64,000 nt of DNA from an uncultured Planctomycetota bacterium (GTDB lineage: Bacteria; Planctomycetota; Planctomycetia; Isosphaerales; Isosphaeraceae). Positions 1-64,000 of the stretch are shown here, piece after piece (positions within the stretch are counted from its first letter, which is position 1; the number at the start of each line of letters is the position of its first letter). Position numbers and translations under genes: made by a program. A model generated the notes under the pieces. The model made no database searches. It was not told the DNA's origin and saw nothing but the letters and a program-made list of their open reading frames with translations. The stretch is taken from NCBI GenBank assembly GCA_963823665.1, contig CAWGMQ010000002.1, forward strand, positions 64,001-128,000, given 5' to 3'.

Positions 1-2441
1 TCAAGTCAGCCCCGAGATCGGAAATCCATTCCGGCTCGGCGCGATCCCAAACCCGCCCCGTAAGACCGACCCCGCGTTCCATCACGATTTCATTATTCAT
101 GGACTCAAGAGCTGATTTCTCCGCGCTTGGCCGTCTCCAGACCGCTCCACAGCGCAGTGATTGGGCGAGTGTATCAACTCTCCAGAACGCTCCCAGGTCC
201 CAGTCGAGGCACTCACAGATCGTCTGCAGGATCTTCGGAATGGATTCGCCGGGCGAGTCTGCCTCGGCCAGAACACGTGTCGTCTCATATTGCGCTGCGA
301 GTCTTCGTTCCGACTTCTTCCGTCGAGTGATATCGTGCAATACAGCCACTCCGCCCTGAAGCGTTCCGTGCTCGTCGCGCAGTGGTCGGCCGGTGACAAG
401 GATCCAGGTCCCGTCGTCCCGGCTTGGATACGCTACGTAGAGTTCGGCTTGGTCCATTGACTCGCCGCGAATCGCACGCACGAGCGGCAAATCGGCGACG
501 GGATACGGGGTCGCGCGATCGGGCAGAAAGATCTCATATTGACGCGACCAATCCTCGGCTGCGGCATCGCTCTTTCCCTGGCCCATGATCCTCGCTGCGG
601 CTGGGTTGAAAACCAGGAACCGTGAATTCGAATCGGCAACGACTACGCCGTCGCCCATGCAGTCCAGCACAGACTGCAAGATCCTGGTCTTTGCACGCAG
701 CGCCAGCTCGGATCGAGCGAGCTCCTGGGCATGCTGTTCCTGCGTCTCATTCAGCCGCCGGATCTCCTCCACTTGACGAAGACCCGCGAGCGCCCGCGCC
801 GTGTGGTTTGCAAGGGTCTCGAGCGGGCGCAAGTCAATCTGGCTGGGATCAAACGGTCGAAGCGACGCCACTTGAAGAGTGCCCAGCACGTGATCGCTTA
901 CGAGCGGCACGATGATCTGACCGCGAATACCCGAAAGGGCAATCGCACCCGAATCGCACCGTGGGTCGTCCCGGGAGTCTGGAATGACGACCGCACGGCT
1001 GTCGCGCACCACCTCGGCCAGGATGTCTTCCCCCGCGATCGAACGTACCGTCAGCTCCACGATCCCGGTCATCCGTCCCGTGGCTCGCGCCGCCCTGATC
1101 ACTCCGGCAGACCGATCGACGAACGAAATCATTGCCTGGTCATATCCGAGCCGCGAGCAGAAGTGCAGAACGGAATCCAGCGTCTTCTCGAAGTTGTCCG
1201 GGTCCAGACGAGAGGTCAGATATCCGGAAGAACGCATCGAGCATGTCGCGGGCCGCTTCCAGGTCACGCGTCCGCTCCGAGATTCGTCGCTCGAGTTCCG
1301 AATGCGAGCGTTCCAGCTCTTCCGTCATGCGGTTGAATGTGCTGCTTAGCACGCCCAGTTCGTCTGACGAGTGAACCTTGCTTCGAACCGAAAGATCGCC
1401 CGCGGCAACAGCGGACGACGTTCTCGCAAGCTGGCGAATTGGCCTTGCGAACCGGCGCGCGATCAAATTCGACGCGCCCAGTCCCAGCACGAGGGCAGCA
1501 ACGCCAAGTGCCGAAAGCAGCCATTGCAACTGCCGGACGGACGCATGCGCTTCACTTGTGTCCATCTTGGCGATAAGTCCCCAGCCGGTGAATCCTCGGC
1601 CAATGGGTCGATAGGCTACCAGCACGTCCTGACCGCGGTAGTCTGTCGTCCGCTCGTGGCCAATCTCCCCCCGGCTCGCGGCCGCCAGCGACGGCAGTCG
1701 GCTGGCAATCACTTCAGCCAGTGGAAATGGTCCCGGACGCAGACCTCGCGTCGGTGTAATCAACTGGATCGCCTCGCCGTTCTTGACTCCCACCAGTACC
1801 TCTCCGCTCTCGTCCAGGCCCGTCGGATCCATGAGCATCGAAGCGATCGGGCTGAAGTCGACCAGCACCATCACGGTTCCGAGAAGTTTGTGATTACCAT
1901 CCCGTACCGCGGCAGAGAGCGGCAACACAAACATTCCGTCGACTCGACGCGGCGGAAACGCCAGGTGGCCGTCTGGTTTCTCGGTTGATGCAGTCGCTCC
2001 CGGAAATGAGGCAATCAGATTCGCCGGCCCACTCGAGGCAATCACTTGACCCTGATCATCTTCGATCCAGACCGCCATGTACTCGTTGATGGTCGCCAGC
2101 GCATTCGACAGCAAGACATTGGCCTCGCGGCGGAATTGAGCCGGACTGAGCGGCTCTTCGGTTCTCCGCAACAGCAACCGCTGAATCCCCGAACCGCCCG
2201 CAAAGTCGATTACTCGCTCTTCGTGCTTCTCGAGCGTCGTCGCCAGCATCTGCTGGCGCAGCACGGCAATCGTCACTAGGCGTTTGAAAATCTGGTCCTG
2301 GAGAATCGAGTTAGTCGCCAGATAGGCAACACCGATGAGTGCGGCTCCGCTAAGCGCCACCACAACGCCCACGAATCCGGTTAACTTCCAGACGATCGAA
2401 GACCATCGCGAGGGCCCTGACACAGCACGCACGTCCGACAT
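1..2441 (-). CDS. Membrane multi-sensor signal transduction protein (TM-periplasmic-TM-HAMP-GAF-PAS-GAF), probably a histidine kinase; 3' end lies outside the window; frameshift near 1200
   Basis: ORF 1140..2441 has two TM helices and a HAMP motif (RPIRQLARTSSAVAAGDL...DELGVLSSTFNRM). Another frame continues through GAF, PAS (ILQSVLDCMGDGVVVAD...GVAVLHDITRRK) and a second GAF (GVGLTGRVWDRAEPEWISD) to base 1 without a stop. The output domain is not visible. Confidence 0.8.
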
Positions 2442-2449
2442 CGAATCAC

Positions 2450-4463
2450 TCAGGGTGAGGCCGAGATTGGAAATACACTGACTCTTAAATCTGTGGACCC
2501 ATACGGCACGAGCAGCAGCTCCTCGGTCGGCTCACGACTGACGGCCGGGCTTGATGGCGGAGGAGCAGCGGCGCCTTTTTCCAGCTTCCAGTCCGGCAGA
2601 CGACGGCCCTTGACTTTGGCCGAAAGTGGAGCGCCGGCGGACGTGAACAGAGGCCCGTTCGCTGTGCGCGACTCGAATCGAATCGTTCTCTCGGGATGCT
2701 CGCGGTCGATCTCGAGTGCGTAGTTCCATGGCGTCTTCGGGAAAACTTCCCAGTCGTCGAACGGCAAATCGGCCCTGTCTTTGAACATCTTCCACCCCGG
2801 TTCGATCGGCAGCGCATAGATCACCGGCCCTCGCTGGATCGAAACCGCACCGTTGAAACCATCGCGCAGCCGGGCGGGCATCGGAACTGTCAGCTTGATT
2901 TCAGCCGGCGGATTCACACCCCACTCCCGGTTCAGAGTCACAAACGTCCCCGGCTTCAAGTCCTCGATTCGCTCGAACGTCGTCGCGTCATCCCACACCC
3001 CACAAACGGCTCCCTCGTCCCACGACGGGATGCGGAGATGAAGGGAAAAGCGGCTCTTCACAGCCGGTTGCACCTTGATCACAATGAGCGATTCCGTGCC
3101 GTCTCCAAACGGATAAGTCGTTTCCGCAGTGACCTCGACACGCACGGGCCCTCCCGCGATTGTCGTATCCACCACGCACGGCGCATAGGCGAGGGCGGCC
3201 AGTCCTCCGTCAGAGCTGACCATCCACAAGCTGCTGGCAAACTTTGGCCAGCCCTGGTGCATGTTGGCCGTGCAGCAACCAAAATTTGGCTCGAGTCCAT
3301 ACAGATTCGAGTCGGCCTCGTTGCTCACGTAGACATGGTCGCCCGCAGCCGAGCAAAGGACCTGATTGCACTGCTGATCATACTGATGGGCCGTCATGTC
3401 CTTCTTGAATGTCGCCGGTAAGGCATTGAACGCGAGCATCTCGAGCCTGTCTCCCAGGCGCGGGTCGCCGATGATCGCCGCCAGAACCTCAAGCGAGTAC
3501 ATCGCCTCGACGACCGTACAAAGTTCGGTCCCCTGAGACGGGCTGCGGCCCGCAAGGTGTTCGTCGCATGTGAAAATCCCCGTGGGCTGCCCGTGGTACT
3601 TATCCAGAATCTCGAGCATCGAAAAGATCGCGGTCTTGTCTTTCGCATCGCCGCTCAGCCGGTGTCTGACACCACCGTACTTGAGCGCCATCGCCGTGTT
3701 GACTCCGTGGTTTTCCAGCGTCTTCTTGTCTTTGGCCTTCTCTTTGTAGGGAAAATTCTCGTACAGGACACGCCAGTCATGGCTCTGCGCAAACGCTTTC
3801 TTCGCCAGATTCAGAACCTGAGGCTCTCCCGGTGCGCGAATAGAGCCAGTACAGAACAACGGCAAAGTCGGCCGCCCGAAACCTCGCCCAACTGTAGAGC
3901 GGATCATGAGAGATTACCTGGTCGATTTTCCGGCAGCACGCAAGCAGCGCAGGAATGATCCGCGGATCACCGGTCGCCTGCTCGTACTGCATGAGCGCCT
4001 TGAATAGCGGAAACAGCGGCCACACGTCGTATGGTTTGTGTTTCTTGCTGTCGCCAATCGGCCCCAGCCAGCCATCGGCTTGCTGGTGAGCAAGAATGTA
4101 CTCGATCGCATTCCTCACCTTGCCTTTGAGCCCCGGTTGATCGGCCAGAAAAGCCAGCGGAACCAACCCGTCGAGCCAGTACGGAACGCGTTCCCAACCC
4201 TCGGCGGTTCCGCCGAACCAGGCGCTGTTCTTGATGTCCGGCCAGAACTCGTCAACGTGTCCGCTCAACCCATCGGCCTGGATGCGCAATTGGTCCTTCA
4301 GCCACCCTGCCGGCTTGATGCTTCCCAGAGGCAACGGCTCGAAAGTCGAAGCCCGCAATGGCGGCTCTGTCGCCTTGATTTCTTCTTGCCAGAACGCCCT
4401 CGCGACGGGACCGGATAGCAGAACGATCAATAACGCCAAGATCCCGCGCCCTTCAAGCTTCAT
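2450..4463 (-). CDS. Secreted GH127/GH146-like (beta-L-arabinofuranosidase family) glycoside hydrolase; frameshift near 3800-3840
   Basis: Signal peptide, LPLGSIKPAGWL and GWERVPYWLDG in 3777..4463. GTELCTVVEAMYSLE and NFGCCTANMHQGWPKF in 2450..3907. Confidence 0.85.
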
Positions 4464-4689
4464 GACAACCCCCGAGAACCCGGCCTGTTTGCATGAGGTT
4501 CAGCCAGAACGGATTCTAGAAGGAGACTTCTGGGAACGCCAGGCTGCCGCCAAGTACACGACCTGCCGTTGGACTGAGGCCAGAACGAAGGATGTCATGC
4601 ATCTGCGATGTTTTCAGAGCCTGACGTTCAACGGCAATTGTTCCCAGAGAGGCTTCGTGGAAGCCGGGAGAGCCACAGCAGCGACACAC

Positions 4690-5451
4690 TCAGGGATCGA
4701 TGTTCGCGTTGCGAAGGATAAATCCAACGTTGGCAGTATAGACCTGGGCATGAATCGTCACGACTACCTTACCCTGGCTGAGAACACCTGGCGTTCGCTT
4801 GGCACTCGGTTCGTAGTGAATGTTCATGGTGCCCACGGCGTACCCTTCATCGTAAGTGCCGGAGCTCAAGTTGGGGTCCAGGCTCACTTTGGGCAACACC
4901 GAGGGCAGTCCGAGCCGGCTCACGTACTGACTCGTTTGAGGAGCCGCCACATCAAGCCCCAGTGTCGTGTTGCTATTGAGGTTGCGGTCGAAGATCGCGC
5001 TGACACCGCCAATTGGGAGTGTCTTGTCTTTGGGCGTAACAAGCAGCAATTGGATGTCCGAGTGCAAGAGCGTGTTCGCGGTACCAGCCGCCGTGATGAA
5101 CGTCTGAATCTGCTCGTCGCTTGTCCGACCGGCACCGACCGTGTAGGTGCCAACATACCGTCCCACGAATCGCTCTCTTCGTTGCTCTCGCTTGCTCAGA
5201 GTCCCCGTCGGCGCAAGCGCCTGATTGTTGATGGTCCCGTCGGCGTTCAATAAAGGACCTTGATTTTCGGGCACAGCGATCGATTGAGAGGAGAAGCTTG
5301 CCAGACTCTGGACCAGAGCCGCCGTGCGCGAATTCGAGTCTGTTGCGTAGATGCTGTTGCCGGCCATTACGTCAGTGATCGCGGAAAGCAAGTCGCGGCG
5401 CTCGAATTCTTCGAGAACTGGCCATCGGTCACGCGGGATTCGACGTCCCAT
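4690..5451 (-). CDS. Hypothetical extracellular protein with planctomycete LEPRxLL-type N-terminal motif
   Basis: ATG at 5451 preceded by GAGGAG; N-terminus MGRRIPRDRWPVLEEFERRDLLS. Confidence 0.7.
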   Translation of the reverse strand: MGRRIPRDRWPVLEEFERRDLLSAITDVMAGNSIYATDSNSRTAALVQSLASFSSQSIAVPENQGPLLNADGTINNQALAPTGTLSKREQRRERFVGRYVGTYTVGAGRTSDEQIQTFITAAGTANTLLHSDIQLLLVTPKDKTLPIGGVSAIFDRNLNSNTTLGLDVAAPQTSQYVSRLGLPSVLPKVSLDPNLSSGTYDEGYAVGTMNIHYEPSAKRTPGVLSQGKVVVTIHAQVYTANVGFILRNANIDP

Positions 5452-5510
5452 CTTCTCCTCCCTGAGGTCCCGGGCCTCGCCGGACCGTGACCTCTTCCCA
5501 TTCGATCTGA

Positions 5511-7226
5511 TCAAGGCATGATCCGTCGGCCCACCACGGTGTTGAGCGAGAGCATGCTGCGCCGGTGGCGAACCGCTGTGTCGAGGTATTGTTTGACAAC
5601 CTGGTTGTACGCGAGCTGAGCGTCCAGGTAGTCGAGAATGCTCTTCGCTCCCTCATTGTACAGGCGAAAGACTTCATCACGCACTTGCAGAGCTTTCGGG
5701 TTGACCTCATCCCGCAGCTCGTCCACCAGCCGGCGTGAGACCTCGTATTCCTGGACGGCTTCCTCGATGTCAATCACAGTCTGCCGTTCCAGGTCCGAAA
5801 GCTCCATCTGGCTCTGGCCCACGTTGATCTTGGCCCGCGCGATTCCACCCTGGTTCCGGTTGTAGAGCGGCAAGGGAACTGTCACGCCGAGGGCCCAGGA
5901 ATACTGGCTCTTCAAACCATATGGCGAGTTGTCTTGAAAGGTATAAGGTTGCCAGAGAACATATACATCGCTGAATGCGTTAGCTTTCGCCAGCCGAACG
6001 TCCGCTTCCGCACGATTGACTCCAAACCGCAGTGAGAGGATGTCGGGCCGTTCCTCCAGTGCGATCTTCCGAAGTCCCTCGACGGATGGAGGAGGGGGGG
6101 CGAAGTCCTCTATTGCCCCTCGTATCTCGAGCGAAGCAATTTCGCCGAGCTTCAGGTTCATGAGCGATCCCAGATCGAGTTTTGCCTTGCGATACGCCGC
6201 TTTGGAATCAAAGACACCGAGCTCGGCGTTTCGAAGCCGTATCTTGATCTGGTTCAAGTCGCCCTGGGAGATATCACCCTTCAGGAATTTCTGCTCGTTC
6301 CTTGCCGTAAGATCCTTTAGACCCGTTACGCTTTTCGTCGCGTACAGCAGAGTTTGGCGTGCCGCCAGCGCCGTGACAAAAGCGCCATACACATCGTCGA
6401 TCCGCTGTCTGACGGCATCCTGGTATTGCGCCTCCAGCACACGCTCGGCGCGGCTCGCCACGATCGTTCGGGCCTGGCGTTTGTGCGAGACATCAAGTGG
6501 ATACGTGATGTTCGTGTCGAACTGGCTCGGGCCGCCGGGAGCCGCCCGAGTGAACGCTGTGCTCGTGCCTCGGTACTGGAGAAGCTGCCCGTCCTGGTAA
6601 AAGACAGGGTTCGAGCGGAGGTTCGCCTGAAGGATGTCGGCCCTCGCCATGGGGATCTCAAAGAACTTGGCTTTGAGGTCGCGGCTGCGCTCCAGCGTGA
6701 CGTCGATCGCACGGTCGAGCGTCAGACCATTCGCCGGTCCCGTGCTTTCTTGGGCCAGCTCCATCGTGCCGTAGTAAGTCGTCTCCGGCGCTGCAATTGG
6801 CGCTGGCTGGGGTGCTGAGATCGGCATCTGTAAATCCGCCGGTCCCGCCCCAGACCCCGGTGACGAGATCGACGTTGGAATGCCTTTCGGCGTCGATACA
6901 CCCGGCCGGCCGCCCAGAAGCCCGCCGGTACCAGGCAAATTGATGAACAAGCTACCCCCGGAACCAGGCGATTGTCCCAGGAGTGAGCCTGTTCCACCGG
7001 GAAGCGCCGGCACGCTGGTGTCGACCGTCGGCGCCTGGGCCCTCGCACGCCCTGTCGGCATGCAGAACAAGATGAATAACGACAGGCATGAAAGAGGAAT
7101 GAGACTCCGTGCGACCTGGGCGCCCGTTCCGGGACGCGCCTCCAGCACGGTCATCGCACCTTTCTGTGTCAACCTCGGCTTGAGACCCACTTGTTGTGCC
7201 CCGAGACACCCTATTGCTTCGCTCAA
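5511..7226 (-). CDS. TolC/CzcC-family outer-membrane efflux protein with long Pro/Gly-rich N-terminal extension; start uncertain
   Basis: OEP repeats: LTLDRAIDVTLERS, ALEERPDILSLR, GVTVPLPLYNRNQGGI, YNEGAKSILDYLDAQ. Confidence 0.9.
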   Translation of the reverse strand: MSEAIGCLGAQQVGLKPRLTQKGAMTVLEARPGTGAQVARSLIPLSCLSLFILFCMPTGRARAQAPTVDTSVPALPGGTGSLLGQSPGSGGSLFINLPGTGGLLGGRPGVSTPKGIPTSISSPGSGAGPADLQMPISAPQPAPIAAPETTYYGTMELAQESTGPANGLTLDRAIDVTLERSRDLKAKFFEIPMARADILQANLRSNPVFYQDGQLLQYRGTSTAFTRAAPGGPSQFDTNITYPLDVSHKRQARTIVASRAERVLEAQYQDAVRQRIDDVYGAFVTALAARQTLLYATKSVTGLKDLTARNEQKFLKGDISQGDLNQIKIRLRNAELGVFDSKAAYRKAKLDLGSLMNLKLGEIASLEIRGAIEDFAPPPPSVEGLRKIALEERPDILSLRFGVNRAEADVRLAKANAFSDVYVLWQPYTFQDNSPYGLKSQYSWALGVTVPLPLYNRNQGGIARAKINVGQSQMELSDLERQTVIDIEEAVQEYEVSRRLVDELRDEVNPKALQVRDEVFRLYNEGAKSILDYLDAQLAYNQVVKQYLDTAVRHRRSMLSLNTVVGRRIMP

Positions 7227-7529
7227 TTCAGCACGCTCATGATAATCGTCACCACCCTGAATCGGCTGGCAAGCAGATCGCGCTGAAGCCTCGGCAAAAG
7301 CGCGCGACTCCCTGGAGCTCGTCGAATCAGCACAACCCGAACAGTCGACGACCGACGGCGGCTGATTGAAGCCTTCGGAACCGGTCTAGCCGGCGAACCA
7401 GCACAAGCCGGACTGGAAATCAGGAAGAGTTTTCCGATTATGCCGAGTTCTCGGATTGGAAGAAACGCAACGAATTCACGGAGTCAACGAGGCGGCACGC
7501 CCGGCACTGGATCTCGAATTTCACCCGGA

Positions 7530-8921
7530 TCACTGATTCGCCCGCGGCATGCTCGAGATAACCGAACTCGAAAAGTCCAACGGGTCAAGATGGCCTTCCT
7601 CCGTCCGCGAGAACAGGAAAGTGCCTTCGGTCATGACCCGATCCTCGAACATCTGTTCCAGGATCAGGCTTCCGATCGTTGCCACCTCTTCGCCCGCTTT
7701 CAGGCCGGGTTGATCCTTGGAGGGCGCCTCGACAATGACGACGTCGTTGCTCTCCTTCGCCAGGAAAATCTGTCGCCTCTCGAACTGGTCGGATTTACCC
7801 GCCTTCTTGACGAACACGTAGTCGAACCGGTCCACTGAGACCATCGCCACGCGGGGTATGACCGTGCGCCCCGCTACTGGGGGAATGTCGAGTGTCATTC
7901 GGACGAACATTCCCGCTTTGAGCTGGCCATCAGGGTTGCGAATTGTCGTGCGAAACTTCGCGGACCGCGAATCTGCGTCGATCGCCTTGTCGATGTAGTT
8001 CACCTCCGAGTCAATCGTTCGATCAGAAAAAGGAAAAATGACTTTCAGCTTCTGCCCGACTTTGACTTTCTCGGCGTCAAGTTCGCTCACACTGCCCCGG
8101 ACCCACAGATGGTCAAGTGGCGCGATGGTCATCAGCAGGTCGGCCGAAGTGTAGTAGTTTCCCGGAACCACCGATCGCAAGACCACGACTCCATCGGCAC
8201 GCGACCGCAAGATCATCTTCGCTTTCTGAACGCCGTCTTCCTTCTTGGCATTCTCGATCTCTTCCGCCGTCAAGCCGTACACGAGCAGCTTGTCTTTGGC
8301 CAGCTTCATTTTCAGCCGGCTTTGCGCCTCATCGTTTTTCACCTCGATCAATTCCTTTCGAGGCAAATTATTATCGAGCGCCAGTGGTGTCTTGTAATCG
8401 AGAACTTCTTTGTCATGAACCCATTGACTGGTCGCCACTTCGTAATTGCTCTTGGCCTCCGCCAGATCGGTGCTGAAGAGTTCCAATAGCGGGTCGCCGG
8501 TCTTGACGATCGAGCCATAGTCCACGAGCACCTTTTCGACACGGCTATCAAACTGCGTGCGTACGACCGTCACCGTTGCCGGGTCGTAATCGGTCGTGCC
8601 GAAGAGTTTGAGCACAGTGTCTTCGGTCTGCGGTTTGACTGCGACCGTTTTGAGTCCGATCGCTCCCGCCTGCGCGGCATCAAGCGTGAGAGTGCGGTCC
8701 CATGGGTCCTCCTTGCCCAACGAAATCGCGCGAACCCAAGATTTATCGGGCCGCCCGCTTTCATCGTGGCTACCCTGAGCCAGTTGCTTGAATGCCCCCA
8801 CGACATGGCCGCGAGTCCAGCTATTGAGCGCTACCACCATCGCAGCCGCGGCGATCAACACGATTCCGATCAGAAGCTTCCGGTTGCCGTTCATGACTCT
8901 TTCTCCCCCAAATTGTCTCAT
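7530..8921 (-). CDS. CzcB/CusB-like RND periplasmic adaptor (membrane fusion protein)
   Basis: N-terminal TM anchor, lipoyl-like motifs (VKTGDPLLELFS, LRSRADGVV), LKAGMFVR; start overlaps the czcA-like stop. Confidence 0.9.
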   Translation of the reverse strand: MRQFGGERVMNGNRKLLIGIVLIAAAAMVVALNSWTRGHVVGAFKQLAQGSHDESGRPDKSWVRAISLGKEDPWDRTLTLDAAQAGAIGLKTVAVKPQTEDTVLKLFGTTDYDPATVTVVRTQFDSRVEKVLVDYGSIVKTGDPLLELFSTDLAEAKSNYEVATSQWVHDKEVLDYKTPLALDNNLPRKELIEVKNDEAQSRLKMKLAKDKLLVYGLTAEEIENAKKEDGVQKAKMILRSRADGVVVLRSVVPGNYYTSADLLMTIAPLDHLWVRGSVSELDAEKVKVGQKLKVIFPFSDRTIDSEVNYIDKAIDADSRSAKFRTTIRNPDGQLKAGMFVRMTLDIPPVAGRTVIPRVAMVSVDRFDYVFVKKAGKSDQFERRQIFLAKESNDVVIVEAPSKDQPGLKAGEEVATIGSLILEQMFEDRVMTEGTFLFSRTEEGHLDPLDFSSSVISSMPRANQ

Positions 8922-11900
8922 GCAGGAGGCGATTCGCTGTCGACACCACCTTGATCTTGATCGCCAGTCCCATGGGCCGATGATGCGGAAGGACGCAGGA
9001 ACCGGTCAGTGTAGTGCGAGCCCAGGATCAAGTCGCTCTGACACTGCGTGTGGCCCGCTGGAGCCGGGAAAAAGCTGTACAATACCGGCATCAAGTAGCG
9101 TGTCAGGAACAAGGTGCAAAGCATCGCCCCAACCACCACGATGGCCAGCGGCTTCTGTGCCTGTGAGCCGATCGATGTCGCGATCGCCGCGGGAAAGAGC
9201 CCGAGTGCCGCCGTCAGCGAAGTCATCACAACCGGTCGCACGCGCAGCTCGGCGCCGCGCATCACCGACTCGCGCACCGATAGACCCGCACCTCGCAATT
9301 GGTTGAAGTACGAGACCAGCAGCACGCCGTCCTGCACCGCAACCCCGAACACCGAGACGAACCCGACGGCCGCCGAGATCGAGAACGGCGTGCCAGTCAG
9401 CCAGAGCGCCAGCACCCCCCCCATCGACGCCTCCACCACGTTCACCATCACCAGTAACGAGTCCTTCATCGAATTGAACGCGGAGTACAGCAAGCCGACG
9501 ATCAGCGCAATCGAGATCGGGACGATAAAGAGCAAGCGGTAGTTGGCCTCTTCCATCTGCTGGAATTCGCCCGACCAATCGATGTCGTATCCCGGCGGAA
9601 GCTGTGCCCCATACTTGGGATCGGTCACTTTCCGCTGAGCTTCGGCAATGGTCGAGGCCAGGTCGCGGCCCTTGACGCTGAATTTGATCGGGATGTAACG
9701 GCGATTGTTTTCTCGGTAAATGTAGGCCGCACCCGGCTTGTGTGGAATGATGTTGGCCAACTGTCGCAGCGGAATCCGCGCCCCCGGCTTACCGTCCTGC
9801 CCGGGCGTGTCGACCGGAATTCGGCCGATGACTTCTGGATCGTCACGCTTGTCCTTGGGAAGACGAAGGACGATGTCGAAGAGCTTTTCACCTTCAACCA
9901 TCCGCGTGAAAGCGCGCCCCCTACGGCAACCTGCACCACGGCCTCGACATCAGAAACGTTGATGCCGTACCGGGCGCACTCGTGCCGGTCGATCTGAATC
10001 TCGAGGTTCGGCTGACCGACAATATGAAAAAGCCCCGGGTTGAAGATCCCCTTCACGTCGTTCAGGATGTTGATGACTCGCTGCCCCGCCCGCTCGAGGA
10101 CTTGCAGGTCGTTGCCGAACAGCTTGATCGAGTTGGCTCCCTTGACCCCGGAAAGCGCCTCCTCCACGTTGTCTCGGATCAATTGCGAGAAGTTGAAGTT
10201 GACTGACGGGAACACCTTGAACTTCTCCATCAACTCGTCCTGAATCTCCTCCCGGGTGATCTTGCGACTCCACACCGTCCGGCCCAGGAACTTGACCGGC
10301 TTTTCTCGCCAGTCCTCCATGGGCGAAAGTGGGGCGTTGAATTCCAGATTGAAATAACTCGTCACGTCGGTCCCGTCGTCCGGGCGGCCGACGTGTGACA
10401 TCACCCCCTTGATCTCCGGAATCGAGCCAATCACACTACGCAGCCGCGGAGCCATCCGCGCCGCCTCTTGAAGCGTCGTCGTTCGCGGCAAGAGTGCCCG
10501 AATCCAGAGGTTGCCTTCCTCCAGGGGCGGCATGAACTCGCCCCCCAGCTTCGGTATCAGCGTGATCGTGAACACTAGGAGCGACCCCATCGCCGCCAGC
10601 AGCAAATATCGGTGCTTCAACACCCGGTCAAGCATGATCAGATAACGAAGCTTCATGATGCGATCGATGAATGTCTCCTTCTCCTCCTTCTTGTTCTGGA
10701 ACAAGAAAGAGCAGAGTACCGGCGTCAGCGTCACCGCCAGTAAGAGCGCACCGCAGATCGCAAAGGCGTAAGTGTTGGCCATCGGGCCGAAGAGCGCACC
10801 TTCCGGTCCCGTCATCGAGAAAAGCGGTATAAACGCGCACACGATGATCAGCGTCGAGAAAAAGAGGGCGCGTTCGATCTCGTGCGATGCATCGATGATC
10901 CGGTCGATCAAGGGCCGTGTCCGATCGGTATTCTTCGCCGTGATGTGCCGGAAAATGTTCTCGACAATGATCACCGAGCTGTCGACGATGATCCCGAAGT
11001 CAACCGCGCCGATCGAAAGTAGATTGGCCGACTTCCCCTGGATGTGCAGCACCGACACCGAGAATAACAGCGCCAGCGGAATCATGATCGCCACGATTCC
11101 CGCGCTCGAGATGTCGCCCAGGAAGATGAACAGGATCAAGATCACCAGCCCCATGCCAACCACGAGGTTGTGCACAACGTTGTGCTTCGTGACGTTTACC
11201 AGCTCAGTCCTCTGGTTAAAAATCTTGATCCGCATGCCTTTGGGCAAAAGACCGCTCGTGTTCAAGTGCTCGATCTTATCTTTCACCCGCTCCGACGTCG
11301 GAAGCGACTTCTCGTACTTCCGCATCAGCACGATGCCTTCGACCACGTCGTTTTCACCGTTGCGGCCAACTACGCCCAGCCGCGGCTGATAGCCGATCAC
11401 CACCTTGGCGATCTGCTTGACGTACACCGGCATGTTGTCGTGAGTGGTCACCACCACGTCTTGAATGTCTTCGAGTTTCTCGACCTCGATCGCGTAAGCG
11501 TGTTCGGCGACCGCCGGGTCCAGCGAGTCGATCCCTTCGCCCAGATAACCGATCGCCCGCACGTTGTGCGATTGCGGCCCGAGCGGTAAAACATCACCGC
11601 CCACATTGGCGTTCGACTGCGAGATCGCATCGGATACCATCTGCAAGGTCACGTCGTACCGTCTCATCAACTGCGTGTCGAGCAAGATCTGGAATTGCTT
11701 GACCGTCCCGCCGTAACCGGTCACATCGATCACGCCGGGCACCGTCCTTAGCTGCCGTTCGAGCACCCAGTCCTGCACCGCCTTGATCTGATTCAAGGTG
11801 TAGCCATCGCCCTCGAGCACATATCGCACGATCTCGCCGGTCGGGCTCCAGGGTGATAGGCCCGGGTTTACTCCCGGAGGCAGGTTGCTCACCATCCCGA

Positions 11901-12240
11901 TCCGGTTGATCACCTCCTGCCGGGCAGTCCAGTAGTCGGTCCCGTACTCGAATTGGCATTTAATGTCGTTGAGACCCGCCAGCGAGATGCTCCGCAAGTA
12001 CTTCAGACCCGGCATCCCGTTCAAGGCCGTCTCGATCGGAATGCAAATCAATCGCTCCATTTCCTCGGGGCTCGCCCCGGGATTCTGGGTGATCACCTCC
12101 ACGAGCGGCGGCGTCGGATCCGGATACGCCTCGACGTTCAGATTCCGCGCTGAATGAATGCCGAACACGATCAGCCCCACCGTCCCCAGAAGGACAATGA
12201 AGCGATTATGCAGGCTCCACGTAATGAGCGCGCGAACCAT
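8918..12240 (-). CDS. CzcA/CusA-family heavy-metal RND permease; frameshift near 9915
   Basis: LNVEAYPDPTPPLVEVITQ, HME-type TM4 motif AVDFGIIVDSSVIIVEN, GGEFMPPLEEG, C-terminal RVRPVVMTSLTAALG and GSQAQKPLAIVVVG. Confidence 0.92.
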
Positions 12241-12441
12241 GAGGATGCTCTACAGCTGGCAGTGACAGGCGACAAAGCCTGAGCCCGGGGTCCTTTGCCC
12301 GGCAATCGGAAACGCCCGGGCACAAGTCTGTAACCCCATTGCTCCTACGAGCATCGAAGGGATAAAGATCGGGACGGTTCGAAATCGTCGTTCGGTCCAC
12401 CGGCGGAATAGCCCCGGTTTCCCGCTATCAACGACCCAAAG

Positions 12442-12514
<73 letters not shown>

Positions 12515-12532
12515 AATCGGATCACTGGAATT

Positions 12533-12561
12533 AAAGTACACTGCTGACCGCTCCTTCGCAA
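12533..12561 (-). promoter_or_regulatory. Putative sigma70 promoter of tRNA-Ala
   Basis: TTGCGA-17 nt-TACTTT, with TG immediately before the -10 box, 18 nt upstream of the tRNA. Confidence 0.5.
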
Positions 12562-12647
12562 GTTAAGATGGAAGTCTTGTCTCCGAGCTGCGACGCGCTG
12601 GCGGAATCGATTCAGCCAGTTAACGCACTGATGCACTCGGCCGGTCA

Positions 12648-13613
12648 ATGATAGGAGTCTCCAGTGTGATTCGTAAATGCCTGCTTACTCCTGACAACCG
12701 TGGGCTTGCTGGCCAACCGCCGCCGCACCGAGCCCTCCGGTCGCGCCGATTCAGGTCCGCCCGACACCGCAGCAAGCCCCGCAATCATGGCCTCTGGTCC
12801 ACTGGAAGCCCCTTCCTCGAGAACCCTGTCTTCACCGGCACCGGACGCGAGACTTGGGACCGCAAGATCCGTGAGCGAGGCTACATCTTGCCCGATCGCA
12901 ACGGAAGCTATGACCTTTGGTACACCGGATACGCCGGTGATCGCCCGGTGACGATGTCGCTTGGCCACGCCACTTCACCCGATGGCATCCATTGGACGCG
13001 AGACCCGAGCAATCCCATCTTCACCGGATCCTGGGTGGAGGATATGTGCGTCGTGCACCAGGACGGCACTTTCTTCATGTTCGCCGAAGGAAAAAACGAC
13101 ATCGCCCACCTCTTGAAATCGACCGACGGCCGCAAGTGGATTGATCACGGGTCCCTCGACATCCGCAAACTCGATGGCAAGCCAATCGAGCCCGGCCCGT
13201 ACGGCACCCCAACTGTGTGGTTCGAGGATGGGACGTGGTATCTCTTTTACGAGCGCGGCGATCAGGGTATCTGGCTGGCGGTCTCGAAAGACCTCAAAGT
13301 CTGGACCAACGTCCGAGACGACCCGGTCATCGCCATGGGTCCCGAGCCGTACGACAAGACGGCCGTGGCTCTCAATCAGGTCGTCAAACGCGATGGTATT
13401 TACTACGGGTTCTATCACGCCAATTCGAACCGCCCCTGGAAGAACTGGACCACTTGCCTGGCCCGCTCACGCGACCTGATCAATTGGGAGAAATATCCTG
13501 GAAACCCCATCGTCGAGAATAACTGCTCGAGCGCGATCCTCGTCCAGACCCCCACAGGGGAGGATCGGCTCTACACCATGCACCCCGATGTGAAAGTGTT
13601 CGTGCCGAAGTAA
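12648..13613 (+). CDS. Five-bladed beta-propeller glycosidase-like protein (GH32/43/130-like); start uncertain
   Basis: Repeated blades: LWYTGY...LGHATSPDGIHW, LKSTDGRKW, LAVSKDLKVW, LARSRDLINWEKYPGNPI. Confidence 0.75.
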   Translation: MIGVSSVIRKCLLTPDNRGLAGQPPPHRALRSRRFRSARHRSKPRNHGLWSTGSPFLENPVFTGTGRETWDRKIRERGYILPDRNGSYDLWYTGYAGDRPVTMSLGHATSPDGIHWTRDPSNPIFTGSWVEDMCVVHQDGTFFMFAEGKNDIAHLLKSTDGRKWIDHGSLDIRKLDGKPIEPGPYGTPTVWFEDGTWYLFYERGDQGIWLAVSKDLKVWTNVRDDPVIAMGPEPYDKTAVALNQVVKRDGIYYGFYHANSNRPWKNWTTCLARSRDLINWEKYPGNPIVENNCSSAILVQTPTGEDRLYTMHPDVKVFVPK

Positions 13614-13638
13614 CGCTCGACTTGAAGTCGAGGCGATG

Positions 13639-14422
13639 CTACCGATACAACACGCCCACCCGACGACGATAGTCATCGTACGTCTCCTCAAAAAGCCCAC
13701 GCGACCGCTCCACACCCAGGTGGCAGGCCGCCGTCAAGACCTTGGGAGGAGAGCCTGCCTCGGTCAGTAATCGTGCAACTTCTGCTTTCAGCAGGTTGAT
13801 GATCGTGCAGCCGGTGACGCTCGAGAGCGGCGCAACCGGCGTCTCGAGCCCGTCGATCCAGACCGTCGAATCGCCCGCTGGAGCATGCTGGTCGATCGCG
13901 ACCGTGGCCAGTTCGTGCAGTTTCTTGCCCGATTCGTGGCGTGAAGTCGAAACGCCGGCGTTCTGGAACGACGTGACCGCCACAACCGGCATGCCAAGCC
14001 GGATCGCTTCCACTGCGACGTCGATCGTCACCGCGTTGCAGCCGCTGCTCGAAATCGCCAGCAGCACGTCCTGGGCAGACGTTGCGAAGTTGCGCCACAA
14101 AACCGGTCCGAATCCCTGCACGTTTTCCAGGTACATCGCCTGGCGCTGACCGTTGGCCCCCACGACCGGATTGTGATAGGTCATCGAAAGTTCCACGATC
14201 GGGTGAAAACCCGGGAATGACCCATACCGCGGAAACATCTCCTCCACGGCCATCCGCGAATGACCCGTGCCGAAAACATGCACCAGCCGCCCTTTGAGAA
14301 TCGCGTCCGCAAACAGAGCGGCCGCCGCGCGAATCGCGGGCAACTGCGTCGCCTCGATCGTTGTCGACCGCGCGGCGAACTGCGGCCAGATACTGAGAGA
14401 GGGCGTCGCGATGTTCGCTCAT
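13639..14422 (-). CDS. SIS-domain sugar isomerase family protein; frameshift near 14360
   Basis: VHVFGTGHSRMAVEEMFPRYG, DVLLAISSSGCNAVTIDVA; start at 14422 overlaps the SDR stop. Confidence 0.85.
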
Positions 14423-15268
14423 GGCCCTGGCTCGCTCGGGTTATCGTCCGAGAGCATTCCCTCCGAAACACACCAGCCGCCGTCGACGACCAGCTCGGCA
14501 CCAGTGATGAATCGCGAGGCCCCTTCACACAGGTAGAGAGCCGCTTCGGCCACGTCCATCGCACTTCCGGGACCGCCCGCGATGGGCTGCTTCGCCGTCA
14601 GGTAGGCGCGAACACGGGCATCGCTCATCGCTCGCGCAGCCATCGGCGTATCGATCAAGCCCGGCACAATCAAATTGAACCGGATGCGGTCCGGCGCAGT
14701 ACTGCGCAGCCGCCGCCAGCGTCAGGGCCCGGACAGCTCCCTTGCTCGCGGCATACGCGAGCGTTCCGAAGTGCTTCGGTGAAGGTGAACGGTCGAGGAC
14801 TGACCCGACGTTGATCACGGTTCCCCGCAAACCGCGAGAATCGAGCGCCTGCTGGAGCATGCACTGCACCGCACTGCGGTTCGTCAGAAAGGCACCGAAA
14901 GCGTTTACCCGCATCACGCTGTCCCACGCCTCGGCCGAACATTCGTGCAGGGCGGCGTCACCGAACCTTCGACCGCTGATCCCGGCCACATGCAAGAGCA
15001 CGTCGAGCCGTCCACCCAGAACGTCGACGGCAAACTCAAATAGCCGAGCCGTCTCGCTTTCACCGGCTAAGAGATCAAGCGTGAACTCCCACGCCGAGCC
15101 AGTCGCGACAAGCTCCGCCACGGCCGCTCGACCACGCTCCTCCGATCGGCCGGCCACAACAACGCGGGCACCCTCTTCGACGAATCGCGCCGCTGAAGCC
15201 AGCCCGATCCCGCCGGTTCCACCCACGATGAGACAGGTTCGGCCGTCGAGCCGGCCGGGCCTTGACAA
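14419..15268 (-). CDS. SDR family NAD(P)-dependent oxidoreductase; frameshift near 14695
   Basis: GGTGGIG Rossmann motif, YAASK catalytic motif, PGLIDTPM and FITGAELVVDGGW in the second frame. Confidence 0.9.
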
Positions 15269-15333
15269 GGTACAAGCTCCCTCGTGCCACCGAAGCGTTC
15301 CGATCCGGTCGCACCAATTGATTCGCGTTCGTC

Positions 15334-15798
15334 TTACGCCCGCTTGACCTGAAAAACGGCCTCGATCTCCACGGCGATTCCAGCAGGCAGCGCCACCATG
15401 CCGACCGCGCTGCGCGTTCCGACGCCGGCGTCGCCGAATACGTCTTTCATCAGATCCGAATAGCCGTTGATCACCTTCGGCTGCTCAGCGAATTCCGGGG
15501 TCGAATTGACCATGCCCAGGCTCTTGATCAGCCGTTCGACCTTGTCAAGTGTGCCGAGCTTGGCTCGAAGTGTCGACAGGATCGCCAACCCTGTCTGTCG
15601 GGCCGCCGCTTGACCACCCGCCACGTCCATGTCAGCCCCCAGTTTGCCGGTGATCAGTGTGCCGTCGGATTTGAGCGGACCGTGCCCGGAAACATAAATC
15701 AAATCATCGTGTTGTATGGCCGTCACGTACGTGGCCACCGGCTTGGGTGCCGGCGGCAGCTCCAACTTCAATTCGGCCAGGCGGGCTTCGGCTCCCAT
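15334..15798 (-). CDS. RidA/YjgF/UK114 family protein
   Basis: IYVSGHGP, VINGYSDLM, GTRSAVGMVALPAGIAVEIE. Confidence 0.9.
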   Translation of the reverse strand: MGAEARLAELKLELPPAPKPVATYVTAIQHDDLIYVSGHGPLKSDGTLITGKLGADMDVAGGQAAARQTGLAILSTLRAKLGTLDKVERLIKSLGMVNSTPEFAEQPKVINGYSDLMKDVFGDAGVGTRSAVGMVALPAGIAVEIEAVFQVKRA

Positions 15799-16046
15799 GA
15801 CGATCTTCCTTCCCTTCACGTGCAGCACTAGAGGACCGATCTCTCGACTCAACATCGACCAACACTACCGGTTGCTCGCCCTCAATTCAACTATTCGGGG
15901 TTTCTCGCGATCGCCGTCATCCCGCGCCGGCGAGTGGCCGATGCAAAGGGCGTTCGGCCCGCAGGCAACTCGTCCAAGCTTGACTGCATCGTTACGATGT
16001 TCCAAGCTTCGTTAACTTGCCCGTTCGTCCCGATCGTGAACCCGCC

Positions 16047-16934
16047 ATGAGCCATCACCAGGATTTATTCACCGTCGGTCTGATCCAGATGCGATGTTCG
16101 ACTGACCCGGACGACAACCTCGCGCGAGCGGCCGGCCTCTTGCGCCAGGCCGCAGCTCGCGGCGCCCAGATCGCATGCCTGCCCGAGCTTTTTCGCACCC
16201 AGTACTTCTGTCAGGTGGAGGAGGCCGCGCGTTTCGATCTCGCCGAGCCCATTCCCGGTCCAACCACATCCGCTCTGTGCAACCTCGCCAACGAAACCCG
16301 CATGGCGATCGTCGGCTCGATATTCGAACGCCGCACCGCCGGGCTTTACCACAACACGGCCGTCGTGATCGACTCGGATGGAACGCTCCGCGGCCGCTAT
16401 CGCAAGATGCATATTCCCGACGACCCGCTCTACTTCGAGAAGTACTATTTCACCCCCGGCGACCTCGGGTTTCAGGCGTTCGACACCACGTATGCCCGGG
16501 TCGGTACGCTCATTTGCTGGGATCAGTGGTATCCTGAAGCCGCGCGGCTCACCGCCCTGAATGGCGCCAGCATTCTCTTCTATCCCACCGCGATCGGCTG
16601 GCATCAGCACGAAAAAGCGGAGTTCGGCGCCGCTCAGGCAAGCGCCTGGGAAACCATGCAGCGGGCCCACGCCATCGCGAACGGAGTCTACGTCGCAGCC
16701 GTCAACCGGATCGGTCACGAGGGGCCCTTAACCGGAGGCCTGGAATTCTGGGGCCGCTCATTCGTGGCCGACCCCTTCGGTCGCATCCTCGCCCAGGCAG
16801 GCGAAGAATCGGAGGAGATCGTGATTGTCACGTGTAACCCGCGGCTCCAGGAAGAAACGCGTCGAAACTGGCCGTTCCTGCGCGACCGCCGCATCGACGC
16901 CTACGGACCAATCACAGAGCGATTTCACGACTGA
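16047..16934 (+). CDS. aguB: Carbon-nitrogen hydrolase, likely N-carbamoylputrescine amidase
   Basis: Catalytic E-K-C motifs (CLPELF, YRKMHIPDDP, ICWDQWYPE); adjacent to agmatine deiminase. Confidence 0.85.
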   Translation: MSHHQDLFTVGLIQMRCSTDPDDNLARAAGLLRQAAARGAQIACLPELFRTQYFCQVEEAARFDLAEPIPGPTTSALCNLANETRMAIVGSIFERRTAGLYHNTAVVIDSDGTLRGRYRKMHIPDDPLYFEKYYFTPGDLGFQAFDTTYARVGTLICWDQWYPEAARLTALNGASILFYPTAIGWHQHEKAEFGAAQASAWETMQRAHAIANGVYVAAVNRIGHEGPLTGGLEFWGRSFVADPFGRILAQAGEESEEIVIVTCNPRLQEETRRNWPFLRDRRIDAYGPITERFHD

Positions 16935-16976
16935 ATCGGAAACCCTCAATTCGCGAACCGTTGTTTTCCGGTTCCG

Positions 16977-18086
16977 GTGACCTTACCCATGCTAGAGACG
17001 CCTGCCGCACTCGGTTACCGCATGCCGGCCGAATGGGAGCCTCACGAGGCAACCTGGCTCGCCTGGCCGCATAATCGCGAAGACTGGCCGCGTAAATTCT
17101 CGCCCATCCGCTGGGTCTACACCGAGATCGTCCGTCATCTGAGCCGTGTCGAGCAAGTGCGAATTGTGGTACGCAACGACACGGCAAGGCAGCGCGTGGC
17201 CGACCACCTCGATGCGGTAGGCGTGAGCCTCGACCCGATCTTGTTCTTCACGGCGCCGACCAATCGGAGCTGGCTGCGCGACACCGGCCCGACCTTTGTC
17301 GTGAAGGATGTGCCCGCCTCCGCATCGGACGCCACCGTCGCCTTGGTGGACTGGAAGTTCAACGGCTGGGCCAAATACGCCAACCACGTCCTTGACAACC
17401 GCCTCCCGCGCAAGATCGCTAGTAGCCTTGGAATGCCCCGATTTATACCACGGGTCCGTGACCCGAAATCGGGCATGCGAAGGATTGTTATGGAAGGAGG
17501 CGCGATCGACGTCAACGGGCGCGGAACACTGCTTGCGACCGAGGAATGCCTCTTGAGCGAGGTCCAGGCCCGCAATCCCGGGCTCGATCGATCCGGGCTC
17601 GAGCAAGTCTTCGCTGACTATCTTGCGATCAGTCATGTCATCTGGCTCGATAGGGGAATTGCAGGTGATGACACGCACGGCCATGTCGACGATCTCGCAC
17701 GGTTCGTCGCGCCCCACATCGTCGCGACCGTTGTCGAGCCACGACGCAGTGACCCAAACCATGAAGCGCTCGAAGACAATGTGCGCCGCCTGCAGGATGC
17801 CCGTGACCAGGCTGGGCAGCACCTGAGCATGGTCACGCTGCCGATGCCCAGCGCGGTTGTTTTCGACGGCCAGCACCTGCCTGCCAGTTACGCCAATTTC
17901 TACGTGGCCAACGGCATCGTCCTCGTTCCGACGTTCAACGATCGCGCCGACCGCATCGCGCTCAATATCCTGGCCGAGCTGTTCCCGGACCGCGAGGTGA
18001 TCGGCATTCACAGCGTTGACCTCGTCCTCGGGCTCGGCACCTTGCACTGTTTATCGCAGCAACAGCCGGCGGGCCCAACCGGTTGA
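16977..18086 (+). CDS. aguA: Agmatine deiminase (PPAD family)
   Basis: RMPAEWEPH, WLRDTGP, MEGGAIDVNG, DDTHGHVD, ASYANFY, GTLHCLSQQQP. Confidence 0.92.
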   Translation: MTLPMLETPAALGYRMPAEWEPHEATWLAWPHNREDWPRKFSPIRWVYTEIVRHLSRVEQVRIVVRNDTARQRVADHLDAVGVSLDPILFFTAPTNRSWLRDTGPTFVVKDVPASASDATVALVDWKFNGWAKYANHVLDNRLPRKIASSLGMPRFIPRVRDPKSGMRRIVMEGGAIDVNGRGTLLATEECLLSEVQARNPGLDRSGLEQVFADYLAISHVIWLDRGIAGDDTHGHVDDLARFVAPHIVATVVEPRRSDPNHEALEDNVRRLQDARDQAGQHLSMVTLPMPSAVVFDGQHLPASYANFYVANGIVLVPTFNDRADRIALNILAELFPDREVIGIHSVDLVLGLGTLHCLSQQQPAGPTG

Positions 18087-18118
18087 GTCGGTGGTCATTC
18101 TGCTGGGCCAGGGACTTG

Positions 18119-19531
18119 TCAGAAAACCCGCGAAGCATGGATCCGCGGCAGGCCAGCCTTGGCCACACTCCCTTCCGGCATCGCATCGCGAATGCCACCC
18201 CGAAGCGCATCAATCATGTCTTCCTCCGGATGTCCATCAGCCGGAAAGTCAATCCACTCCCCTCCTCGTCGCTCCCGGCAATAATTCGCAAACGCCTCCT
18301 TCAATCGAATGCACCGCGGATGGATCGTCAGGCAGCCGGCATCCAGAAGCAATTCCATCATGTCCAGCCCGTCCAGCACCGGATGCTGCGGCCATCGCGC
18401 AACGAAACGCGAGCCGAAGACCCGCTCATATTCGCCGTAGGCAACTGGGCCCAGAGACGTCCGGGCCGACGACGCAGGGTCGAGCCTCACCAGGTCGATC
18501 CGGCCCCGGCAAGGCAGCTCATCCGCCTTCGCCTTGATGTCGAGTGCATTCTTGAGGCTCATCACGTCGACGGCGAGGTATTCGCCAAAGACAGTGACCC
18601 GCATCCGCTCGTTCGCCGAATCCCTGCGAACCTGGAAGAACACCGCCGCCGTGTGCCGCGATGTTCCCGCGTCGATCGCGCACCGTACGTGATACGCAGG
18701 GTGGTATTCAGCATCCACCGAAACGTGCCGCGCCGGGTCGAAGTTGGTGAACCACACACCGTCGGTCGTCTCCAGGAATTCCGCGTAGATCTCCTGCCTT
18801 CCCAGCCTCGTGTTCTCGTACAGCGTGACGATCTGAGTGACGAATTCCACCGGCAGATGGGCCTGGTTCGCGTAAGTGGTGTCGGTGGTCTGTACGGTCG
18901 TCGGCTCGGCCAGAATGCGTTTCAGCACGGCCAGCCGCCGCGGCGTGGTGGTGATGAGCGCCTGCGGATTGGCCCCGGCCCGCAGCGCCAGCATCACCAG
19001 CTCCCACATCGATTGAGCTCGCTGCCAGCACGCCAGCTCGTCGGCCCAGATGGTGTCGATGTTCAACCCGCGGGCGCGCTCGGGCTCCTCGCCGCTCAGG
19101 CAGATCGCGCGAGCCCCGTTGGGCCAGCTCACGCGTCGCTTTGAGGGCTCAAACTTGGGCCGCATCCACGGCGGCGCGACGTTGAGCAACCCCGAGGAAC
19201 CTTCGACCAGCACGTCGCGGATGTCGTTGGCGGTCGGGGCGATCAGGCAGCCGACCTTCATGGTGCCTTGTTCAACCCGCCGCTGAATCCACTCCGCTCC
19301 GGCCCGTGTCTTGCCCGCTCCGCGCCCGGCGACATAGCCCCACACCCGCCAGTTGCCCTCGGGCGGCCGCTGGGTTTGTCGCGCCCGCGGGTGCTTGCGG
19401 CACTCTCCCGCCCGCAGGTCGCACGGGCACGATTCTGCGTACCAGTCCCACGGGACGCGGTCGGTCACCTGTACCGGGTCCGGGCCCAAGCGGGCGTCAG
19501 CCCGCTTGACCCGCCATTCGATCTCGTTCAT
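18119..19531 (-). CDS. Phage terminase large subunit-like protein (Terminase_6-type ATPase + RNase H-like nuclease)
   Basis: Walker A GRGAGKT, RARGLNIDTIWADE Walker B, ITTTP coupling motif, TRLGRQEIYAEF, nuclease acidic motifs IDAG and EDMIDAL. Confidence 0.88.
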   Translation of the reverse strand: MNEIEWRVKRADARLGPDPVQVTDRVPWDWYAESCPCDLRAGECRKHPRARQTQRPPEGNWRVWGYVAGRGAGKTRAGAEWIQRRVEQGTMKVGCLIAPTANDIRDVLVEGSSGLLNVAPPWMRPKFEPSKRRVSWPNGARAICLSGEEPERARGLNIDTIWADELACWQRAQSMWELVMLALRAGANPQALITTTPRRLAVLKRILAEPTTVQTTDTTYANQAHLPVEFVTQIVTLYENTRLGRQEIYAEFLETTDGVWFTNFDPARHVSVDAEYHPAYHVRCAIDAGTSRHTAAVFFQVRRDSANERMRVTVFGEYLAVDVMSLKNALDIKAKADELPCRGRIDLVRLDPASSARTSLGPVAYGEYERVFGSRFVARWPQHPVLDGLDMMELLLDAGCLTIHPRCIRLKEAFANYCRERRGGEWIDFPADGHPEEDMIDALRGGIRDAMPEGSVAKAGLPRIHASRVF

Positions 19532-19925
19532 CGAGCTTTTCCTCGATCTGTGTCATGCGCTCTTCCAGGCACGAAAACTTTGACACGGCCAACATGTCCC
19601 TGATGAGGGTCTTGATCGCCCCCAACCGAACTGACTCAGACTCGGCGTCCGCGGCCAGGACAACGAGCTTGGGTACTGCCCACGGCACGCGCTTGACCAT
19701 CATGCCGACTGCCCGATCGAGCATCCGGTGCCGGCACGCCTGCATCGCTTTGCGAACTTCCGGTTCCTTCGCCCACCGATAAACGGTTGGTCTGGGCACG
19801 TTGTTGTCTCGCGCCCATGCGGTGATCGAACGACCTTGCGCAAGTGCAACAGCGAGTTGCGCTTTCGTTCCTCTCTGCGTCTCGTCGCCCATGATAAAAA
19901 TGATAATCGGTGATGAATTTTTCAC
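19497..19925 (-). CDS. HTH protein, probable terminase small subunit (start GTG 19925 or ATG 19892)
   Basis: HTH (ALAQGRSITAWARDNNVPRPTVYRW), helical middle, C-terminal coiled coil; overlaps the terL start by 35 nt. Confidence 0.7.
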   Translation of the reverse strand: MKNSSPIIIFIMGDETQRGTKAQLAVALAQGRSITAWARDNNVPRPTVYRWAKEPEVRKAMQACRHRMLDRAVGMMVKRVPWAVPKLVVLAADAESESVRLGAIKTLIRDMLAVSKFSCLEERMTQIEEKLDERDRMAGQAG

Positions 19926-20192
19926 CGATTTTCCTCTTCGCCCGTCTCACGGTTCTCAGCCCCGGGCAGGCTGGCCGGCACACCCTCGTTCCGAGGGCCA
20001 GGTAAATGATTCTTCGAGATATTTGAGTCGCGCCTCGCTCGCGCCTGACGCTTGGACCATGGCCCGCGCGCCGATCCGCGACTGGAAACATCGCCCCTGG
20101 CCGGATAGGATGGGTGGTCGGACAAAATGACCGATCGCCCCATCACGGGCGCTCACGTCTTGATGTTGACCGGTTTGGAGCAGCTCGCAACA

Positions 20193-21671
20193 ATGTCTCG
20201 CCGCGATTCGAATCATCACAAACCGCCTCGATCGAATCGGCGGCCGAAAACGAATGCCAGGGCCGGCGGCTCGCGCTCTCGCCCGCCGGCACCAGCCGTT
20301 CCCGAGGCCCACTCGAAACAATCCCAAGAACACGACCGCGAGCGTCGCGGTCCCGGGCGTCGTCCCGATCGCGAATCCGGACCGGGAACGCTCGAGCGCG
20401 TTCAGAAAGTGCTGGCACATGCCGGCCTCGGCTCTCGTCGAAGTTGTGAAGAGCTGATCAGACAAGGGCGTGTTGCCATCGACGGGCAGGTCATTCGCGA
20501 GCTCGGCACTCGAGTTGACCCCGATAAAGCACGAATCACCGTTGATGGCGAAGCGATTCGCCGTGAGTCCATGGTGTATTACGCCGTCAACAAGCCCAAG
20601 GGATACGTTTCAACCAACGCCGATCCTGCTGGAAGACCCCGTGTCGTTGATCTCCTCCCGGAGATCCCCGAACGCGTCTACACGGTCGGTCGACTCGACG
20701 AGGAAAGCACCGGGTTGATGATCTTGACCAACGATGGCGAGTTGGCCAATCGGCTGGCTCATCCACGTTACGGTGTCGAGAAAGTGTACCGTGCGCTCAT
20801 CGCGGGTGCCCCTGATCAGGAGGTTCTTGCCAAGCTGACGGCCGGAGTTTGGCTCTCTGACGGCAAGATCCGCGCCAAGCGCGCCCGACTCGTCGGCCGC
20901 CAGGGCCAGGCCCATGTGCTCGAGCTCGTACTGGCCGAAGGAAAAAACCGCGAAATTCGTCGGATGTTGGCCAAGCTCGGGCACAAAGTGATGTCGCTGA
21001 GCCGCATTGCCGTAGGCCCCGTCAGCGGCAAGGGGCTCTCCAGTGGCGAACACCGTTCCCTCTCCCGGCACGAGGTCGATCTGCTTTGGAAGGTGGCTAA
21101 TGGTGCCGACGTATCGTTGCCACGGTTCCTCGATGGTGAATCCCAGCCCCGAGCTCGGGGTGATTCAAGGCGTCATCCCCAGCCCGGCGGCGGCCGTGGC
21201 CAGCGGAATAGACCCGGCTCACCGCAAGGACACCATGGCCAGTTCCGCCGCGAGACCGGCCCAACTCCTGGCTCAAAACAAAGCCGGCCGGCACTGTCAT
21301 CACACTCAACTCAATCTCCGCCTCCTCCGTCACACCGGCCGGATTCCGCGCCCCGAAACACGCGGCCGTCCCATGAACCAGCAGCCCGCAAGCCACCGAA
21401 CCGCGAGCGGTCCGGCGGTGCTCCGCGAACAGACAGGGCGAAGACGCTGAAGCACGCACCGGCAAGTTCCCGGCGCTCGGTAACCCCTGCGCCCATTCGC
21501 CGCATCATCGGCCTGGAGCCCCAGGCGCGACCGCAGCCGAACCCGCAATTCGAGCAAAAGCGCAGTCGCAAACGCCCCCCGCCCAGAACTTACCGCCGGT
21601 CCCCATCGCCGAAGGCGACGAAACAAACATTTCCATCCCCGCCGCCGCGCACTGTCGGTGAAGATGCATGA
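20193..21671 (+). CDS. rRNA pseudouridine synthase (RsuA/RluB family, S4 domain) with long basic disordered tails
   Basis: ERVQKVLAHAGLGSRR (S4), NKPKGY, VGRLDEESTGLMILTNDG, EGKNREIRRM. Confidence 0.92.
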   Translation: MSRRDSNHHKPPRSNRRPKTNARAGGSRSRPPAPAVPEAHSKQSQEHDRERRGPGRRPDRESGPGTLERVQKVLAHAGLGSRRSCEELIRQGRVAIDGQVIRELGTRVDPDKARITVDGEAIRRESMVYYAVNKPKGYVSTNADPAGRPRVVDLLPEIPERVYTVGRLDEESTGLMILTNDGELANRLAHPRYGVEKVYRALIAGAPDQEVLAKLTAGVWLSDGKIRAKRARLVGRQGQAHVLELVLAEGKNREIRRMLAKLGHKVMSLSRIAVGPVSGKGLSSGEHRSLSRHEVDLLWKVANGADVSLPRFLDGESQPRARGDSRRHPQPGGGRGQRNRPGSPQGHHGQFRRETGPTPGSKQSRPALSSHSTQSPPPPSHRPDSAPRNTRPSHEPAARKPPNRERSGGAPRTDRAKTLKHAPASSRRSVTPAPIRRIIGLEPQARPQPNPQFEQKRSRKRPPPRTYRRSPSPKATKQTFPSPPPRTVGEDA

Positions 21672-22528
21672 ATCCCCACTCATGCATATCGAGTCCCACC
21701 GCGACTGATCGCATGATTCGGATTTTGGAGAACGTCGCAATTGCTCGCGATACCTTTCGGCTGCGCCTGGATGACCCCGCGCTAGCCCAAGCGATCCGGC
21801 CCGGCCAGTTTGTCATGATCCGTCCGGGACTCGTGGATGCATCCGACCCGTTGCTGGGCAGGCCGCTCGCCCTCTACGACGTGGCTTGCTCCCGATCAGG
21901 CACGCCGGAATCGTTCGACGTCGTCTATCTGGTCGTAGGCCGTGGCACCGCCTCGCTTGCGCTCCGACGGCCCGGTGAGCAACTCGCCGTGTGGGGACCG
22001 CTGGGAAACGGGTTTGGCCCGCCGCCCGGCGGCCCTGTGTTATTCGTCGCCGGCGGTATCGGCCAGACGCCCTTTCTTGCCCTGGGCCGGTCCTGGCTGC
22101 GAGCGCGGGGCCCGGCGTCGTCGATCACTTTGCTTTACGGCGTGCGATCCGCGGCGTTCCTGGCGGGTGTCGAAGACTTCCGGCAAGCCGGTATCGAGGT
22201 CGAGCTCGCAACCGACGACGGGACGGCTGGCCATCACGGCTTCGTCACCGAGTTGCTGGCCCGTCGTCTTGCGGCTGGAGAGCGGCCGGCGAAGGTCGTC
22301 GGCTGCGGGCCGCCCGCGATGCTTGCTGCCCTGGCCAGGCTCGTTTCGAGTTATCGCATCCCCTGCGACGTCTCGCTCGAAAATCACATGGCCTGCGGCT
22401 TCGGCGCATGTTTCAGTTGCGTAGCCCCCATACGTAAAGATGATGGCGTACTCGACCTTCGACGCGTCTGCGTCGAGGGACCCGTTGTGCCGGCAGAACG
22501 CGTTGACTGGGCAGCCATGACCCACTGA
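21668..22528 (+). CDS. pyrK: Dihydroorotate dehydrogenase electron transfer subunit
   Basis: PGQFVMI, GPLGNGF, AGGIG, CGPPAM, MACGFGACFSC...RVCVEGP 2Fe-2S motif. Confidence 0.88.
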   Translation: MNPHSCISSPTATDRMIRILENVAIARDTFRLRLDDPALAQAIRPGQFVMIRPGLVDASDPLLGRPLALYDVACSRSGTPESFDVVYLVVGRGTASLALRRPGEQLAVWGPLGNGFGPPPGGPVLFVAGGIGQTPFLALGRSWLRARGPASSITLLYGVRSAAFLAGVEDFRQAGIEVELATDDGTAGHHGFVTELLARRLAAGERPAKVVGCGPPAMLAALARLVSSYRIPCDVSLENHMACGFGACFSCVAPIRKDDGVLDLRRVCVEGPVVPAERVDWAAMTH

Positions 22529-22586
22529 ATCGCCGCAGAGACGCCGACGTTGATCCGAAGCCGGGGAATAATACCCGCGCTCACAA

Positions 22587-23357
22587 TCAACCCTGCGACT
22601 CGGCCTTGATCAGATCGCGAAGCCTGGCTGCTAGCTCGTAATCTTCCCGCACCACCGCTTCCTCGAGTTGCTCACGCAGCGTTTTCCGTACGAGGAATCT
22701 CTCACGGACGTCCCGCTCGACCTTGCCGAGTCGCTCCACGAGCTTGGGCACGGGCGACTCGTCCGGGTCGTTCTCTTCCCACCAGACGCGTTGATGCGTG
22801 TTCAAACGATCGATACCCTCACGCAGCGCATCGACCGCCTCTTCCGGTCGTTTGCGTTCCAGCGCCATGGCAAAGCCGGCCTCCGCGCGGTGAAACAGAA
22901 CAATCGCCCGACACTGCTCGTGCGAGCCGATGTATTCTTCATCGATACCATGCCGCAATACGAAATCCATGAGCCCAAGGGTATGTTCGGCGTCCTGGAT
23001 CACCCGGTCATGCTTTCCGAGAAACCGCCAGGCAACCCGGCGATGATAGAACTGGATGAACTCTCGGTCCAGCTCGGCGCATTGTTCTGTCGACATCGAC
23101 CAGCGCACCACCTTGCTGCCGAGAGCATGCGCCCGACCGCTCGTGAGATGACGCAGATAGTCGAGATAGGTAACAAACCCATGCGGGCGCGCGCCGTCGG
23201 GTCTCCCGGTCACCTCGAGTTGAAGCACTCCAAGCTCGATGCGAACCTGCAAGACCTTCCGCCCGTCACCCGCCCGCCCCTCGCGAGCCACGTGTTCGCC
23301 CTTGGCTGGTTCATAAGGCCAGCTCCGGAGCAGCTCATCCAGGTCCGGTCGCATCAA
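22587..23357 (-). CDS. Conserved protein with C-terminal UvrB/UvrC motif
   Basis: LQVRIELGVLQLEVTGRPDG; C-terminal LEEAVVREDYELAARLRD. Confidence 0.8.
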   Translation of the reverse strand: MMRPDLDELLRSWPYEPAKGEHVAREGRAGDGRKVLQVRIELGVLQLEVTGRPDGARPHGFVTYLDYLRHLTSGRAHALGSKVVRWSMSTEQCAELDREFIQFYHRRVAWRFLGKHDRVIQDAEHTLGLMDFVLRHGIDEEYIGSHEQCRAIVLFHRAEAGFAMALERKRPEEAVDALREGIDRLNTHQRVWWEENDPDESPVPKLVERLGKVERDVRERFLVRKTLREQLEEAVVREDYELAARLRDLIKAESQG

Positions 23358-23392
23358 CTACTCCCTCGCGATCAAAGCGATTAAAGTCATTC

Positions 23393-23421
23393 TTGCAAAC
23401 CGACTGTACCTTCGTCATGAT
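23393..23421 (+). promoter_or_regulatory. Putative sigma70 promoter of tRNA-Lys
   Basis: TTGCAA-17 nt-CATGAT, 27 nt upstream of the tRNA. Confidence 0.4.
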
Positions 23422-23448
23422 GGATTTCCCTATCGAGCGAGCGTTCCC

Positions 23449-23521
<73 letters not shown>

Positions 23522-24109
23522 TTTTCGACAAGAAGTGCAGGTGGTGCGTCCGAGCATCGAGGGTGATCCTTCGCCGATCGCACAGCTTCGTTGATCATTG
23601 CCGACTTCTGGAAATCCGAGATCGATCCACCCTTGGCCCATGATGCCACGACCGCGGATGGCCCACGCCCCTCCGCGGATTGATCAACAACGCGCAAAAG
23701 CAAAGGGGGCTCGGACTTCCGTCGCGTTTCAACGTTCTTCGACGATGGATCATTCTGATAGCAAAATGATAGCATATTATAAGCGATCTGCTCTTCCCGC
23801 TCGCGGTTCTCAGCTCGAGTCCCGAGTTCGCGTCTCAGGCTGTTTGGCCAGTCGCAAATTGACGCGATCCCAAGACCGAATTCCGAGCACCACCACGAAC
23901 AGTCGCTCAATCTTTTGAGAAAGCCGTGCGCAAGCGTGGCCCCAAGCGCCGCGGTGAGCCGCGCTTGGAGGGCACAGAACCGACCGGCGGTGCGGACAGA
24001 GCGTGATCTTGCGTTCATGATCGCCCCGGAGGGCTATTCGAGAGTTGCTGTCAACAACCGGATCGCCGATCCGTCAATCGACCGGACCGGCGAAGTCGGT
24101 GTTGCGCAA

Positions 24110-24283
24110 TCACTTGAGAGCATCAAGCTTCGAATGAGCCGACGCCGCGACCTGATTGACGCCAAACGCGGCAAGGAATGCCGTGAGCGCAGGTGTGACC
24201 TGGTCTGTCTTGCCCGCAGCAACGACATACAGCAGGTAGAGCCCCGCGACGACCGCGGGCCAGTAGCGCACCAGAGTTGACAT
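24110..24283 (-). CDS. 57-aa two-TM small membrane protein (holin-like); not in the ORF track
   Basis: MSTLVRYWPAVVAGLYLLYVVAAGKTDQVTPALTAFLAAFGVNQVAASAHSKLDALK; AGGAG RBS overlaps the stop of the upstream C1 peptidase. Confidence 0.7.
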   Translation of the reverse strand: MSTLVRYWPAVVAGLYLLYVVAAGKTDQVTPALTAFLAAFGVNQVAASAHSKLDALK

Positions 24284-24294
24284 TCAGGTGTCTC

Positions 24295-25053
24295 CTATTC
24301 GACAGTACGAATTGTCCAGAAATCGCTCGTCAGCGCACTTGTCATGTACGCATAAGGCAAATAGAAATACCCCCCATCCCCCCAGCTCGACCCCCACGAG
24401 TTTCGCACGGTAAACGTCGACGACGCGTCGTCGTAGCCGACAGCCATCACCGCATGGCCGCCGATCGCACGCTCAAACCAGTTCGGCATCGGCACATGCC
24501 CCGTTCGCGCGACGTAATCCGACTCGAAGCTCGCATAGACAGTGAAGCCGAAAACAAAGGGAAAGCCCGCCGCAAGGCAGCCGCGGAAATCGCTCAGATC
24601 CTGATTGACAGTCTCGTAAACGAGCGCCAGATGCTTGGAAGCATCGTCGTAGCACGCCGCCGGCGGCTGGACCGTGAACTGGCTGACGTCGTACGGCCAT
24701 TCCGTCTCAGGGCAATCACCCCACTGGGCTACACTCTTGATGCCGTCCCGGATCTGTGCACCTGAATCGGACCCGACGGTCCCTTCGATCGCGCGCTCAT
24801 TATAATAAATGAATAAGCGAGATGGTGTTGAAACCGGCAGCTTCTGGCGGGCCGCGTCGAACTCGAGTGCCGCTGCAATCGCATTCGCCGTGCAGCTTCC
24901 AAGTTCTCCCTGGTCATAAACCGGTGGACATTGTGCTCGCAGATCAACGGCCGGCGGAAGTCCGGCAGCCGCTTTAGCATTCTGCGCGAGTTGGAACTTT
25001 CGGTCTCGTTGATCCGGCAAGTCGCGGACCCACCCATACCTTCTTGTCGCCAT
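24295..25053 (-). CDS. Papain-like C1 family cysteine peptidase, no signal peptide
   Basis: VDLR...DQGELGSCTANA (Q, catalytic C), GGHAVMAVGYDD (H), VRNSWGSSWG (N); TAATG coupling to the upstream gene. Confidence 0.93.
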   Translation of the reverse strand: MATRRYGWVRDLPDQRDRKFQLAQNAKAAAGLPPAVDLRAQCPPVYDQGELGSCTANAIAAALEFDAARQKLPVSTPSRLFIYYNERAIEGTVGSDSGAQIRDGIKSVAQWGDCPETEWPYDVSQFTVQPPAACYDDASKHLALVYETVNQDLSDFRGCLAAGFPFVFGFTVYASFESDYVARTGHVPMPNWFERAIGGHAVMAVGYDDASSTFTVRNSWGSSWGDGGYFYLPYAYMTSALTSDFWTIRTVE

Positions 25054-25361
25054 TATGGATAACTCCTGACGCATTGGATGCATTCCAAGGTGCTTACTTT
25101 CGCCCCGCAGCGCAGACCACACCGCGCACAACCGCATCCTCCGGCTTCGGTTGACCGGAACATGCAGTCGCGTACGGCGCGTGCCAGGGCTATGGACTCC
25201 GCCGCCGTCGGTCCGGGACGCGGCGGCTCCTTCGCCAATCGCTGCACCAGTGCCGAATACTCGGCACGAACTAGAGCATTGGGATGCTCGAGGCAGAGAT
25301 AGCGGTATCGTTCCACCCCGGTGCGGACGATGACCAGCTCGAGTGCTTCAACAAGTGTCAA
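25053..25361 (-). CDS. Small Cys-rich hypothetical protein
   Basis: C-terminal CMFRS...CGCARC...ECIQC; stop overlaps the peptidase ATG; GGCTTG/CCATTG start context is weak. Confidence 0.6.
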   Translation of the reverse strand: MTLVEALELVIVRTGVERYRYLCLEHPNALVRAEYSALVQRLAKEPPRPGPTAAESIALARAVRDCMFRSTEAGGCGCARCGLRCGAKVSTLECIQCVRSYP

Positions 25362-25390
25362 TGGAGAGGCGCAGCGCCGCTGAGCAAGCC

Positions 25391-25726
25391 TTACTTCGCT
25401 TCTCCGCCCTCGCCGGCGAAGGGCATTTCCCCGCCGTGCTGCTCCCCGGGCTTTTGATCGGGGGCCAGCCGACGACGGTTGAGCTCGGCGTCAACCCGTG
25501 CGAGTAGCTCGGCGTGCGCACGCATTTTTCCGCGAAAGATGTAGAGGGCGACCGCGCTGCCGAACATGGAGACGACGATCGAGACCATCCATTTCACGTC
25601 GTCGAATTGCAAGCCGACGACAGCCGTGGTCGCCGACGCCAGTGCAAGAAAATGCACCGCCCCGTACTTTTGGGATAACAACATGAGCGTCCCTATACCA
25701 CAATTCCCGATGTCGTTTTGGTCCAC
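25391..25726 (-). CDS. Small membrane protein with 2 hydrophobic segments and a charged C-tail (holin-like)
   Basis: GAVHFLALASATTAVVGL and WMVSIVVSMFGSAVALYIF, then RGKMR...LNRRR; lies directly after the portal gene. Confidence 0.55.
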   Translation of the reverse strand: MDQNDIGNCGIGTLMLLSQKYGAVHFLALASATTAVVGLQFDDVKWMVSIVVSMFGSAVALYIFRGKMRAHAELLARVDAELNRRRLAPDQKPGEQHGGEMPFAGEGGEAK

Positions 25727-25762
25727 AGTGTCGATCAGTCCCTGTCCCGGATCCGCTTCGAT

Positions 25763-27712
25763 CTACTCGACCGACGGAATCATGTTTCCGATCATCGTGC
25801 TCCCAGACTCTCCGGTTGGATCTTCGCCACCGGCTTGCTCGGGTGAGCCTCCCCCGGTAAAGGCCTCGGCCTGGCTTGAGATGCCTCCCGGCGCCCATTC
25901 ACTGGGCTGACCCGATGCAATCGACTTGGTCGCCAGCATCGAGTCGATCTCCTGGTCGAGAGCAACGTATTCCTCGTCCGACAGTCCTAGGAGAAGCTGG
26001 CGAATGATCGACTTGTACCCGAGACCTTCAGTCTGCGGCGCCGTTCCTGCCGACTTGAATGACTGCTGCATCCGCGTGAGGCCGTCAATGAGCTCGGAAG
26101 CGCTGAATAGCTCAAATCGCGCGGGATAGATCACCCTGATCGCCTCTCTCTCCGCCGACGTCACGGGGCGGCCGCGAAGAACCAGAAGCGCGAATTCGGC
26201 GATGAATCGTTCCGCGCGCGCCAGCGACTTCGCTATCGACCCGAGCAGCTTGTGCCCCGCCGCCGCGTCGAGCTGCTTGGAGATGCCCGACTGGGCCACG
26301 GTCCACCCGCCGTGACCCGCGCCGGAACCGGCCGCCACACCCGCCGGCTTGATGAGACACGCGCGTCGGTCCTTCATGTCGATGAGATCTTGCTTGTTCG
26401 TACGGAGCGAGGCGGCCGGGTCCTTCGGTGGGGATGTGTACTCCCAGCCTTCGTAGGCACCGCTCTCCGGGCTCTTTTTCTTCGGAAGAACGTAGCCGGG
26501 GCCAATCGACAGAGTGTTATCAGCCTTGCAATAATCCTCGGGCCCGGACAGGAGCGGATGAGCCTGCAAGGTGTCGGATAGGATCAGTTCGCTGTCCCTG
26601 TTGTAGTACTCTCGCTGCAGCTCCGCGATTGCTTCATACCGCGATTTCCCGATTGTCGGCGTGCGGTGCTTTTTCAAATCGATGAGACGAACGATCGGCA
26701 CCCGGCCGAACGAATGCGGAACCCGATCGATCACCTCGTCGCCGCTGAAGTTGTAGAGCACCGACTCGTCCGATTTCCAGTGCCGGTAGCGGACGTAGTT
26801 CTTCCGCCAGGCTTCGCCTATCTTACCGGGGTCATCCACGTCGACTACGGTCCCGTTGCTGTCGACATCGATCCGCGCCGACGGGTCTTGATATTCGCGG
26901 ACCAGGCATTCGACGTAGCGACCGGAATTATCGCACCGCCACCAGACCATATTCTGTGGCAGGATGTACGAGGCCACGCATTTGTCCAGACCGAGCCGAA
27001 GTTCGTCCGCTCTTGTCTCGATGCGTTCGCCGGGCGGGGCCATCGGGTGGTCCAGACAAATGTCGATGCAGCCGAGCACCAGCAAAAGAGGCGCGACGGT
27101 CTCCCGCATCCAGTCATCGATCGGCGTTCCCCGGCCGTCGACGTCTTTCCACCATTCCGCGAGATCAGCCGGTCCCGCGCGGGTGACCTCTTGGTCATAG
27201 ACCTTGCTCAGGTGAATCTCGACCGCCTCGGCCACGAATTCGGGCACCGGCGTCCGGGCTCGCCGCAGCTCGTAGTCATCATCCTGCGCAGTCGACGCTG
27301 GATCTGCCCCCAGCATGCCGGGATACGGCCCGAAACCGATGCTCTGGCCTTCACCGCTCACCGCGGCCAGGCCGCCGGCAAACCCGCCATAAACAACCGG
27401 GAATTGTTGCGGGTCCGGATACTCTCGCCGATGTCGGAATAAATTGCGACATGGCAGCCCCTTGCGATCGGGACCGTATACCGCGTTTCGATATCGGTCG
27501 CCCCCTTCGTAAGAGTCGAGCAGCCAGCGCCAGCGGATCTGATGCTCGAGAAAGTCGACATGCCGCCGCTGCACGACGGTCTTCCCATCCGTCTCCGCTT
27601 CGCCGGCAACGATTTTTGCCCGCGACTGATGTGTCTCCGCACTTGTGATCGACCCGTCCCGACCTGTGCCCAGGCCGGCAGACGGTGAGGTCCGCTGCAG
27701 GAAGTTCAACAT
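25763..27712 (-). CDS. Phage portal protein-like (DUF4055-type)
   Basis: Motif order matches this portal class as I recall it: LFRHRRE, DYELRRAR, WKDVDGRGTPID, ICLDHP, TRADE, PQNMVWWR, HSFGRVPIV, IAELQREYYNRDSE, SGISKQLD. Confidence 0.75.
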   Translation of the reverse strand: MLNFLQRTSPSAGLGTGRDGSITSAETHQSRAKIVAGEAETDGKTVVQRRHVDFLEHQIRWRWLLDSYEGGDRYRNAVYGPDRKGLPCRNLFRHRREYPDPQQFPVVYGGFAGGLAAVSGEGQSIGFGPYPGMLGADPASTAQDDDYELRRARTPVPEFVAEAVEIHLSKVYDQEVTRAGPADLAEWWKDVDGRGTPIDDWMRETVAPLLLVLGCIDICLDHPMAPPGERIETRADELRLGLDKCVASYILPQNMVWWRCDNSGRYVECLVREYQDPSARIDVDSNGTVVDVDDPGKIGEAWRKNYVRYRHWKSDESVLYNFSGDEVIDRVPHSFGRVPIVRLIDLKKHRTPTIGKSRYEAIAELQREYYNRDSELILSDTLQAHPLLSGPEDYCKADNTLSIGPGYVLPKKKSPESGAYEGWEYTSPPKDPAASLRTNKQDLIDMKDRRACLIKPAGVAAGSGAGHGGWTVAQSGISKQLDAAAGHKLLGSIAKSLARAERFIAEFALLVLRGRPVTSAEREAIRVIYPARFELFSASELIDGLTRMQQSFKSAGTAPQTEGLGYKSIIRQLLLGLSDEEYVALDQEIDSMLATKSIASGQPSEWAPGGISSQAEAFTGGGSPEQAGGEDPTGESGSTMIGNMIPSVE

Positions 27713-27794
27713 GATGATTAATAGTGAGTGAGATGCACCCCGCGCAACCTGTCACCGGGTACGTCCCCGATTCGGGCTGTCTGCGGATCGGTGC

Positions 27795-28202
27795 TTATCG
27801 TTGGTGGTTGGCAGTCGCAAGTTGTGGTTTAACGGCCGGAGTCGGTGGATCCGGGAACCTCGCCAGCTCCGCGAGCAACCCGTCGAGGCGATCGAGCACC
27901 GCAGTCGGATCCCGCACGGCTCGCAAATTGTCCAGCTCCGCGATGGCACGCCTGAGCCATCGCGCCGTGATATGTTCGTCTTTGTCCGGCCTTCGCTCGA
28001 AGTAACCCGATTCGACGAGCCCGATTAATCGCCTCGCGATGGCCGCCGCCCGTAACGGTGCGGACCCAGCTTTGATGTGGGGAGGACGGATGGCTGTCAT
28101 GTCTTGCTCGTGTAAGCGCCTCAATGTGTGAGTCATCCTCCATGACACTCCCGCGCACTTCGCGGACACCTCTTGGCCGGTTTCGATCGCGAGGGCAATC
28201 AC
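27795..28202 (-). CDS. Hypothetical helical protein; start uncertain
   Basis: Amphipathic helical ORF (ARRLIGLVESGYF...RWLRRAIAELDNL) co-directional with and upstream of the portal gene. Confidence 0.4.
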   Translation of the reverse strand: MIALAIETGQEVSAKCAGVSWRMTHTLRRLHEQDMTAIRPPHIKAGSAPLRAAAIARRLIGLVESGYFERRPDKDEHITARWLRRAIAELDNLRAVRDPTAVLDRLDGLLAELARFPDPPTPAVKPQLATANHQR

Positions 28203-28491
28203 ACGCCACTCGCATTAATCTCACCAGTCGCTCGTCGCGCCTTACCCGGAGACCCCAATTTCGACATGCTCGATCTCCGGGTTCGCCGCCTCACGCTCCA
28301 ACGTGTGAGTATTTTGTCACCTGAATAATTATGCGCCGATTTTGCCAAAACGGCCGTGCCTGGAACTTCGACGACGCTTCGACCTTCGGCGCAACTCGAA
28401 TCCCCACAACGTGTACCGGATTCGCAAAAAACGTTCAGTTGAGCCCGTTCAATACGAATTGAAACATGACCGCTGTCCGTTCAAGTCGCAC

Positions 28492-29553
28492 TCAGTGCCC
28501 AGCTTTTACCTTGGCCGGTTCACCCCCACGCACATCGCGATACAAGCGTGCCAGTTCGACCAGCAGTTTCTCTAGTCGGGCATAATACTCGTCGTCCTTG
28601 AACTTTTCCTTCTGGTCGCGCAAGGCAGCAACCGCTGCTTCGAGCTCGTCGCGTCGTTGCCGAATCTCCACCGGCATCTCCCGCTCTCGGTCGCTGGGAA
28701 TGAGATGCAACTGATGAGCCCGAATCCCGTCGACGCTGGCACCGTCTTTGGCACGCTGGGTGGCACGGACACCCTTGAACCAGCTTGCCGGAGTCCCGAG
28801 GCGGTCGCCATTGTCATCCAACAGTGCATGTTCCGTCGCGAGCTGCGAATGCGTCCGATAATACTCTTCGACGCGGTGGCTCGCCGTTAGATATGCTTCC
28901 AGCAGAGAGACTTGGCCATCCTTGTCTAGATCAGCGAGTGGGTCGGTCATCGCCTCCGCAATAAACTCGCCGAACCGCGAAAAGTTCATCTCGAACCCAC
29001 TTTTGGTCGCCACCACAACCACCCGCTTGGGGCCCGAGAGCCGATTGAGGAACGGACCGCTTGCCGACGCACAGTTGATGATCACAACAGGTCGCTTGAC
29101 CGCGCTCAGCCAATCGGCAAGCTCCGCGTCCGTCAGGTCCGGTCCCTGGAGATTGAACTTGGCCTCGCGGCCGTCGTAAGTTCCGTGCCCGATCAAGACG
29201 ATCCAGAGTGGCTCGAGGCTCGGTTTCGACTTCTCGACCACCAAGGCGTGCAGTCGATCGTGGTCGGTAACACCCGGTTGTCCCGTCGCGCCGATCACGA
29301 TCGATTCGGCGCTCGCCTTGCCTGCGGCGGCCTTCCACGACCCGGCCCACCGTTCGAACTGGCTCTTGTATTCACCTGCACCCGGCGCCCCGACGACGAT
29401 AACCACACACTGCTTTTCCAGAGCGTTCACTGCTGCCAGATGGAAGCAAATCGTGAGCAACGCAATCATGATCCAGATCCGTCCTGTCTTTGCAGCCGAT
29501 TGACTCGATGATTCGCTCGCGACCCGGCGCCTGATCGCGTCAGGCCAGGCCAT
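28492..29553 (-). CDS. Secreted caspase/legumain-fold-like hypothetical protein, last gene of the MoxR operon (start may be 29469)
   Basis: Signal-like N-terminus, WIVLIGHG, IINCASASGPF, RVVVVATKSG, EF-hand-like ADLDKDGQVSLLEA. Confidence 0.7.
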   Translation of the reverse strand: MAWPDAIRRRVASESSSQSAAKTGRIWIMIALLTICFHLAAVNALEKQCVVIVVGAPGAGEYKSQFERWAGSWKAAAGKASAESIVIGATGQPGVTDHDRLHALVVEKSKPSLEPLWIVLIGHGTYDGREAKFNLQGPDLTDAELADWLSAVKRPVVIINCASASGPFLNRLSGPKRVVVVATKSGFEMNFSRFGEFIAEAMTDPLADLDKDGQVSLLEAYLTASHRVEEYYRTHSQLATEHALLDDNGDRLGTPASWFKGVRATQRAKDGASVDGIRAHQLHLIPSDREREMPVEIRQRRDELEAAVAALRDQKEKFKDDEYYARLEKLLVELARLYRDVRGGEPAKVKAGH

Positions 29554-31900
29554 TCAAGCGCCTCAGGCCCCATTCCCCCAGCAAGCACACAATGGCGACC
29601 AGAAAATACAGGGGCTGATGCCAGAGCGGAGACGTCCAAGGCTCGGTGATCGGTGCGCTGCGCGAGGAGAGACTCGCTACGAATGAGGCAAGTCGATTGC
29701 CATCCACGACCTCGCCGCCTGTTTTTGCCGCAATCGTTCTCAGGTATTCTTGGTCAGGCTCGAGGCGGGCAAACTCGTCGGCAGCCGGCTGAGCCGCCCA
29801 GCCGGCTGCCTTCTCGCCTAGGGCGCTGCCGTCCGGCGCGGTCGCGGCGGCGACGATGTTGTAGGCACCCGGCTCTCGAGGAACATAAGTCGTCGCGTAA
29901 GCACCGGCCTCACGCAGGTCCGGCTCGCCGTCGAGTGTGAGTGTTTCACCCCCGGGTAGACGAACGCGAAAGGCGACCTTGGCATTCTCCAGCGGACGAT
30001 ATTCCGCATCGCGCACTCGGGCAGTGAGGCGAAGCGCCGGTGTCTCCGAGTCCGTCCTGGGACGCACGGTCACTTCAACGCGGCCTGGCACGTCGCCGAC
30101 CAGCCAGCGGACGGTCTGCCGCCATGAGCGATCGAAGTCGTCCTCCACCTGGTTCTCGCGGTACATTCCCCACCGCCACAAGTCGCCGATCAAGAGCGCC
30201 GCCACATGCCCCTTTCCAAACGACTGCGCCACGAGAGCCGGTGCCTTTGCCCCCGCTACTAAGTCCTGAACCTCCGAGAGCACCACGGCCCCAGGCTTCA
30301 CTTCGCCCGACCTGCTCAGCGTTTGGAACTCGACCATTCCGGCCAGCCGCTTGTTCTCTTCGTCTTCGGTCTTGCGTACCCGCACCCAGGGCTGTAGCCA
30401 GCCTTCTCGCGTCAGCACCAGGCGATACTTGCCGTCATCCTTCGGCACCACAGGCCGGCTCAGATAGACCGGCAGCAGCTCACCGATGGGCGTCTTGTCA
30501 TACCTGCCCTCGACAAAAGAATCCGGGCCGCCGAGCATCAATAACCCACCCCCGCGCTGGCTCACGAAATTCCTCAAGAGCGCCTGCTGGTCCGGGCTGA
30601 AAAAAGATGACCTCGAGATCGTCGATAATCACCGCGTGATACTTGTACAGCTCGTCAGCAGCCTTCGGAAAGCCGTCTCTCAGGTCCACTTCGTTCGTCC
30701 CTAACCGGATCAGCACCGGCTGGTCTTGCCGCTCGGCCGAATCGGGATCGGAGTGATCGAAACCGTCGAACAGAGGGCTCGTCGATCGCGCCCGCGCGCT
30801 GCGGAAGTCGAATTTCGGCTGGCGACTTGGCAATTCGCAGCAGCCCGATCAGCTCAACCTCTTTGTCCTCGTCGATCGCCCTGCGCAGGAACTTGAATTC
30901 CCAGTTGGGACGCCCGCTCACATAAAGCACCCGGTACGGCCCGCCCCCCTGATCAACCACGACCAGCCGGCTGTTATTGGCAAGAGTCTGCTCGCTCGTG
31001 CTCTGGAGAGTCGCCGGCTCCATCGTCTTTCTTCTCGTCGGCAACCGGTAACGCTTTGACGTGATAGAAGCTCACTCCTTTGCGCTCGGGTCGGAACTGA
31101 AATCGAAAGCCCAGCGGCTTGCCATCGCCGGTTGCTTTCAATACCTGGCGCTCGACTTGTTTGCCCCCCTCGTCGGCCAGAACAGCCACGATCTGCTCTC
31201 CGTTCAAACCGCTTGTCGCTACGTCCGCCCGGATAACAACCGGCGCCGACTCGAAATTCGTCTGATTGATCGAGACATGAGTGACGCCCACATCGCGACT
31301 GACCGATCCCGATGGAGGAATAACCGGATAGATCGGCCGTGACTGCGATAGATCCAGATCCTTCAGATCGGTGCGATTGCCGTCGCTGAAGAGCAGAATC
31401 CCGGCCAGCGGCAAGCCCCGGAACCGCTTCGAGAGCGCCTCGATCGATGTAGTCAGTGCGCTGCCCGTGCCGTCAAACGTCAACCCTTCAAATCCATCCA
31501 CGGCCCGGAGGTGCGTGTCGAACACATAGCTGCGGACGTCATAATCCTGGCCCAGTCGCGTTTTCCAGGCCGGTTCCCCCTGCAGCAGGCCGAGCATCCA
31601 ATCTCCATTCGTCTGGGTCGTCTTGCCGTCGCGAATCTGCAGACTCTGGCTGTTGTCGGCCAGAATCACGAAGGCATTGGCCCCCCGGCGCGGCCTTGAA
31701 CCGGTGAGCAGCGGCTCGAGCAAGCAGATCGCCAGTGCCGCGAAACCCAGAGCTTTCAGCACTCCGGCCGCAATTCTCACCGATCGTTTCGCCTCGGCCC
31801 GCGCGTAGCTCCAGAGAAGCGCCGCCACGGCCAGACCCACGAGCCCAACCGTCACGGCCATCCATTGCGGTGAGCCCCAGATCAGGGAAGGCAACGTCAT
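29540..31900 (-). CDS. Membrane protein with VWA-like and class-I glutamine-amidotransferase-like domains; several frameshifts (~30590, ~30820, ~31010)
   Basis: N-terminal TMs, ILADNSQS, LLFSDG, RVLYVSGRPNWEFKFLRRA, GGGLLMLGGPDSF, C-terminal GEWGLRRLNGLA. Confidence 0.8.
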
Positions 31901-34900
31901 TTACCGCTCCCCAGTCGCTCGTAATAACGCCGCACGCCCTCGGCGAACTGGGGCGGAACAGGGTCGCGATCGATCGGCACCAGCGCATCCGGCGACTCGC
32001 GCCGCCGCACTTCCTCGGCAATCCGCTTGCGAAGCTCATTCATCGGTTCCGCGACAAGGTTCTTCAGCTTCGTCCAGTCGGGCTCTTTGGAGTGGCGTTT
32101 GTACTCATCTCGTTCTCCCCGGACACGGTCGCGAAGGCGAGCGGCCTCGGCACGCATCTCCGGGTTGTCCAGCAGCTCTTCCACATCGCGCATTCGATCT
32201 GTCCATTGACGGAAGCCCTCGCCGCGGATCGGTCCTCCTGCCCAGGTCGTCCGCCGCTCCACGGTCATCACCTCCGCCCGGGCCGCCGGCCTGTGTATCC
32301 CGGCCCCGTTGTCACCTTGCTGCCCCCGCTCGCCATCCGCCGGATTGCCACCCCGAAGACGACGCGGCCCTTGCGCTTGCCCTTGCCCGCCCTGCTGCTC
32401 GCCTCGACCTCCAGCTTGTCCGCCACCCTGCTGCTCTTGACCTCCTTGCTGCCCCGGCTGCTCTTGTTGTCCTTGACCCTCGCCGCGGCCCTGCTGCTGT
32501 CCCTGCTGGCCTTGCTGTTCTCCACGACCCTGTCGCCCGTCTTGCCCGCCTTGCCGCTCACCGGGCTGCGGCTGACCCTGTCGCCCGTCTTGCCTGCCTT
32601 GCTGCTCACCGGGCTGCGGCTGGCCCTGTTGCCCATCTTGCCTACGTTGCGGCTCGCCCGGTTGCGGCTGACCCTGTTGCCCGTCTTGCCCGCCTTGCTG
32701 CTCACCGGGTTGCGGCTGACCCTGTTCCTGGCGCCTTCCCGCTTGTCCCGGGCGTTGGCCCTGTCTCGCGCGGGCTCCGATTCGCCGGCTCAGTTCCCGT
32801 GGCCTGCGCAATCTCGCGATCGAGCTGGTCGCCGAGGTCCTCAAGCTCGCGCTGGGCCCGCTTGAGCGCCTCTGTTTCATCGCCCAGCACGCTCCGCGCC
32901 GCTCGCTCGACCCCTTCACGCAATTGCTCCAGGCCTTGCCCCGCGTGCCGCGACGCCTTCGCGGCATCCTCACTGACTGCCCAGGTCGACCAGTTGCTGC
33001 GAGACCTTGAGCGCGTCTGGGAATCTTCTGCTCACCCGCCTTCCGGGCCGTGTCGTAAAGCTCCTTCGCCAGCAGCGGCTCGCTCTCCTCCGCATCCTCG
33101 AACGGTGCGACGCATTTGCTCGAGCAGTTGATCGAGCCGTTTTTCTTGTTGGTCAAGCCCTTCGCGCACCTGCTTTCGTTCGCCCGAATCGCGCAGCGAA
33201 TGCTGCTCACTCTGGTTGCTGGCTTCAAGCTGTTCGCTGAGCTTTTGCTGATCCTCGCTGAGCCGACGCGCCTGGTTGCGCATGTCGGTCGCTTCCTCGG
33301 TGAACCGATTGGCAGCCTTCTTCCGCAGCTCTTCACGCAGGTCGTTTAACTGGCGGCCCGCCCGTGTGCCCTCGGTCAGGGCCTGCCCGAGCCGGCCTTG
33401 CTCGAGCGCGTCGGAGGCCTGCCGCACATGCTCGCGGCCCTGCTCGATCTGCTCGCGCGCATCGGCCATACGCTCGCGGTTTTCCTCCTGTTCCATCCGC
33501 TCTCTGCAGCTCGTCCGTATCGCGCAGGATCTGCTGCTGCTGATCCCTCAGCCGCTTGAGCTGCCGATCAATCTCCTGTCGCGCCTGCTCCGTCTTGGCC
33601 GCCTCGAGCGCCGACTGCAGTTCCTTCAGCCGTTCGTTGACGTCAGCCTGGCGCTGGGCCAGCTCGCGCAGCCGATTGAGCACCTGACGCGTCTCGCGCT
33701 GCTCGCGCTCTCTCTGCGACAGGTTCTCTGCGGCTCGTGCCGAGCGCTGCTCTTCGTACCGGTTCTCATCGTTCGTGAGCTCGAGCTGCTGAAGCTGCCG
33801 CTGTGCCAGTCTGCCCCCGGAGCTCCGGCTCCCTGTTGCTGCCGCCGCGAGTTATTGTCGAATCACCTGGAATTCTCGGGCGCGCAGCTTGAGCAACGCC
33901 TGGTAGGCAGCCTGCTCGGCAGCGAGGGCCGGCTGCAAGCGCCGGGATCGACGACTTCTCGGCAACGTCCGTCAAGCGCTTCTCGGCATCCTTCATCAAC
34001 CGCGTGGCCTGCTCCAGGCTCGCTTTCGATCGCCGCATCTTGCAGCCGCTCCCCGAGCCCGTCGGCCTTCTCGATCGCCGATTGCTGAGCCTCTTTGAGC
34101 ACCTTGCCGTCCTCGGCGAGCTTGTCGGTCGGCTTGCCGCCGGTCTCGCGTCGCACCAGCTTCCAGGTGCCGTTGATGATCTCCTTCTGAAGCTCGGCCA
34201 GCTGGTCGGAATCGCGGGCGTTGTTCTGCCCGCCCTCCTGTTCCTCGTTCTGGGCTGATCCGCCCGGCGGTTGCTCACCCTGCCGGAAGATCTCCTCGAA
34301 GTGCCGCACCTCGGCAAAGTACATGTCGCCCAGACGTGCGCCGCGCCTGCCCGTCGGGCCCCACGTCCTCGCCCCAGAAGAAATAGGTGACAAGCTGATC
34401 GGGAATCGCTTGCAGGGCCTCGAAGTCCAGCAAATGCTCGGCGCGGACCTGCCGTTTGCCGGCACTGGAAGAATTGAGGACGATCTCACGAGATTCGCCC
34501 CCGGCGATGCTGTACGACAGCCCATGACGAGTTACGCCGAAGTCATCCTCGACGTCGGCCTTGAGCTTGAGCTCTTCGACCGGCGACACCCGAACATCAT
34601 GCGCCGGCTGAGTCGTCTTCACAACCGGCGGATGGTTCCGCGTGACATTCACCACGATCTCGCTCGCCAGCTTGTTGGTGCGCCCATCCTTGTCAACCAG
34701 CTCGACTTTGAACCGCCTGGGATCCGCCAGCGTCATGGTCGTCCGGTAAACATGACGCCCATCCGTGGTACGCCTTTAGCTCGATCGACTTCTTCTCGGC
34801 GTCCACCAGCCGCGCAGTGGCAACATCCTTGTTGAGCCGGCATAAAAGCGTCAGCTCGGTGCCTTCGACGGCCGTCACATGCCGGATATCCTCAACCGTC

Positions 34901-35784
34901 TTGGGCTCGAGCGAAGTGTAGCGCGGAAAGATCAGCTTGGCGTCGGTACGCACCAGTTCAGGGTATTCAAAAACCTTGACCTGAAACGTATCCGTGCTCT
35001 TGCCGCCGTACTCCACACGATAAGCAATGTCCGTCTCCACCGACTCGACTCGGCCGGCAAACGTCGGGTCTTCCAGGCTGCGGATCATTCCTCGCAGCGC
35101 CGTGGGTCCAGCCGGGCTCTCGACAACCAGATTCGCCTCGGCCGGCACAGGGCCCTGGAACCGCGCGACGACCAGCAGCGACGTGCCCCGCTCGATCTCG
35201 GTGTTCCCCGGATCGACCGAAACGCCCGTCCCGCCGGCCAAAGACTTGATCGACCTCGTGCCGCCGACATCCGACCGCGCCAGCGGGCTCATCGTGACCA
35301 GCACCACGAGCAACGAGCAAAGCGCCGCGGCGTGAGCCACCATCGCTCCGCGCAATGTCCAGCTCGGGACTGTTTCATTCCAGTCCGACTTGCGGCGATG
35401 ATCGAGCACTTCTTTGACGACCGCATATTGCAAGAAGCCGAGCTGGCCTGAAGGCGACGCACCAATCTCTTCGACGGCGGCCAGGAGCCCCGTTTTCAGC
35501 TCCGGATGCTTGGCCTCGATACGCCGCGCCACCCAGCGCGGATCGCGCGCCCTCATCTGCGCCCAGGCGACGCAGAGCACGCCCGTCACCAAGGCCACCC
35601 CCGCCAGCGACGCCGTCAGCCACCAATCGTCAATCGGCCCGATCGATTCCTGGAACCAGGCGGTGCGCATCCCGCAGCCCACCAGCGCCCACACCAGCCA
35701 GCACAAGGCCAGGCTGCTGAAGAGCCGCTCATGGCGGAATCGGCGAGCAACTCGTTCCAGTGCTTGAAACAATGACATACTCAT
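31897..35784 (-). CDS. Large membrane-anchored coiled-coil protein (DUF4175-like); many frameshifts
   Basis: ATG 35784 overlaps the upstream stop; 3 TMs, Ig-like region (ADVEDDFGV), long Q/E/R coiled coil, G/Q-rich repeats, C-terminal DRDPVPPQFAEGVRRYYERL. Confidence 0.78.
32526..32726. repeat. Coding tandem repeat, 4 x 48 nt plus a partial copy
   Basis: Units start at 32526, 32574, 32622, 32670 (GACCCTGTCGCCCGTCTTGCCCGCCTTGCCGCTCACCGGGCTGCGGCT); encode GQPQPGEQQGGQDGRQ on the minus strand. Confidence 0.9.
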
Positions 35785-37900
35785 GTGCCCACTGCCTCCG
35801 CATGAGTCGACCGGCGCCCGGCAGCACGCCGGCCAGCCAGCCAGGTTTCGACGATCAGTACACCGATCGCAGCCAGGATCAGCCACCGCCAGAGTTTCTG
35901 GCGGTTCTCGAGCTCCAGATTGTACATCTGCCGGAGCTCCGCATGATTGAAAGGTTTCGGGGTTTGGCTTGCCAGCCGGCAACCCCACTTTTGCAAGGTC
36001 ACGTCTTCGAGCGCGGCTGTTTTGCTTTCCAGGGGGTCGAGGTTGATCGCAAACGACCTCGTCCCGTCGGGTGTGTCGACCGCGTACACCCCGGGCTCGC
36101 CTGTATCCGCGAAGAACGGGCTGCCCTGCGGGACAGCCGCGATCGTCCCATCCGGTTTGTGGACGGTCAGACCACTGCCGCCTGCTTCGATCGCCGGCAT
36201 CGGCACCTGATCGAAGACCACGTGCGCACCTCCACCCAGGGTAGGGGGGCTTCGTCCCTCCAGTAACCCTGTCATCAAGGCCACAAACTTCGACGACCGC
36301 GCAAGCTGACTATCAACCGGTTGCCAGCCGCTCGCAAACACCACCAGCCGTCCCTTCCCCACGGCTTTCTCGATGACGGCGGCGTCGCCCGGCTTCAAAC
36401 CGGGCGATGACGTTGGCCTCGCCCAGCGATTCCGGCTTGATCAGCCGATGCTTCCAGAAATGGATCTTCGTGAAGTCGTTGAACTGGGCGCCGGCAAGCG
36501 GCGCAAAAAGCGGATGGTCGAACTTGATCTCACCCAGCATCACATCTTTCGAGGGCGCTTCTTCAATGGCCCAAGGCGCGACACCAGCAATCGTGGCGAG
36601 GGTTTCAGCACGACCGGGTGCAGCAGCCACGAACAGCAGGGTTCCACCGCCGCGCACATATTGCTCGAGCACGCTGCGCGTTCGCCCCGCTCGTCTCCGC
36701 TGTCAAAATCACAAGCGGCACGGCCGAGGGCTTCTCGAGCGCGACAGCCTTGTTCGGAAGCTGAGCAACGATGCGAATGGTGCGCCTCGGAGTGTCGACG
36801 AACACTCTCTCGAGGTAATAAAGAAGACCCGTGGAATCATCAGCCCGATCGCTGCCGATATAAACGACCGTCTTCTCGTCTCGTCGCTCATCCGCGAAAT
36901 ACACCGTGTTGTCGTATCCGCGCTCGTCGCCGCGCAGCCGGAGCAAACGATAGAGCCCCTGACCCTTCGGCCGCGGCACGTGCATCACGCGGCTCTCTCC
37001 AGGTGGAACGTAAACCTCCACGGGCGGGTCGGCCGCTTCTTTGTCGTGCTCGTCAACCCACACCAGCTCAAATTTCTCGCGCCGTGACGATGGATCGTTC
37101 AGCACCCGGACTCGCCGGCTATTGTTTGTAGCGGCCGGATCCGACTCGGCAGACTCCGCGAGCACCGCAAGGCCCGCATTCGACCCGGCATCAGTAACGG
37201 TCTTCAGTTCGAGGTCGACGTCGGAGGGCCATTCAAAACCGCCAAGCGCGTCCAGCCGGCTTCCCTGGGGAAGGTCGCTGATCAAAATCACCCGCCGCGG
37301 CATTCGCCCGCTCTTCTCGCTGGTATCCGCCTGCTCTTCGACTACTGAAACCACGTCGATCAGAGCCTGCCCCAGGTTCGTACCGCCCCACGAAGGCGCC
37401 AGTTGAGCGAGCTTCGCCTTGGCAATGGCATCACGCCGGGCCGCATCAAGCGTCGCCGATTCCCGGAAGCTTAAAAGGGGCTGGGTCTGTACATCAAACG
37501 AAAACACAGCCAGTTGGTCGGCAGGCCGGCGATCGGCAATCACCTTGTTCGCCATCTCGAGCGCCCGGGCCCATAAGTCGCCCCGCCGCATGCTGGCACT
37601 CGTGTCGATCAATACGGCCACTCGCCGCCGCTCGACGTCGCTGAATCCCAGGCGAGCCGCCTCACGCAGAAACGGCCTCGCAAACGCAAAAGCGAGCAAG
37701 CAAAGTGCCGCCGCTCGCAAGAGCAGCAGGAGCAAATGGTCCAGCCGGCTTCGCCTGGTGAGTCGCGGCGGAGTCGGCGCTAGAAACATCAGCGAGCTGA
37801 ACGGCACCTCTCCGCGCGGTGACCGGCGGATCAAATGAAATACGACCGGAGCGACGAGCGCCGTGAGCCCAAGGATGTACAGCGGCGTGAGGAAGCTCAC
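35781..37900 (-). CDS. BatA-domain/VWA protein; frameshifts near 36390 and 36680
   Basis: MSFLTP...PVVFHLIRR...FSSLMFL...LLLLRAAA...FARP (BatA N-terminal), VLIDTSASM MIDAS motif, C-terminal LWRWLILAAIGVLIVETWL. Confidence 0.88.
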
Positions 37901-38901
37901 CGTGCCCCTCCTCGACCAGGCGCAACCCGGCGCCCCGGCCGTCGCACCCGGCGCATCCGCGCCCTCAGAAGATCGAAGAGAACAAGCTCGAGGGGCCGGT
38001 CTGTCGTGATCGACTCGTATTCAATCCCCAGATCGACGCAGGCTCGCTCAACCTGCGCGGCGTGAGCGGCAAACTTTCGCAGGTATCCCTCCCGGGCCGC
38101 GGCCGGGTCGATGTACAGTTCCTTGCCCGATTCCACGTCGTGAAACATCGCGGGTGCCGTGAACGTGAAGTTCACCTCTGCCGGGTCGAGCACCCGCAGC
38201 ACGACGACGTCATGCCCTCGAGAACGCAGATACCCAAGCCGCGTCTGCAACGAATCCGCCGGAGCAAGCAGGTCCGAGATCAACACGATCAACCCGCGTT
38301 TCCGCACCGTCGCCGCGATCTGTTCGAGCGGCTCGACCAGATTCGTCGCCCGCCCTTCCGGCTCGCGATCAAGCGCGGCCATCAACCGGCGGAGATGGCC
38401 CGGCCGATACCGCGCCGGCAGATAATCCGTGATTCGATCCTCGAATAAGAGCAATCCAACGGCGTCGCGCTGGCTCGCCAGAAAGTAGGCGATCGTGGCC
38501 GCCGCCGTGCGTGCATAATCGCTCTTGCTGTAGGGCCCCGATCGATAGCCCATCGAACGGCTCGTATCGACCACCAGGTTGCAGCGCAGGTTGGTTTCAT
38601 CCTCGAACCGTTTCACGTAATACCGGTCCGACCGCGCGTACAACCGCCAGTCGAGATAGCGAGGGTCATCGCCCGGGCTGTACTCGCGATATTCGCTGAA
38701 CTCGACCGAGAACCCGTGGTAGGGGCTGCGATGAATGCCCTTGATGAATCCTTCGACCGCCACCCGCGCCCTGATCTGAAGACTCTTGATACGCATCAAC
38801 GTGCGCGGATCGATCAGAGAATTGCCGGCGTGCGCCCCTGCATCGCCCTGCGACGTGCTTGGCCCGGACCCGGAAGCTCGGTGTCGCTCAAGCACGGGCA
38901 T
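37897..38901 (-). CDS. DUF58 domain-containing protein
   Basis: GIHRSPYHGFSVEFSEYREYSPGDDPRYLDWR, VVDTSRSM, VLISDL. Confidence 0.93.
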   Translation of the reverse strand: MPVLERHRASGSGPSTSQGDAGAHAGNSLIDPRTLMRIKSLQIRARVAVEGFIKGIHRSPYHGFSVEFSEYREYSPGDDPRYLDWRLYARSDRYYVKRFEDETNLRCNLVVDTSRSMGYRSGPYSKSDYARTAAATIAYFLASQRDAVGLLLFEDRITDYLPARYRPGHLRRLMAALDREPEGRATNLVEPLEQIAATVRKRGLIVLISDLLAPADSLQTRLGYLRSRGHDVVVLRVLDPAEVNFTFTAPAMFHDVESGKELYIDPAAAREGYLRKFAAHAAQVERACVDLGIEYESITTDRPLELVLFDLLRARMRRVRRPGRRVAPGRGGAR

Positions 38902-39925
38902 CAGTTGCGCAACCCCTTTACGTGTTCCAGAAGCCGGTCGATCACGGTGTCAACGGCTACGCCGTCGGCTTCGGCTCGATAGCCCAGCAGAATGCGGTGC
39001 CGCAAAGTGGGGTGCACCAATGCGCGGATGTCTTCCGGCTCGACGTGGAAACACCCCCGCAAGAGTGCGCGGGCCTTGGCCCCCAGCACCAGCGACTGCC
39101 CGGCGCGCAGACCAGCCCCCCAGCTCACCCACTGATTGATGAAGTCCGGCGCATCCGGCCCCGGGCGGCTCGATGCCGCCAGCCGCACCGCATGCCGCAC
39201 CAGGTCTTCCGCGATCGGCACCTTGCGCACGACTTCGTGAAACTGAAGCACGTCGCGGCCGTCAAACAGAGGCTCGATCACCTCCGTCTTTCGCGAGGTG
39301 GTTTGCTGGACAACCGCCACCTCCTCCGGTTCCGGAAGGTAATCGACGATCACGTTGAACATGAACCGGTCGAGCTGCGCCTCCGGCAGCGGGTATGTCC
39401 CCTCCATCTCGATCGGGTTCTGCGTGGCCAGCACGAAGAACGGTTCTTCGAGGGGATAGCGTACCCCCGCCGCCGTCACCTGGTGCTCCTGCATCGCTTC
39501 CAGGAGCGCCGCCTGCGTCTTGGGCGGCGTCCGGTTGATCTCGTCGGCGAGGATCACGTTGGCAAAGATCGGTCCTTTCACGAACTGCATCCGCCGCCGG
39601 CCTTCGCCGGTTTCCTCGAGAATCTCCGTCCCCGTGATGTCGGCCGGCATCAGGTCCGGCGTGAACTGGATCCGCTGAAACTTCAGGTGGAACACTTGCG
39701 CGATCGTGCGCACAAGCAAGGTCTTGGCCAGCCCGGCGCGCCGGTGATCAGGCAGTGACCGCCGGCAAACAAGCTGATCAGAAGCTGATGCGTCGCCTCC
39801 TTCTGGCCGATGATCACCTTGGAAAGCTCGCGCTCGATCCGGCCTCGGCTCTCGTGGATCTTCTCGACAGCAAGGCGCTCTGAGTCGTAGGCATCGGCGG
39901 CGTCCGGCACAATCATCCCTTTCAA
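38901..39925 (-). CDS. moxR: MoxR family AAA+ ATPase; frameshift in Walker A near 39735
   Basis: IIGQKE, HCLITGAPG/LAKT, RIQFTPDLMPADITG, LADEINRTPPKTQAALLEAMQE, ATQNPIEMEGTYPLPEAQLDRF. Confidence 0.93.
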
Positions 39926-39978
39926 ACGTCACTTCGGGCGGTCGTCACGGCGATGCCGGTCGCGGCCCAGCGTGCCGC

Positions 39979-40959
39979 TCAGTGAGTCATCGCATAAGTC
40001 ACAATATTGATGCCCATCGGGTACGACTTCTTTGCCGACATCTCATTGAAATAGTCCTCTTCAACCCCTTCGCGCTCCCAGCCATCGCCCAGGTCGGTGT
40101 TGTGGCAGATGATCACCATCATCCGGCCCTTGTCGTCCTTGATCTGCTTGTAGTGAACGGTGCGCGTCCCGGGCCCGTGCCGAAGCTCGCTTTCATAGGT
40201 GACATCCGACCCGAGCCCCCCCCAGGCATCGATGCTAGGAACTTGGGGTTTTTCCTTGAGAGGATAGACGCAATTGAAGATTTTGTGCGTGATCGGCAAC
40301 TCTTCCGGCTCATACTTGTCCTCCGGAAAAACACCCTTTATTTGCTGATAGAACCTTTGGTACTCAAAGTCGCCCCAGAAATCGTCGACCATCAAGAAGC
40401 CGCCGTTCAATAGATAATGGCGCAAGGCCGCCGCTTCCTCCGGCGAGAACGAGAGCCCATGCCCCGGCTCGATCAGATAAAGGAACGGGTAATCGCACAG
40501 GTCCTGGTCGGTCAGGCGTCTCGTGATCGGTTGTGGGTTGACCTTCAGTGAGGTGAGGTCATGCAGCCGCAACGAGAAGTTCAAATCGCTGTCCGGGAAG
40601 TCGGTGCGCCACGGTCCTCCCCACCCATAGCCACCGCCGAAACCGCCGCCGCCGAAACCACCCCCTCTGCCGCCACGACCGCGCCGCGGTTGTTGTTCCA
40701 TGCTCACGAGCGTCGGCACTGTCCGCGTGTCGATCCCCCCCCAACGTCCTCCAACAGAGTCATATTCGACTCGGACAAACGTGAATACATCTTTACGAAA
40801 ATGTTCGTCGACCTTCCATTCCTCCACACCCCTGCGGTCCTCGATAATCGCGCCCGATCGTGATTGCCCTTGCTGACCAAATGTTTGCGCCAGCGCGGCG
40901 CCGGCGAGGACCACGAGGACCGCAACCAGGCCGAGGTGGAATAGGCGTTTTCGGCTCAT
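39979..40959 (-). CDS. Secreted DUF4159 domain-containing protein with a Gly-rich insert
   Basis: Signal peptide, FTFVRVEY, WRTDFPDSDLN, YLLNGGFLMVDDFWG, NTDLGDGWE, GINIVTYAMTH. Confidence 0.88.
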   Translation of the reverse strand: MSRKRLFHLGLVAVLVVLAGAALAQTFGQQGQSRSGAIIEDRRGVEEWKVDEHFRKDVFTFVRVEYDSVGGRWGGIDTRTVPTLVSMEQQPRRGRGGRGGGFGGGGFGGGYGWGGPWRTDFPDSDLNFSLRLHDLTSLKVNPQPITRRLTDQDLCDYPFLYLIEPGHGLSFSPEEAAALRHYLLNGGFLMVDDFWGDFEYQRFYQQIKGVFPEDKYEPEELPITHKIFNCVYPLKEKPQVPSIDAWGGLGSDVTYESELRHGPGTRTVHYKQIKDDKGRMMVIICHNTDLGDGWEREGVEEDYFNEMSAKKSYPMGINIVTYAMTH

Positions 40960-40998
40960 CGCTCTTGGTACCTGTTTGTTCGGGCGGAGCGGTCCTAT

Positions 40999-43708
40999 CT
41001 ATCGCGAGCGGGCCGCTGGCGGCTCCGGATCCAGCAGCTCGAGCAGTAGTTGGTGGGCTTCTCGGAAGCGGGGCGCTTGCTCAAGCGACTTGAGCACCTC
41101 GCGCCGGGCTTCCTGGGGCTTGCCGGCCCGGCGAAGCAAGCTCGCCAGGTGATAGTGCACTGAGGCCGGATCGGTGTCGTCGAGAGTCGCCAGCGCGCGG
41201 TACGCGCCGATCGCCTCATCAAGCGACCCCAGCTCCTCCGACGCGCGGGCGAGTCCGCGGAATGGCGGCGGGATGAGCGGATTGACGGCCAGCAGTCGCC
41301 GGGCATTCTCGCCCAGAGCAGCGCCAATCGCCGGCCGCGTCGGCAACTTCCATCAGCCTCAGGTAGGCCGCGCTTGCGTCGCCATCCCTCATCGCCAGCT
41401 CCTCGAGGATCGTGTGTTCGGCCGCGGGATCCCCTAGTCGTCGATAAACCGCGGCCAGCAACAGGTAAGCGTTATCGCCCCCGACGTATCCCGGATAAAT
41501 GGCCTTGAGCTTCTCGAGAACGTCTTTCGCTTGAGCCCACTTCCCCTCGGCGACCAGCGTCGCCCCGGACCGCTTCAATCCCCAAAAGCTCTTCGGATGC
41601 TTTTCGAGCCAGGCCGCTACAACCGTTGAATCCGCGTCAACCGGCAGATCCGGCTCCTCCCAGGTCGCCCCCGGAGCAATCTTCTCCGCTCGCTCCCGCG
41701 CAAACTTTCTAAATTCGCCATCTATTTGATCTAGCGTCATTTTCGTGCGGTTCGGCAGGCCCTCGTTCATCGGTATGCCGGCACCGAGATCGTCCAGCAG
41801 CCCCTTCACGGCAGGCAGGCCGAACCGCTCAATCAGAAATTCAACGGCAAGGGCGGACTCAAAGTACGCAAACTGCACGTCCAGTGGAGTCTTGGCCGTT
41901 AAGAACGCGGAACTCAGGCGGCTGATCGGCGTGAGCCCGTCCGAGAGAATCATGGCGCGATAACGCGGGTCAAAGGCCGTCGCCCAGGCAGGATCTGCTT
42001 GCCCTTCCTCGTAAACGGAGATCCCCTCGCTCAGCCACCGGGGCATCTTGTTTCGAGTTTTCCCAAGAGTCACCACATGGCAAAATTCATGCCAAAGCAC
42101 GGCCTCCCAGTTTGAATGGTGTTCGCCCTGCGACGCTGGGCTCCTCGCCGTGACAACTCGGCCGAAGCACACACCCAAGAGCCCCTCCGCCCCAGGCAAG
42201 CCGAAAGTCCGCACCGCAAATTCCTTCTGCTGCGGAAAAACCTCGACGATCACCGGTTCTTTCAGCGTGACACCATACTTCGCCACCAGCGTTTTCCTGG
42301 CTCGCGTGAGCAGCTCCAGGACGCGCGGTCCATACAGCTCCGCCTCGCGGGCGTCCATGCGCAGAATGAGGCCCTCGTCTTCGAGCGTCCGGAAGCTCGA
42401 CAGTCGGTCGCGAAGCGTCACCAGGTTATACGCGACTACGTTGTAGCCATCCTTGCTGAAGATTTCAGCAGCGAGCTTCCAGCCTTCTGTTTCTTCCCCC
42501 AGCCGAAGAAGGTCCTGGCAGAGCTGCAGCTTGGCTGGCTGATACCCGGGATCAAACGCTAGCGACTGCTTCTGACGTTGCGCCCCTTCCGCAAATCGGT
42601 ACTTCTGCGACAACTTTCGTCCGATGATGTGGTCGACTTCGGGGTTCGCGTCCCACCGCGCGAGCGCCTTCTTGCGAGCCTCATCTTCTCCGGCTTGATC
42701 ACTGCGAAGGTGCGCGAGGACCGCCTCATACGCGTACGCCCGCGACTCACGCGGGTTCACGTTGAAGACCTCTTTCAAGACCTTTTCCGCCTCGGCGTAA
42801 CGCTCGCCGTCGATCATGGTATCGGCCACGAGCAGCAGGCTGTCGACGTGACTGGGGTTGATCTTCAACGCCTGCGCCAGCGCTTTGCCGGTCGCCTCTC
42901 GATCGTCGTTCGCGAGTGCACGAGCCATCAGATAATGAAACCGGGGATCGGCTGCGGCCTCCTTCGGGGCCTTTCGCAACGTCTCGGCCGCGAGGGCGTA
43001 ATCCTCCTTGTCCAGCGCCATCTCCGCAGTGGCAAACCACCCCTCGACGAAACCAGGCGCTTGCTTGGTGACGACGTCATAGCACTGGTCCAGCACCTTG
43101 CGCGCATCCTCGCCGCGCAGCAAAAACAACCGCCCGACCGTCACCCAACCCTCGGGAGTCGCGTAGCGCCGCGGAGAGTTCTGGAAAAGCTTCGTGATCG
43201 TCTCGAGCTCGAGCGCCGCGTCCCCTGCCTGGCCCGTCTGACGATAGATCTGACTCCCGAGCAGATGCAGCGATATGCTCGCAGGGAAACGAATCAAGGC
43301 CTCCTCAAGAGCGGCAATCGCTTCCTTGTCTCTTCCCCTCGCCAGCTCCGTCTTGATCTTCAAGTGCCGCCACGCTTCACTCCACCCGTCATTCTCCATT
43401 CCGGCGTCGACCGCCTTCGCACACTCGTCGTACTTGCCCGTTCGGAACAATATCTCTGCGTCATCGAGATCCGCTGCAATCGCTTGCGAGCACAAGAAGC
43501 CGAGACACAACGAAAGAAGCGTTTTTTGCAAGCGGCCGAGGCTGCCAGCACAACGAAATCCACCGTGCGACGTCCAACATTGCGACGCTGACGCGAGCAT
43601 TCCGCCCTTTCGTTCCGGAGAAATTACTTTCCTCGAAAGTAGGCAGATGGCAATTATAGCGGCGTACCGACCGACAGTGCCACCGTCCTCCGCACGCGCA
43701 AGTCGCAT
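40999..43708 (-). CDS. TPR-repeat protein with HExxH (peptidase MA/gluzincin-like) domain; start uncertain; frameshift near 41330
   Basis: Multiple TPRs; LWHEFCHVV followed by PRWLSEGISVYEE. Confidence 0.85.
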
Positions 43709-43787
43709 AACCGTAGGTCAGGCTTCAGCCTGACGATCGCTTCCCGTTCTCCCCACGCGCGTCCCGCATCTACCGAGGATTTCTCTG

Positions 43788-44909
43788 ATGTACCTGCTTT
43801 GGCTAGCCGCGCTGTCCCGCTTCGCCTTGGCCCAAGACCCGCCAACAGCATTGCGGCACGTCGTCGTTTATCGCGAGGAAGGTCGATTCGCAGGCTGGCC
43901 GGCCAACCACGGAATCTGGTCGTGGGATGACGAGATCCTGGTCGGATTCAGTCGCGGAACCTACAAGGATCGTGGGCCGTTCCACCACATCGACAAAGAA
44001 AAGCCCGAGGAATTCCTCCTGGCACGTAGCCGAGACGGGGGGCTCACCTGGTCGGTTGAAGTTCCGCAACCCAGTGGGGCATTAGCCGGCACACCGGGCA
44101 TGCGCCACGGAATCATGCCGCCCGGGCTGATGCCCGATCAACCCTCCGAGCTGCGCACTCCCATCCGCTTCGACCATCCCGACTTCGCGATGACCATTCG
44201 AATGGAGAACAGCAACAACGGCATGTCCCGGCTGTTCTTCTCATACGACCGGGGTAAGAGCTGGCGCGGTCCATACCGCCTGCCGATCTTCGACCAGAAG
44301 GGCGTTATGGGCCGGACAGACTACATCGTCGATGGTCGTTCCCGCTGCACGCTTTTTCTCACCGCATCCAAATCGAACAGCCGCGAAGGTCGGCCTTTCT
44401 GCGTGCGTACGGACGATGGCGGTTTGACATGGCGGTTTCTCTCATTCATTGGTCCCGAGCCCGCCGGTTATGCAATCATGCCCTCGTCTGTGAGGCTCTC
44501 GCCGCGCGATCTTGTCACGACCATCCGACGGCAGGATCCACCGCGAAGCTGGATCGACGCCTATGCGTCTCACGACGACGGATTGACCTGGACGTTCCTG
44601 GCAACGCCCGAGCCTGATACCGGCGAAGGAAACCCACCCAGCCTGCTCCGCCTTCCCGACAACCGGCTCTGCCTGGTTTTCGGCTCGCGCAGAGAGCCTT
44701 TCGGAATTTACGCCCGCTCAAGCGACGACCTCGGTAAGACGTGGTCCCGCCGGATCACCCTGCGCGACGACGCCGGCGGCCGCGATATCGGTTACGTCCG
44801 ATCAATCATCCGGCCCGACGGCAAGGTCGTAGCGGTCTACTATTATCACGATCAGAAAGCGCCAGTACGCTACCTGGCGGCGACAATCTGGGCGCCCGCA
44901 AGCTCGTGA
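43788..44909 (+). CDS. Secreted sialidase-like BNR/Asp-box beta-propeller protein
   Basis: Asp-boxes SRDGGLTW, SYDRGKSW, TDDGGLTW, SHDDGLTW, SDDLGKTW. Confidence 0.85.
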   Translation: MYLLWLAALSRFALAQDPPTALRHVVVYREEGRFAGWPANHGIWSWDDEILVGFSRGTYKDRGPFHHIDKEKPEEFLLARSRDGGLTWSVEVPQPSGALAGTPGMRHGIMPPGLMPDQPSELRTPIRFDHPDFAMTIRMENSNNGMSRLFFSYDRGKSWRGPYRLPIFDQKGVMGRTDYIVDGRSRCTLFLTASKSNSREGRPFCVRTDDGGLTWRFLSFIGPEPAGYAIMPSSVRLSPRDLVTTIRRQDPPRSWIDAYASHDDGLTWTFLATPEPDTGEGNPPSLLRLPDNRLCLVFGSRREPFGIYARSSDDLGKTWSRRITLRDDAGGRDIGYVRSIIRPDGKVVAVYYYHDQKAPVRYLAATIWAPASS

Positions 44910-44988
44910 GATTGCACCCTTTTGACCATCGGAAATGATGAGCATCAGGATCGCAGAAACTCTCGTCGAGTCGAAGCGACGCCGATTC

Positions 44989-47900
44989 TCATTCTGGCAA
45001 TGAAGTCACCAGTTCGAGCTGCTTGCCCGATTCATGGTTCTCGCCAGGAGTGGATTCCTGCTTCTTCTGACCGAACCACTGGATCACGTAGTAAAAGACC
45101 GGTGTGAGGAAGATGCCGAACAGCGTGACCCCGAGCATGCCCGCGAAGACGGCCGTCCCGAGCGCGCGGCGCATCTCGGCACCGGCCCCCTCAGCCAGCA
45201 CCAGCGGCACGACTCCGAAGATGAACGCGAAAGACGTCATCAAGATCGGTCGCAGCCGCAGCCGGCACGCGGCGACGGTCGCTTCTGCTCGCGGCATACC
45301 TGACTCCTGGCTCTGCTTGGCGAATTCCACGATCAAAATGGCGTTCTTGCTGGCCAGGCCCACGAGCACCACGAACCCGATCTGGGTGAAAAGGCTGACA
45401 TCCATGCGGGCCAGGTAAACACCCACCAGCGAGCACAGCAAGCACATCGGCATCACCAGGATCACCGCCAGCGGCAGTTTCCAGCTCTCATACTGGGCCG
45501 CCAGCACCAGGAACACGAAGACGACCGCCAGCGCAAACGCGATCGTGGCGCTATTGCCCGCATTGAGCTGCATGTAGGCCAGCTCGGTCCAGTCGGGCGC
45601 CATCGACCGCGGCAACTCCTCGCGCGCGACTTGCTCCATGAGCGCAATCGCTTCTCCAGAGCTCGTCCCCGCCGCCGGATTGCCGGTGATCGCGGTGCTG
45701 GAATACATGTTGTAGCGCATCACCATCACCGGCCCGCTGGTGCTGCTCACGTCGAGCAGCGTGGCCAGGCGGATCATATCCCCCTTCGTGTTCCGCACCT
45801 GAAGTTGACCGATATCGCTAGGGTCGCCGCGGAACTGCTGATCGGCCTGGATGTTCACCTGCCACGACCGGCCGAAATTGTTGAAGTTGTTGACATAATA
45901 AGAACCCAGGTACACCTGCAACGTGTTGAACAGCTCGCTGACCGGCACGCCCAGAGCCACGCACTTGGTCCGGTCGATCTGGAGGTACAGCCAGGGCGTG
46001 TTGGCACGCGAGCTGTTGAAGAGGCCCTGGAGTCCCGGCGTCTGGTTGCCCCGTTCCACGATCGCATCGCTCACCCGCTGCAAATACTCCAGCCCGAGAT
46101 TCCCGCGATCCTCGATGATCAGCTTGAAGCCGCCGGTTGTGCCCAGGCCGTCGATGGGCGGAGCTCCGAACGCAGAGACGATCGCGCCGCGCACCTTGCT
46201 TTGACAGCGTCGCTTCAGATCCGCGGCAATCTCGTCGGCCGTGAGCTTGGAGCCATGCCGCTTGGAAAACTCCTCGAGCATGACGTACATCGAGCCGAGA
46301 TTGGGCGCGTTGGCATTGAGGAGCAGCGACTGGCCCGAAACGCCGACGGTGTGCTCAACCCCTGGAGTGCCCCGGGCCTCGGGGTGACCGACAATGGATG
46401 TGACGGCGTCAATCACCTGCTTTCTCTCGCTATTGGAAATCTGGTGGGGAGCCCACATGCCGGCAAGTAGCTTTTTGAGTTCTTCAATCCGCCGGGCGTG
46501 TTCTGGCAGACTTTTCTCATTGGTGTCGGCGACCAACTGGCGATCCAGATCGAAGATGCGGCAGTAAAGCGTTTGATTCACTAGAGCGACGGCGACCAGG
46601 CCCTCGCCTGCTGTCGGGATGCGGCTCACGTCGTTCGTCGGCGAAATCACCTTCAGATCGTACCCACCCGACACCTTCTCGATACGTGCCATCACGCGCT
46701 GAGTACGCTCCACCGATGCGGAATCCGGCAACTGCACGTTCAGCAGCAGATACCCTTTGTCTTGCTGCGGAACGAATCCCGTTGGTGCGTGGTTGAACTG
46801 CCAGTAAGTCAGCACCAGGAGACCGCCGTAGAGCATGAGCACGATGGCGCTGATGCGCAGCACGCCTCCGACAATGCGGCCGTAGACCGCGATCATCCGG
46901 TCGAATAGACGGTTGAATCCCCTGAACAGCCAGCCCAGGACGGCGTTCACCGGCCGGATGATCAAGAAGCCGATCACTCCACCGACGAGCGCGCCGGCGG
47001 AGAAATAGGCGGCGGTGACTCCACGAGACGTCCAGTCGGAGACTTCCGACAGCTCGGCGCCGCTGCCGGCGGCCCAGGCAGGCCAAACCGACCGGCGAGG
47101 TATTGAGGCCCGTAGTACATGACCAGCAAGCCTCCCACCACCCCGAAGATCCACCATGGCAGCGCCTCCCGCTTCAGCTCATGACCATGGGCTCGCTCCT
47201 CCGTCTTGAAGATCAGCACCGCCCGCGAGGGAGTCATCGTGAGCGCGTTCATCGCCGAGATGATTGTCGAGACCGCAATCGTCACCGCGAACTGCCTGAA
47301 GAACTGGCCCGTGATCCCACCCAGGAAACAGCACGGCACGAACACCGACGACAGCACAAGCGTGATGGCCAGAATCGGGCCGGTGATCTCTTCCATGGCC
47401 TTGATCGTGGCCGTCCGTGAGTCGAGCCCGGTGGCGATCAGCCGTTCGATGTTCTCCAGCACGACGATGGCGTCGTCGACGACGATGCCGATGGCGAGCA
47501 CCAGCCCGAAGAGCGTCAAGTTATTGAGCGAGAAGCCCATCGCCGCCATGATCGCGAACGTGCCGATCAGCGAGACGGGCACGTCGATCATGGGCAGGAT
47601 CATGGCCTTCCAGTCCTGCAAGAATACCAGTACGACGATGCCCGACCAGGATCACCGCGTCACGCAACGTCTTGAAGACCTCGTCAACCGACTCCTGAAT
47701 AAACGGGGTGGTGTCGTACACAATCTGGTAATCCACGCCGTCGGGGAAGCGGGTCTTGAGCTCCCTCATCTTGGCCTTGACGCCGGCGGCGGTGTCGAGC
47801 GCATTTGAGCCGGATAGCTGGTAGATCGAGATCGCCACCGATGGACGGCCGTCTAGGGTGCAGGACTGGTCATACTGCCTCGAGCCCAGCTCGACCCGCG

Positions 47901-48843
47901 CCACGTCGCGCAGTCGCACAATTCCGGGCACTTGAGGCAACGCGCCCTGGTTGCTCGCCCCGCCCTGATCTGCCGCCCCTCCTTCTGCCGTCTCGCCGCT
48001 CTGCCCACCCTGGCTCTGGCCTCCCGAGCCGCTCGCGCCCCCCGCTGACGACGGCATCTGCGGGTTCGACTGATTTCCGGCCTTCAGGATGATCGCTTCG
48101 AACTGCTCCGGCTCGATCAGCCGGCCCAGCGTATTGATCGTGAGCTGAAACTGCTGGCCGCGGGGAACGGGCTGCTGGCCGATCTGGCCGGCGGCGACCT
48201 GTAAGTTCTGCTGACTGATGGCCGCGACGACATCCATCGCACTCAAGTTGAGCGACGCCAGCTTCTGCGGGTCGAGCCAGGCCCGCAGGCTGTAATCTCG
48301 CTGGCCCAGATAGGTGATGCCCGCGACTCCGGGAAGCCGCCCCAGCTCATCCTTCAAGTAAATGGTCGCGTAGTTGCTCAAGAATGTGCTGTCGTACTGA
48401 CCGTCAGGGGATATCAGGTTGACGATCATCAGCGTGTTGGGCGACATCTTCTTGACGCTGATGCCCTCGTTCTGCACGAGGGGCGGTATGACCGGCAGCG
48501 CCAGCGAGACGCGATTCTGCACCAGCACCTGCGCCATGTCGGTGTCCATCCCCAGCCGGAACGTCACCGTCAGATTGTAGGCGCCGTCGTTGGTGCACTG
48601 CGACGACATGTACATCATGTTCTCGACGCCGCTGACCTGCTCCTCGATGGGCGCGGCCACGGTATTGCGCACTGTCTGCGCATTGGCACCCGGATAAATG
48701 GCCGTGACGAGCACCGTCGGCGGCGTCACCTCGGGGTACTGTGCCATCGGCAGCGTGAAGACGGCCACGCCTCCCGCCAGTACAAATACGACCGAGAGCA
48801 CGATGGCAAACACCGGACGGTCGATGAAGAAGCGCGAAATCAC
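44989..48843 (-). CDS. HAE1 (AcrB/MexF-like) RND permease 2, with insertions; frameshifts near 47640 and 47070
   Basis: GTG start with [64 protein letters not shown]. Confidence 0.9.
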
Positions 48844-51800
48844 GGCTCTTGGTCTCCATCCGGCCCACCGGAATCGACAGGAGAAACGAGGGACGATGCG
48901 TTCGCCCTGGACCGCTGCCGGATCAGTCTGATGAAGGACAAGCACCCCTAAAGCGGCCAGGCATCCCGCCGAGCCGCAGAGCCAGAGCGCCCGCGGCAAT
49001 GCGAACACGCCGAGCTGCGCCAGCACGTAGCCGATCAAGAGCCCGGCGATTCCCGACAGCAGCGTCGACCCGGCCCATCGAACCGCCGCGGTCTCCAGCA
49101 GCCGCGTCTCGGTCAATCCCTGGATCACCGAGAAGAAGACCGGCGTCAAGAAGATGCCGAACATCGTCACGCCCGACCATGCCGCTGAACACGGCAATGC
49201 CCAGCGACCGGCGCATCTCGGCGCCGGCGCCGGCGGCGATGGCCAGCGGGATCACGCCGATGATGAACGCAAACGATGTCATCAGGATCGGACGCAGCCG
49301 CAGCCGGCATGCCTCTCGCGTCGCGTCGAAGCCGAGACCAGCCCTCGAGGTGCTTCTGCTTGGCGTATTCGACGATCAGGATCGCGTTCTTGCACGCCAG
49401 CCCCACCAGCACCACCAGCCCGATCTGCACGAAAATGTTGACGTCCCGGCCCGAATAGAGCACCCCCGATACCGAGCACAACAGACACATCGGCACCACC
49501 AGGATCACCGCCAGCGGCAGCGCCCAGCTTTCGTACAGGGCCGCCAGAGCCAGGAAGACGCTGGCCACCGCCAGCGCGAAAACGAACAACGCGGGGTTCT
49601 TTTCCGCCGCCCGGATCTGCACGAACATCAGCTCGGTCCACTCCTCCCTCATCGACAAGCGGCAGGCTGTCGTGGGACGCAGCGTTGATGGCCTTGATGG
49701 CGTCTCCCGAGCTGAATCCCGGCAGCATGTTGCCGGTGATTGACGCAGACGTGTACAGGTTATAGCGCGTGACGACGATGGGCCCGCCACGATCGCTTTT
49801 CACCTGATTCACGTTGACCAGGGTGCCGAGCGGGACCATCTCGCCACGGTTGTTCCGTACCTGGAACAGGTTCAAGGCCTCGATCCGGTTGCGGTATTCG
49901 CCCTCTGCCTGGACAGTCACCTGCCAGTGGCGGCCGAACTGGTTGAAGCTGTTGACGTACAGCGAGCCCAGGAGCATCGACAGCGTCTGATTGACGTCCT
50001 CGAACGCGACTCCCAGGGCAACGGCCTTGGTCCGGTCGATGTCCAGCCAGATCGACGGCGCGTTGGAGCGGAACCCGGTCGCTACGTCGGCCAGACCGGG
50101 CAGGCTCCGCAGCCTGCGCGTCAAGAGGTCGGTCTCGGTCTGCAGATCGGTGAGTCCGCGGCCGCCGCGGTCCTCGACCATGATCTTGAACCCGCCCGCA
50201 ACGCCCAGGCCCGGGATCGGCGAGGAATTTCGCACGCTGACGATGGCATCCTTGACCCGCTTTCTGTACTCGGGTATCAGCCGGGCCATGATGTCATCGG
50301 CGTGCAGCCCGAGAGGGGCCAGATCGAGAATCGACTGCCAGCGCCTCGATCACCCGGCGCTTCTCGCGCCCCGTCAGCTCATGAGGAGCCCACAAGCCCG
50401 CAAGCCGCTCTCCTTCAGACGTTCGATTTCTCCGGCCTGTCCCAGAAGCTTCTTCTCATCCGTGTCGACAACCGGCTTGCCCTGGCGGTCGAACACGCGG
50501 AAATGGAGCACGTCATTGACGGAGGCCACGATGTTCAGGTCGTTGCCTGCTGACGGGATCTCAGTGACGTCCTCGAGCGCAGGCATCAATCGTACGTCAG
50601 ACCCGACGGCGGGTCTCGGCTTGCCGAACGTGCCCTCCCGGATCCGCCTGGGCCACGCCAGCAAGTCGGCGAACAATCCTCGGGGCCTCCGTTCGTCGAA
50701 CGGCTCCAGGACGACGAACATCGAGCCGAAATTGGAGGCGTTGGACTGGAGCAGAAACGACATTCCCGCGAGGCTGACCGCGTGGGCCACGCCCGGCGTC
50801 GCGAGCGTGATCTTGTCGACCAGGGCCATGGCCTCCTTGCGTGCGCTGCAGCGATGCCGAGTCGGGCAACTGCACGCTGAGGATCAGCCGGCCCTGGTCT
50901 TGCTGGGGAATGAAGCCCGTGGGTGCCTGCTGGAAGACCCGATACGAAAGCGCCACCAGGCCGCCGTAGACGAGCAACACGACGAGACTGATGCGCAGCA
51001 GCCTGCCGACCAACCAACTGTACCCGTGGGTGACGATGTCGAACAAGCGGTTAAAGCCCCGGAAGAGCCAGCCCAGGACCGCATTCACCGGCCGAATGAT
51101 CAACCAGCCGACCAACCCGCCGACTAGCAGCGCCCGGAGGCGCGAAGTATGCGACCGTTATCGCCCAGTACATCCAGCCGGTGCCTTCCGCCTTGCCGGT
51201 TTCACTGGAGGAGGCAGGGAGACCAAACCGCCCGCCCAGATAGTCTGGCCCGTAGAGCACAGTCAACAGACCGCCTACCAGGGCGAAGAACCACCAGGGC
51301 AACGCCTCACGCTTCAGCTCATGGCCACCGTGAGCCGCTTGCTCGGTCTTGAAGATCAGCACGGCCCGCGAAGGCGTCATGGTCAGCGCGTTCACAGCCG
51401 AGATGATCGTCGACACGGCGATCGTCACCGCGAACTGCCGGAAGAACTGGCCCGTGATCCCGCCCAGGAAACAGCACGGCACGAACACCGACGAAAGCGC
51501 CAGCGTGATGGCCAGAATCGGGCCGGTGATCTCCTCCATGGCCTTGATCGTGGCGGTCCGCGCGTCGAGCCCCGTCGCCATCATCCGCTCGACGTTTTCC
51601 AGCACCACGATCGCATCGTCGACCACGATGCCGATCGCCAGGACCAGTCCGAATAGCGTCAGGTTGTTGAGCGAAAAGCCCATCGCCGCCATGATCGCGA
51701 ACGTGCCGATCAGCGAGACGGGCACGTCGATCATGGGCAGGATCATGGCCCTCCAGTCCTGCAGGAACACGAGCACCACGATGCCGACCAGGATCACCGC

Positions 51801-52864
51801 GTCGCGCAGCGTCTTGAAGACTTCGAAGACCGACTCGCGGATGTACGGGGTCGTGTCGTAGGCGATTTCGTAGTCCAGTCCCTCCGGAAAGCGGGTCTTG
51901 AGCTCTTCCATCTTCAGCCGCACCCGGTCGGCAACGTCAAGCGCATTGGTGCCGGGAAGCTGGTAGATGGAGAGGCCCACCGACTGGTGGCCGTCGAACG
52001 TGCAAGACTGGTTGTAGTTCTGCGCGCCCAGCTCCATCCGCGCCACGTCACGCAGGCGGACGATCCCCGTCGCTGGATCGTCCGAATCAATCGAGCCGGC
52101 CTTGACCACGATCGCCCCGAACTGCTCCGGAGTCGTGAGCCGGCCCAGCGTGTCGATCGGCAACTGGAACGTGTTGACCCTGGGCGCGGGCATCTGGCCG
52201 ATCTGGCCGGCGGGCGCATCGATGTTCTCGGTGCGGATGGCGTTGGCCACATCCATGGCGGTCATGCTGCGCGACGGCCAGCTCCTGCGGCTTGAGCCAG
52301 GCGCGGATGCTGTAGTCGCGCTGGCCCATGTAAGTTGATGTCGGAGACGCCGTAGACGCGCAACAGCTCGTCCTTGACGTAGATCGTGGCGTAGTTGCTC
52401 AGGTAGATGTCGTCATAGCGATCGTCGGGCGAGAAGAAGTTGACGATCATCAAGATATCGGGCGTTCTCTTGCGGATCGTGATCCCCTGGTTCTGGACTT
52501 CGGGCGGCAACTGCGGCATGGCGAGCGCCACGCGGTTCTGCACCATGACCAGGGCCGAATTGACGTCGGTGCCGATATCGAAGGTGACGGTCAGCGTGTA
52601 CGACCCGTCGTTGCCCATCTGCGAGGACATGTAGAGCATGCCCTCGACGCCGTTGACCTGCTGCTCGATCACCGCGGCCACCGTGTCGGCCACGACCGGG
52701 GCACTGGCCCCGGGGTAGTTGATCGTCACCGAGATCCCGGGGGGAGTGATCCGGGGATACTGCGCCATCGGCAGCCAGACCAGGGAGATCCCGCCGATCA
52801 AGGTGATCACGACCGAGAGCACCGTCGCAAAGATCGGTCGATCGATGAAGAATCTGGAGAGCAT
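48840..52864 (-). CDS. HAE1 RND permease 1, with insertions and an extra C-terminal TM hairpin; multiple frameshifts
   Basis: [60 protein letters not shown]; probable TGA overlapping the next GTG. Confidence 0.88.
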
Positions 52865-52880
52865 GCCGCGCGGCCCTCGA

Positions 52881-55323
52881 TCACTCGGCTTTATCGACTG
52901 CCGGCAACACCGACGAGCCGGGCGCTGCCGACGGTTGAGCAGCCCGGGCGGCTGGGCCGAGCGTCGGCATCGGCACCCGTTCCGGTTTGATCTTCCCACC
53001 CTGCCGGGTCTGCAAGATTCCGCCGCTCAAGACCCAGTCGTCCGGCTTCGAGTCCCTCTTCGACCGCCCTCAAGCCGTCGGGCTGAAGGGCGCCCGTCGT
53101 GATCCGGCGCGACTGGACCTTGTCTTCGGCATCGAGCACGTAGACGTACTTCTGCCCCTCGTGATCCGACGCAATGGCCCGGTCGATCACCAGGAGCGCA
53201 CGGTGAGGCTCCCCGATCGGCAGACGGATTCTCACGAACCGGCCCGGCGCCATCAGCCGGTGGCCGCTCTTGAGCATTGGGGTTGGCGAAGACACCTCGC
53301 ACCAGGATGCTGCCCGTCGTGGGATTGACCTGGTTGTCGACGAAGTTGATGGTCCCCTGGTGCGGGTAGCCCTCCTCGCCCTGGAGCCCCATGAGGACCG
53401 GTATCTTGGTACGGTCCTTGGGCAGCCGCAGCTTCCCTTCGTTGAGTGCCCTGCGATGGCGCAGCAGGGTGGGCTCGTCCATCTCGAAGTGAACGTAAAT
53501 CGGGTCGACCGACACGATCGTGGTCAAGCGTGTCTGGTTCTGGGTGACCAGGTTGCCCAGGGTTTTGCGGTAGTAGCTGATCTGGCCGTCGATGGGCGAG
53601 AGCACCCGCGTGAATTCGTGGTTCGAGCCGGGAGATCTCCATGCTTTTTTCATAGGCATCGACCCTGGCCTGGGCCTCATCGGCGATCGCCTCGTCCTGA
53701 TCAATCTGCTGCGGGCTGACCGAGCTGGGCCGGATCAGGTTGACGGCCCGGTCACGGGCAAGGGTTGTCCTGGCCAGCTTGAGCTGGGCCTGATAGAGAT
53801 TGACCTGGCCCTGGGCCTGGTCGAGCTGGGCTTTGTAGGGCCGGCGATCAACCACGAACAGCAAGTCTCCTTCCTTCACCTCGGCCCCTTCTTGAAACGG
53901 CATCTGGACCAGGTAGCCGGTGACCATGGGGATGATGTCCACGGTCTGAACGGCCTTGGTCTGGCCGGTAAAGTCGACGTAGTCGGTGATTTCCCTGCGA
54001 AATCGGCCTGGCTGACCGGCAGCACCGGCGGACTGGCTGGAACCGGCTTTGGCCGACTTGGTCTTGGGCTCCGCCGCTTTTTGATCGGCCACGACCGGCT
54101 GGCCGAACATCGGCATCGCCACCCGCTCCGGCCGGATCAGCATTCGCGGCCGGATCTGCAAGAGGGCGCCGCTGACGATCCATTCGTCCGGCTTCAACCC
54201 GTCTTCGATCACCCTCAGGTCGTCGTCCTCGAGCGCACCGGCAGTGACCCGGCGGGACTGAACCTTGTTGTCGGCATCGAGCACGTAGACGTACTTCAGC
54301 CCCTGATCCGACGCAATCGCTCGATTTCGCACCAGGAGCGCCCGGTGCGGCAGGCTGATCGGCAGGCGGATTCTGCGCGAACATACCGGGCGAGATCAGT
54401 CGCCGGCCCCCCTTGGGCAGCGGGTTCGGGAATACAGCTCGCAGCAGAGTGGTGCCCGTCGCTGCATTGCTCTGGTTGTTGACCAGGTTGACGGTCCCCT
54501 GGTGCGGGAAGCCGATCTCCCCTTGCAGCTCCATGGAGACCGGCATCGGCTCGATCCTTGGTCGACTCGCCCTTCCGTTCGTTCGATCGGCCTTCAGGTA
54601 TCGCGTCGAGCGTGGGCTCGTCCACCTCGAAGTAAACGTACATCGGGTCCACCGACACGACCGTGGTCAAGAGCGTCTGATCCTGGTTGACCAGGTTGCC
54701 CTTGGTCATGTAGTAACGGCTGATCTGGCCGTCGATCGGCGACAAGACCTTGGTGAATTCGTAGCTGAGCTTGTAGAGCTCCATGCTCCTCTGGGCGGCG
54801 TCGACCCTGGCACGGGCCTCGTCGACCACCGCCTGCTCCTGGTCAAATTGCTGCGAGCTGACCGAGCCAGGCGAGCGGACGTTGATGGCCCGATTCCGGG
54901 CCAGGGTTCGTCCTGGCCAGCCTGAGCGAGGCCTTGTTGAGATCGACCTGGCCTTGAGCCTGGTCGAGCTGGGCCTTGTAAGGCCGGGGATCGACCTCGA
55001 ACAGCAGGTCTCCCTTCTTGACCTCCGCTCCTTCCACGAACGGCATCTGGACCAGGTAGCCGGTGACCTGGGGGATGATCTCGTTCGAGAAGATGCCCTT
55101 GGTTTGCCCGGTGAATTCCGCGTAGTCGGTGACTTCCCTCTGGAACGGGCTGGCTGACCGGCACCACCGGCGGCTCTGCCGGCGCGATCTTCGCCGCATT
55201 TGACTGACAGCCAGCAACACCAGCCGCGAGTGTGCAGGAAACACCGAAGCACAGCAACACTCGCCAGGTCTTCGACCCGGTCGGGCAGAGGGATTTCAGG
55301 CGAACGTGGCGTGGGGCGCTCAT
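52881..55323 (-). CDS. Tandem double RND membrane-fusion (adaptor) lipoprotein, ~810 aa; multiple frameshifts
   Basis: One lipobox (VAGC), then two complete MFP units (REVTDYAEFTG...GDLLFEVDPRPY...SPIDGQIS and REITDYVDFTG...GDLLFVVDRRPY...SPIDGQIS). Confidence 0.82.
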
Positions 55324-56083
55324 ATTTGATCCAACCCCGGTAAGAGAGAATGGTGGCGGGCGTTTAATTATAAATCAAACTCGTCAAGCAGCACCGAGGT
55401 GTGAAATGCGGGGCGTCTAGGGAAATCATTCCAACGAAGATCTCACACATTACCATAAAGAACCGAGACGATGATATGCCCCCAGAGACAAGGAAGAACT
55501 TTCTCGATCCGAGCCAGAATGTGGCGATTCGGTCGGCAGTGCACTCAGGATACGCGTTCGCGCGGGCTCGTCGCTCGTTCGGCCTCTGAAGAGCCGGCCC
55601 GGCGCATTCCGGCAAGAAATATTTACACCCGCCGTCCCGAGTACCCACTACAACGTGGCGTGAGCGGAGTTCATAATACTGCGTTCCCAGCTTGATGATG
55701 GGCCGCTATGGTGGCTTCCCCGCACGGAGATGCCGACGGCCCACGGTTGGGCGTTCTCTCGCCTGGCGCTAGGAGGACAAAGTCCGATGCACACTCGTAG
55801 AAGACTCCTGCTCCGTTTCGTCGTCTGCTGTGCCACGATGTCGCTGTTCGTCGCGACGGCGACGGTGTTCGCCGAGGAGCTGATTGGCGCGCTCACCAAA
55901 GTCGACGTCGAGGGCAAGAAGATCACGGTTGTTGACAAGGACGACAAGGAAACCGAGATCAAAGTCACCGACGAAACCGAGTACCCCACGAAGAAGGATA
56001 CCAAATACGACCTCGAGAAACTGAACGGCTTGGTCAAGGAACGGACCGATGCCGGTAAGAAAGTAAACGTCAAAGTAACTTAT

Positions 56084-57994
56084 GACGTCTCCGACAAAAG
56101 TTCGTCGAGTTTAGTTTTCTGCGCAAGTTAATGTAAAATCTGAGTTTATGTCCATTTCTCCCTTGACTCTAGCGAGGCGCACCTCTACATTCAAGTATCC
56201 CCTGCGAAAGGAGTTGCGCCCGCCATGATCCACATCGTTGACCCGCGGCAAAACCGCCTGTTCGACCCCTTCGAGGGCGTCATACCTCCCGCCGGTCAAC
56301 GGATCATCAGCTCGGGCTGGCAGGGAGTCTTTCGACACGTCCTCCTCAAACTGATGCCCGTAGGTCAACTGGCCCAGCATTTCAGCCGGGAACTGGGAGC
56401 CCCCACCAAGGAACTGTACTCGATGGCCGGCTTGGTCTTCATGACCGACTTCTTCGACTGGACCGCCCAAGAGGCCGCCGAGGCTTACATCTTCCGCAGC
56501 GACGTCCAATACGCCCTTAACTTGGAGCCCGGCGTTGAAGTGTCGTCGCGCACGGTCGAGCGTTACCAAAAGCTCTTTCGCGAGAACGAACTGGCCGCTC
56601 AGGTCTTCCACGACGTGACGATTGGACTGGCGGAAAAGCTCGAACTCGACATCTCCCGCCAGCGGCTCGACTCGACCCACGTCTTTTCTCACATGGCCAG
56701 CTTTGGTCGCACCAAGCTGATGGCCGTGGCAATCAAGCGGTTCCTGACCCAGGTGATCCGGCATGCCCCTGAGCGGTACGCCGCGTTGCCCGCGGAGTTC
56801 TGCGGGCGCTACGAACCGGCAGAATCGCAGTTGTTCGCCGCCGCCAAGGATGCCGAGGCTCGACAGCGGTCGCGGCAGCAAGCAGCCGAGGACTTGTGCT
56901 GGATCATCGACCACTTCGCCAATTGTCCCGACATGACGGCCCGGTCGAGCTACAAGGCCCTAGTCACGATCTTCAGCCAGCAGTGCGAACTGAGTGAGGG
57001 CAAAGTTGTCGTGAAGGCCAAGACCGGCGGTGACTGCGTTCAGAACCCGTCCGACCTCAGCGCCGGCTACGACGCCCACAAAGGTAAGGGCTATCAGGTG
57101 CAGATCACCGAGACGTGCAGCTCTGAGAACGAGGTGCAGTTGATCACAGGCGCTCTGCCGCAGGGTGCCGCGGAGCACGACGGCACGGCGGTGGTGCCGA
57201 TGCTCGATCAACTCGAAGACTCGAAGTTGTTGCCCGAGGAGATGCTGGCTGACACGCTCTACTGCGGCGACGAGAACGTACAAGCGGCCGAGGACCGCGG
57301 CGTGGAGCTGGTCGGACCGATCCCCGGTCGGGAGCCGGCAAGCGACCCTGGGCGCTGACGCTGGACGACTTCGCGGTGGATGAACGGACCGGGCGGGTGG
57401 AAGCCTGTCCGCAAGGGCACATGCCGCTTGTGGTCGAGCGGAACGAAGAAGTAGGCACGACGCGAATCCAGATGGCGGCGGCAGCGTGCGAAGGATGCCC
57501 GTTCCGCACGTCGTGCCCGATCCACCAAACGCGGGATGGTCGCTACGAGCTGGATTTCAGTGACAAGGATCATCGGATGGCTGGGCGTCGCCGGGAACAA
57601 GAGACACCGGTATTCGCGGAGCGGTACAGGATGCGCTCGGGCATCGAGTCGACCAATAGCGGCTTGAAGAATCGGCTGAGGTTGGAACGTCTGCGAGTGC
57701 GAGGCCGCGGGAGTGTGTTCCGTGTGATCCTGCACAAAGTGGCGGGCTGGAACGTGCTACGGGCGGCAGCGTCGAAGAAGCTGCGCGCGTGGGTGAGCCG
57801 CGAAGTGGCCCAGACGCTGAAAGGAGCTGAATCTGGGCCAACTGGGCGACTCTGCGCGCTCGTTCTGAGGCTGTGGGACGGTTTTCAGATGATTTTCCGC
57901 GGTTCTCACGGCTGTTCGGTTGATCTTGGAGGCTGTTGGGCCGCTTGAGCGTGCATCACTGACAATTCACAGGCGGCATTCTGTCGGCAGCGTC
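56084..57994 (+). mobile_element. 1911-bp insertion sequence (IS1182/ISDol1-like DDE) with 6-bp target duplication ACTTAT
   Basis: ACTTAT at 56078..56083 and 57995..58000. Imperfect terminal IRs: GACGTCTCCGACAAAAG versus GACGCTGCCGACAGAAT (reverse complement of the right end). Confidence 0.9.
56225..57948 (+). CDS. DDE transposase with zinc-ribbon insertion; frameshift near 57350
   Basis: QRLDSTH, NPSDLSAGY..HKGKGYQVQITET, MLADTLY, CPQGH...CEGCPFRTSC, YRMRSGIESTNSGLK. Confidence 0.9.
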
Positions 57995-58327
57995 ACTTAT
58001 GACAAAAACGTCGCCTCCAAGATCGAATTCCAGAAGAAGGCAACCAAGAAGAAGGATAATTGATCCCGCGGCCGAAGTTACCACGTTTACAAACCCACCA
58101 CGCCCCTCCAGTCGCGCGTGACCACGAAAGGTCTCGCGCGTCTCGTTCGCTGTGCCCACCGCATACGCCGCCATGCGTGCATTGCGCCACGCGGATTCGT
58201 AACCTCATGCGCCGCAAAATGCGAAATAGAGCGAGCTCACCATTTATCCAAGAAAAATGGACGCGCCGGTCTCTCGAACACAAGAGTAGGGTAAATCGAT
58301 TCGAGAGAACGGGAGGTCGCTCCGAAC

Positions 58328-59961
58328 ATGCCGGGAGAATCGGCGCGCCAGCTCTTGCACAGCTCAACACGCTTTTTCGCAGCGGAGTGGCCGGGCCACT
58401 GAGCGATGACGAATTGCTCCAGCAGTTCGTGGCCGGTGCGGATGAATCCGCCGAGGCCGCGTTTGCGGCCTTGGTCGACCGGCATGGCGCCATGGTTCTT
58501 GGGGTTTGTCGCCGGGTGTTGGGCAATCGACACGCCGCCGAAGATGCGTTCCAGGCCACGTTCCTGGTGCTTTCACGAAAAGCGCCGGAGATTGCAAGGC
58601 GGGAGCAGTTGGCTGGCTGGCTCTACGGCGTCGCCCGTCGCGCCGCGCTCGATGCCCGCGCCCGAGCCTCCCGCCGGCGAGCCAACGAGAAACGCCTACG
58701 TATCATGACAGCGGCAGACGACGCCGACGAGATTCAGATGACCGAGCTTCGCTCGATTCTGGACGAGGAGCTAGGCCGCCTTCCGGAGCGCCACCGCGCT
58801 GCACTCATTCTGTGCGAGCTTGAAGGCCTCTCTCGCCGAGAAGCCGCCGGCCGGCTCGGAGTGTCCGAGGGAACGCTTTCAAGTCGATTGGCCCGAGCCA
58901 AGATGAGGTTACGAGAACGCCTCACCCGGCGCGGCCTGGCTCTCTCTTCGGTTGCGCTCGCCACCGCGTTGACTCAGGATATTCAAGCACTGTCCGTCCC
59001 GCCGTCCCTCGTTGATTCGACGATCCACATCGCGGCCATGGTCGCGACCAGTTCTTCCCTGGCCGAAGTTGCCTCGACTTCGATCGTCACACTGACTGAA
59101 GGAGTCCTGAAAGCCATGCTTCTGTCCAAACTCAAACTCGCCTTCCTCGGCGTGATCACCGTCGCGATTCTCGCGACGGGAGCCGGCGTGGTGGCACAAG
59201 ATCGTCCGTCTGACAACGACCGCCTCAGAAACCTTGAGCGTAAGGTCGACAGGCTCCTCGAAGTCCTCGGCGGGGCCGGCCGGCGCACGACGACGAGCCC
59301 CGCACAGAATTCCACGCCTGAGTCCAATGAACCAGCTCCGGTGGTAGCTTCAACACCCGCCGCTCCAGCCGCACCCGCTGCCATCGCGGCTGTGCCACCC
59401 CCCCCGGTCGCGCCCGCGATGCCCGCCGCTGCGCCCGCCCCGGCCGCCACACCGCAGCCTGAGGTTCTCGCAAATCGCTCCAGTCACACCACCCCCCGCT
59501 GCACTACCCGGGATGGCACCTCCAGCTCGTCCGGGCCAATCCAGCTCGCTCAATCGGCGAGTCGACATGCTCGAACAGCGGCTGGCTAAGCTGGAACAAC
59601 GACTGGCCGAATTCGAGCGGCGCTTGGGCAGCGCTGCGCGGCCAATGCCTCCGCCCCATCTGCCGGATTCGCGACTACACCGCTGCCTGCTTCTCGAGCT
59701 CTGGCCCCCTCCGGCGCTGCTCTCAGCGTTCCCCCCGTGTCTCCGACGGGTACAGCGCCCGCCGGCGGCGGTCCTCTAGCCCCAGTCCCCCCAATCCCGC
59801 CCTCAGAGGGCGCACCGACATCCGCGCCCGAAGGTGATGCTCTACCATCCCCGGGTGCAGTGCTCGCGGACGAACCCTCGCGCGCTGAGATCTCCGCCGC
59901 GGAGCCTCCCGCGGCCACGGTGCTGCCGCCGACTTCAGTTGAAGCACCTCGTTCGAACTGA
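58328..59961 (+). CDS. Planctomycete-type ECF sigma-70 factor with TM segment and Pro/Ala-rich, coiled-coil C-terminal extension; frameshifts
   Basis: GGGAGG RBS then ATG 58328; SDDELLQQF, AFAALVDRHGAMVLGVCRRVL, AEDAFQATFLVL (sigma2), LCELEGLSRREAAGRLG.SEGTLSSRLARA (sigma4), TM KLAFLGVITVAILATGAGVVA. Confidence 0.88.
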
Positions 59962-60102
59962 TCCCCAAAGCGAATCGCGTCATTCGATCGCCCGCACCTT
60001 GTCAGCCGGTCCCGACCGACCGTGGCCCGCACCTTGTATGCTTCTCAGAACGGGAGCATCATGGTTCTCATTGGGACTGACCGGCTGACGAGGGGGTGGC
60101 GC

Positions 60103-60726
60103 ATGCCTTTGTACCGGTTTTCCATTCCCGCGCGGATTCTCTCAGTCGTCATCGCGATCGCCCTGGTGTTGAATCTGGGCTGCGGTAACGCAGATCCGCT
60201 TCCATCCCCTCAACAATTGACGATCAAGCTTCGGAGTACAGCGTTCGCTGACGGTGGGATGATCCCTCAAAGGTTCACCTGTGACGGATCAGATCGATCG
60301 CCAGATCTGAGCTGGTCCGGGGTGCCCGAGAACTCCCGCACACTGGCGCTGATTTGCGACGATCCCGATGCACCCGCCGGCACCTGGTCGCACTGGGTCG
60401 TTTTCAATCTGCCCGCTCAAGTCACGGGTCTCAAAGAGGGAGTTCCCGCGAGCGAGCGCGTACCGAACACATCGATGGAGGAATCATCGCCCGCAGGAAG
60501 CGATCGCGACGCAACACAGGGCAAGAACGATTTCGGTAAGCTCGGCTACGGAGGGCCATGCCCGCCCGGCGGAACTCACCGCTACTTCTTCCGGCTCTAC
60601 GCGCTCGATGCCAGGCTCGAGCTTGGACCCGAAGCTACGCGGGCCAATGTGCTCAAGGCGATCAAGGGCCACATCCTCGCCGAAGGACGGCTGATCGGCA
60701 AATACACCCGAGGCGCAAAGGACTGA
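60103..60726 (+). CDS. YbhB/YbcL (PEBP, Raf kinase inhibitor-like) lipoprotein
   Basis: LNLGC lipobox-like, DDPDAP..TWSHWVVFN, YGGPCPPGGTHRYFF. Confidence 0.92.
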   Translation: MPLYRFSIPARILSVVIAIALVLNLGCGNADPLPSPQQLTIKLRSTAFADGGMIPQRFTCDGSDRSPDLSWSGVPENSRTLALICDDPDAPAGTWSHWVVFNLPAQVTGLKEGVPASERVPNTSMEESSPAGSDRDATQGKNDFGKLGYGGPCPPGGTHRYFFRLYALDARLELGPEATRANVLKAIKGHILAEGRLIGKYTRGAKD

Positions 60727-60834
60727 TCGACCACAAGGAGTGGTTTTCATCCTTTACCGAGTCGGTCGTTTCGTCTGTACACGTCGACGGTTAGCCGGTA
60801 GAAGCATCTACGGCGCCTACCAACGCAGAGTTGG

Positions 60835-61944
60835 GTGGCATCACACACGCGTTTGCCGGACGGTGGTTGCATTGGTCGCATGTCCGTCCGCAGCAACGGA
60901 GAACGAAGCGCGATGGCAGCTCCGAGGCGATGGTTCCTCATTGGCATTCTCGCCTCGACCGCGCTCGCACCCGGCCGAGCCGAGGGATCCGGGGAATTAA
61001 AGCTCAGCAAGGACTTCCTCGACGCGATCGTTGAAAAACTCCCACCTTGCGCCTTTGATAAGGCTGACCGATATCGCGGCTCGGTCCATTCGTTCCGGCT
61101 CAATGCAATTGAGGTTCGCACGCGACGGCTCTTGATCGGCTGCCAGATTGAAGGCGAGTTCCACCCGCCGGTGAGCGGCCCCATCTCCGATCGCGTCGGT
61201 CGCAGTCCGGATACGCAGGAAGGATGGCGGAAGTTTCGCTTCGAAGTCAAAGCCAGCGTCAACATCGAACCGGGGCCGAACGGTGCACCTCGGTTTCGGA
61301 TCGAGATCGATGAAGTCAAGCGCCGTGAGCTGGACGGCTTTTCGGGCGTGGTCGCCCGCTTTCTTGGTCAGTATTTCGATGAGCTGGTAACGCAGATCGC
61401 CGGTGGCAGGGCCTCGAAGCTCAACCGGAAGCTGAACGACGAGATCCAGAAGCGGGTGACGCTATTCAAGGATTATGGCATCCTGTGCGGTATCGACTAC
61501 AAGAAGACCGAAATCGCCCTTCATTTCGACGCCACGCGATTTCAGCTCGAAGGTATCACCGGCTACGTCTTCGCAGAGCCGCTTCCGGGCACCACTCCTC
61601 TGGAGCGCTGGCTGCACCCGAAGAACGGATCACACTACTACACGACCACTCCGCATGCGCCCGACCGACCCAACTCCGTCAGCGATGGAGTCTGCTGCCA
61701 TGTGTTCAATTCCCCGATTCCCGATTCCGTTGCCGTGTATCATTGGCGCGCCCCCCGCGACGATTTCTACACGACGGCGCCGACCGGTGAAAATGCCCCC
61801 CGGCTCGGGTTCAATCCACAGGGAATCGCGTTTTATGTTTACAAAGATCCCCAGCCGGGCGCGGTTCCGCTGTACCGCTTCCACGACCCGGTTCGCCACC
61901 AGCACTTCTACACAACTCATCCTCATGCGGAATTTGCCAAGTAG
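60835..61944 (+). CDS. Secreted hypothetical protein with three C-terminal PLYR..HFYTT (DUF5648-like) repeats; start uncertain
   Basis: Signal-like segment RRWFLIGILASTALA; PLERWLHPKNGSHYYTT, AVYHWRAPRDDFYTT, PLYRFHDPVRHQHFYTT. Confidence 0.7.
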   Translation: MASHTRLPDGGCIGRMSVRSNGERSAMAAPRRWFLIGILASTALAPGRAEGSGELKLSKDFLDAIVEKLPPCAFDKADRYRGSVHSFRLNAIEVRTRRLLIGCQIEGEFHPPVSGPISDRVGRSPDTQEGWRKFRFEVKASVNIEPGPNGAPRFRIEIDEVKRRELDGFSGVVARFLGQYFDELVTQIAGGRASKLNRKLNDEIQKRVTLFKDYGILCGIDYKKTEIALHFDATRFQLEGITGYVFAEPLPGTTPLERWLHPKNGSHYYTTTPHAPDRPNSVSDGVCCHVFNSPIPDSVAVYHWRAPRDDFYTTAPTGENAPRLGFNPQGIAFYVYKDPQPGAVPLYRFHDPVRHQHFYTTHPHAEFAK

Positions 61945-61983
61945 ACGCGCACACACAAACACGACTGCGAGCAGCCCTGCGCC

Positions 61984-63261
61984 TCACTCCTCACCGGCGA
62001 GGATTGCAGACACGCCCTCGATGACCCGAGCTACTTCTTCGCTTGTTGAGTAACAGGCACAGCCGATCCGGACGAACCCTGAGTCGCCCACGCCCAGCCG
62101 TCGCGCGACGGTTGTCGCGTAAAAGTCGCCATGAGACGCAAACACGCCCCGGTCCGCGAGCCGCCGGGATACCTCTGCCGAAGCGTGGCCTCTCACGGTG
62201 AACGAGAGCGTGGGCGTTCGCCGCGCCTCTGGCGGAGGGCCGAAGAGCGTCACGCCGGCGAGATCGCCCAGTCCTTCCCAGAGCTCTTTCAGCAGCACGC
62301 AACCTCGCTGATGAAAGCTCTCGAACACGCAGCGCAGGCGCGCTCGGCGGTCGGCGCACGTCGTTCCCTCGGCAGGCGTTGCCAGTGAAGCCACGTAGTC
62401 CACCGCGGCTGCCGCGCCAACGATACCCTCGTGGTTCTGCGTTCCGGTCTCGATCCGTTCCGGGGCTCCTTCCGGCGCGGGCTCGAGCTTGGCAACGTCA
62501 AGCGCGTCGAGCTGCTCTCGCCGGCCATAAAGCACGCCCAGATGCGGTCCGTGGAACTTGTAGGCGGAGCACGCGAGAAAGTCGCAGCCCCACTCCTTCA
62601 CGTCGATTAACTCGTGAGGCGCGAAGTGTACGGCGTCGATGAACGACACTGCTTCGGCCTCGCGCGCCATCGCAACAGCGCGAGCAACATCGTTGATCGT
62701 CCCCAGAGCATTGGAAGCCGCGCCAATCGCTAGCAGCCGGGTGCGGTGGTCGTTGAGGCACCGAGCTAGGTCGGTCCAGTCCAGTTCGCCGGTTTCCGGA
62801 ATCATCCGTGCTTGCAAGATCTTCACGCCGCGTTCTCGTTCGAGCGCCCGCCACGGATCGATGTTGGCATGATGATCGAGCTCTGTGACAACAACCGCGT
62901 CGCCCGCGCCCAAGCGACGCCCGAGCGCTCGCGCCAGATGAAACGTCAGTGTGGTCATATTTGCGCCGAACGCAATTTCCGCGGGCGTCGCATTCAGGAA
63001 GTCTGCGAGCGCGATCCGCGCTTCGAGCAGCGCCGAATCCGTTTCGGCACTGCTCGGAAACGCCCAGTGTGTGTTGGCGTTATGGTGATACAGATAATCG
63101 AGCATCGCCTCGGCGACGACTCGCGGAACCTGCGTTCCCCCCGGCCCGTCGAAATAAGCAACACGATGGCCGCGATGAATACGTTCGAGCGCTGGAAAGT
63201 CAGCGCGGATCTCGTTCGTCGACGCAACCGTTAAACGAGCCTCGATCGTGCGATGCGTCAT
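61984..63261 (-). CDS. Cysteine desulfurase-like PLP enzyme (aminotransferase class V)
   Basis: YFDGPGGTQVP, TELDHHANIDPW, DAVHFAPH, CSAYKFHGPH, ETGTQNHEG. Confidence 0.92.
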   Translation of the reverse strand: MTHRTIEARLTVASTNEIRADFPALERIHRGHRVAYFDGPGGTQVPRVVAEAMLDYLYHHNANTHWAFPSSAETDSALLEARIALADFLNATPAEIAFGANMTTLTFHLARALGRRLGAGDAVVVTELDHHANIDPWRALERERGVKILQARMIPETGELDWTDLARCLNDHRTRLLAIGAASNALGTINDVARAVAMAREAEAVSFIDAVHFAPHELIDVKEWGCDFLACSAYKFHGPHLGVLYGRREQLDALDVAKLEPAPEGAPERIETGTQNHEGIVGAAAAVDYVASLATPAEGTTCADRRARLRCVFESFHQRGCVLLKELWEGLGDLAGVTLFGPPPEARRTPTLSFTVRGHASAEVSRRLADRGVFASHGDFYATTVARRLGVGDSGFVRIGCACYSTSEEVARVIEGVSAILAGEE

Positions 63262-63415
63262 GTGAGCTCTCTCGGCATACCGGCGCTGCCGGCTGCGCGA
63301 TTCGAGTCCGGCAGTCTGAGCCAGCTCGGGCTGGCATCTGGGCGTTCTCTCGGCGAGGATGGGTCACGTGCATCGTAACCATTGTCAACCTGGGAAGCGA
63401 GTCGGGAGCACGTTG

Positions 63416-63706
63416 ATGATCTGTGTGGCCGTAATCTACGTCGTCAAGGCGGGATACGAAGACGAGGCCGTCGCGCTATTCGACAAACTCACCGTGCACA
63501 CGCGTGCCGAGCCGGGCTGCCGCATGTACCTGGCACACCGCTCGATCAGCGAGCCGCGACGGTTCTTCCTCTACGAACAATACGACGATCAAGCCGCGCT
63601 CGATGCTCACCGGGCGGCACCCCACTTCGAGCAGTACGCCAAGGGCGGCCTCTTCCCCATCATCGAAAGCAGATCCCCCGAGATTTACAGTCCGCTCGGC
63701 GACTGA
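63416..63706 (+). CDS. ABM-domain (putative quinol monooxygenase) protein
   Basis: GGGAG RBS; TRAEPGCRMY, FFLYEQYDDQAALDAHRAAPHF. Confidence 0.9.
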   Translation: MICVAVIYVVKAGYEDEAVALFDKLTVHTRAEPGCRMYLAHRSISEPRRFFLYEQYDDQAALDAHRAAPHFEQYAKGGLFPIIESRSPEIYSPLGD

Positions 63707-64000
63707 AATTGACATAGAAGCCAGCGCGGGCAAGCCCGCCATTTCGGCGCAAGCCGAACGACGCGCCGCGACGACATCTCCGTCAACAAAGCGCGTGCTT
63801 GAGACTCTCCGTGACGGGAGACCCACTCCTAAGAAAAAAATGGGCGCGCAAGTTCCACGCCTGGACTCGAACAGCCACCGGCGCTCGAGCCAGGCGTGAG
63901 CCGATCACACACCTCAAAGCCTCGGAACGCTCACTTGGGGTTGATCGCCGGAGGCGCTGGAATTGTTGTTCGCGATGGAGCGGTCACACCGGATGGGACC

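Follow-up and report, generated by a model that had tools for sequence, protein, structure and literature searches.

PBSX-like defective prophages and tailocins are conserved chromosomal clusters of phage structural genes without an integrase, and PICI-type satellites and selfish terS alleles use an HTH-type small terminase (TerS) of their own to redirect the capsids of another element. The gene transfer agent (GTA) of Bartonella involves run-off replication, and a phage-derived primase-helicase lies near its structural genes. The GTA of Rhodobacter capsulatus (RcGTA) and the RcGTA-like clusters of Alphaproteobacteria are described in PMC11841831 as head-tail clusters that extend across the host lineage, occupy several loci including small satellite loci, are vertically inherited and lack an integrase; the same paper treats BaGTA as a GTA of non-RcGTA type and considers the frequency of GTAs outside Alphaproteobacteria to be open, because homology cannot separate GTAs from prophage remains.

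Here we analysed a 64,000-nucleotide stretch of DNA (the window) from the Isosphaeraceae genome G000, other genomes being numbered in the same way. We refer to the terminases of the window as TerS_B and TerL_B and to the large terminase proper to the head-tail cluster of the family as TerL_A. These bacteria most likely keep family-wide, inherited and intact phage head-tail genes for packing and passing on their own DNA, and we lean slightly towards regarding the cluster as a GTA-like system, predicted from its genes. The GTA-like or domesticated system of the original prediction was mostly borne out in its consequences, while the HTH retained in TerS_B and the primase that 12 relatives carry in linkage with the cluster count against it.

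The cluster resembles RcGTA, as far as gene content tells, in being lineage-wide, spread over several loci, vertically inherited and free of an integrase, and the TerL_B ATPase is related to that of RcGTA through shared phage relatives. It differs in phylum and phage ancestor, with an SU10-type capsid and a phrog_145 portal, in a TerS with an HTH that RcGTA TerS lacks, in a multicopy, chimeric terminase, and in an RNA leader common to capsid and terminase. Membership of the RcGTA family was rejected because its capsid and portal belong to different families, an assessment made by way of phage relatives. Like the Bartonella GTA, the system would have an independent origin, with a primase-helicase near the structural genes in 12 relatives, but G000, G029 and numerous further carriers of the cluster lack this gene. 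The HTH-type TerS of the cassettes could redirect the capsids of another element as in PICIs; however, the cassettes lack integrase, primase and att sites, often include a whole TerL, and would have as helper a host-kept cluster rather than a phage. A conserved chromosomal structural cluster without integrase is shared with PBSX and tailocins, whereas in the present cluster conservation is higher for head and packaging genes than for tail genes, and a sheath gene was not identified.

TerS, TerL and portal are, as originally predicted, all present in the window with open frames; they have Pfam or PHROG matches (Table 1). A Pfam scan of the 41 window ORFs found no capsid, tail or replication family, none of the 20 PF00589 (integrase) matches of G000 lies on the contig of the window, and one IS transposase is present, at 57376. 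Between TerS/TerL and the portal sit rluB, pyrK, a UVR-motif gene and tRNA-Lys, which had been read as core genes splitting one motor module. This reading did not hold: aguA-rluB-pyrK-UVR is the ancestral host order in the relatives' loci compared, G061, G037 and G003 have no insert at the TerS-TerL site (gap from aguA to the rluB match of 320-514 bp vs ~2.3 kb here), G035 and G036 carry an unrelated one, and TerS, TerL and portal are absent from the corresponding site in 8/8 relative loci checked. The empty sites rule out an originally contiguous motor locus into which core genes inserted afterwards. TerS-TerL and the portal are thus two separate insertions, and their closeness of 6 kb may well be due to chance. 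A tRNA-integrated island with an att repeat was also rejected, as no duplication of the tRNA-Lys 3' end longer than 12 bp occurs within the window.

Table 1 Features of the window discussed in the text.
Feature	Position	Strand	Match or remark
TerL_B, chimeric large terminase	18119-19531	-	Pfam Terminase_6N, E 3e-25; phrog_2, E 2e-24
TerS_B, small terminase with N-terminal HTH	19497-19892	-	phrog_2538, E 9e-9
Hairpin between RNA motif and terS start codon	19906-19929	-	
Structured RNA leader	19928-20003	-	covariance-model match, 62 bits
tRNA-Lys(CTT), host gene bordering portal island	23449-23521	+	
Papain-like C1 cysteine peptidase, portal island	24295-25053	-	PF00112, E 6e-12; phrog_16701
102-aa Cys-rich ORF, no known family	25053-25361	-	also in G029
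111-aa ORF with hydrophobic stretches	25391-25726	-	holin-like by size and position only
Portal protein	25763-27712	-	phrog_145, E 1e-31
135-aa ORF upstream of portal	27795-28202	-	doubtful island member

TerL_B contains GRGAGKT at aa 68, WADE at aa 161 and acidic motifs at aa 284 and 435, which we take to be the Walker A, Walker B and nuclease-type motifs, respectively. Its predicted model matches solved large terminases at a modest model confidence (59), and T4 gp17 was the sole match in a PDB sequence search (E 0.15). The ATPase (aa ~46-262) is related to that of phages R5C, Tank and Sansa and is 35-47% identical to those of phage TerLs, among them R5C, Tank, Wilde and Sansa, which are listed nearest to RcGTA TerL (PMC7947584, Table 1), and the nuclease (aa ~254-469) is related to that of TerL_A. 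Judged from these relationships, TerL_B is a chimera of an ATPase like that of the phages nearest RcGTA and a nuclease like that of TerL_A. For TerS_B, the ATG at 19892 fits the homologues better than the GTG at 19925. PMC6854486 proposes HTH loss as the mark of GTA-type TerS, and TerS_B keeps its N-terminal HTH. In nine canonical clusters, the ORF before TerL_A, a candidate TerS by its position and one DUF5681 match (E 0.13), has a conserved helical core without an HTH, and a profile comparison found no homology between the two TerS types.

The head-tail cluster comprises terminase, portal, scaffold, capsid and tail genes, in constant order in the clusters mapped. Capsid and tail genes had been expected to be dispersed elsewhere in the genome, and indeed scaffold, capsid and candidate tail genes of G000 lie at C8:1.998-2.028 Mb, on another contig than the portal; the system is spread over C2, C4 and C8 in G000, and portal and capsid are ~390 kb apart in G029. 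The portal was found, mostly as a single copy, in 94/121 family genomes (37/47 high-quality genomes; 43/53 genera) and is missing from 27/121, 10 of these high-quality. The capsid was detected in 77/98 sampled family genomes, with no strong match among 302 genomes from the rest of the class, and the tail-hub candidate in only 68/121. The flanks pentapeptide-sigma-M32 peptidase are common to G001, G093 and G031, and PFK-EgtD to G118, G111 and G015. Head and packaging identities are firm and the tail assignments are leads only: the tube candidate lies close to Phage_tube_2 clusters (0.91; 14% of members carry the family) and the hub candidate to YqbQ clusters (0.95; 22%). No NCBIfam match was obtained for TerL, portal, capsid or tail candidates, and the predicted model of the SU10-type capsid (pLDDT 42) was too poor for use.

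In trees of 43 genomes, the portal recovers all 12 multi-member genera and has 15/23 supported splits in common with rpoB, with five supported conflicts that include G017 and G098; the Mantel rho is 0.51 against a permutation maximum of 0.21. The capsid agrees less well with rpoB: its rho of 0.27 does not reach the permutation maximum (0.29), and there are six supported conflicts. Portal inheritance is therefore largely vertical, clearly so at genus level and mid-depth; agreement is weaker at deep nodes and in the capsid tree. Vertical inheritance, as proposed originally, thus applies to the family-wide portal, but not to the TerS/TerL cassette of the window, which is chimeric, multicopy and patchy (34/121 family genomes). 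The predicted purifying selection was confirmed against G029, with dN/dS of 0.088 for the portal, 0.135 for TerL_B, 0.175 for the capsid and 0.119 for the tube candidate, compared with 0.10-0.28 for host genes; TerS_B is at 0.43. Since phage genes also show low dN/dS, such selection on the portal and structural genes is also compatible with a prophage. The G000 capsid gene has three frame switches. Such switches have the same background rate in cluster genes (0.36 per kb) as in host genes (0.39 per kb), and rpoB is split as well, but three in one capsid gene exceed the expectation. The contigs aligned to this gene were short and came for the most part from relatives.

The portal of the window is the sole copy in G000 and the orthologue of the portal of the family-wide cluster. 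Among its neighbours, the peptidase (dN/dS vs G029 0.066), the 102-aa ORF (0.23) and the 111-aa ORF (0.22) are constrained, while the 135-aa ORF, found among the fetched loci only in G029, is weakly so (0.50). The peptidase may function in lysis or maturation, and an 82% homologue is located near a portal in an IMG/VR contig. The original prediction did not include the peptidase, the two small island ORFs or the RNA leader. The portal family is diverse (193 matches at E<=1e-30, with many of its clusters falling below 50% identity), and there are degenerate second copies accompanied by an integrase (G029:C18), implying that related mobile elements still circulate. In IMG/VR, pieces of the cluster occur only in contigs of 4-38 kb, one near a serine recombinase, and a direct search gave no close TerL_B; these contigs show neither free phages nor their absence.

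The RNA leader forms the 5' edge of the TerS-TerL_B cassette and is also found ahead of the major capsid gene of contig C8. It consists of a 4-bp hairpin with a YUCGA loop, a CGG/CCG stem, a C/AGAA internal loop, a 5-bp stem and a 5-bp pseudoknot, and shows strong covariation. We regard it as a separate, well-supported new structure. Single-sequence folding lends it no support (z -2.0, +1.0, 0.0), as expected for a pseudoknot, and six motif-carrying loci had no Rfam 15 match at E<=1. The motif precedes the capsid gene at 12/12 loci of this clade and at 0/26 loci of other clades. A loose version of the motif was followed up in IMG/VR at 80 of the at least 121 loci; 70 of these fit the regular expression, 5 have the inner stem and 1 precedes this capsid family. 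A regulatory role of the leader common to capsid and terminase is plausible, and the hairpin between the leader and terS, of which a similar one was seen by eye in other cassette copies, may act in translational control. Among the matches listed, a literature search of titles and abstract starts found neither such an RNA, which supplementary motif tables might hold, nor a planctomycete GTA.

TerL_A was not found in G000, leaving TerL_B as the sole candidate TerL type. TerL_B is present in 12/13 portal-positive genomes without TerL_A vs 14/81 with it, and according to the portal and rpoB trees and genus labels, TerL_A was lost on several separate branches. TerL_B directly precedes the portal in G062 and one IMG/VR contig; it was also found in five genomes without a detected portal. 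The cassette thus appears to have replaced the TerL_A of the cluster in this genome, and TerL_B would dock on this portal. G000 contains 10-11 copies of TerS_B, three followed by TerL_B, and host or IS genes surround the 11 TerS loci (1.5-kb flanks). No integrase, primase-helicase or att site was found around terS in these loci, excluding a PICI-type satellite. Near the cluster, PF00589 is absent from G000, G093, G001 and G118 and matches 27 kb away in G029 (five genomes checked); PF00589 was the model used in the genome-wide integrase search. A P4/D5-type primase-helicase lies on the contig of the cluster, ~20-50 kb from the portal, in the 12 relatives. An active temperate prophage was rejected, given the lack of an integrase, att repeats and a contiguous head-tail genome.

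The abundance of the cassette fits a selfish RNA-TerS-TerL_B unit whose HTH-bearing TerS would initiate packaging at or close to the cassette, which would thereby travel in the particles, multiply and make TerL_A redundant while the host keeps the cluster, an explanation that we consider unlikely and that is compatible with a GTA-derived cluster. Single genomes hold up to 27 TerS matches and 32 RNA motif copies, many cassette copies are TerS-only, truncated or internally deleted but have a common 5' edge, and copies of the distant genus g2 (G007, G011) nest within those of this clade. G022 provides the sole satellite-like context seen, with TerL_B beside an integrase and a resolvase and without head genes. 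The dS of TerL_B against G029 (0.285) is lower than that of its neighbours (0.54-0.68), but it is also low for rpoB (0.35) and the capsid (0.39). Terminal repeats, a conserved 3' end and a recombinase are all lacking from the cassettes, which argues against such a drive and rules out a transposon or retro-element with defined ends; moreover, the window copy has stayed at the same site since the G000/G029 split, and the same RNA before the capsid gene suggests regulation rather than a pac site.

A further, rather improbable reading takes the cluster for a long-resident prophage without an integrase, which would replicate in situ and package its own DNA together with flanking sequence, or else form PBSX-like killing particles; G000 would then hold only its decaying, scattered remains. 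Such an origin would agree with the primase and sigma-70 genes that some family members have in linkage with the cluster, the tail genes missing from whole genera (e.g. g50, g3), the IS elements that flank and enter the C8 cluster and the capsid frameshifts in G000, but less so with the presence of a single copy at the same conserved position in many genera, the constraint on the relocated portal and island genes, which equals that on host genes at matching dS, and the lack of a linked primase in G000 and G029. Head and packaging genes are also kept better than tail genes (94 vs 68 of 121), the opposite of a killing particle. Finally, TerS-TerL_B and portal could be unrelated insertions in a permissive region, with TerL_B not serving this portal: their insertion sites are independent, a second intact TerL_B of G000 is on C4 and cassettes are numerous in this clade. 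We find this highly improbable in view of the lack of another candidate TerL in G000, the homology of the nuclease half to TerL_A and the RNA leader common to cassette and capsid gene.

In the GTA-like reading that we prefer, a tailed-phage head-tail cluster would have been domesticated anciently in Isosphaeraceae, and a few cells would build capsids, package chromosomal DNA by the headful and lyse, possibly by means of the peptidase and the small membrane ORF. Particle production and random packaging are part of this proposal. In this genus the cluster would have dispersed into the scaffold, capsid and tail genes on C8 and the portal beside tRNA-Lys, with the original terminase gone. The mobile cassette would supply the motor, with a nuclease half resembling the lost TerL_A and an ATPase half from the headful group nearest RcGTA, and the common pseudoknot leader would tie terminase and capsid expression together across loci. 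It is possible, though doubtful, that this is the first Planctomycetota GTA, present throughout the Isosphaeraceae, with a motor repeatedly taken over by a mobile and self-amplifying chimeric cassette with an RcGTA-type ATPase, and a new regulatory or self-cleaving class of pseudoknot RNA that couples scattered capsid and terminase genes.

Isosphaeraceae is a family with cultured members. The cluster is a concrete GTA candidate in a new phylum, found in near-complete genomes and directly testable. The HTH-less and HTH-bearing TerS types, and the two ATPase types on one nuclease, provide natural experiments on the randomness of packaging. A working GTA, if real, could be a route for gene delivery in this genetically difficult group.

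The three packaging genes of the original prediction (TerS, TerL and portal) lie in the window with all frames open, and the 41 window ORFs scanned contain no capsid, tail or replication families, as had been proposed; a tyrosine integrase was found nowhere on the window's contig. TerL_B, the large terminase of the window's cassette, carries acidic and Walker motifs, which we take to be of the nuclease and Walker A/B types, and its predicted model resembles solved large terminases, most closely D6E (E 3.5e-11, structure comparison). The idea of one split motor locus had to be given up. In the relatives, aguB-aguA, rluB, pyrK and the UVR gene form an ancestral host block, and neither terminase nor portal was found at this block in 8 relative loci. 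Because the gap between aguA and rluB is empty (G061, G037, G003) or holds an unrelated gene (G035, G036), and the window's layout recurs only in G029, of the same genus as the genome under study (G000), the cassette and the portal island must have arrived by two independent insertions in the common ancestor of the genus.

Features of the packaging genes, the head-tail cluster, the RNA motif and their surroundings; positions without prefix are those of the window (G000:C2:64001-128000, in a 16.5-Mb genome of 12 contigs), L denotes fetched loci
Location	Feature	Remarks
18119..19531(-)	terL (TerL_B)	
19497..19892(-)	terS (TerS_B)	
19928..20003(-)	RNA motif	5' of terS
25763..27712(-)	portal	
9114-12240, 30974-36600, 44989-53000	RND efflux and vWA/MoxR-cluster genes	in pieces, most likely from assembly indels
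56225-57948	IS-type DDE transposase	spread over two ORFs
G000:C8:1,998,600-2,028,300	scaffold, capsid, tail candidates	
G000:C8:2031926-2032554	broken TerS-TerL_B copy	3' end of head-tail cluster, behind IS elements, before dxs
G029:C18:390000-424000 (L049, L375, L376)	degenerate second element	own portal (63%), TerL_B-type terminase, tyrosine integrase, sigma-70 genes, resolvase
L142:16706-17878	capsid	~80-aa beta-rich insertion at residues ~59-140, shared with very large planctomycete proteins and with a tail-fibre family
L064, L067, L074, L079, L080, L086	conserved ~85-aa HTH-like ORF	slot before TerL_A, g27/g53/g7/g26/g40 group
L264-L269 (G038)	RNA motif pairs in tandem, 360-480 bp apart	internally deleted cassettes fuse terS start to late terL parts
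L380:4778-14353 (G022:C1)	satellite-like element: HTH genes, TerL_B-type terminase, serine recombinase, integrase	cluster head genes absent within 19 kb
L381:2573-11555 (G115:C1)	ordinary-looking prophage head module, TerL ATPase RcGTA-related	possible donor type for TerL_B
L059:16309-16381, L164:15322-15394	second RNA motif copy within cluster	before 149-aa gene of no known family

The search for capsid and tail genes elsewhere in the genome, which the original prediction had suggested, led to a head-tail cluster on another contig. The portal, single-copy in G000, is present in 94 of 121 family genomes (37/47 of high quality; 43/53 genera). Among the relatives' loci listed, the order is fixed: an HTH gene and, in part of the family, a peptidase-like gene with small membrane ORFs; a small ORF, the native large terminase TerL_A and the portal; scaffold (phrog_206) and major capsid, which matches phrog_1328 and Pfam SU10_MCP (E 2e-40); and last, candidates for head-tail and tail genes, the tail names being leads only. 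In G029, portal and capsid are 390 kb apart, and the second element of this genome is a mobile relative of the cluster. Of 98 family genomes sampled, 79 gave a capsid match, counted as 77 because two matches come through a small inserted domain alone; elsewhere in the class, 20 of 302 genomes gave weak matches, with a best E of 6e-10, and almost every one fell on that domain. The tail-hub candidate was found in 68 of 121 genomes, which makes the head module the better-kept part. Genera g50 and g3 retain terminase, portal and capsid, with no tail-hub candidate found, and possibly make tailless DNA-filled particles or have a divergent tail.

Vertical inheritance, as originally predicted, is borne out by the portal, less clearly by the capsid, and not by TerL_B. 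Trees were built for the 43 genomes in which rpoB, portal and capsid are all near full length, with second copies excluded and any genome that lacks one of the genes left aside. Portal and rpoB have 18 of 40 splits in common, and 15 of 23 supported portal splits, with 5 in conflict (Mantel rho 0.51; permutation maximum 0.21). The portal tree recovers all 12 multi-member genera as clades and places G000 and G029 together near G035, as does rpoB. The capsid agrees more weakly (rho 0.27, permutation maximum 0.29; 6 conflicts). The TerL_A nuclease tree recovers the g2+g48+G000-clade grouping of rpoB, and the downstream flanks of the cluster are common to G001, G093 and G031 at the loci listed. Between G000 and G029 the portal (dN/dS 0.088, dS 0.64) behaves like its host neighbours (dN/dS 0.10-0.28, dS 0.54-0.68); the predicted purifying selection extends to TerL_B (0.135) and capsid (0.175), with TerS_B higher (0.43).

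TerL_B is a mobile chimera. Residues 46-262 resemble phage TerLs (35-47% identity), and none of the 30 listed of 118 phage matches reaches beyond residue 286. The matches include R5C, Tank, Wilde and Sansa, whose TerLs are listed, in the part of PMC7947584 consulted, as nearest to that of the Rhodobacter capsulatus gene transfer agent (RcGTA). Residues 254-469 resemble TerL_A (36-47%) in 34/34 genomes; in none of the 34 does TerL_A significantly match the N-half. The TerL_A N-half is present in 82 of 121 genomes and absent from G000 and G029; it was lost in g1+g13, g18 and g35, and in single members of g2, g11, g15, g37 and g38, whose congeners retain it. Leaving out three matches weaker than 1e-10, TerL_B occurs in 12 of 13 portal-positive genomes without TerL_A versus 14 of 81 with it, in a sample where kin are non-independent and some genomes incomplete.

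The cassette similarity starts ~95 nt 5' of terS and stops at the terL stop codon in the copies listed. Its 5' segment folds into a small hairpin, then the stem CGG/CCG, an internal loop C/AGAA, and a stem and a pseudoknot of 5 bp each. Among 27 copies, chosen by a pattern biased toward the inner stem, 96% of cells pair and 7 pairs vary on both sides, which 0 of 500 shuffles equalled (slid controls ≤46%); with the inner-stem condition removed, 59 of 69 cores are fully paired. Among 78 distinct copies, 67 have a perfect pseudoknot, which was never a selection criterion (tail-swap 23.7, maximum 34). Of 121 genomes, 29 contain the exact pattern (reversed control 0), and six motif-carrying loci gave no Rfam match at E≤1. 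The covariance model places the motif directly before the capsid gene in 12/12 cluster loci of this clade and 0/26 of other clades; there it scores 43 bits in G029 and a weak 31 bits in G000, where the two genome-wide matches are both 5' of TerS-TerL_B.

Several explanations have to be weighed. That the cassette is a selfish packaging drive seems doubtful to us. TerS_B was matched in 38 of 121 genomes and up to 27 times in one of them, which speaks for a drive; G000 has two intact TerL_B genes, 76% identical, one broken, and 10-11 TerS_B matches. The 6 kb between cassette and portal may be chance; that terminase and portal are chance neighbours altogether is very improbable, and in G062 TerL_B occupies the TerL_A slot directly 5' of the portal. 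A decaying grounded prophage or killing particle is unlikely, and bears on the G000 capsid gene, whose three frame switches, with the overall frame restored, exceed the background expectation for one gene. The gene is whole in G029, rpoB is also split in G000, and frame switches in G000 occur at 0.36 per kb in the cluster versus 0.39 in host and island genes; the capsid switches are likely assembly errors. Four of the five genomes checked have no PF00589 match close to the cluster. Behind the cluster, G093 has genes for a sigma-70 factor and a D5-type primase, which counts against a pure GTA reading; this primase shares a contig with the portal in 12 genomes and is unlinked in G000 and G029.

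The GTA idea itself survives in part. The system appears GTA-like on five genomic criteria, while TerS_B at this locus retains the HTH that RcGTA TerS lacks and whose loss is proposed in PMC6854486 to mark GTA-type TerS; the system is not a member of the RcGTA family. In 9 canonical clusters the ORF preceding TerL_A shows a conserved helical core but lacks an HTH; it would fit a GTA-type TerS, an identity assigned by position. A literature search at the level of titles and abstract openings returned no planctomycete GTA and no such RNA, and the part of PMC13092639 consulted notes prophage genes only.

On balance, we lean towards a GTA-like head-tail system that has been domesticated, is dispersed in the genus of G000 and is served by a replacement terminase: an ancestral cluster would have been domesticated, then scattered over several loci, with the TerS_B-TerL_B cassette supplying the terminase. 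The RNA appears to be a new structure linking the scattered capsid and terminase pieces; it may be a riboswitch, antitermination element or ribozyme, and as a leader would co-regulate both.

Follow-up and report, generated by a model that had tools for sequence, protein, structure and literature searches.

A 93-aa module found in two RND efflux genes is, as far as sequence tells, the reading frame of a 286-bp non-autonomous transposon (MITE). Very probably the module is the cargo of a miniature transposon of the ISKra4 family (Mutator-like), carried by its host proteins as a tolerated, folded and unexcised passenger. The two copies lie in the window, a 64,000-nt stretch of the genome of an uncultured bacterium of the Isosphaeraceae (genome G000). 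That the module ends are transposon repeats, and that related genomes hold a full IS with the same ends, became visible only in a wider analysis. The features in the window are as follows.

44989..48843, (-) strand: RND2 host gene, AcrB/AcrD/AcrF family, in several frameshifted pieces in the assembly
46372..46379, (-) strand: RND2 downstream 8-bp target duplication, compared with the upstream copy
46380..46665, (-) strand: RND2 MITE copy, coding, read through in the host frame; 286 bp, module residues at 46384-46662
46380..46401, (-) strand: right terminal inverted repeat of the RND2 copy, coding for the C-terminal ..TSIVGHP; 18/22 identical to the IS end
46644..46665, (-) strand: left terminal inverted repeat of the RND2 copy, coding for G-Y-D-L-K-V-I; 12/22 identical to the IS end
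46666..46673, (-) strand: RND2 upstream 8-bp target duplication, decayed; 3/8 match to the downstream copy (5/8 in G001, a genome of the same genus)
48850..52864, (-) strand: RND1 host gene, AcrB/AcrD/AcrF family, in several frameshifted pieces, lower end approximate
50316..50604, (-) strand: RND1 MITE copy, coding; 289 bp, that is, 286 plus 3 bases absent from G001 and from two public runs
50605..50690, (-) strand: extra loop residues upstream of the RND1 copy, outside the element, partly like host sequence downstream of the copy

The initial annotation described one domain inserted in frame at different sites in the two paralogues. The RND2 insert (46384-46662, (-) strand) translates exactly as given there, within one open frame, and the RND1 insert (50320-50601, (-) strand) is present and broken by two small indels, as had been noted. 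The element proper is wider (46380-46665 and 50316-50604) and is joined by an 8-bp duplication, and the further extra residues upstream of the RND1 module do not belong to it. In G001 the RND1 copy is intact. Because G001 and the contigs of two public DNA runs lack the extra bases at both indel places (50334, 1 base; 50406, 2 bases), the RND1 frame breaks are most likely assembly errors. The reported 40/93 gap-free identities were recovered when the intact G001 RND1 copy was aligned with the RND2 insert; for the RND1 copy of the window itself, identity to the RND2 insert is 42% over the first 64 residues. Each paralogue is indeed empty at the site used by the other. G001 has both insertions at the same sites, which argues against the misassembly that the annotation had considered, and the public runs agree. 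A contig from an RNA run bridges the RND2 right junction with 8 differences in 200 bases, although contigs cannot show transcription. The RND2 insert falls between residues 600 and 609 of 7wlv_A, the closest solved pump. The segment around the RND1 site measures 54 aa in five empty relatives, 153 aa in G069, 160 aa in G061 and is longer still in G000 and G001. The ends of the RND1 copy match the IS end at 18/22 (left) and 12/22 (right) positions, and the RND2 copy is 28.7% diverged from its subfamily consensus. The window's two copies are separate, old insertions.

The first and last residues of the module (GYDLRLM and TSIVGHT) are translated 22-bp terminal inverted repeats. Profiles of 53 module starts and 47 ends are complementary, with a G codon before the module and a T codon after it. 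The terminal codons are rare synonyms (CTA in 40/83, CGA in 55/83 and TCA in 55/83 copies); in the module interior, the same codons make up 29 of 670 Leu, 39 of 446 Arg and 18 of 371 Ser codons. MITE copies are 283-298 bp long. Element and duplication together (286 + 8 bp) give 294 bp or 98 codons, and RND2 has 127 aa where 15 empty RND2-type relatives have 29 aa, an excess of exactly 98; over a longer segment, RND2 has 399 aa versus 300-302 aa in empty relatives.

We found 37 MITE copies by their DNA ends, 35 of which could be scored for the duplication. It matches at 8/8 positions in 7 copies and at 7/8 in 3, and the match falls from 5.5/8 to 3.0/8 as divergence rises. In database proteins, 70 of 233 module occurrences have a match at both duplicated residues (shuffled mean 1.5, maximum 7). 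Counting against the model, some copies of low divergence have no duplication (e.g., L109 and L115, 1/8), and the duplications of the window's copies are poor, with only 3/8 for RND2. L109 was also considered as an RND2-site orthologue and rejected, as its similarity to RND2 is limited to the right flank. Two subfamilies, although their interiors differ strongly, agree in frame and core residues, and each has copies with perfect 8-bp duplications. No two copies are identical (they lie 4.7-44% from the consensus), which, as a further point against the model, gives no sign of current mobility. The features of MITEs seen here are inverted repeats, duplications, short length, no transposase, many dispersed copies, empty alleles and an autonomous element with the same ends. 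Comparison of the MITE interior with seven IS copies and two further same-end elements, as DNA and in six-frame translation, brought no significant match. That the MITE interior is unrelated to the IS interior also counts against the model.

In related genomes, the same 22-bp repeats bound a 1.42-kb IS with a 427-aa transposase and 8-bp target duplications. The 22-nt end pattern was detected at 29 loci in genome contigs; three identical elements of 1,421 bp, flanked by 8-bp duplications, are among them. Both ends were found at 25 of the 55 related IS loci examined (8-bp duplications in 16, 9-bp in 2), and one genome (G021) holds three copies of the partner IS along with 8 module matches. The 427-aa ORF scores 205.8 bits on NCBIfam transpos_ISKra4 (NF033572), a marginal pass less than 1 bit above the cut-off of 205, and Pfam gives no match for it, which weighs against the model. 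On this marginal pass, the partner IS would be a member of the ISKra4 family, placed at the family level (subgroups ISAzba1, ISMich2, ISKra4). In the main text of the paper on that family, where the word MITE is absent, the family (p-MULT 4, Mutator-like DDE) has 18-39-bp inverted repeats and 8-9-bp direct repeats, occurs in Planctomycetes and includes some members with passenger genes (PMC3942029). The partner IS fits these ranges; the window elements would be transposase-less derivatives of this IS class, not members. This full-size transposon with matching ends could move the module element. A further point against the model is that the cognate transposase was not found in G000, a genome that is 92% complete. 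G000 has a distant ISKra4-like gene that scores below the cut-off, and no inverted repeats were found around it. The 22-nt end pattern had 0 matches in viral contigs, and tblastn gave no match in plasmids.

The module is widely dispersed within one bacterial family. The window's genome has 11 matches in unrelated proteins, and the module occurs in 62 of 121 genomes of the host's family and in 0 of 300 other genomes of the phylum, with 1-15 matches per genome. Stray copies were seen in one Gemmataceae and one Solibacteraceae bin. The module profile matches 1,714 protein clusters, of which we looked at 150 individually. Host proteins that extend at least 60 residues beyond the module number 207 and fall into 130 unrelated clusters, and 108 module copies occupy 85 distinct sites. 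Hosts include periplasmic transporter loops, sigma factors, peptidases, WD40 and TPR proteins and glycosidases. Such matches inside many unrelated proteins support the mobile in-frame coding element that had been suggested, and the many non-RND hosts show that the module is not restricted to the RND family. With most hosts outside the RNDs, there is no support for the alternative suggestion that the domain was recruited to the RND porter region.

Nearly all copies are read through by their hosts. When copies were located purely by their DNA ends, 35 of 37 proved open in the host frame and the remaining two have small indels; in 33 of the open copies, at least 100 flanking codons are open as well. 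No intergenic or out-of-frame copy was detected among these 37 or among 40 DNA-level matches in five genomes, although several genomes are indel-rich long-read bins, so that frameshifted copies are indistinguishable from errors. Stop codons are absent from 65/65 matches and from the 150 listed of 220 matches, and the five other frames usually hold stops (31/35 copies). A neutral simulation gave a probability of no stop of 0.46 per copy, but for a set that was pre-filtered for open frames and left out subfamily B, so that the value carries no weight here. Because short non-coding elements with the same ends persist, zero intergenic copies among 37 exceeds what simple purging would lead us to expect, and this counts against the model.

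AlphaFold predicts a compact alpha/beta domain for the module (pLDDT 90.1, pTM 0.78). Foldseek returned no match at E ≤ 0.001 on PDB and BFVD, the best VIA structural match was a YTH domain (Z 5.2, rmsd 3.7, 79 aligned) and the best ESM Atlas score was 0.78; matches this weak do not establish a new fold. No Pfam, NCBIfam or PHROG family was matched by more than one of 83 module members at E ≤ 0.01, and the module has no Pfam family, so that the known Pfam RND subdomain contemplated in the initial annotation did not emerge. The model of host plus insert (pLDDT 67, pTM 0.42, from an alignment of 25 rows, one partly misaligned) keeps the secondary structure of both and matches RND pumps at Z 16 but rmsd 11. 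At this medium confidence it falls short of proving that the host tolerates the insert. The pooled dN/dS at five sites shared by G000 and G001 is 0.238 for the insert and 0.254 for the host flanks; after insertion, the module is under purifying selection like that of its hosts. Against this, the all-against-all module dN/dS is only 0.54-0.69 in the four less diverged bins.

We propose that the DDE transposase of the full IS with the same 22-bp ends would act in trans, inserting the 286-bp element and creating the 8-bp target duplication; ends and duplications are observed. As 286 + 8 bp makes 294 bp and both ends can be read through in one frame, about one-sixth of genic insertions would be harmless to the frame, adding 98 residues and leaving the host gene unbroken, in keeping with the arithmetic and the empty alleles. 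The other five frames would usually bring stops and truncate the host, judging by 31/35 copies. The added residues are predicted to fold as a compact alpha/beta domain tolerated in a host loop or linker. Out-of-frame and intergenic copies, which are absent, would have been purged since the bursts, and the dN/dS values suggest that in-frame copies are kept by purifying selection for folding. The domain is most likely a tolerated passenger, folded and not excised, without a common biochemical job; we infer transposition, expression and any function of the module from sequence.

Other explanations differ in how much of this they share. The domain may have the same transposon origin and a function of its own, such as binding, stabilising or localising its hosts, with in-frame copies positively kept. 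The dN/dS as low as the host's, an ECF sigma fusion insertion common to many relatives, near-invariant surface-type residues (R35, D46, G19, P16, G41) and proteins with two or three independent copies fit this reading. However, hosts and positions have no common feature, empty orthologues are the rule and fold searches gave no functional match, and folding alone would account for the conserved positions, which are mostly hydrophobic, Gly or Pro; we regard such a function as unlikely. Insertion could also be steered in frame if, say, target choice depended on codon phase or on translation, in which case the bias would precede purging. The lack of intergenic or out-of-frame copies (0 of 37, and 0 of 40 in five genomes) would then be explained, and copies do cluster within a few kb or one gene. 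Yet every MITE copy is old enough for purging, and a rough test on 16 8-bp sites of the full IS revealed no preferred phase, with 9 seemingly coding sites in phases 2/3/4 and 7 unclear ones. We know of no such targeting mechanism for DDE transposases, and we consider steering improbable.

An ordinary promiscuous domain spread by recombination, with incidental terminal repeats, would account for degenerate copies without recognisable ends (e.g., a tandem pair in a 6,458-codon ORF) and for an interior not derived from the IS. The near-perfect match of both ends to the IS end, the exact excess of 98 residues and the rare codons at the ends speak against it, and the 8-bp duplications largely refute it, making this origin very improbable. 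We give even less credence, next to none, to an intein-like or self-removing insert excised at the protein or RNA level. None of 83 copies ends in Asn, which bears out the earlier remark that intein termini are lacking; Pfam gives no intein match, and the first residue is Phe or Tyr in 43/83. It is Cys in 18/83 and Ser in 5/83, Thr or Ser follows the module in 56/83, a penultimate Gly-His is common and a terminal stem can form in the RNA (z -2.15), all of which could recall self-removal. That stem is merely the inverted repeat, and the terminal residues are as found because the DNA repeats dictate them.

The passenger transposon shares traits with known systems. Like Rickettsia palindromic elements (RPEs) and the coding repeats of Wolbachia and Methanocaldococcus, it is an in-frame repeat in unrelated genes that adds a conserved peptide. 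To our knowledge, no mobilising enzyme has been established for RPEs. RPEs are described as repeated elements in frame within unrelated protein-coding genes, to which they add a conserved peptide (PMC10969869, PMC2996958); they are about 150 bp long, with 105-146 bp tabulated (PMC3184786), and nearly half lie in ORFs (PMC10969869). Compared by description, the module element lies outside Rickettsia, exceeds 105-150 bp (286 bp is about twice as long), codes for 98 residues predicted to be globular, is found in ORFs only and has IS-type ends, 8-bp duplications and a candidate transposase. With prokaryotic MITEs (Nezha, QMITE1/2, ERIC, RUP, Correia) it shares short length, lack of a transposase, inverted repeats in common with an IS and target duplications. 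In published descriptions, MITEs do not code for protein and about 90% of them lie between genes, and in-frame cases are mostly short terminal extensions (PMC11602168), although some prokaryotic ones carry ORFs or fuse in frame (PMC3184786, PMC5896051). Unlike these, the module element is found solely as in-gene read-through, with cargo under protein-level selection. Inteins are mobile in-frame inserts that are near-neutral to the host protein. Unlike them, the module has no splicing residues or endonuclease, is apparently retained and would be spread to unrelated sites by a DDE transposase, not by homing. No published description of the element was found in the main texts of open full-text papers.

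By the time the entry of a new domain into a protein is inferred, its traces have usually long vanished. Here every link can be read from sequence, from the transposase, the shared ends and the duplications to empty and filled alleles, the predicted fold and selection after insertion. The idea, raised by the Rickettsia elements, that selfish DNA is a source of protein sequence becomes directly testable through a candidate enzyme, and the insertions provide a natural map of more than 1,000 insertion-tolerant sites in bacterial proteins. The module also splits domain matches and will mislead annotation within this family of soil bacteria. More tentatively, and at slightly less than even chances, this may be a transposon lineage that survives as a protein domain, an intein-like commensal without splicing whose donor copies sit inside genes. 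Such donors would place the element under selection for a length that is a multiple of three with the duplication, for readable ends and for autonomous folding, in which the residues encoded by the repeats would make up the first strand and close the last helix; the agreement of the two subfamilies in frame and core residues, and their perfect duplications, fit this reading. If so, more than 1,000 protein clusters of a single bacterial family have gained a domain of a new family, and recombination between dispersed copies may also fuse unrelated genes. In each of two metagenome contigs, the left flank comes from one host and the right flank from another, either by such an event or by misassembly.

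Both of the neighbouring AcrB-family pump genes of the window, RND1 and RND2, carry one module copy each, at the positions where the initial annotation had placed the inserts. The RND2 copy is a single open frame. The RND1 copy is broken by the two small indels already recognized there; these are probably errors of an indel-rich assembly, because the same-genus genome G001 and contigs from two public runs lack them. The intact RND1 copy of G001 aligns with the RND2 copy without gaps at 40/93 identities, the value first counted by eye. The module has no Pfam match; a match to a known Pfam RND subdomain was one of the results that the initial annotation had named as speaking against mobility.

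We compared the two genes with insert-free RND orthologues and found empty alleles, relative to which the filled RND2 site has a 98-codon excess, the length of the element plus an 8-bp duplication. From LPDSAS to GVxH, RND2 spans 127 aa in the source genome (G000) and in G001 vs 29 aa in 15 RND2-type relatives, a count of relatives in which the motif pair was found (the regular expression missed some of the 30 loci). The RND1 site is empty (54 aa) in five relatives and filled in two further genomes, G069 (153 aa) and G061 (160 aa), in both of which RND2 is empty. By this pattern the two window insertions are separate events; the initial annotation had called for two insertions or a relocation. 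Extra residues adjoin the RND1 copy. On the closest solved pump, the RND2 insertion point maps between residues 600 and 609, which we take to be a turn from helix to strand in the PC1 porter subdomain. Assembly indels appear to be frequent in the window, which has the following additional features:

47950-48080 (-), low-complexity insertion rich in Gly, Ser and Gln, within the N-terminal half of RND2
52890-55330 (-), upstream of RND1, tandem pair of membrane-fusion-protein-like genes, broken up by frameshifts as are the RND genes
57253-57945 (+), fragment of a transposase (Pfam DDE_Tnp_1_6) that has no relation to the ISKra4-type partner described below

A single-sequence search of G000 returned 7 module matches and a profile search returned 11 at E ≤ 0.001; one further weak profile match was discarded. 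The hosts are unrelated to one another, the outcome that the initial annotation had named as a sign of mobility. Some of the host labels were assigned by reading of the sequence.

Hosts of the module in G000
two RND pumps
ABC-permease-like membrane protein
protein with a metallopeptidase-like HEMMH motif
DUF4013-like protein
ECF sigma fusion
membrane hydrolase-like protein
6,458-codon ORF, two tandem copies
propeller-like protein, one split copy

The tandem copies are a degenerate subfamily-B pair (G000:C3:601496-602008), and the ORF around them is repetitive and of secreted type. Another degenerate subfamily-B copy (G000:C7:969709-970053) contains an in-frame insertion in its interior, also present in locus L068 and protein P0005.

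Within the family, 62 of 121 genomes have the module, with 1-15 matches each; among 300 genomes from elsewhere in the phylum, none gave a match. Named records with the module are mostly Isosphaeraceae or unclassified Planctomycetota bins, plus one Gemmataceae and one Solibacteraceae bin, which suggests that the family in question is Isosphaeraceae. A profile search of 1.84 billion representatives detected 1,714 proteins at E ≤ 0.001 (1,193 at 1e-10), the best 150 of which were inspected. After masking of the module, the 207 hosts that retain 60 or more residues formed 130 clusters, and the Pfam assignments for 94 of the best 150 include WD40, TPR, patatin, JAB, FGE-sulfatase, trehalase, MFS, ABC, sigma, NB-ARC and others. 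The hosts are many and unrelated. The element also sits at further sites in other RND pumps (L027, L031, L057 and G069:C8:635888), so RND genes are repeated hosts. Pairs of copies about 0.3-5 kb apart or in one gene (G107:C58, G069:C20, G069:C8, G120:C295, G033:C5, G030:C4, G145:C38 and the window) are apparently far commoner than the copy number per genome would suggest.

Alignment of the DNA at 53 module starts and 47 module ends showed the left and right ends to be reverse complements of each other over ~22 bases. The conserved GYDLRLM and TSIVGHT are the translated terminal repeats, written in codon types that are rare in the module interior. Of 37 copies, 27 are 286 bp long, 6 are 289 bp, and one each is 283, 298, 287 and 282 bp; 286 bp plus an 8-bp duplication makes 98 codons. 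The target duplication matches at 8/8 positions in 7 and at 7/8 in 3 of 35 scorable copies, and the match weakens with divergence of the copy. In an independent protein set, both expected duplicated residues match in 70 of 233 occurrences vs 1.5 in shuffles.

A scan for the 22-nt ends identified 29 loci. Among these are three elements of 1,421 bp, identical in sequence and flanked by 8-bp duplications, whose 427-aa ORF scores narrowly above the NCBIfam ISKra4 cut-off. The coding element and this insertion sequence (IS) have their ends and 8-bp duplications in common, and those of the IS agree with the 18-39-bp repeats and 8-9-bp duplications given for ISKra4-type elements in section 11 of PMC3942029. 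Both ends are present at 25 of 55 related transposase loci, with 8-bp duplications in 16 of the 25 and 9-bp duplications in 2, and one genome (G021) combines three IS copies with 8 module matches. By every feature that could be tested the element is a MITE, and it would be mobilised in trans; its interior is not derived from the IS. The searches made in G000 did not find the cognate transposase. At G000:C4:263621-264995 (L176) lies a distant ISKra4-like transposase, split over two frames and scoring under the family cut-off; a search for inverted repeats there found none. At one position of its left repeat the coding element has T, so that the first strand receives Leu; most IS ends have G there, which would give Arg, and a few related IS ends have T as well.

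We surveyed the reading frame with two scans for both DNA ends that were blind to frame and yielded 37 distinct copies. Thirty-five are open through the element into the flanks (in 33 of them, over 100 or more flanking codons); the remaining two, from long-read bins, have indels. All five other frames contain stops in 31 of the 35. DNA BLAST on five genomes gave 40 element-level matches. The 30 that have loci all lie in the frame of a host; two of them are frameshifted and two contain an interior insertion that keeps the frame. The remaining 10 coincide with protein matches or with loci already recorded. Neither the frame-blind scans nor the five-genome BLAST detected an intergenic or out-of-frame coding copy. 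The coding copies all differ from one another, with divergences of 4.7-44% from the main consensus; the bursts are therefore old. Since, in addition, full IS sites showed no codon-phase preference in a rough test, the simplest reading of the in-frame-only state is random insertion followed by purging, in which insertions other than in-frame would be lost. We note that the total absence of intergenic coding copies is stronger than expected under purging.

The copies that survive in frame are under purifying selection. Pooled over five sites common to G000 and G001, dN/dS is 0.238 for the insert vs 0.254 for the host flanks; for RND2 alone it is 0.38 vs 0.117, and all-against-all values are weaker (0.38-0.69). 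The fold prediction proposed in the initial annotation, made with AlphaFold for 83 copies, suggests a compact product of four strands and two helices (pLDDT 90.1, pTM 0.78), in which the repeats code the first strand and the end of the last helix. A structural search with the predicted module gave no confident match. Intein signatures are absent from the copies, as they had seemed to be from the two window inserts, and the insert would be kept in the mature host protein. The module may well have no common function across its hosts.

The likeness to Rickettsia palindromic elements seen at the outset holds in that an in-frame element occurs in unrelated genes; the element works alike but is not one of them. 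In the portions of the literature consulted, MITEs are mostly intergenic and in-frame coding repeats are short peptides (PMC10969869, PMC3184786, PMC5896051, PMC11602168, PMC2996958). A search of the main texts of part of the literature found no report of the element.

The same ends enclose other sequences. A 642-bp cassette in G000 has them around a TIR_2/SEFIR-domain gene (G000:C5:1131242-1131883; L078:1501-2142), and therefore these ends capture cargo; this is a second kind of cargo, possibly a mobile gene for defence or signalling. Ends of this type also occur singly and on short non-coding elements of 147-148 bp. Non-coding MITEs with unrelated interiors lie at L080:2501-2647 (Chloroflexia bin), with a perfect 8-bp duplication, and at G001:C19:3850-3997. 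On the metagenome contigs L109 and L115, the element joins left and right flanks from two different host genes (L109 has its left flank as in L209 and its right flank as in RND2, and L115 has the right flank alone in common with L123), reflecting either recombination between copies or assembly chimeras.
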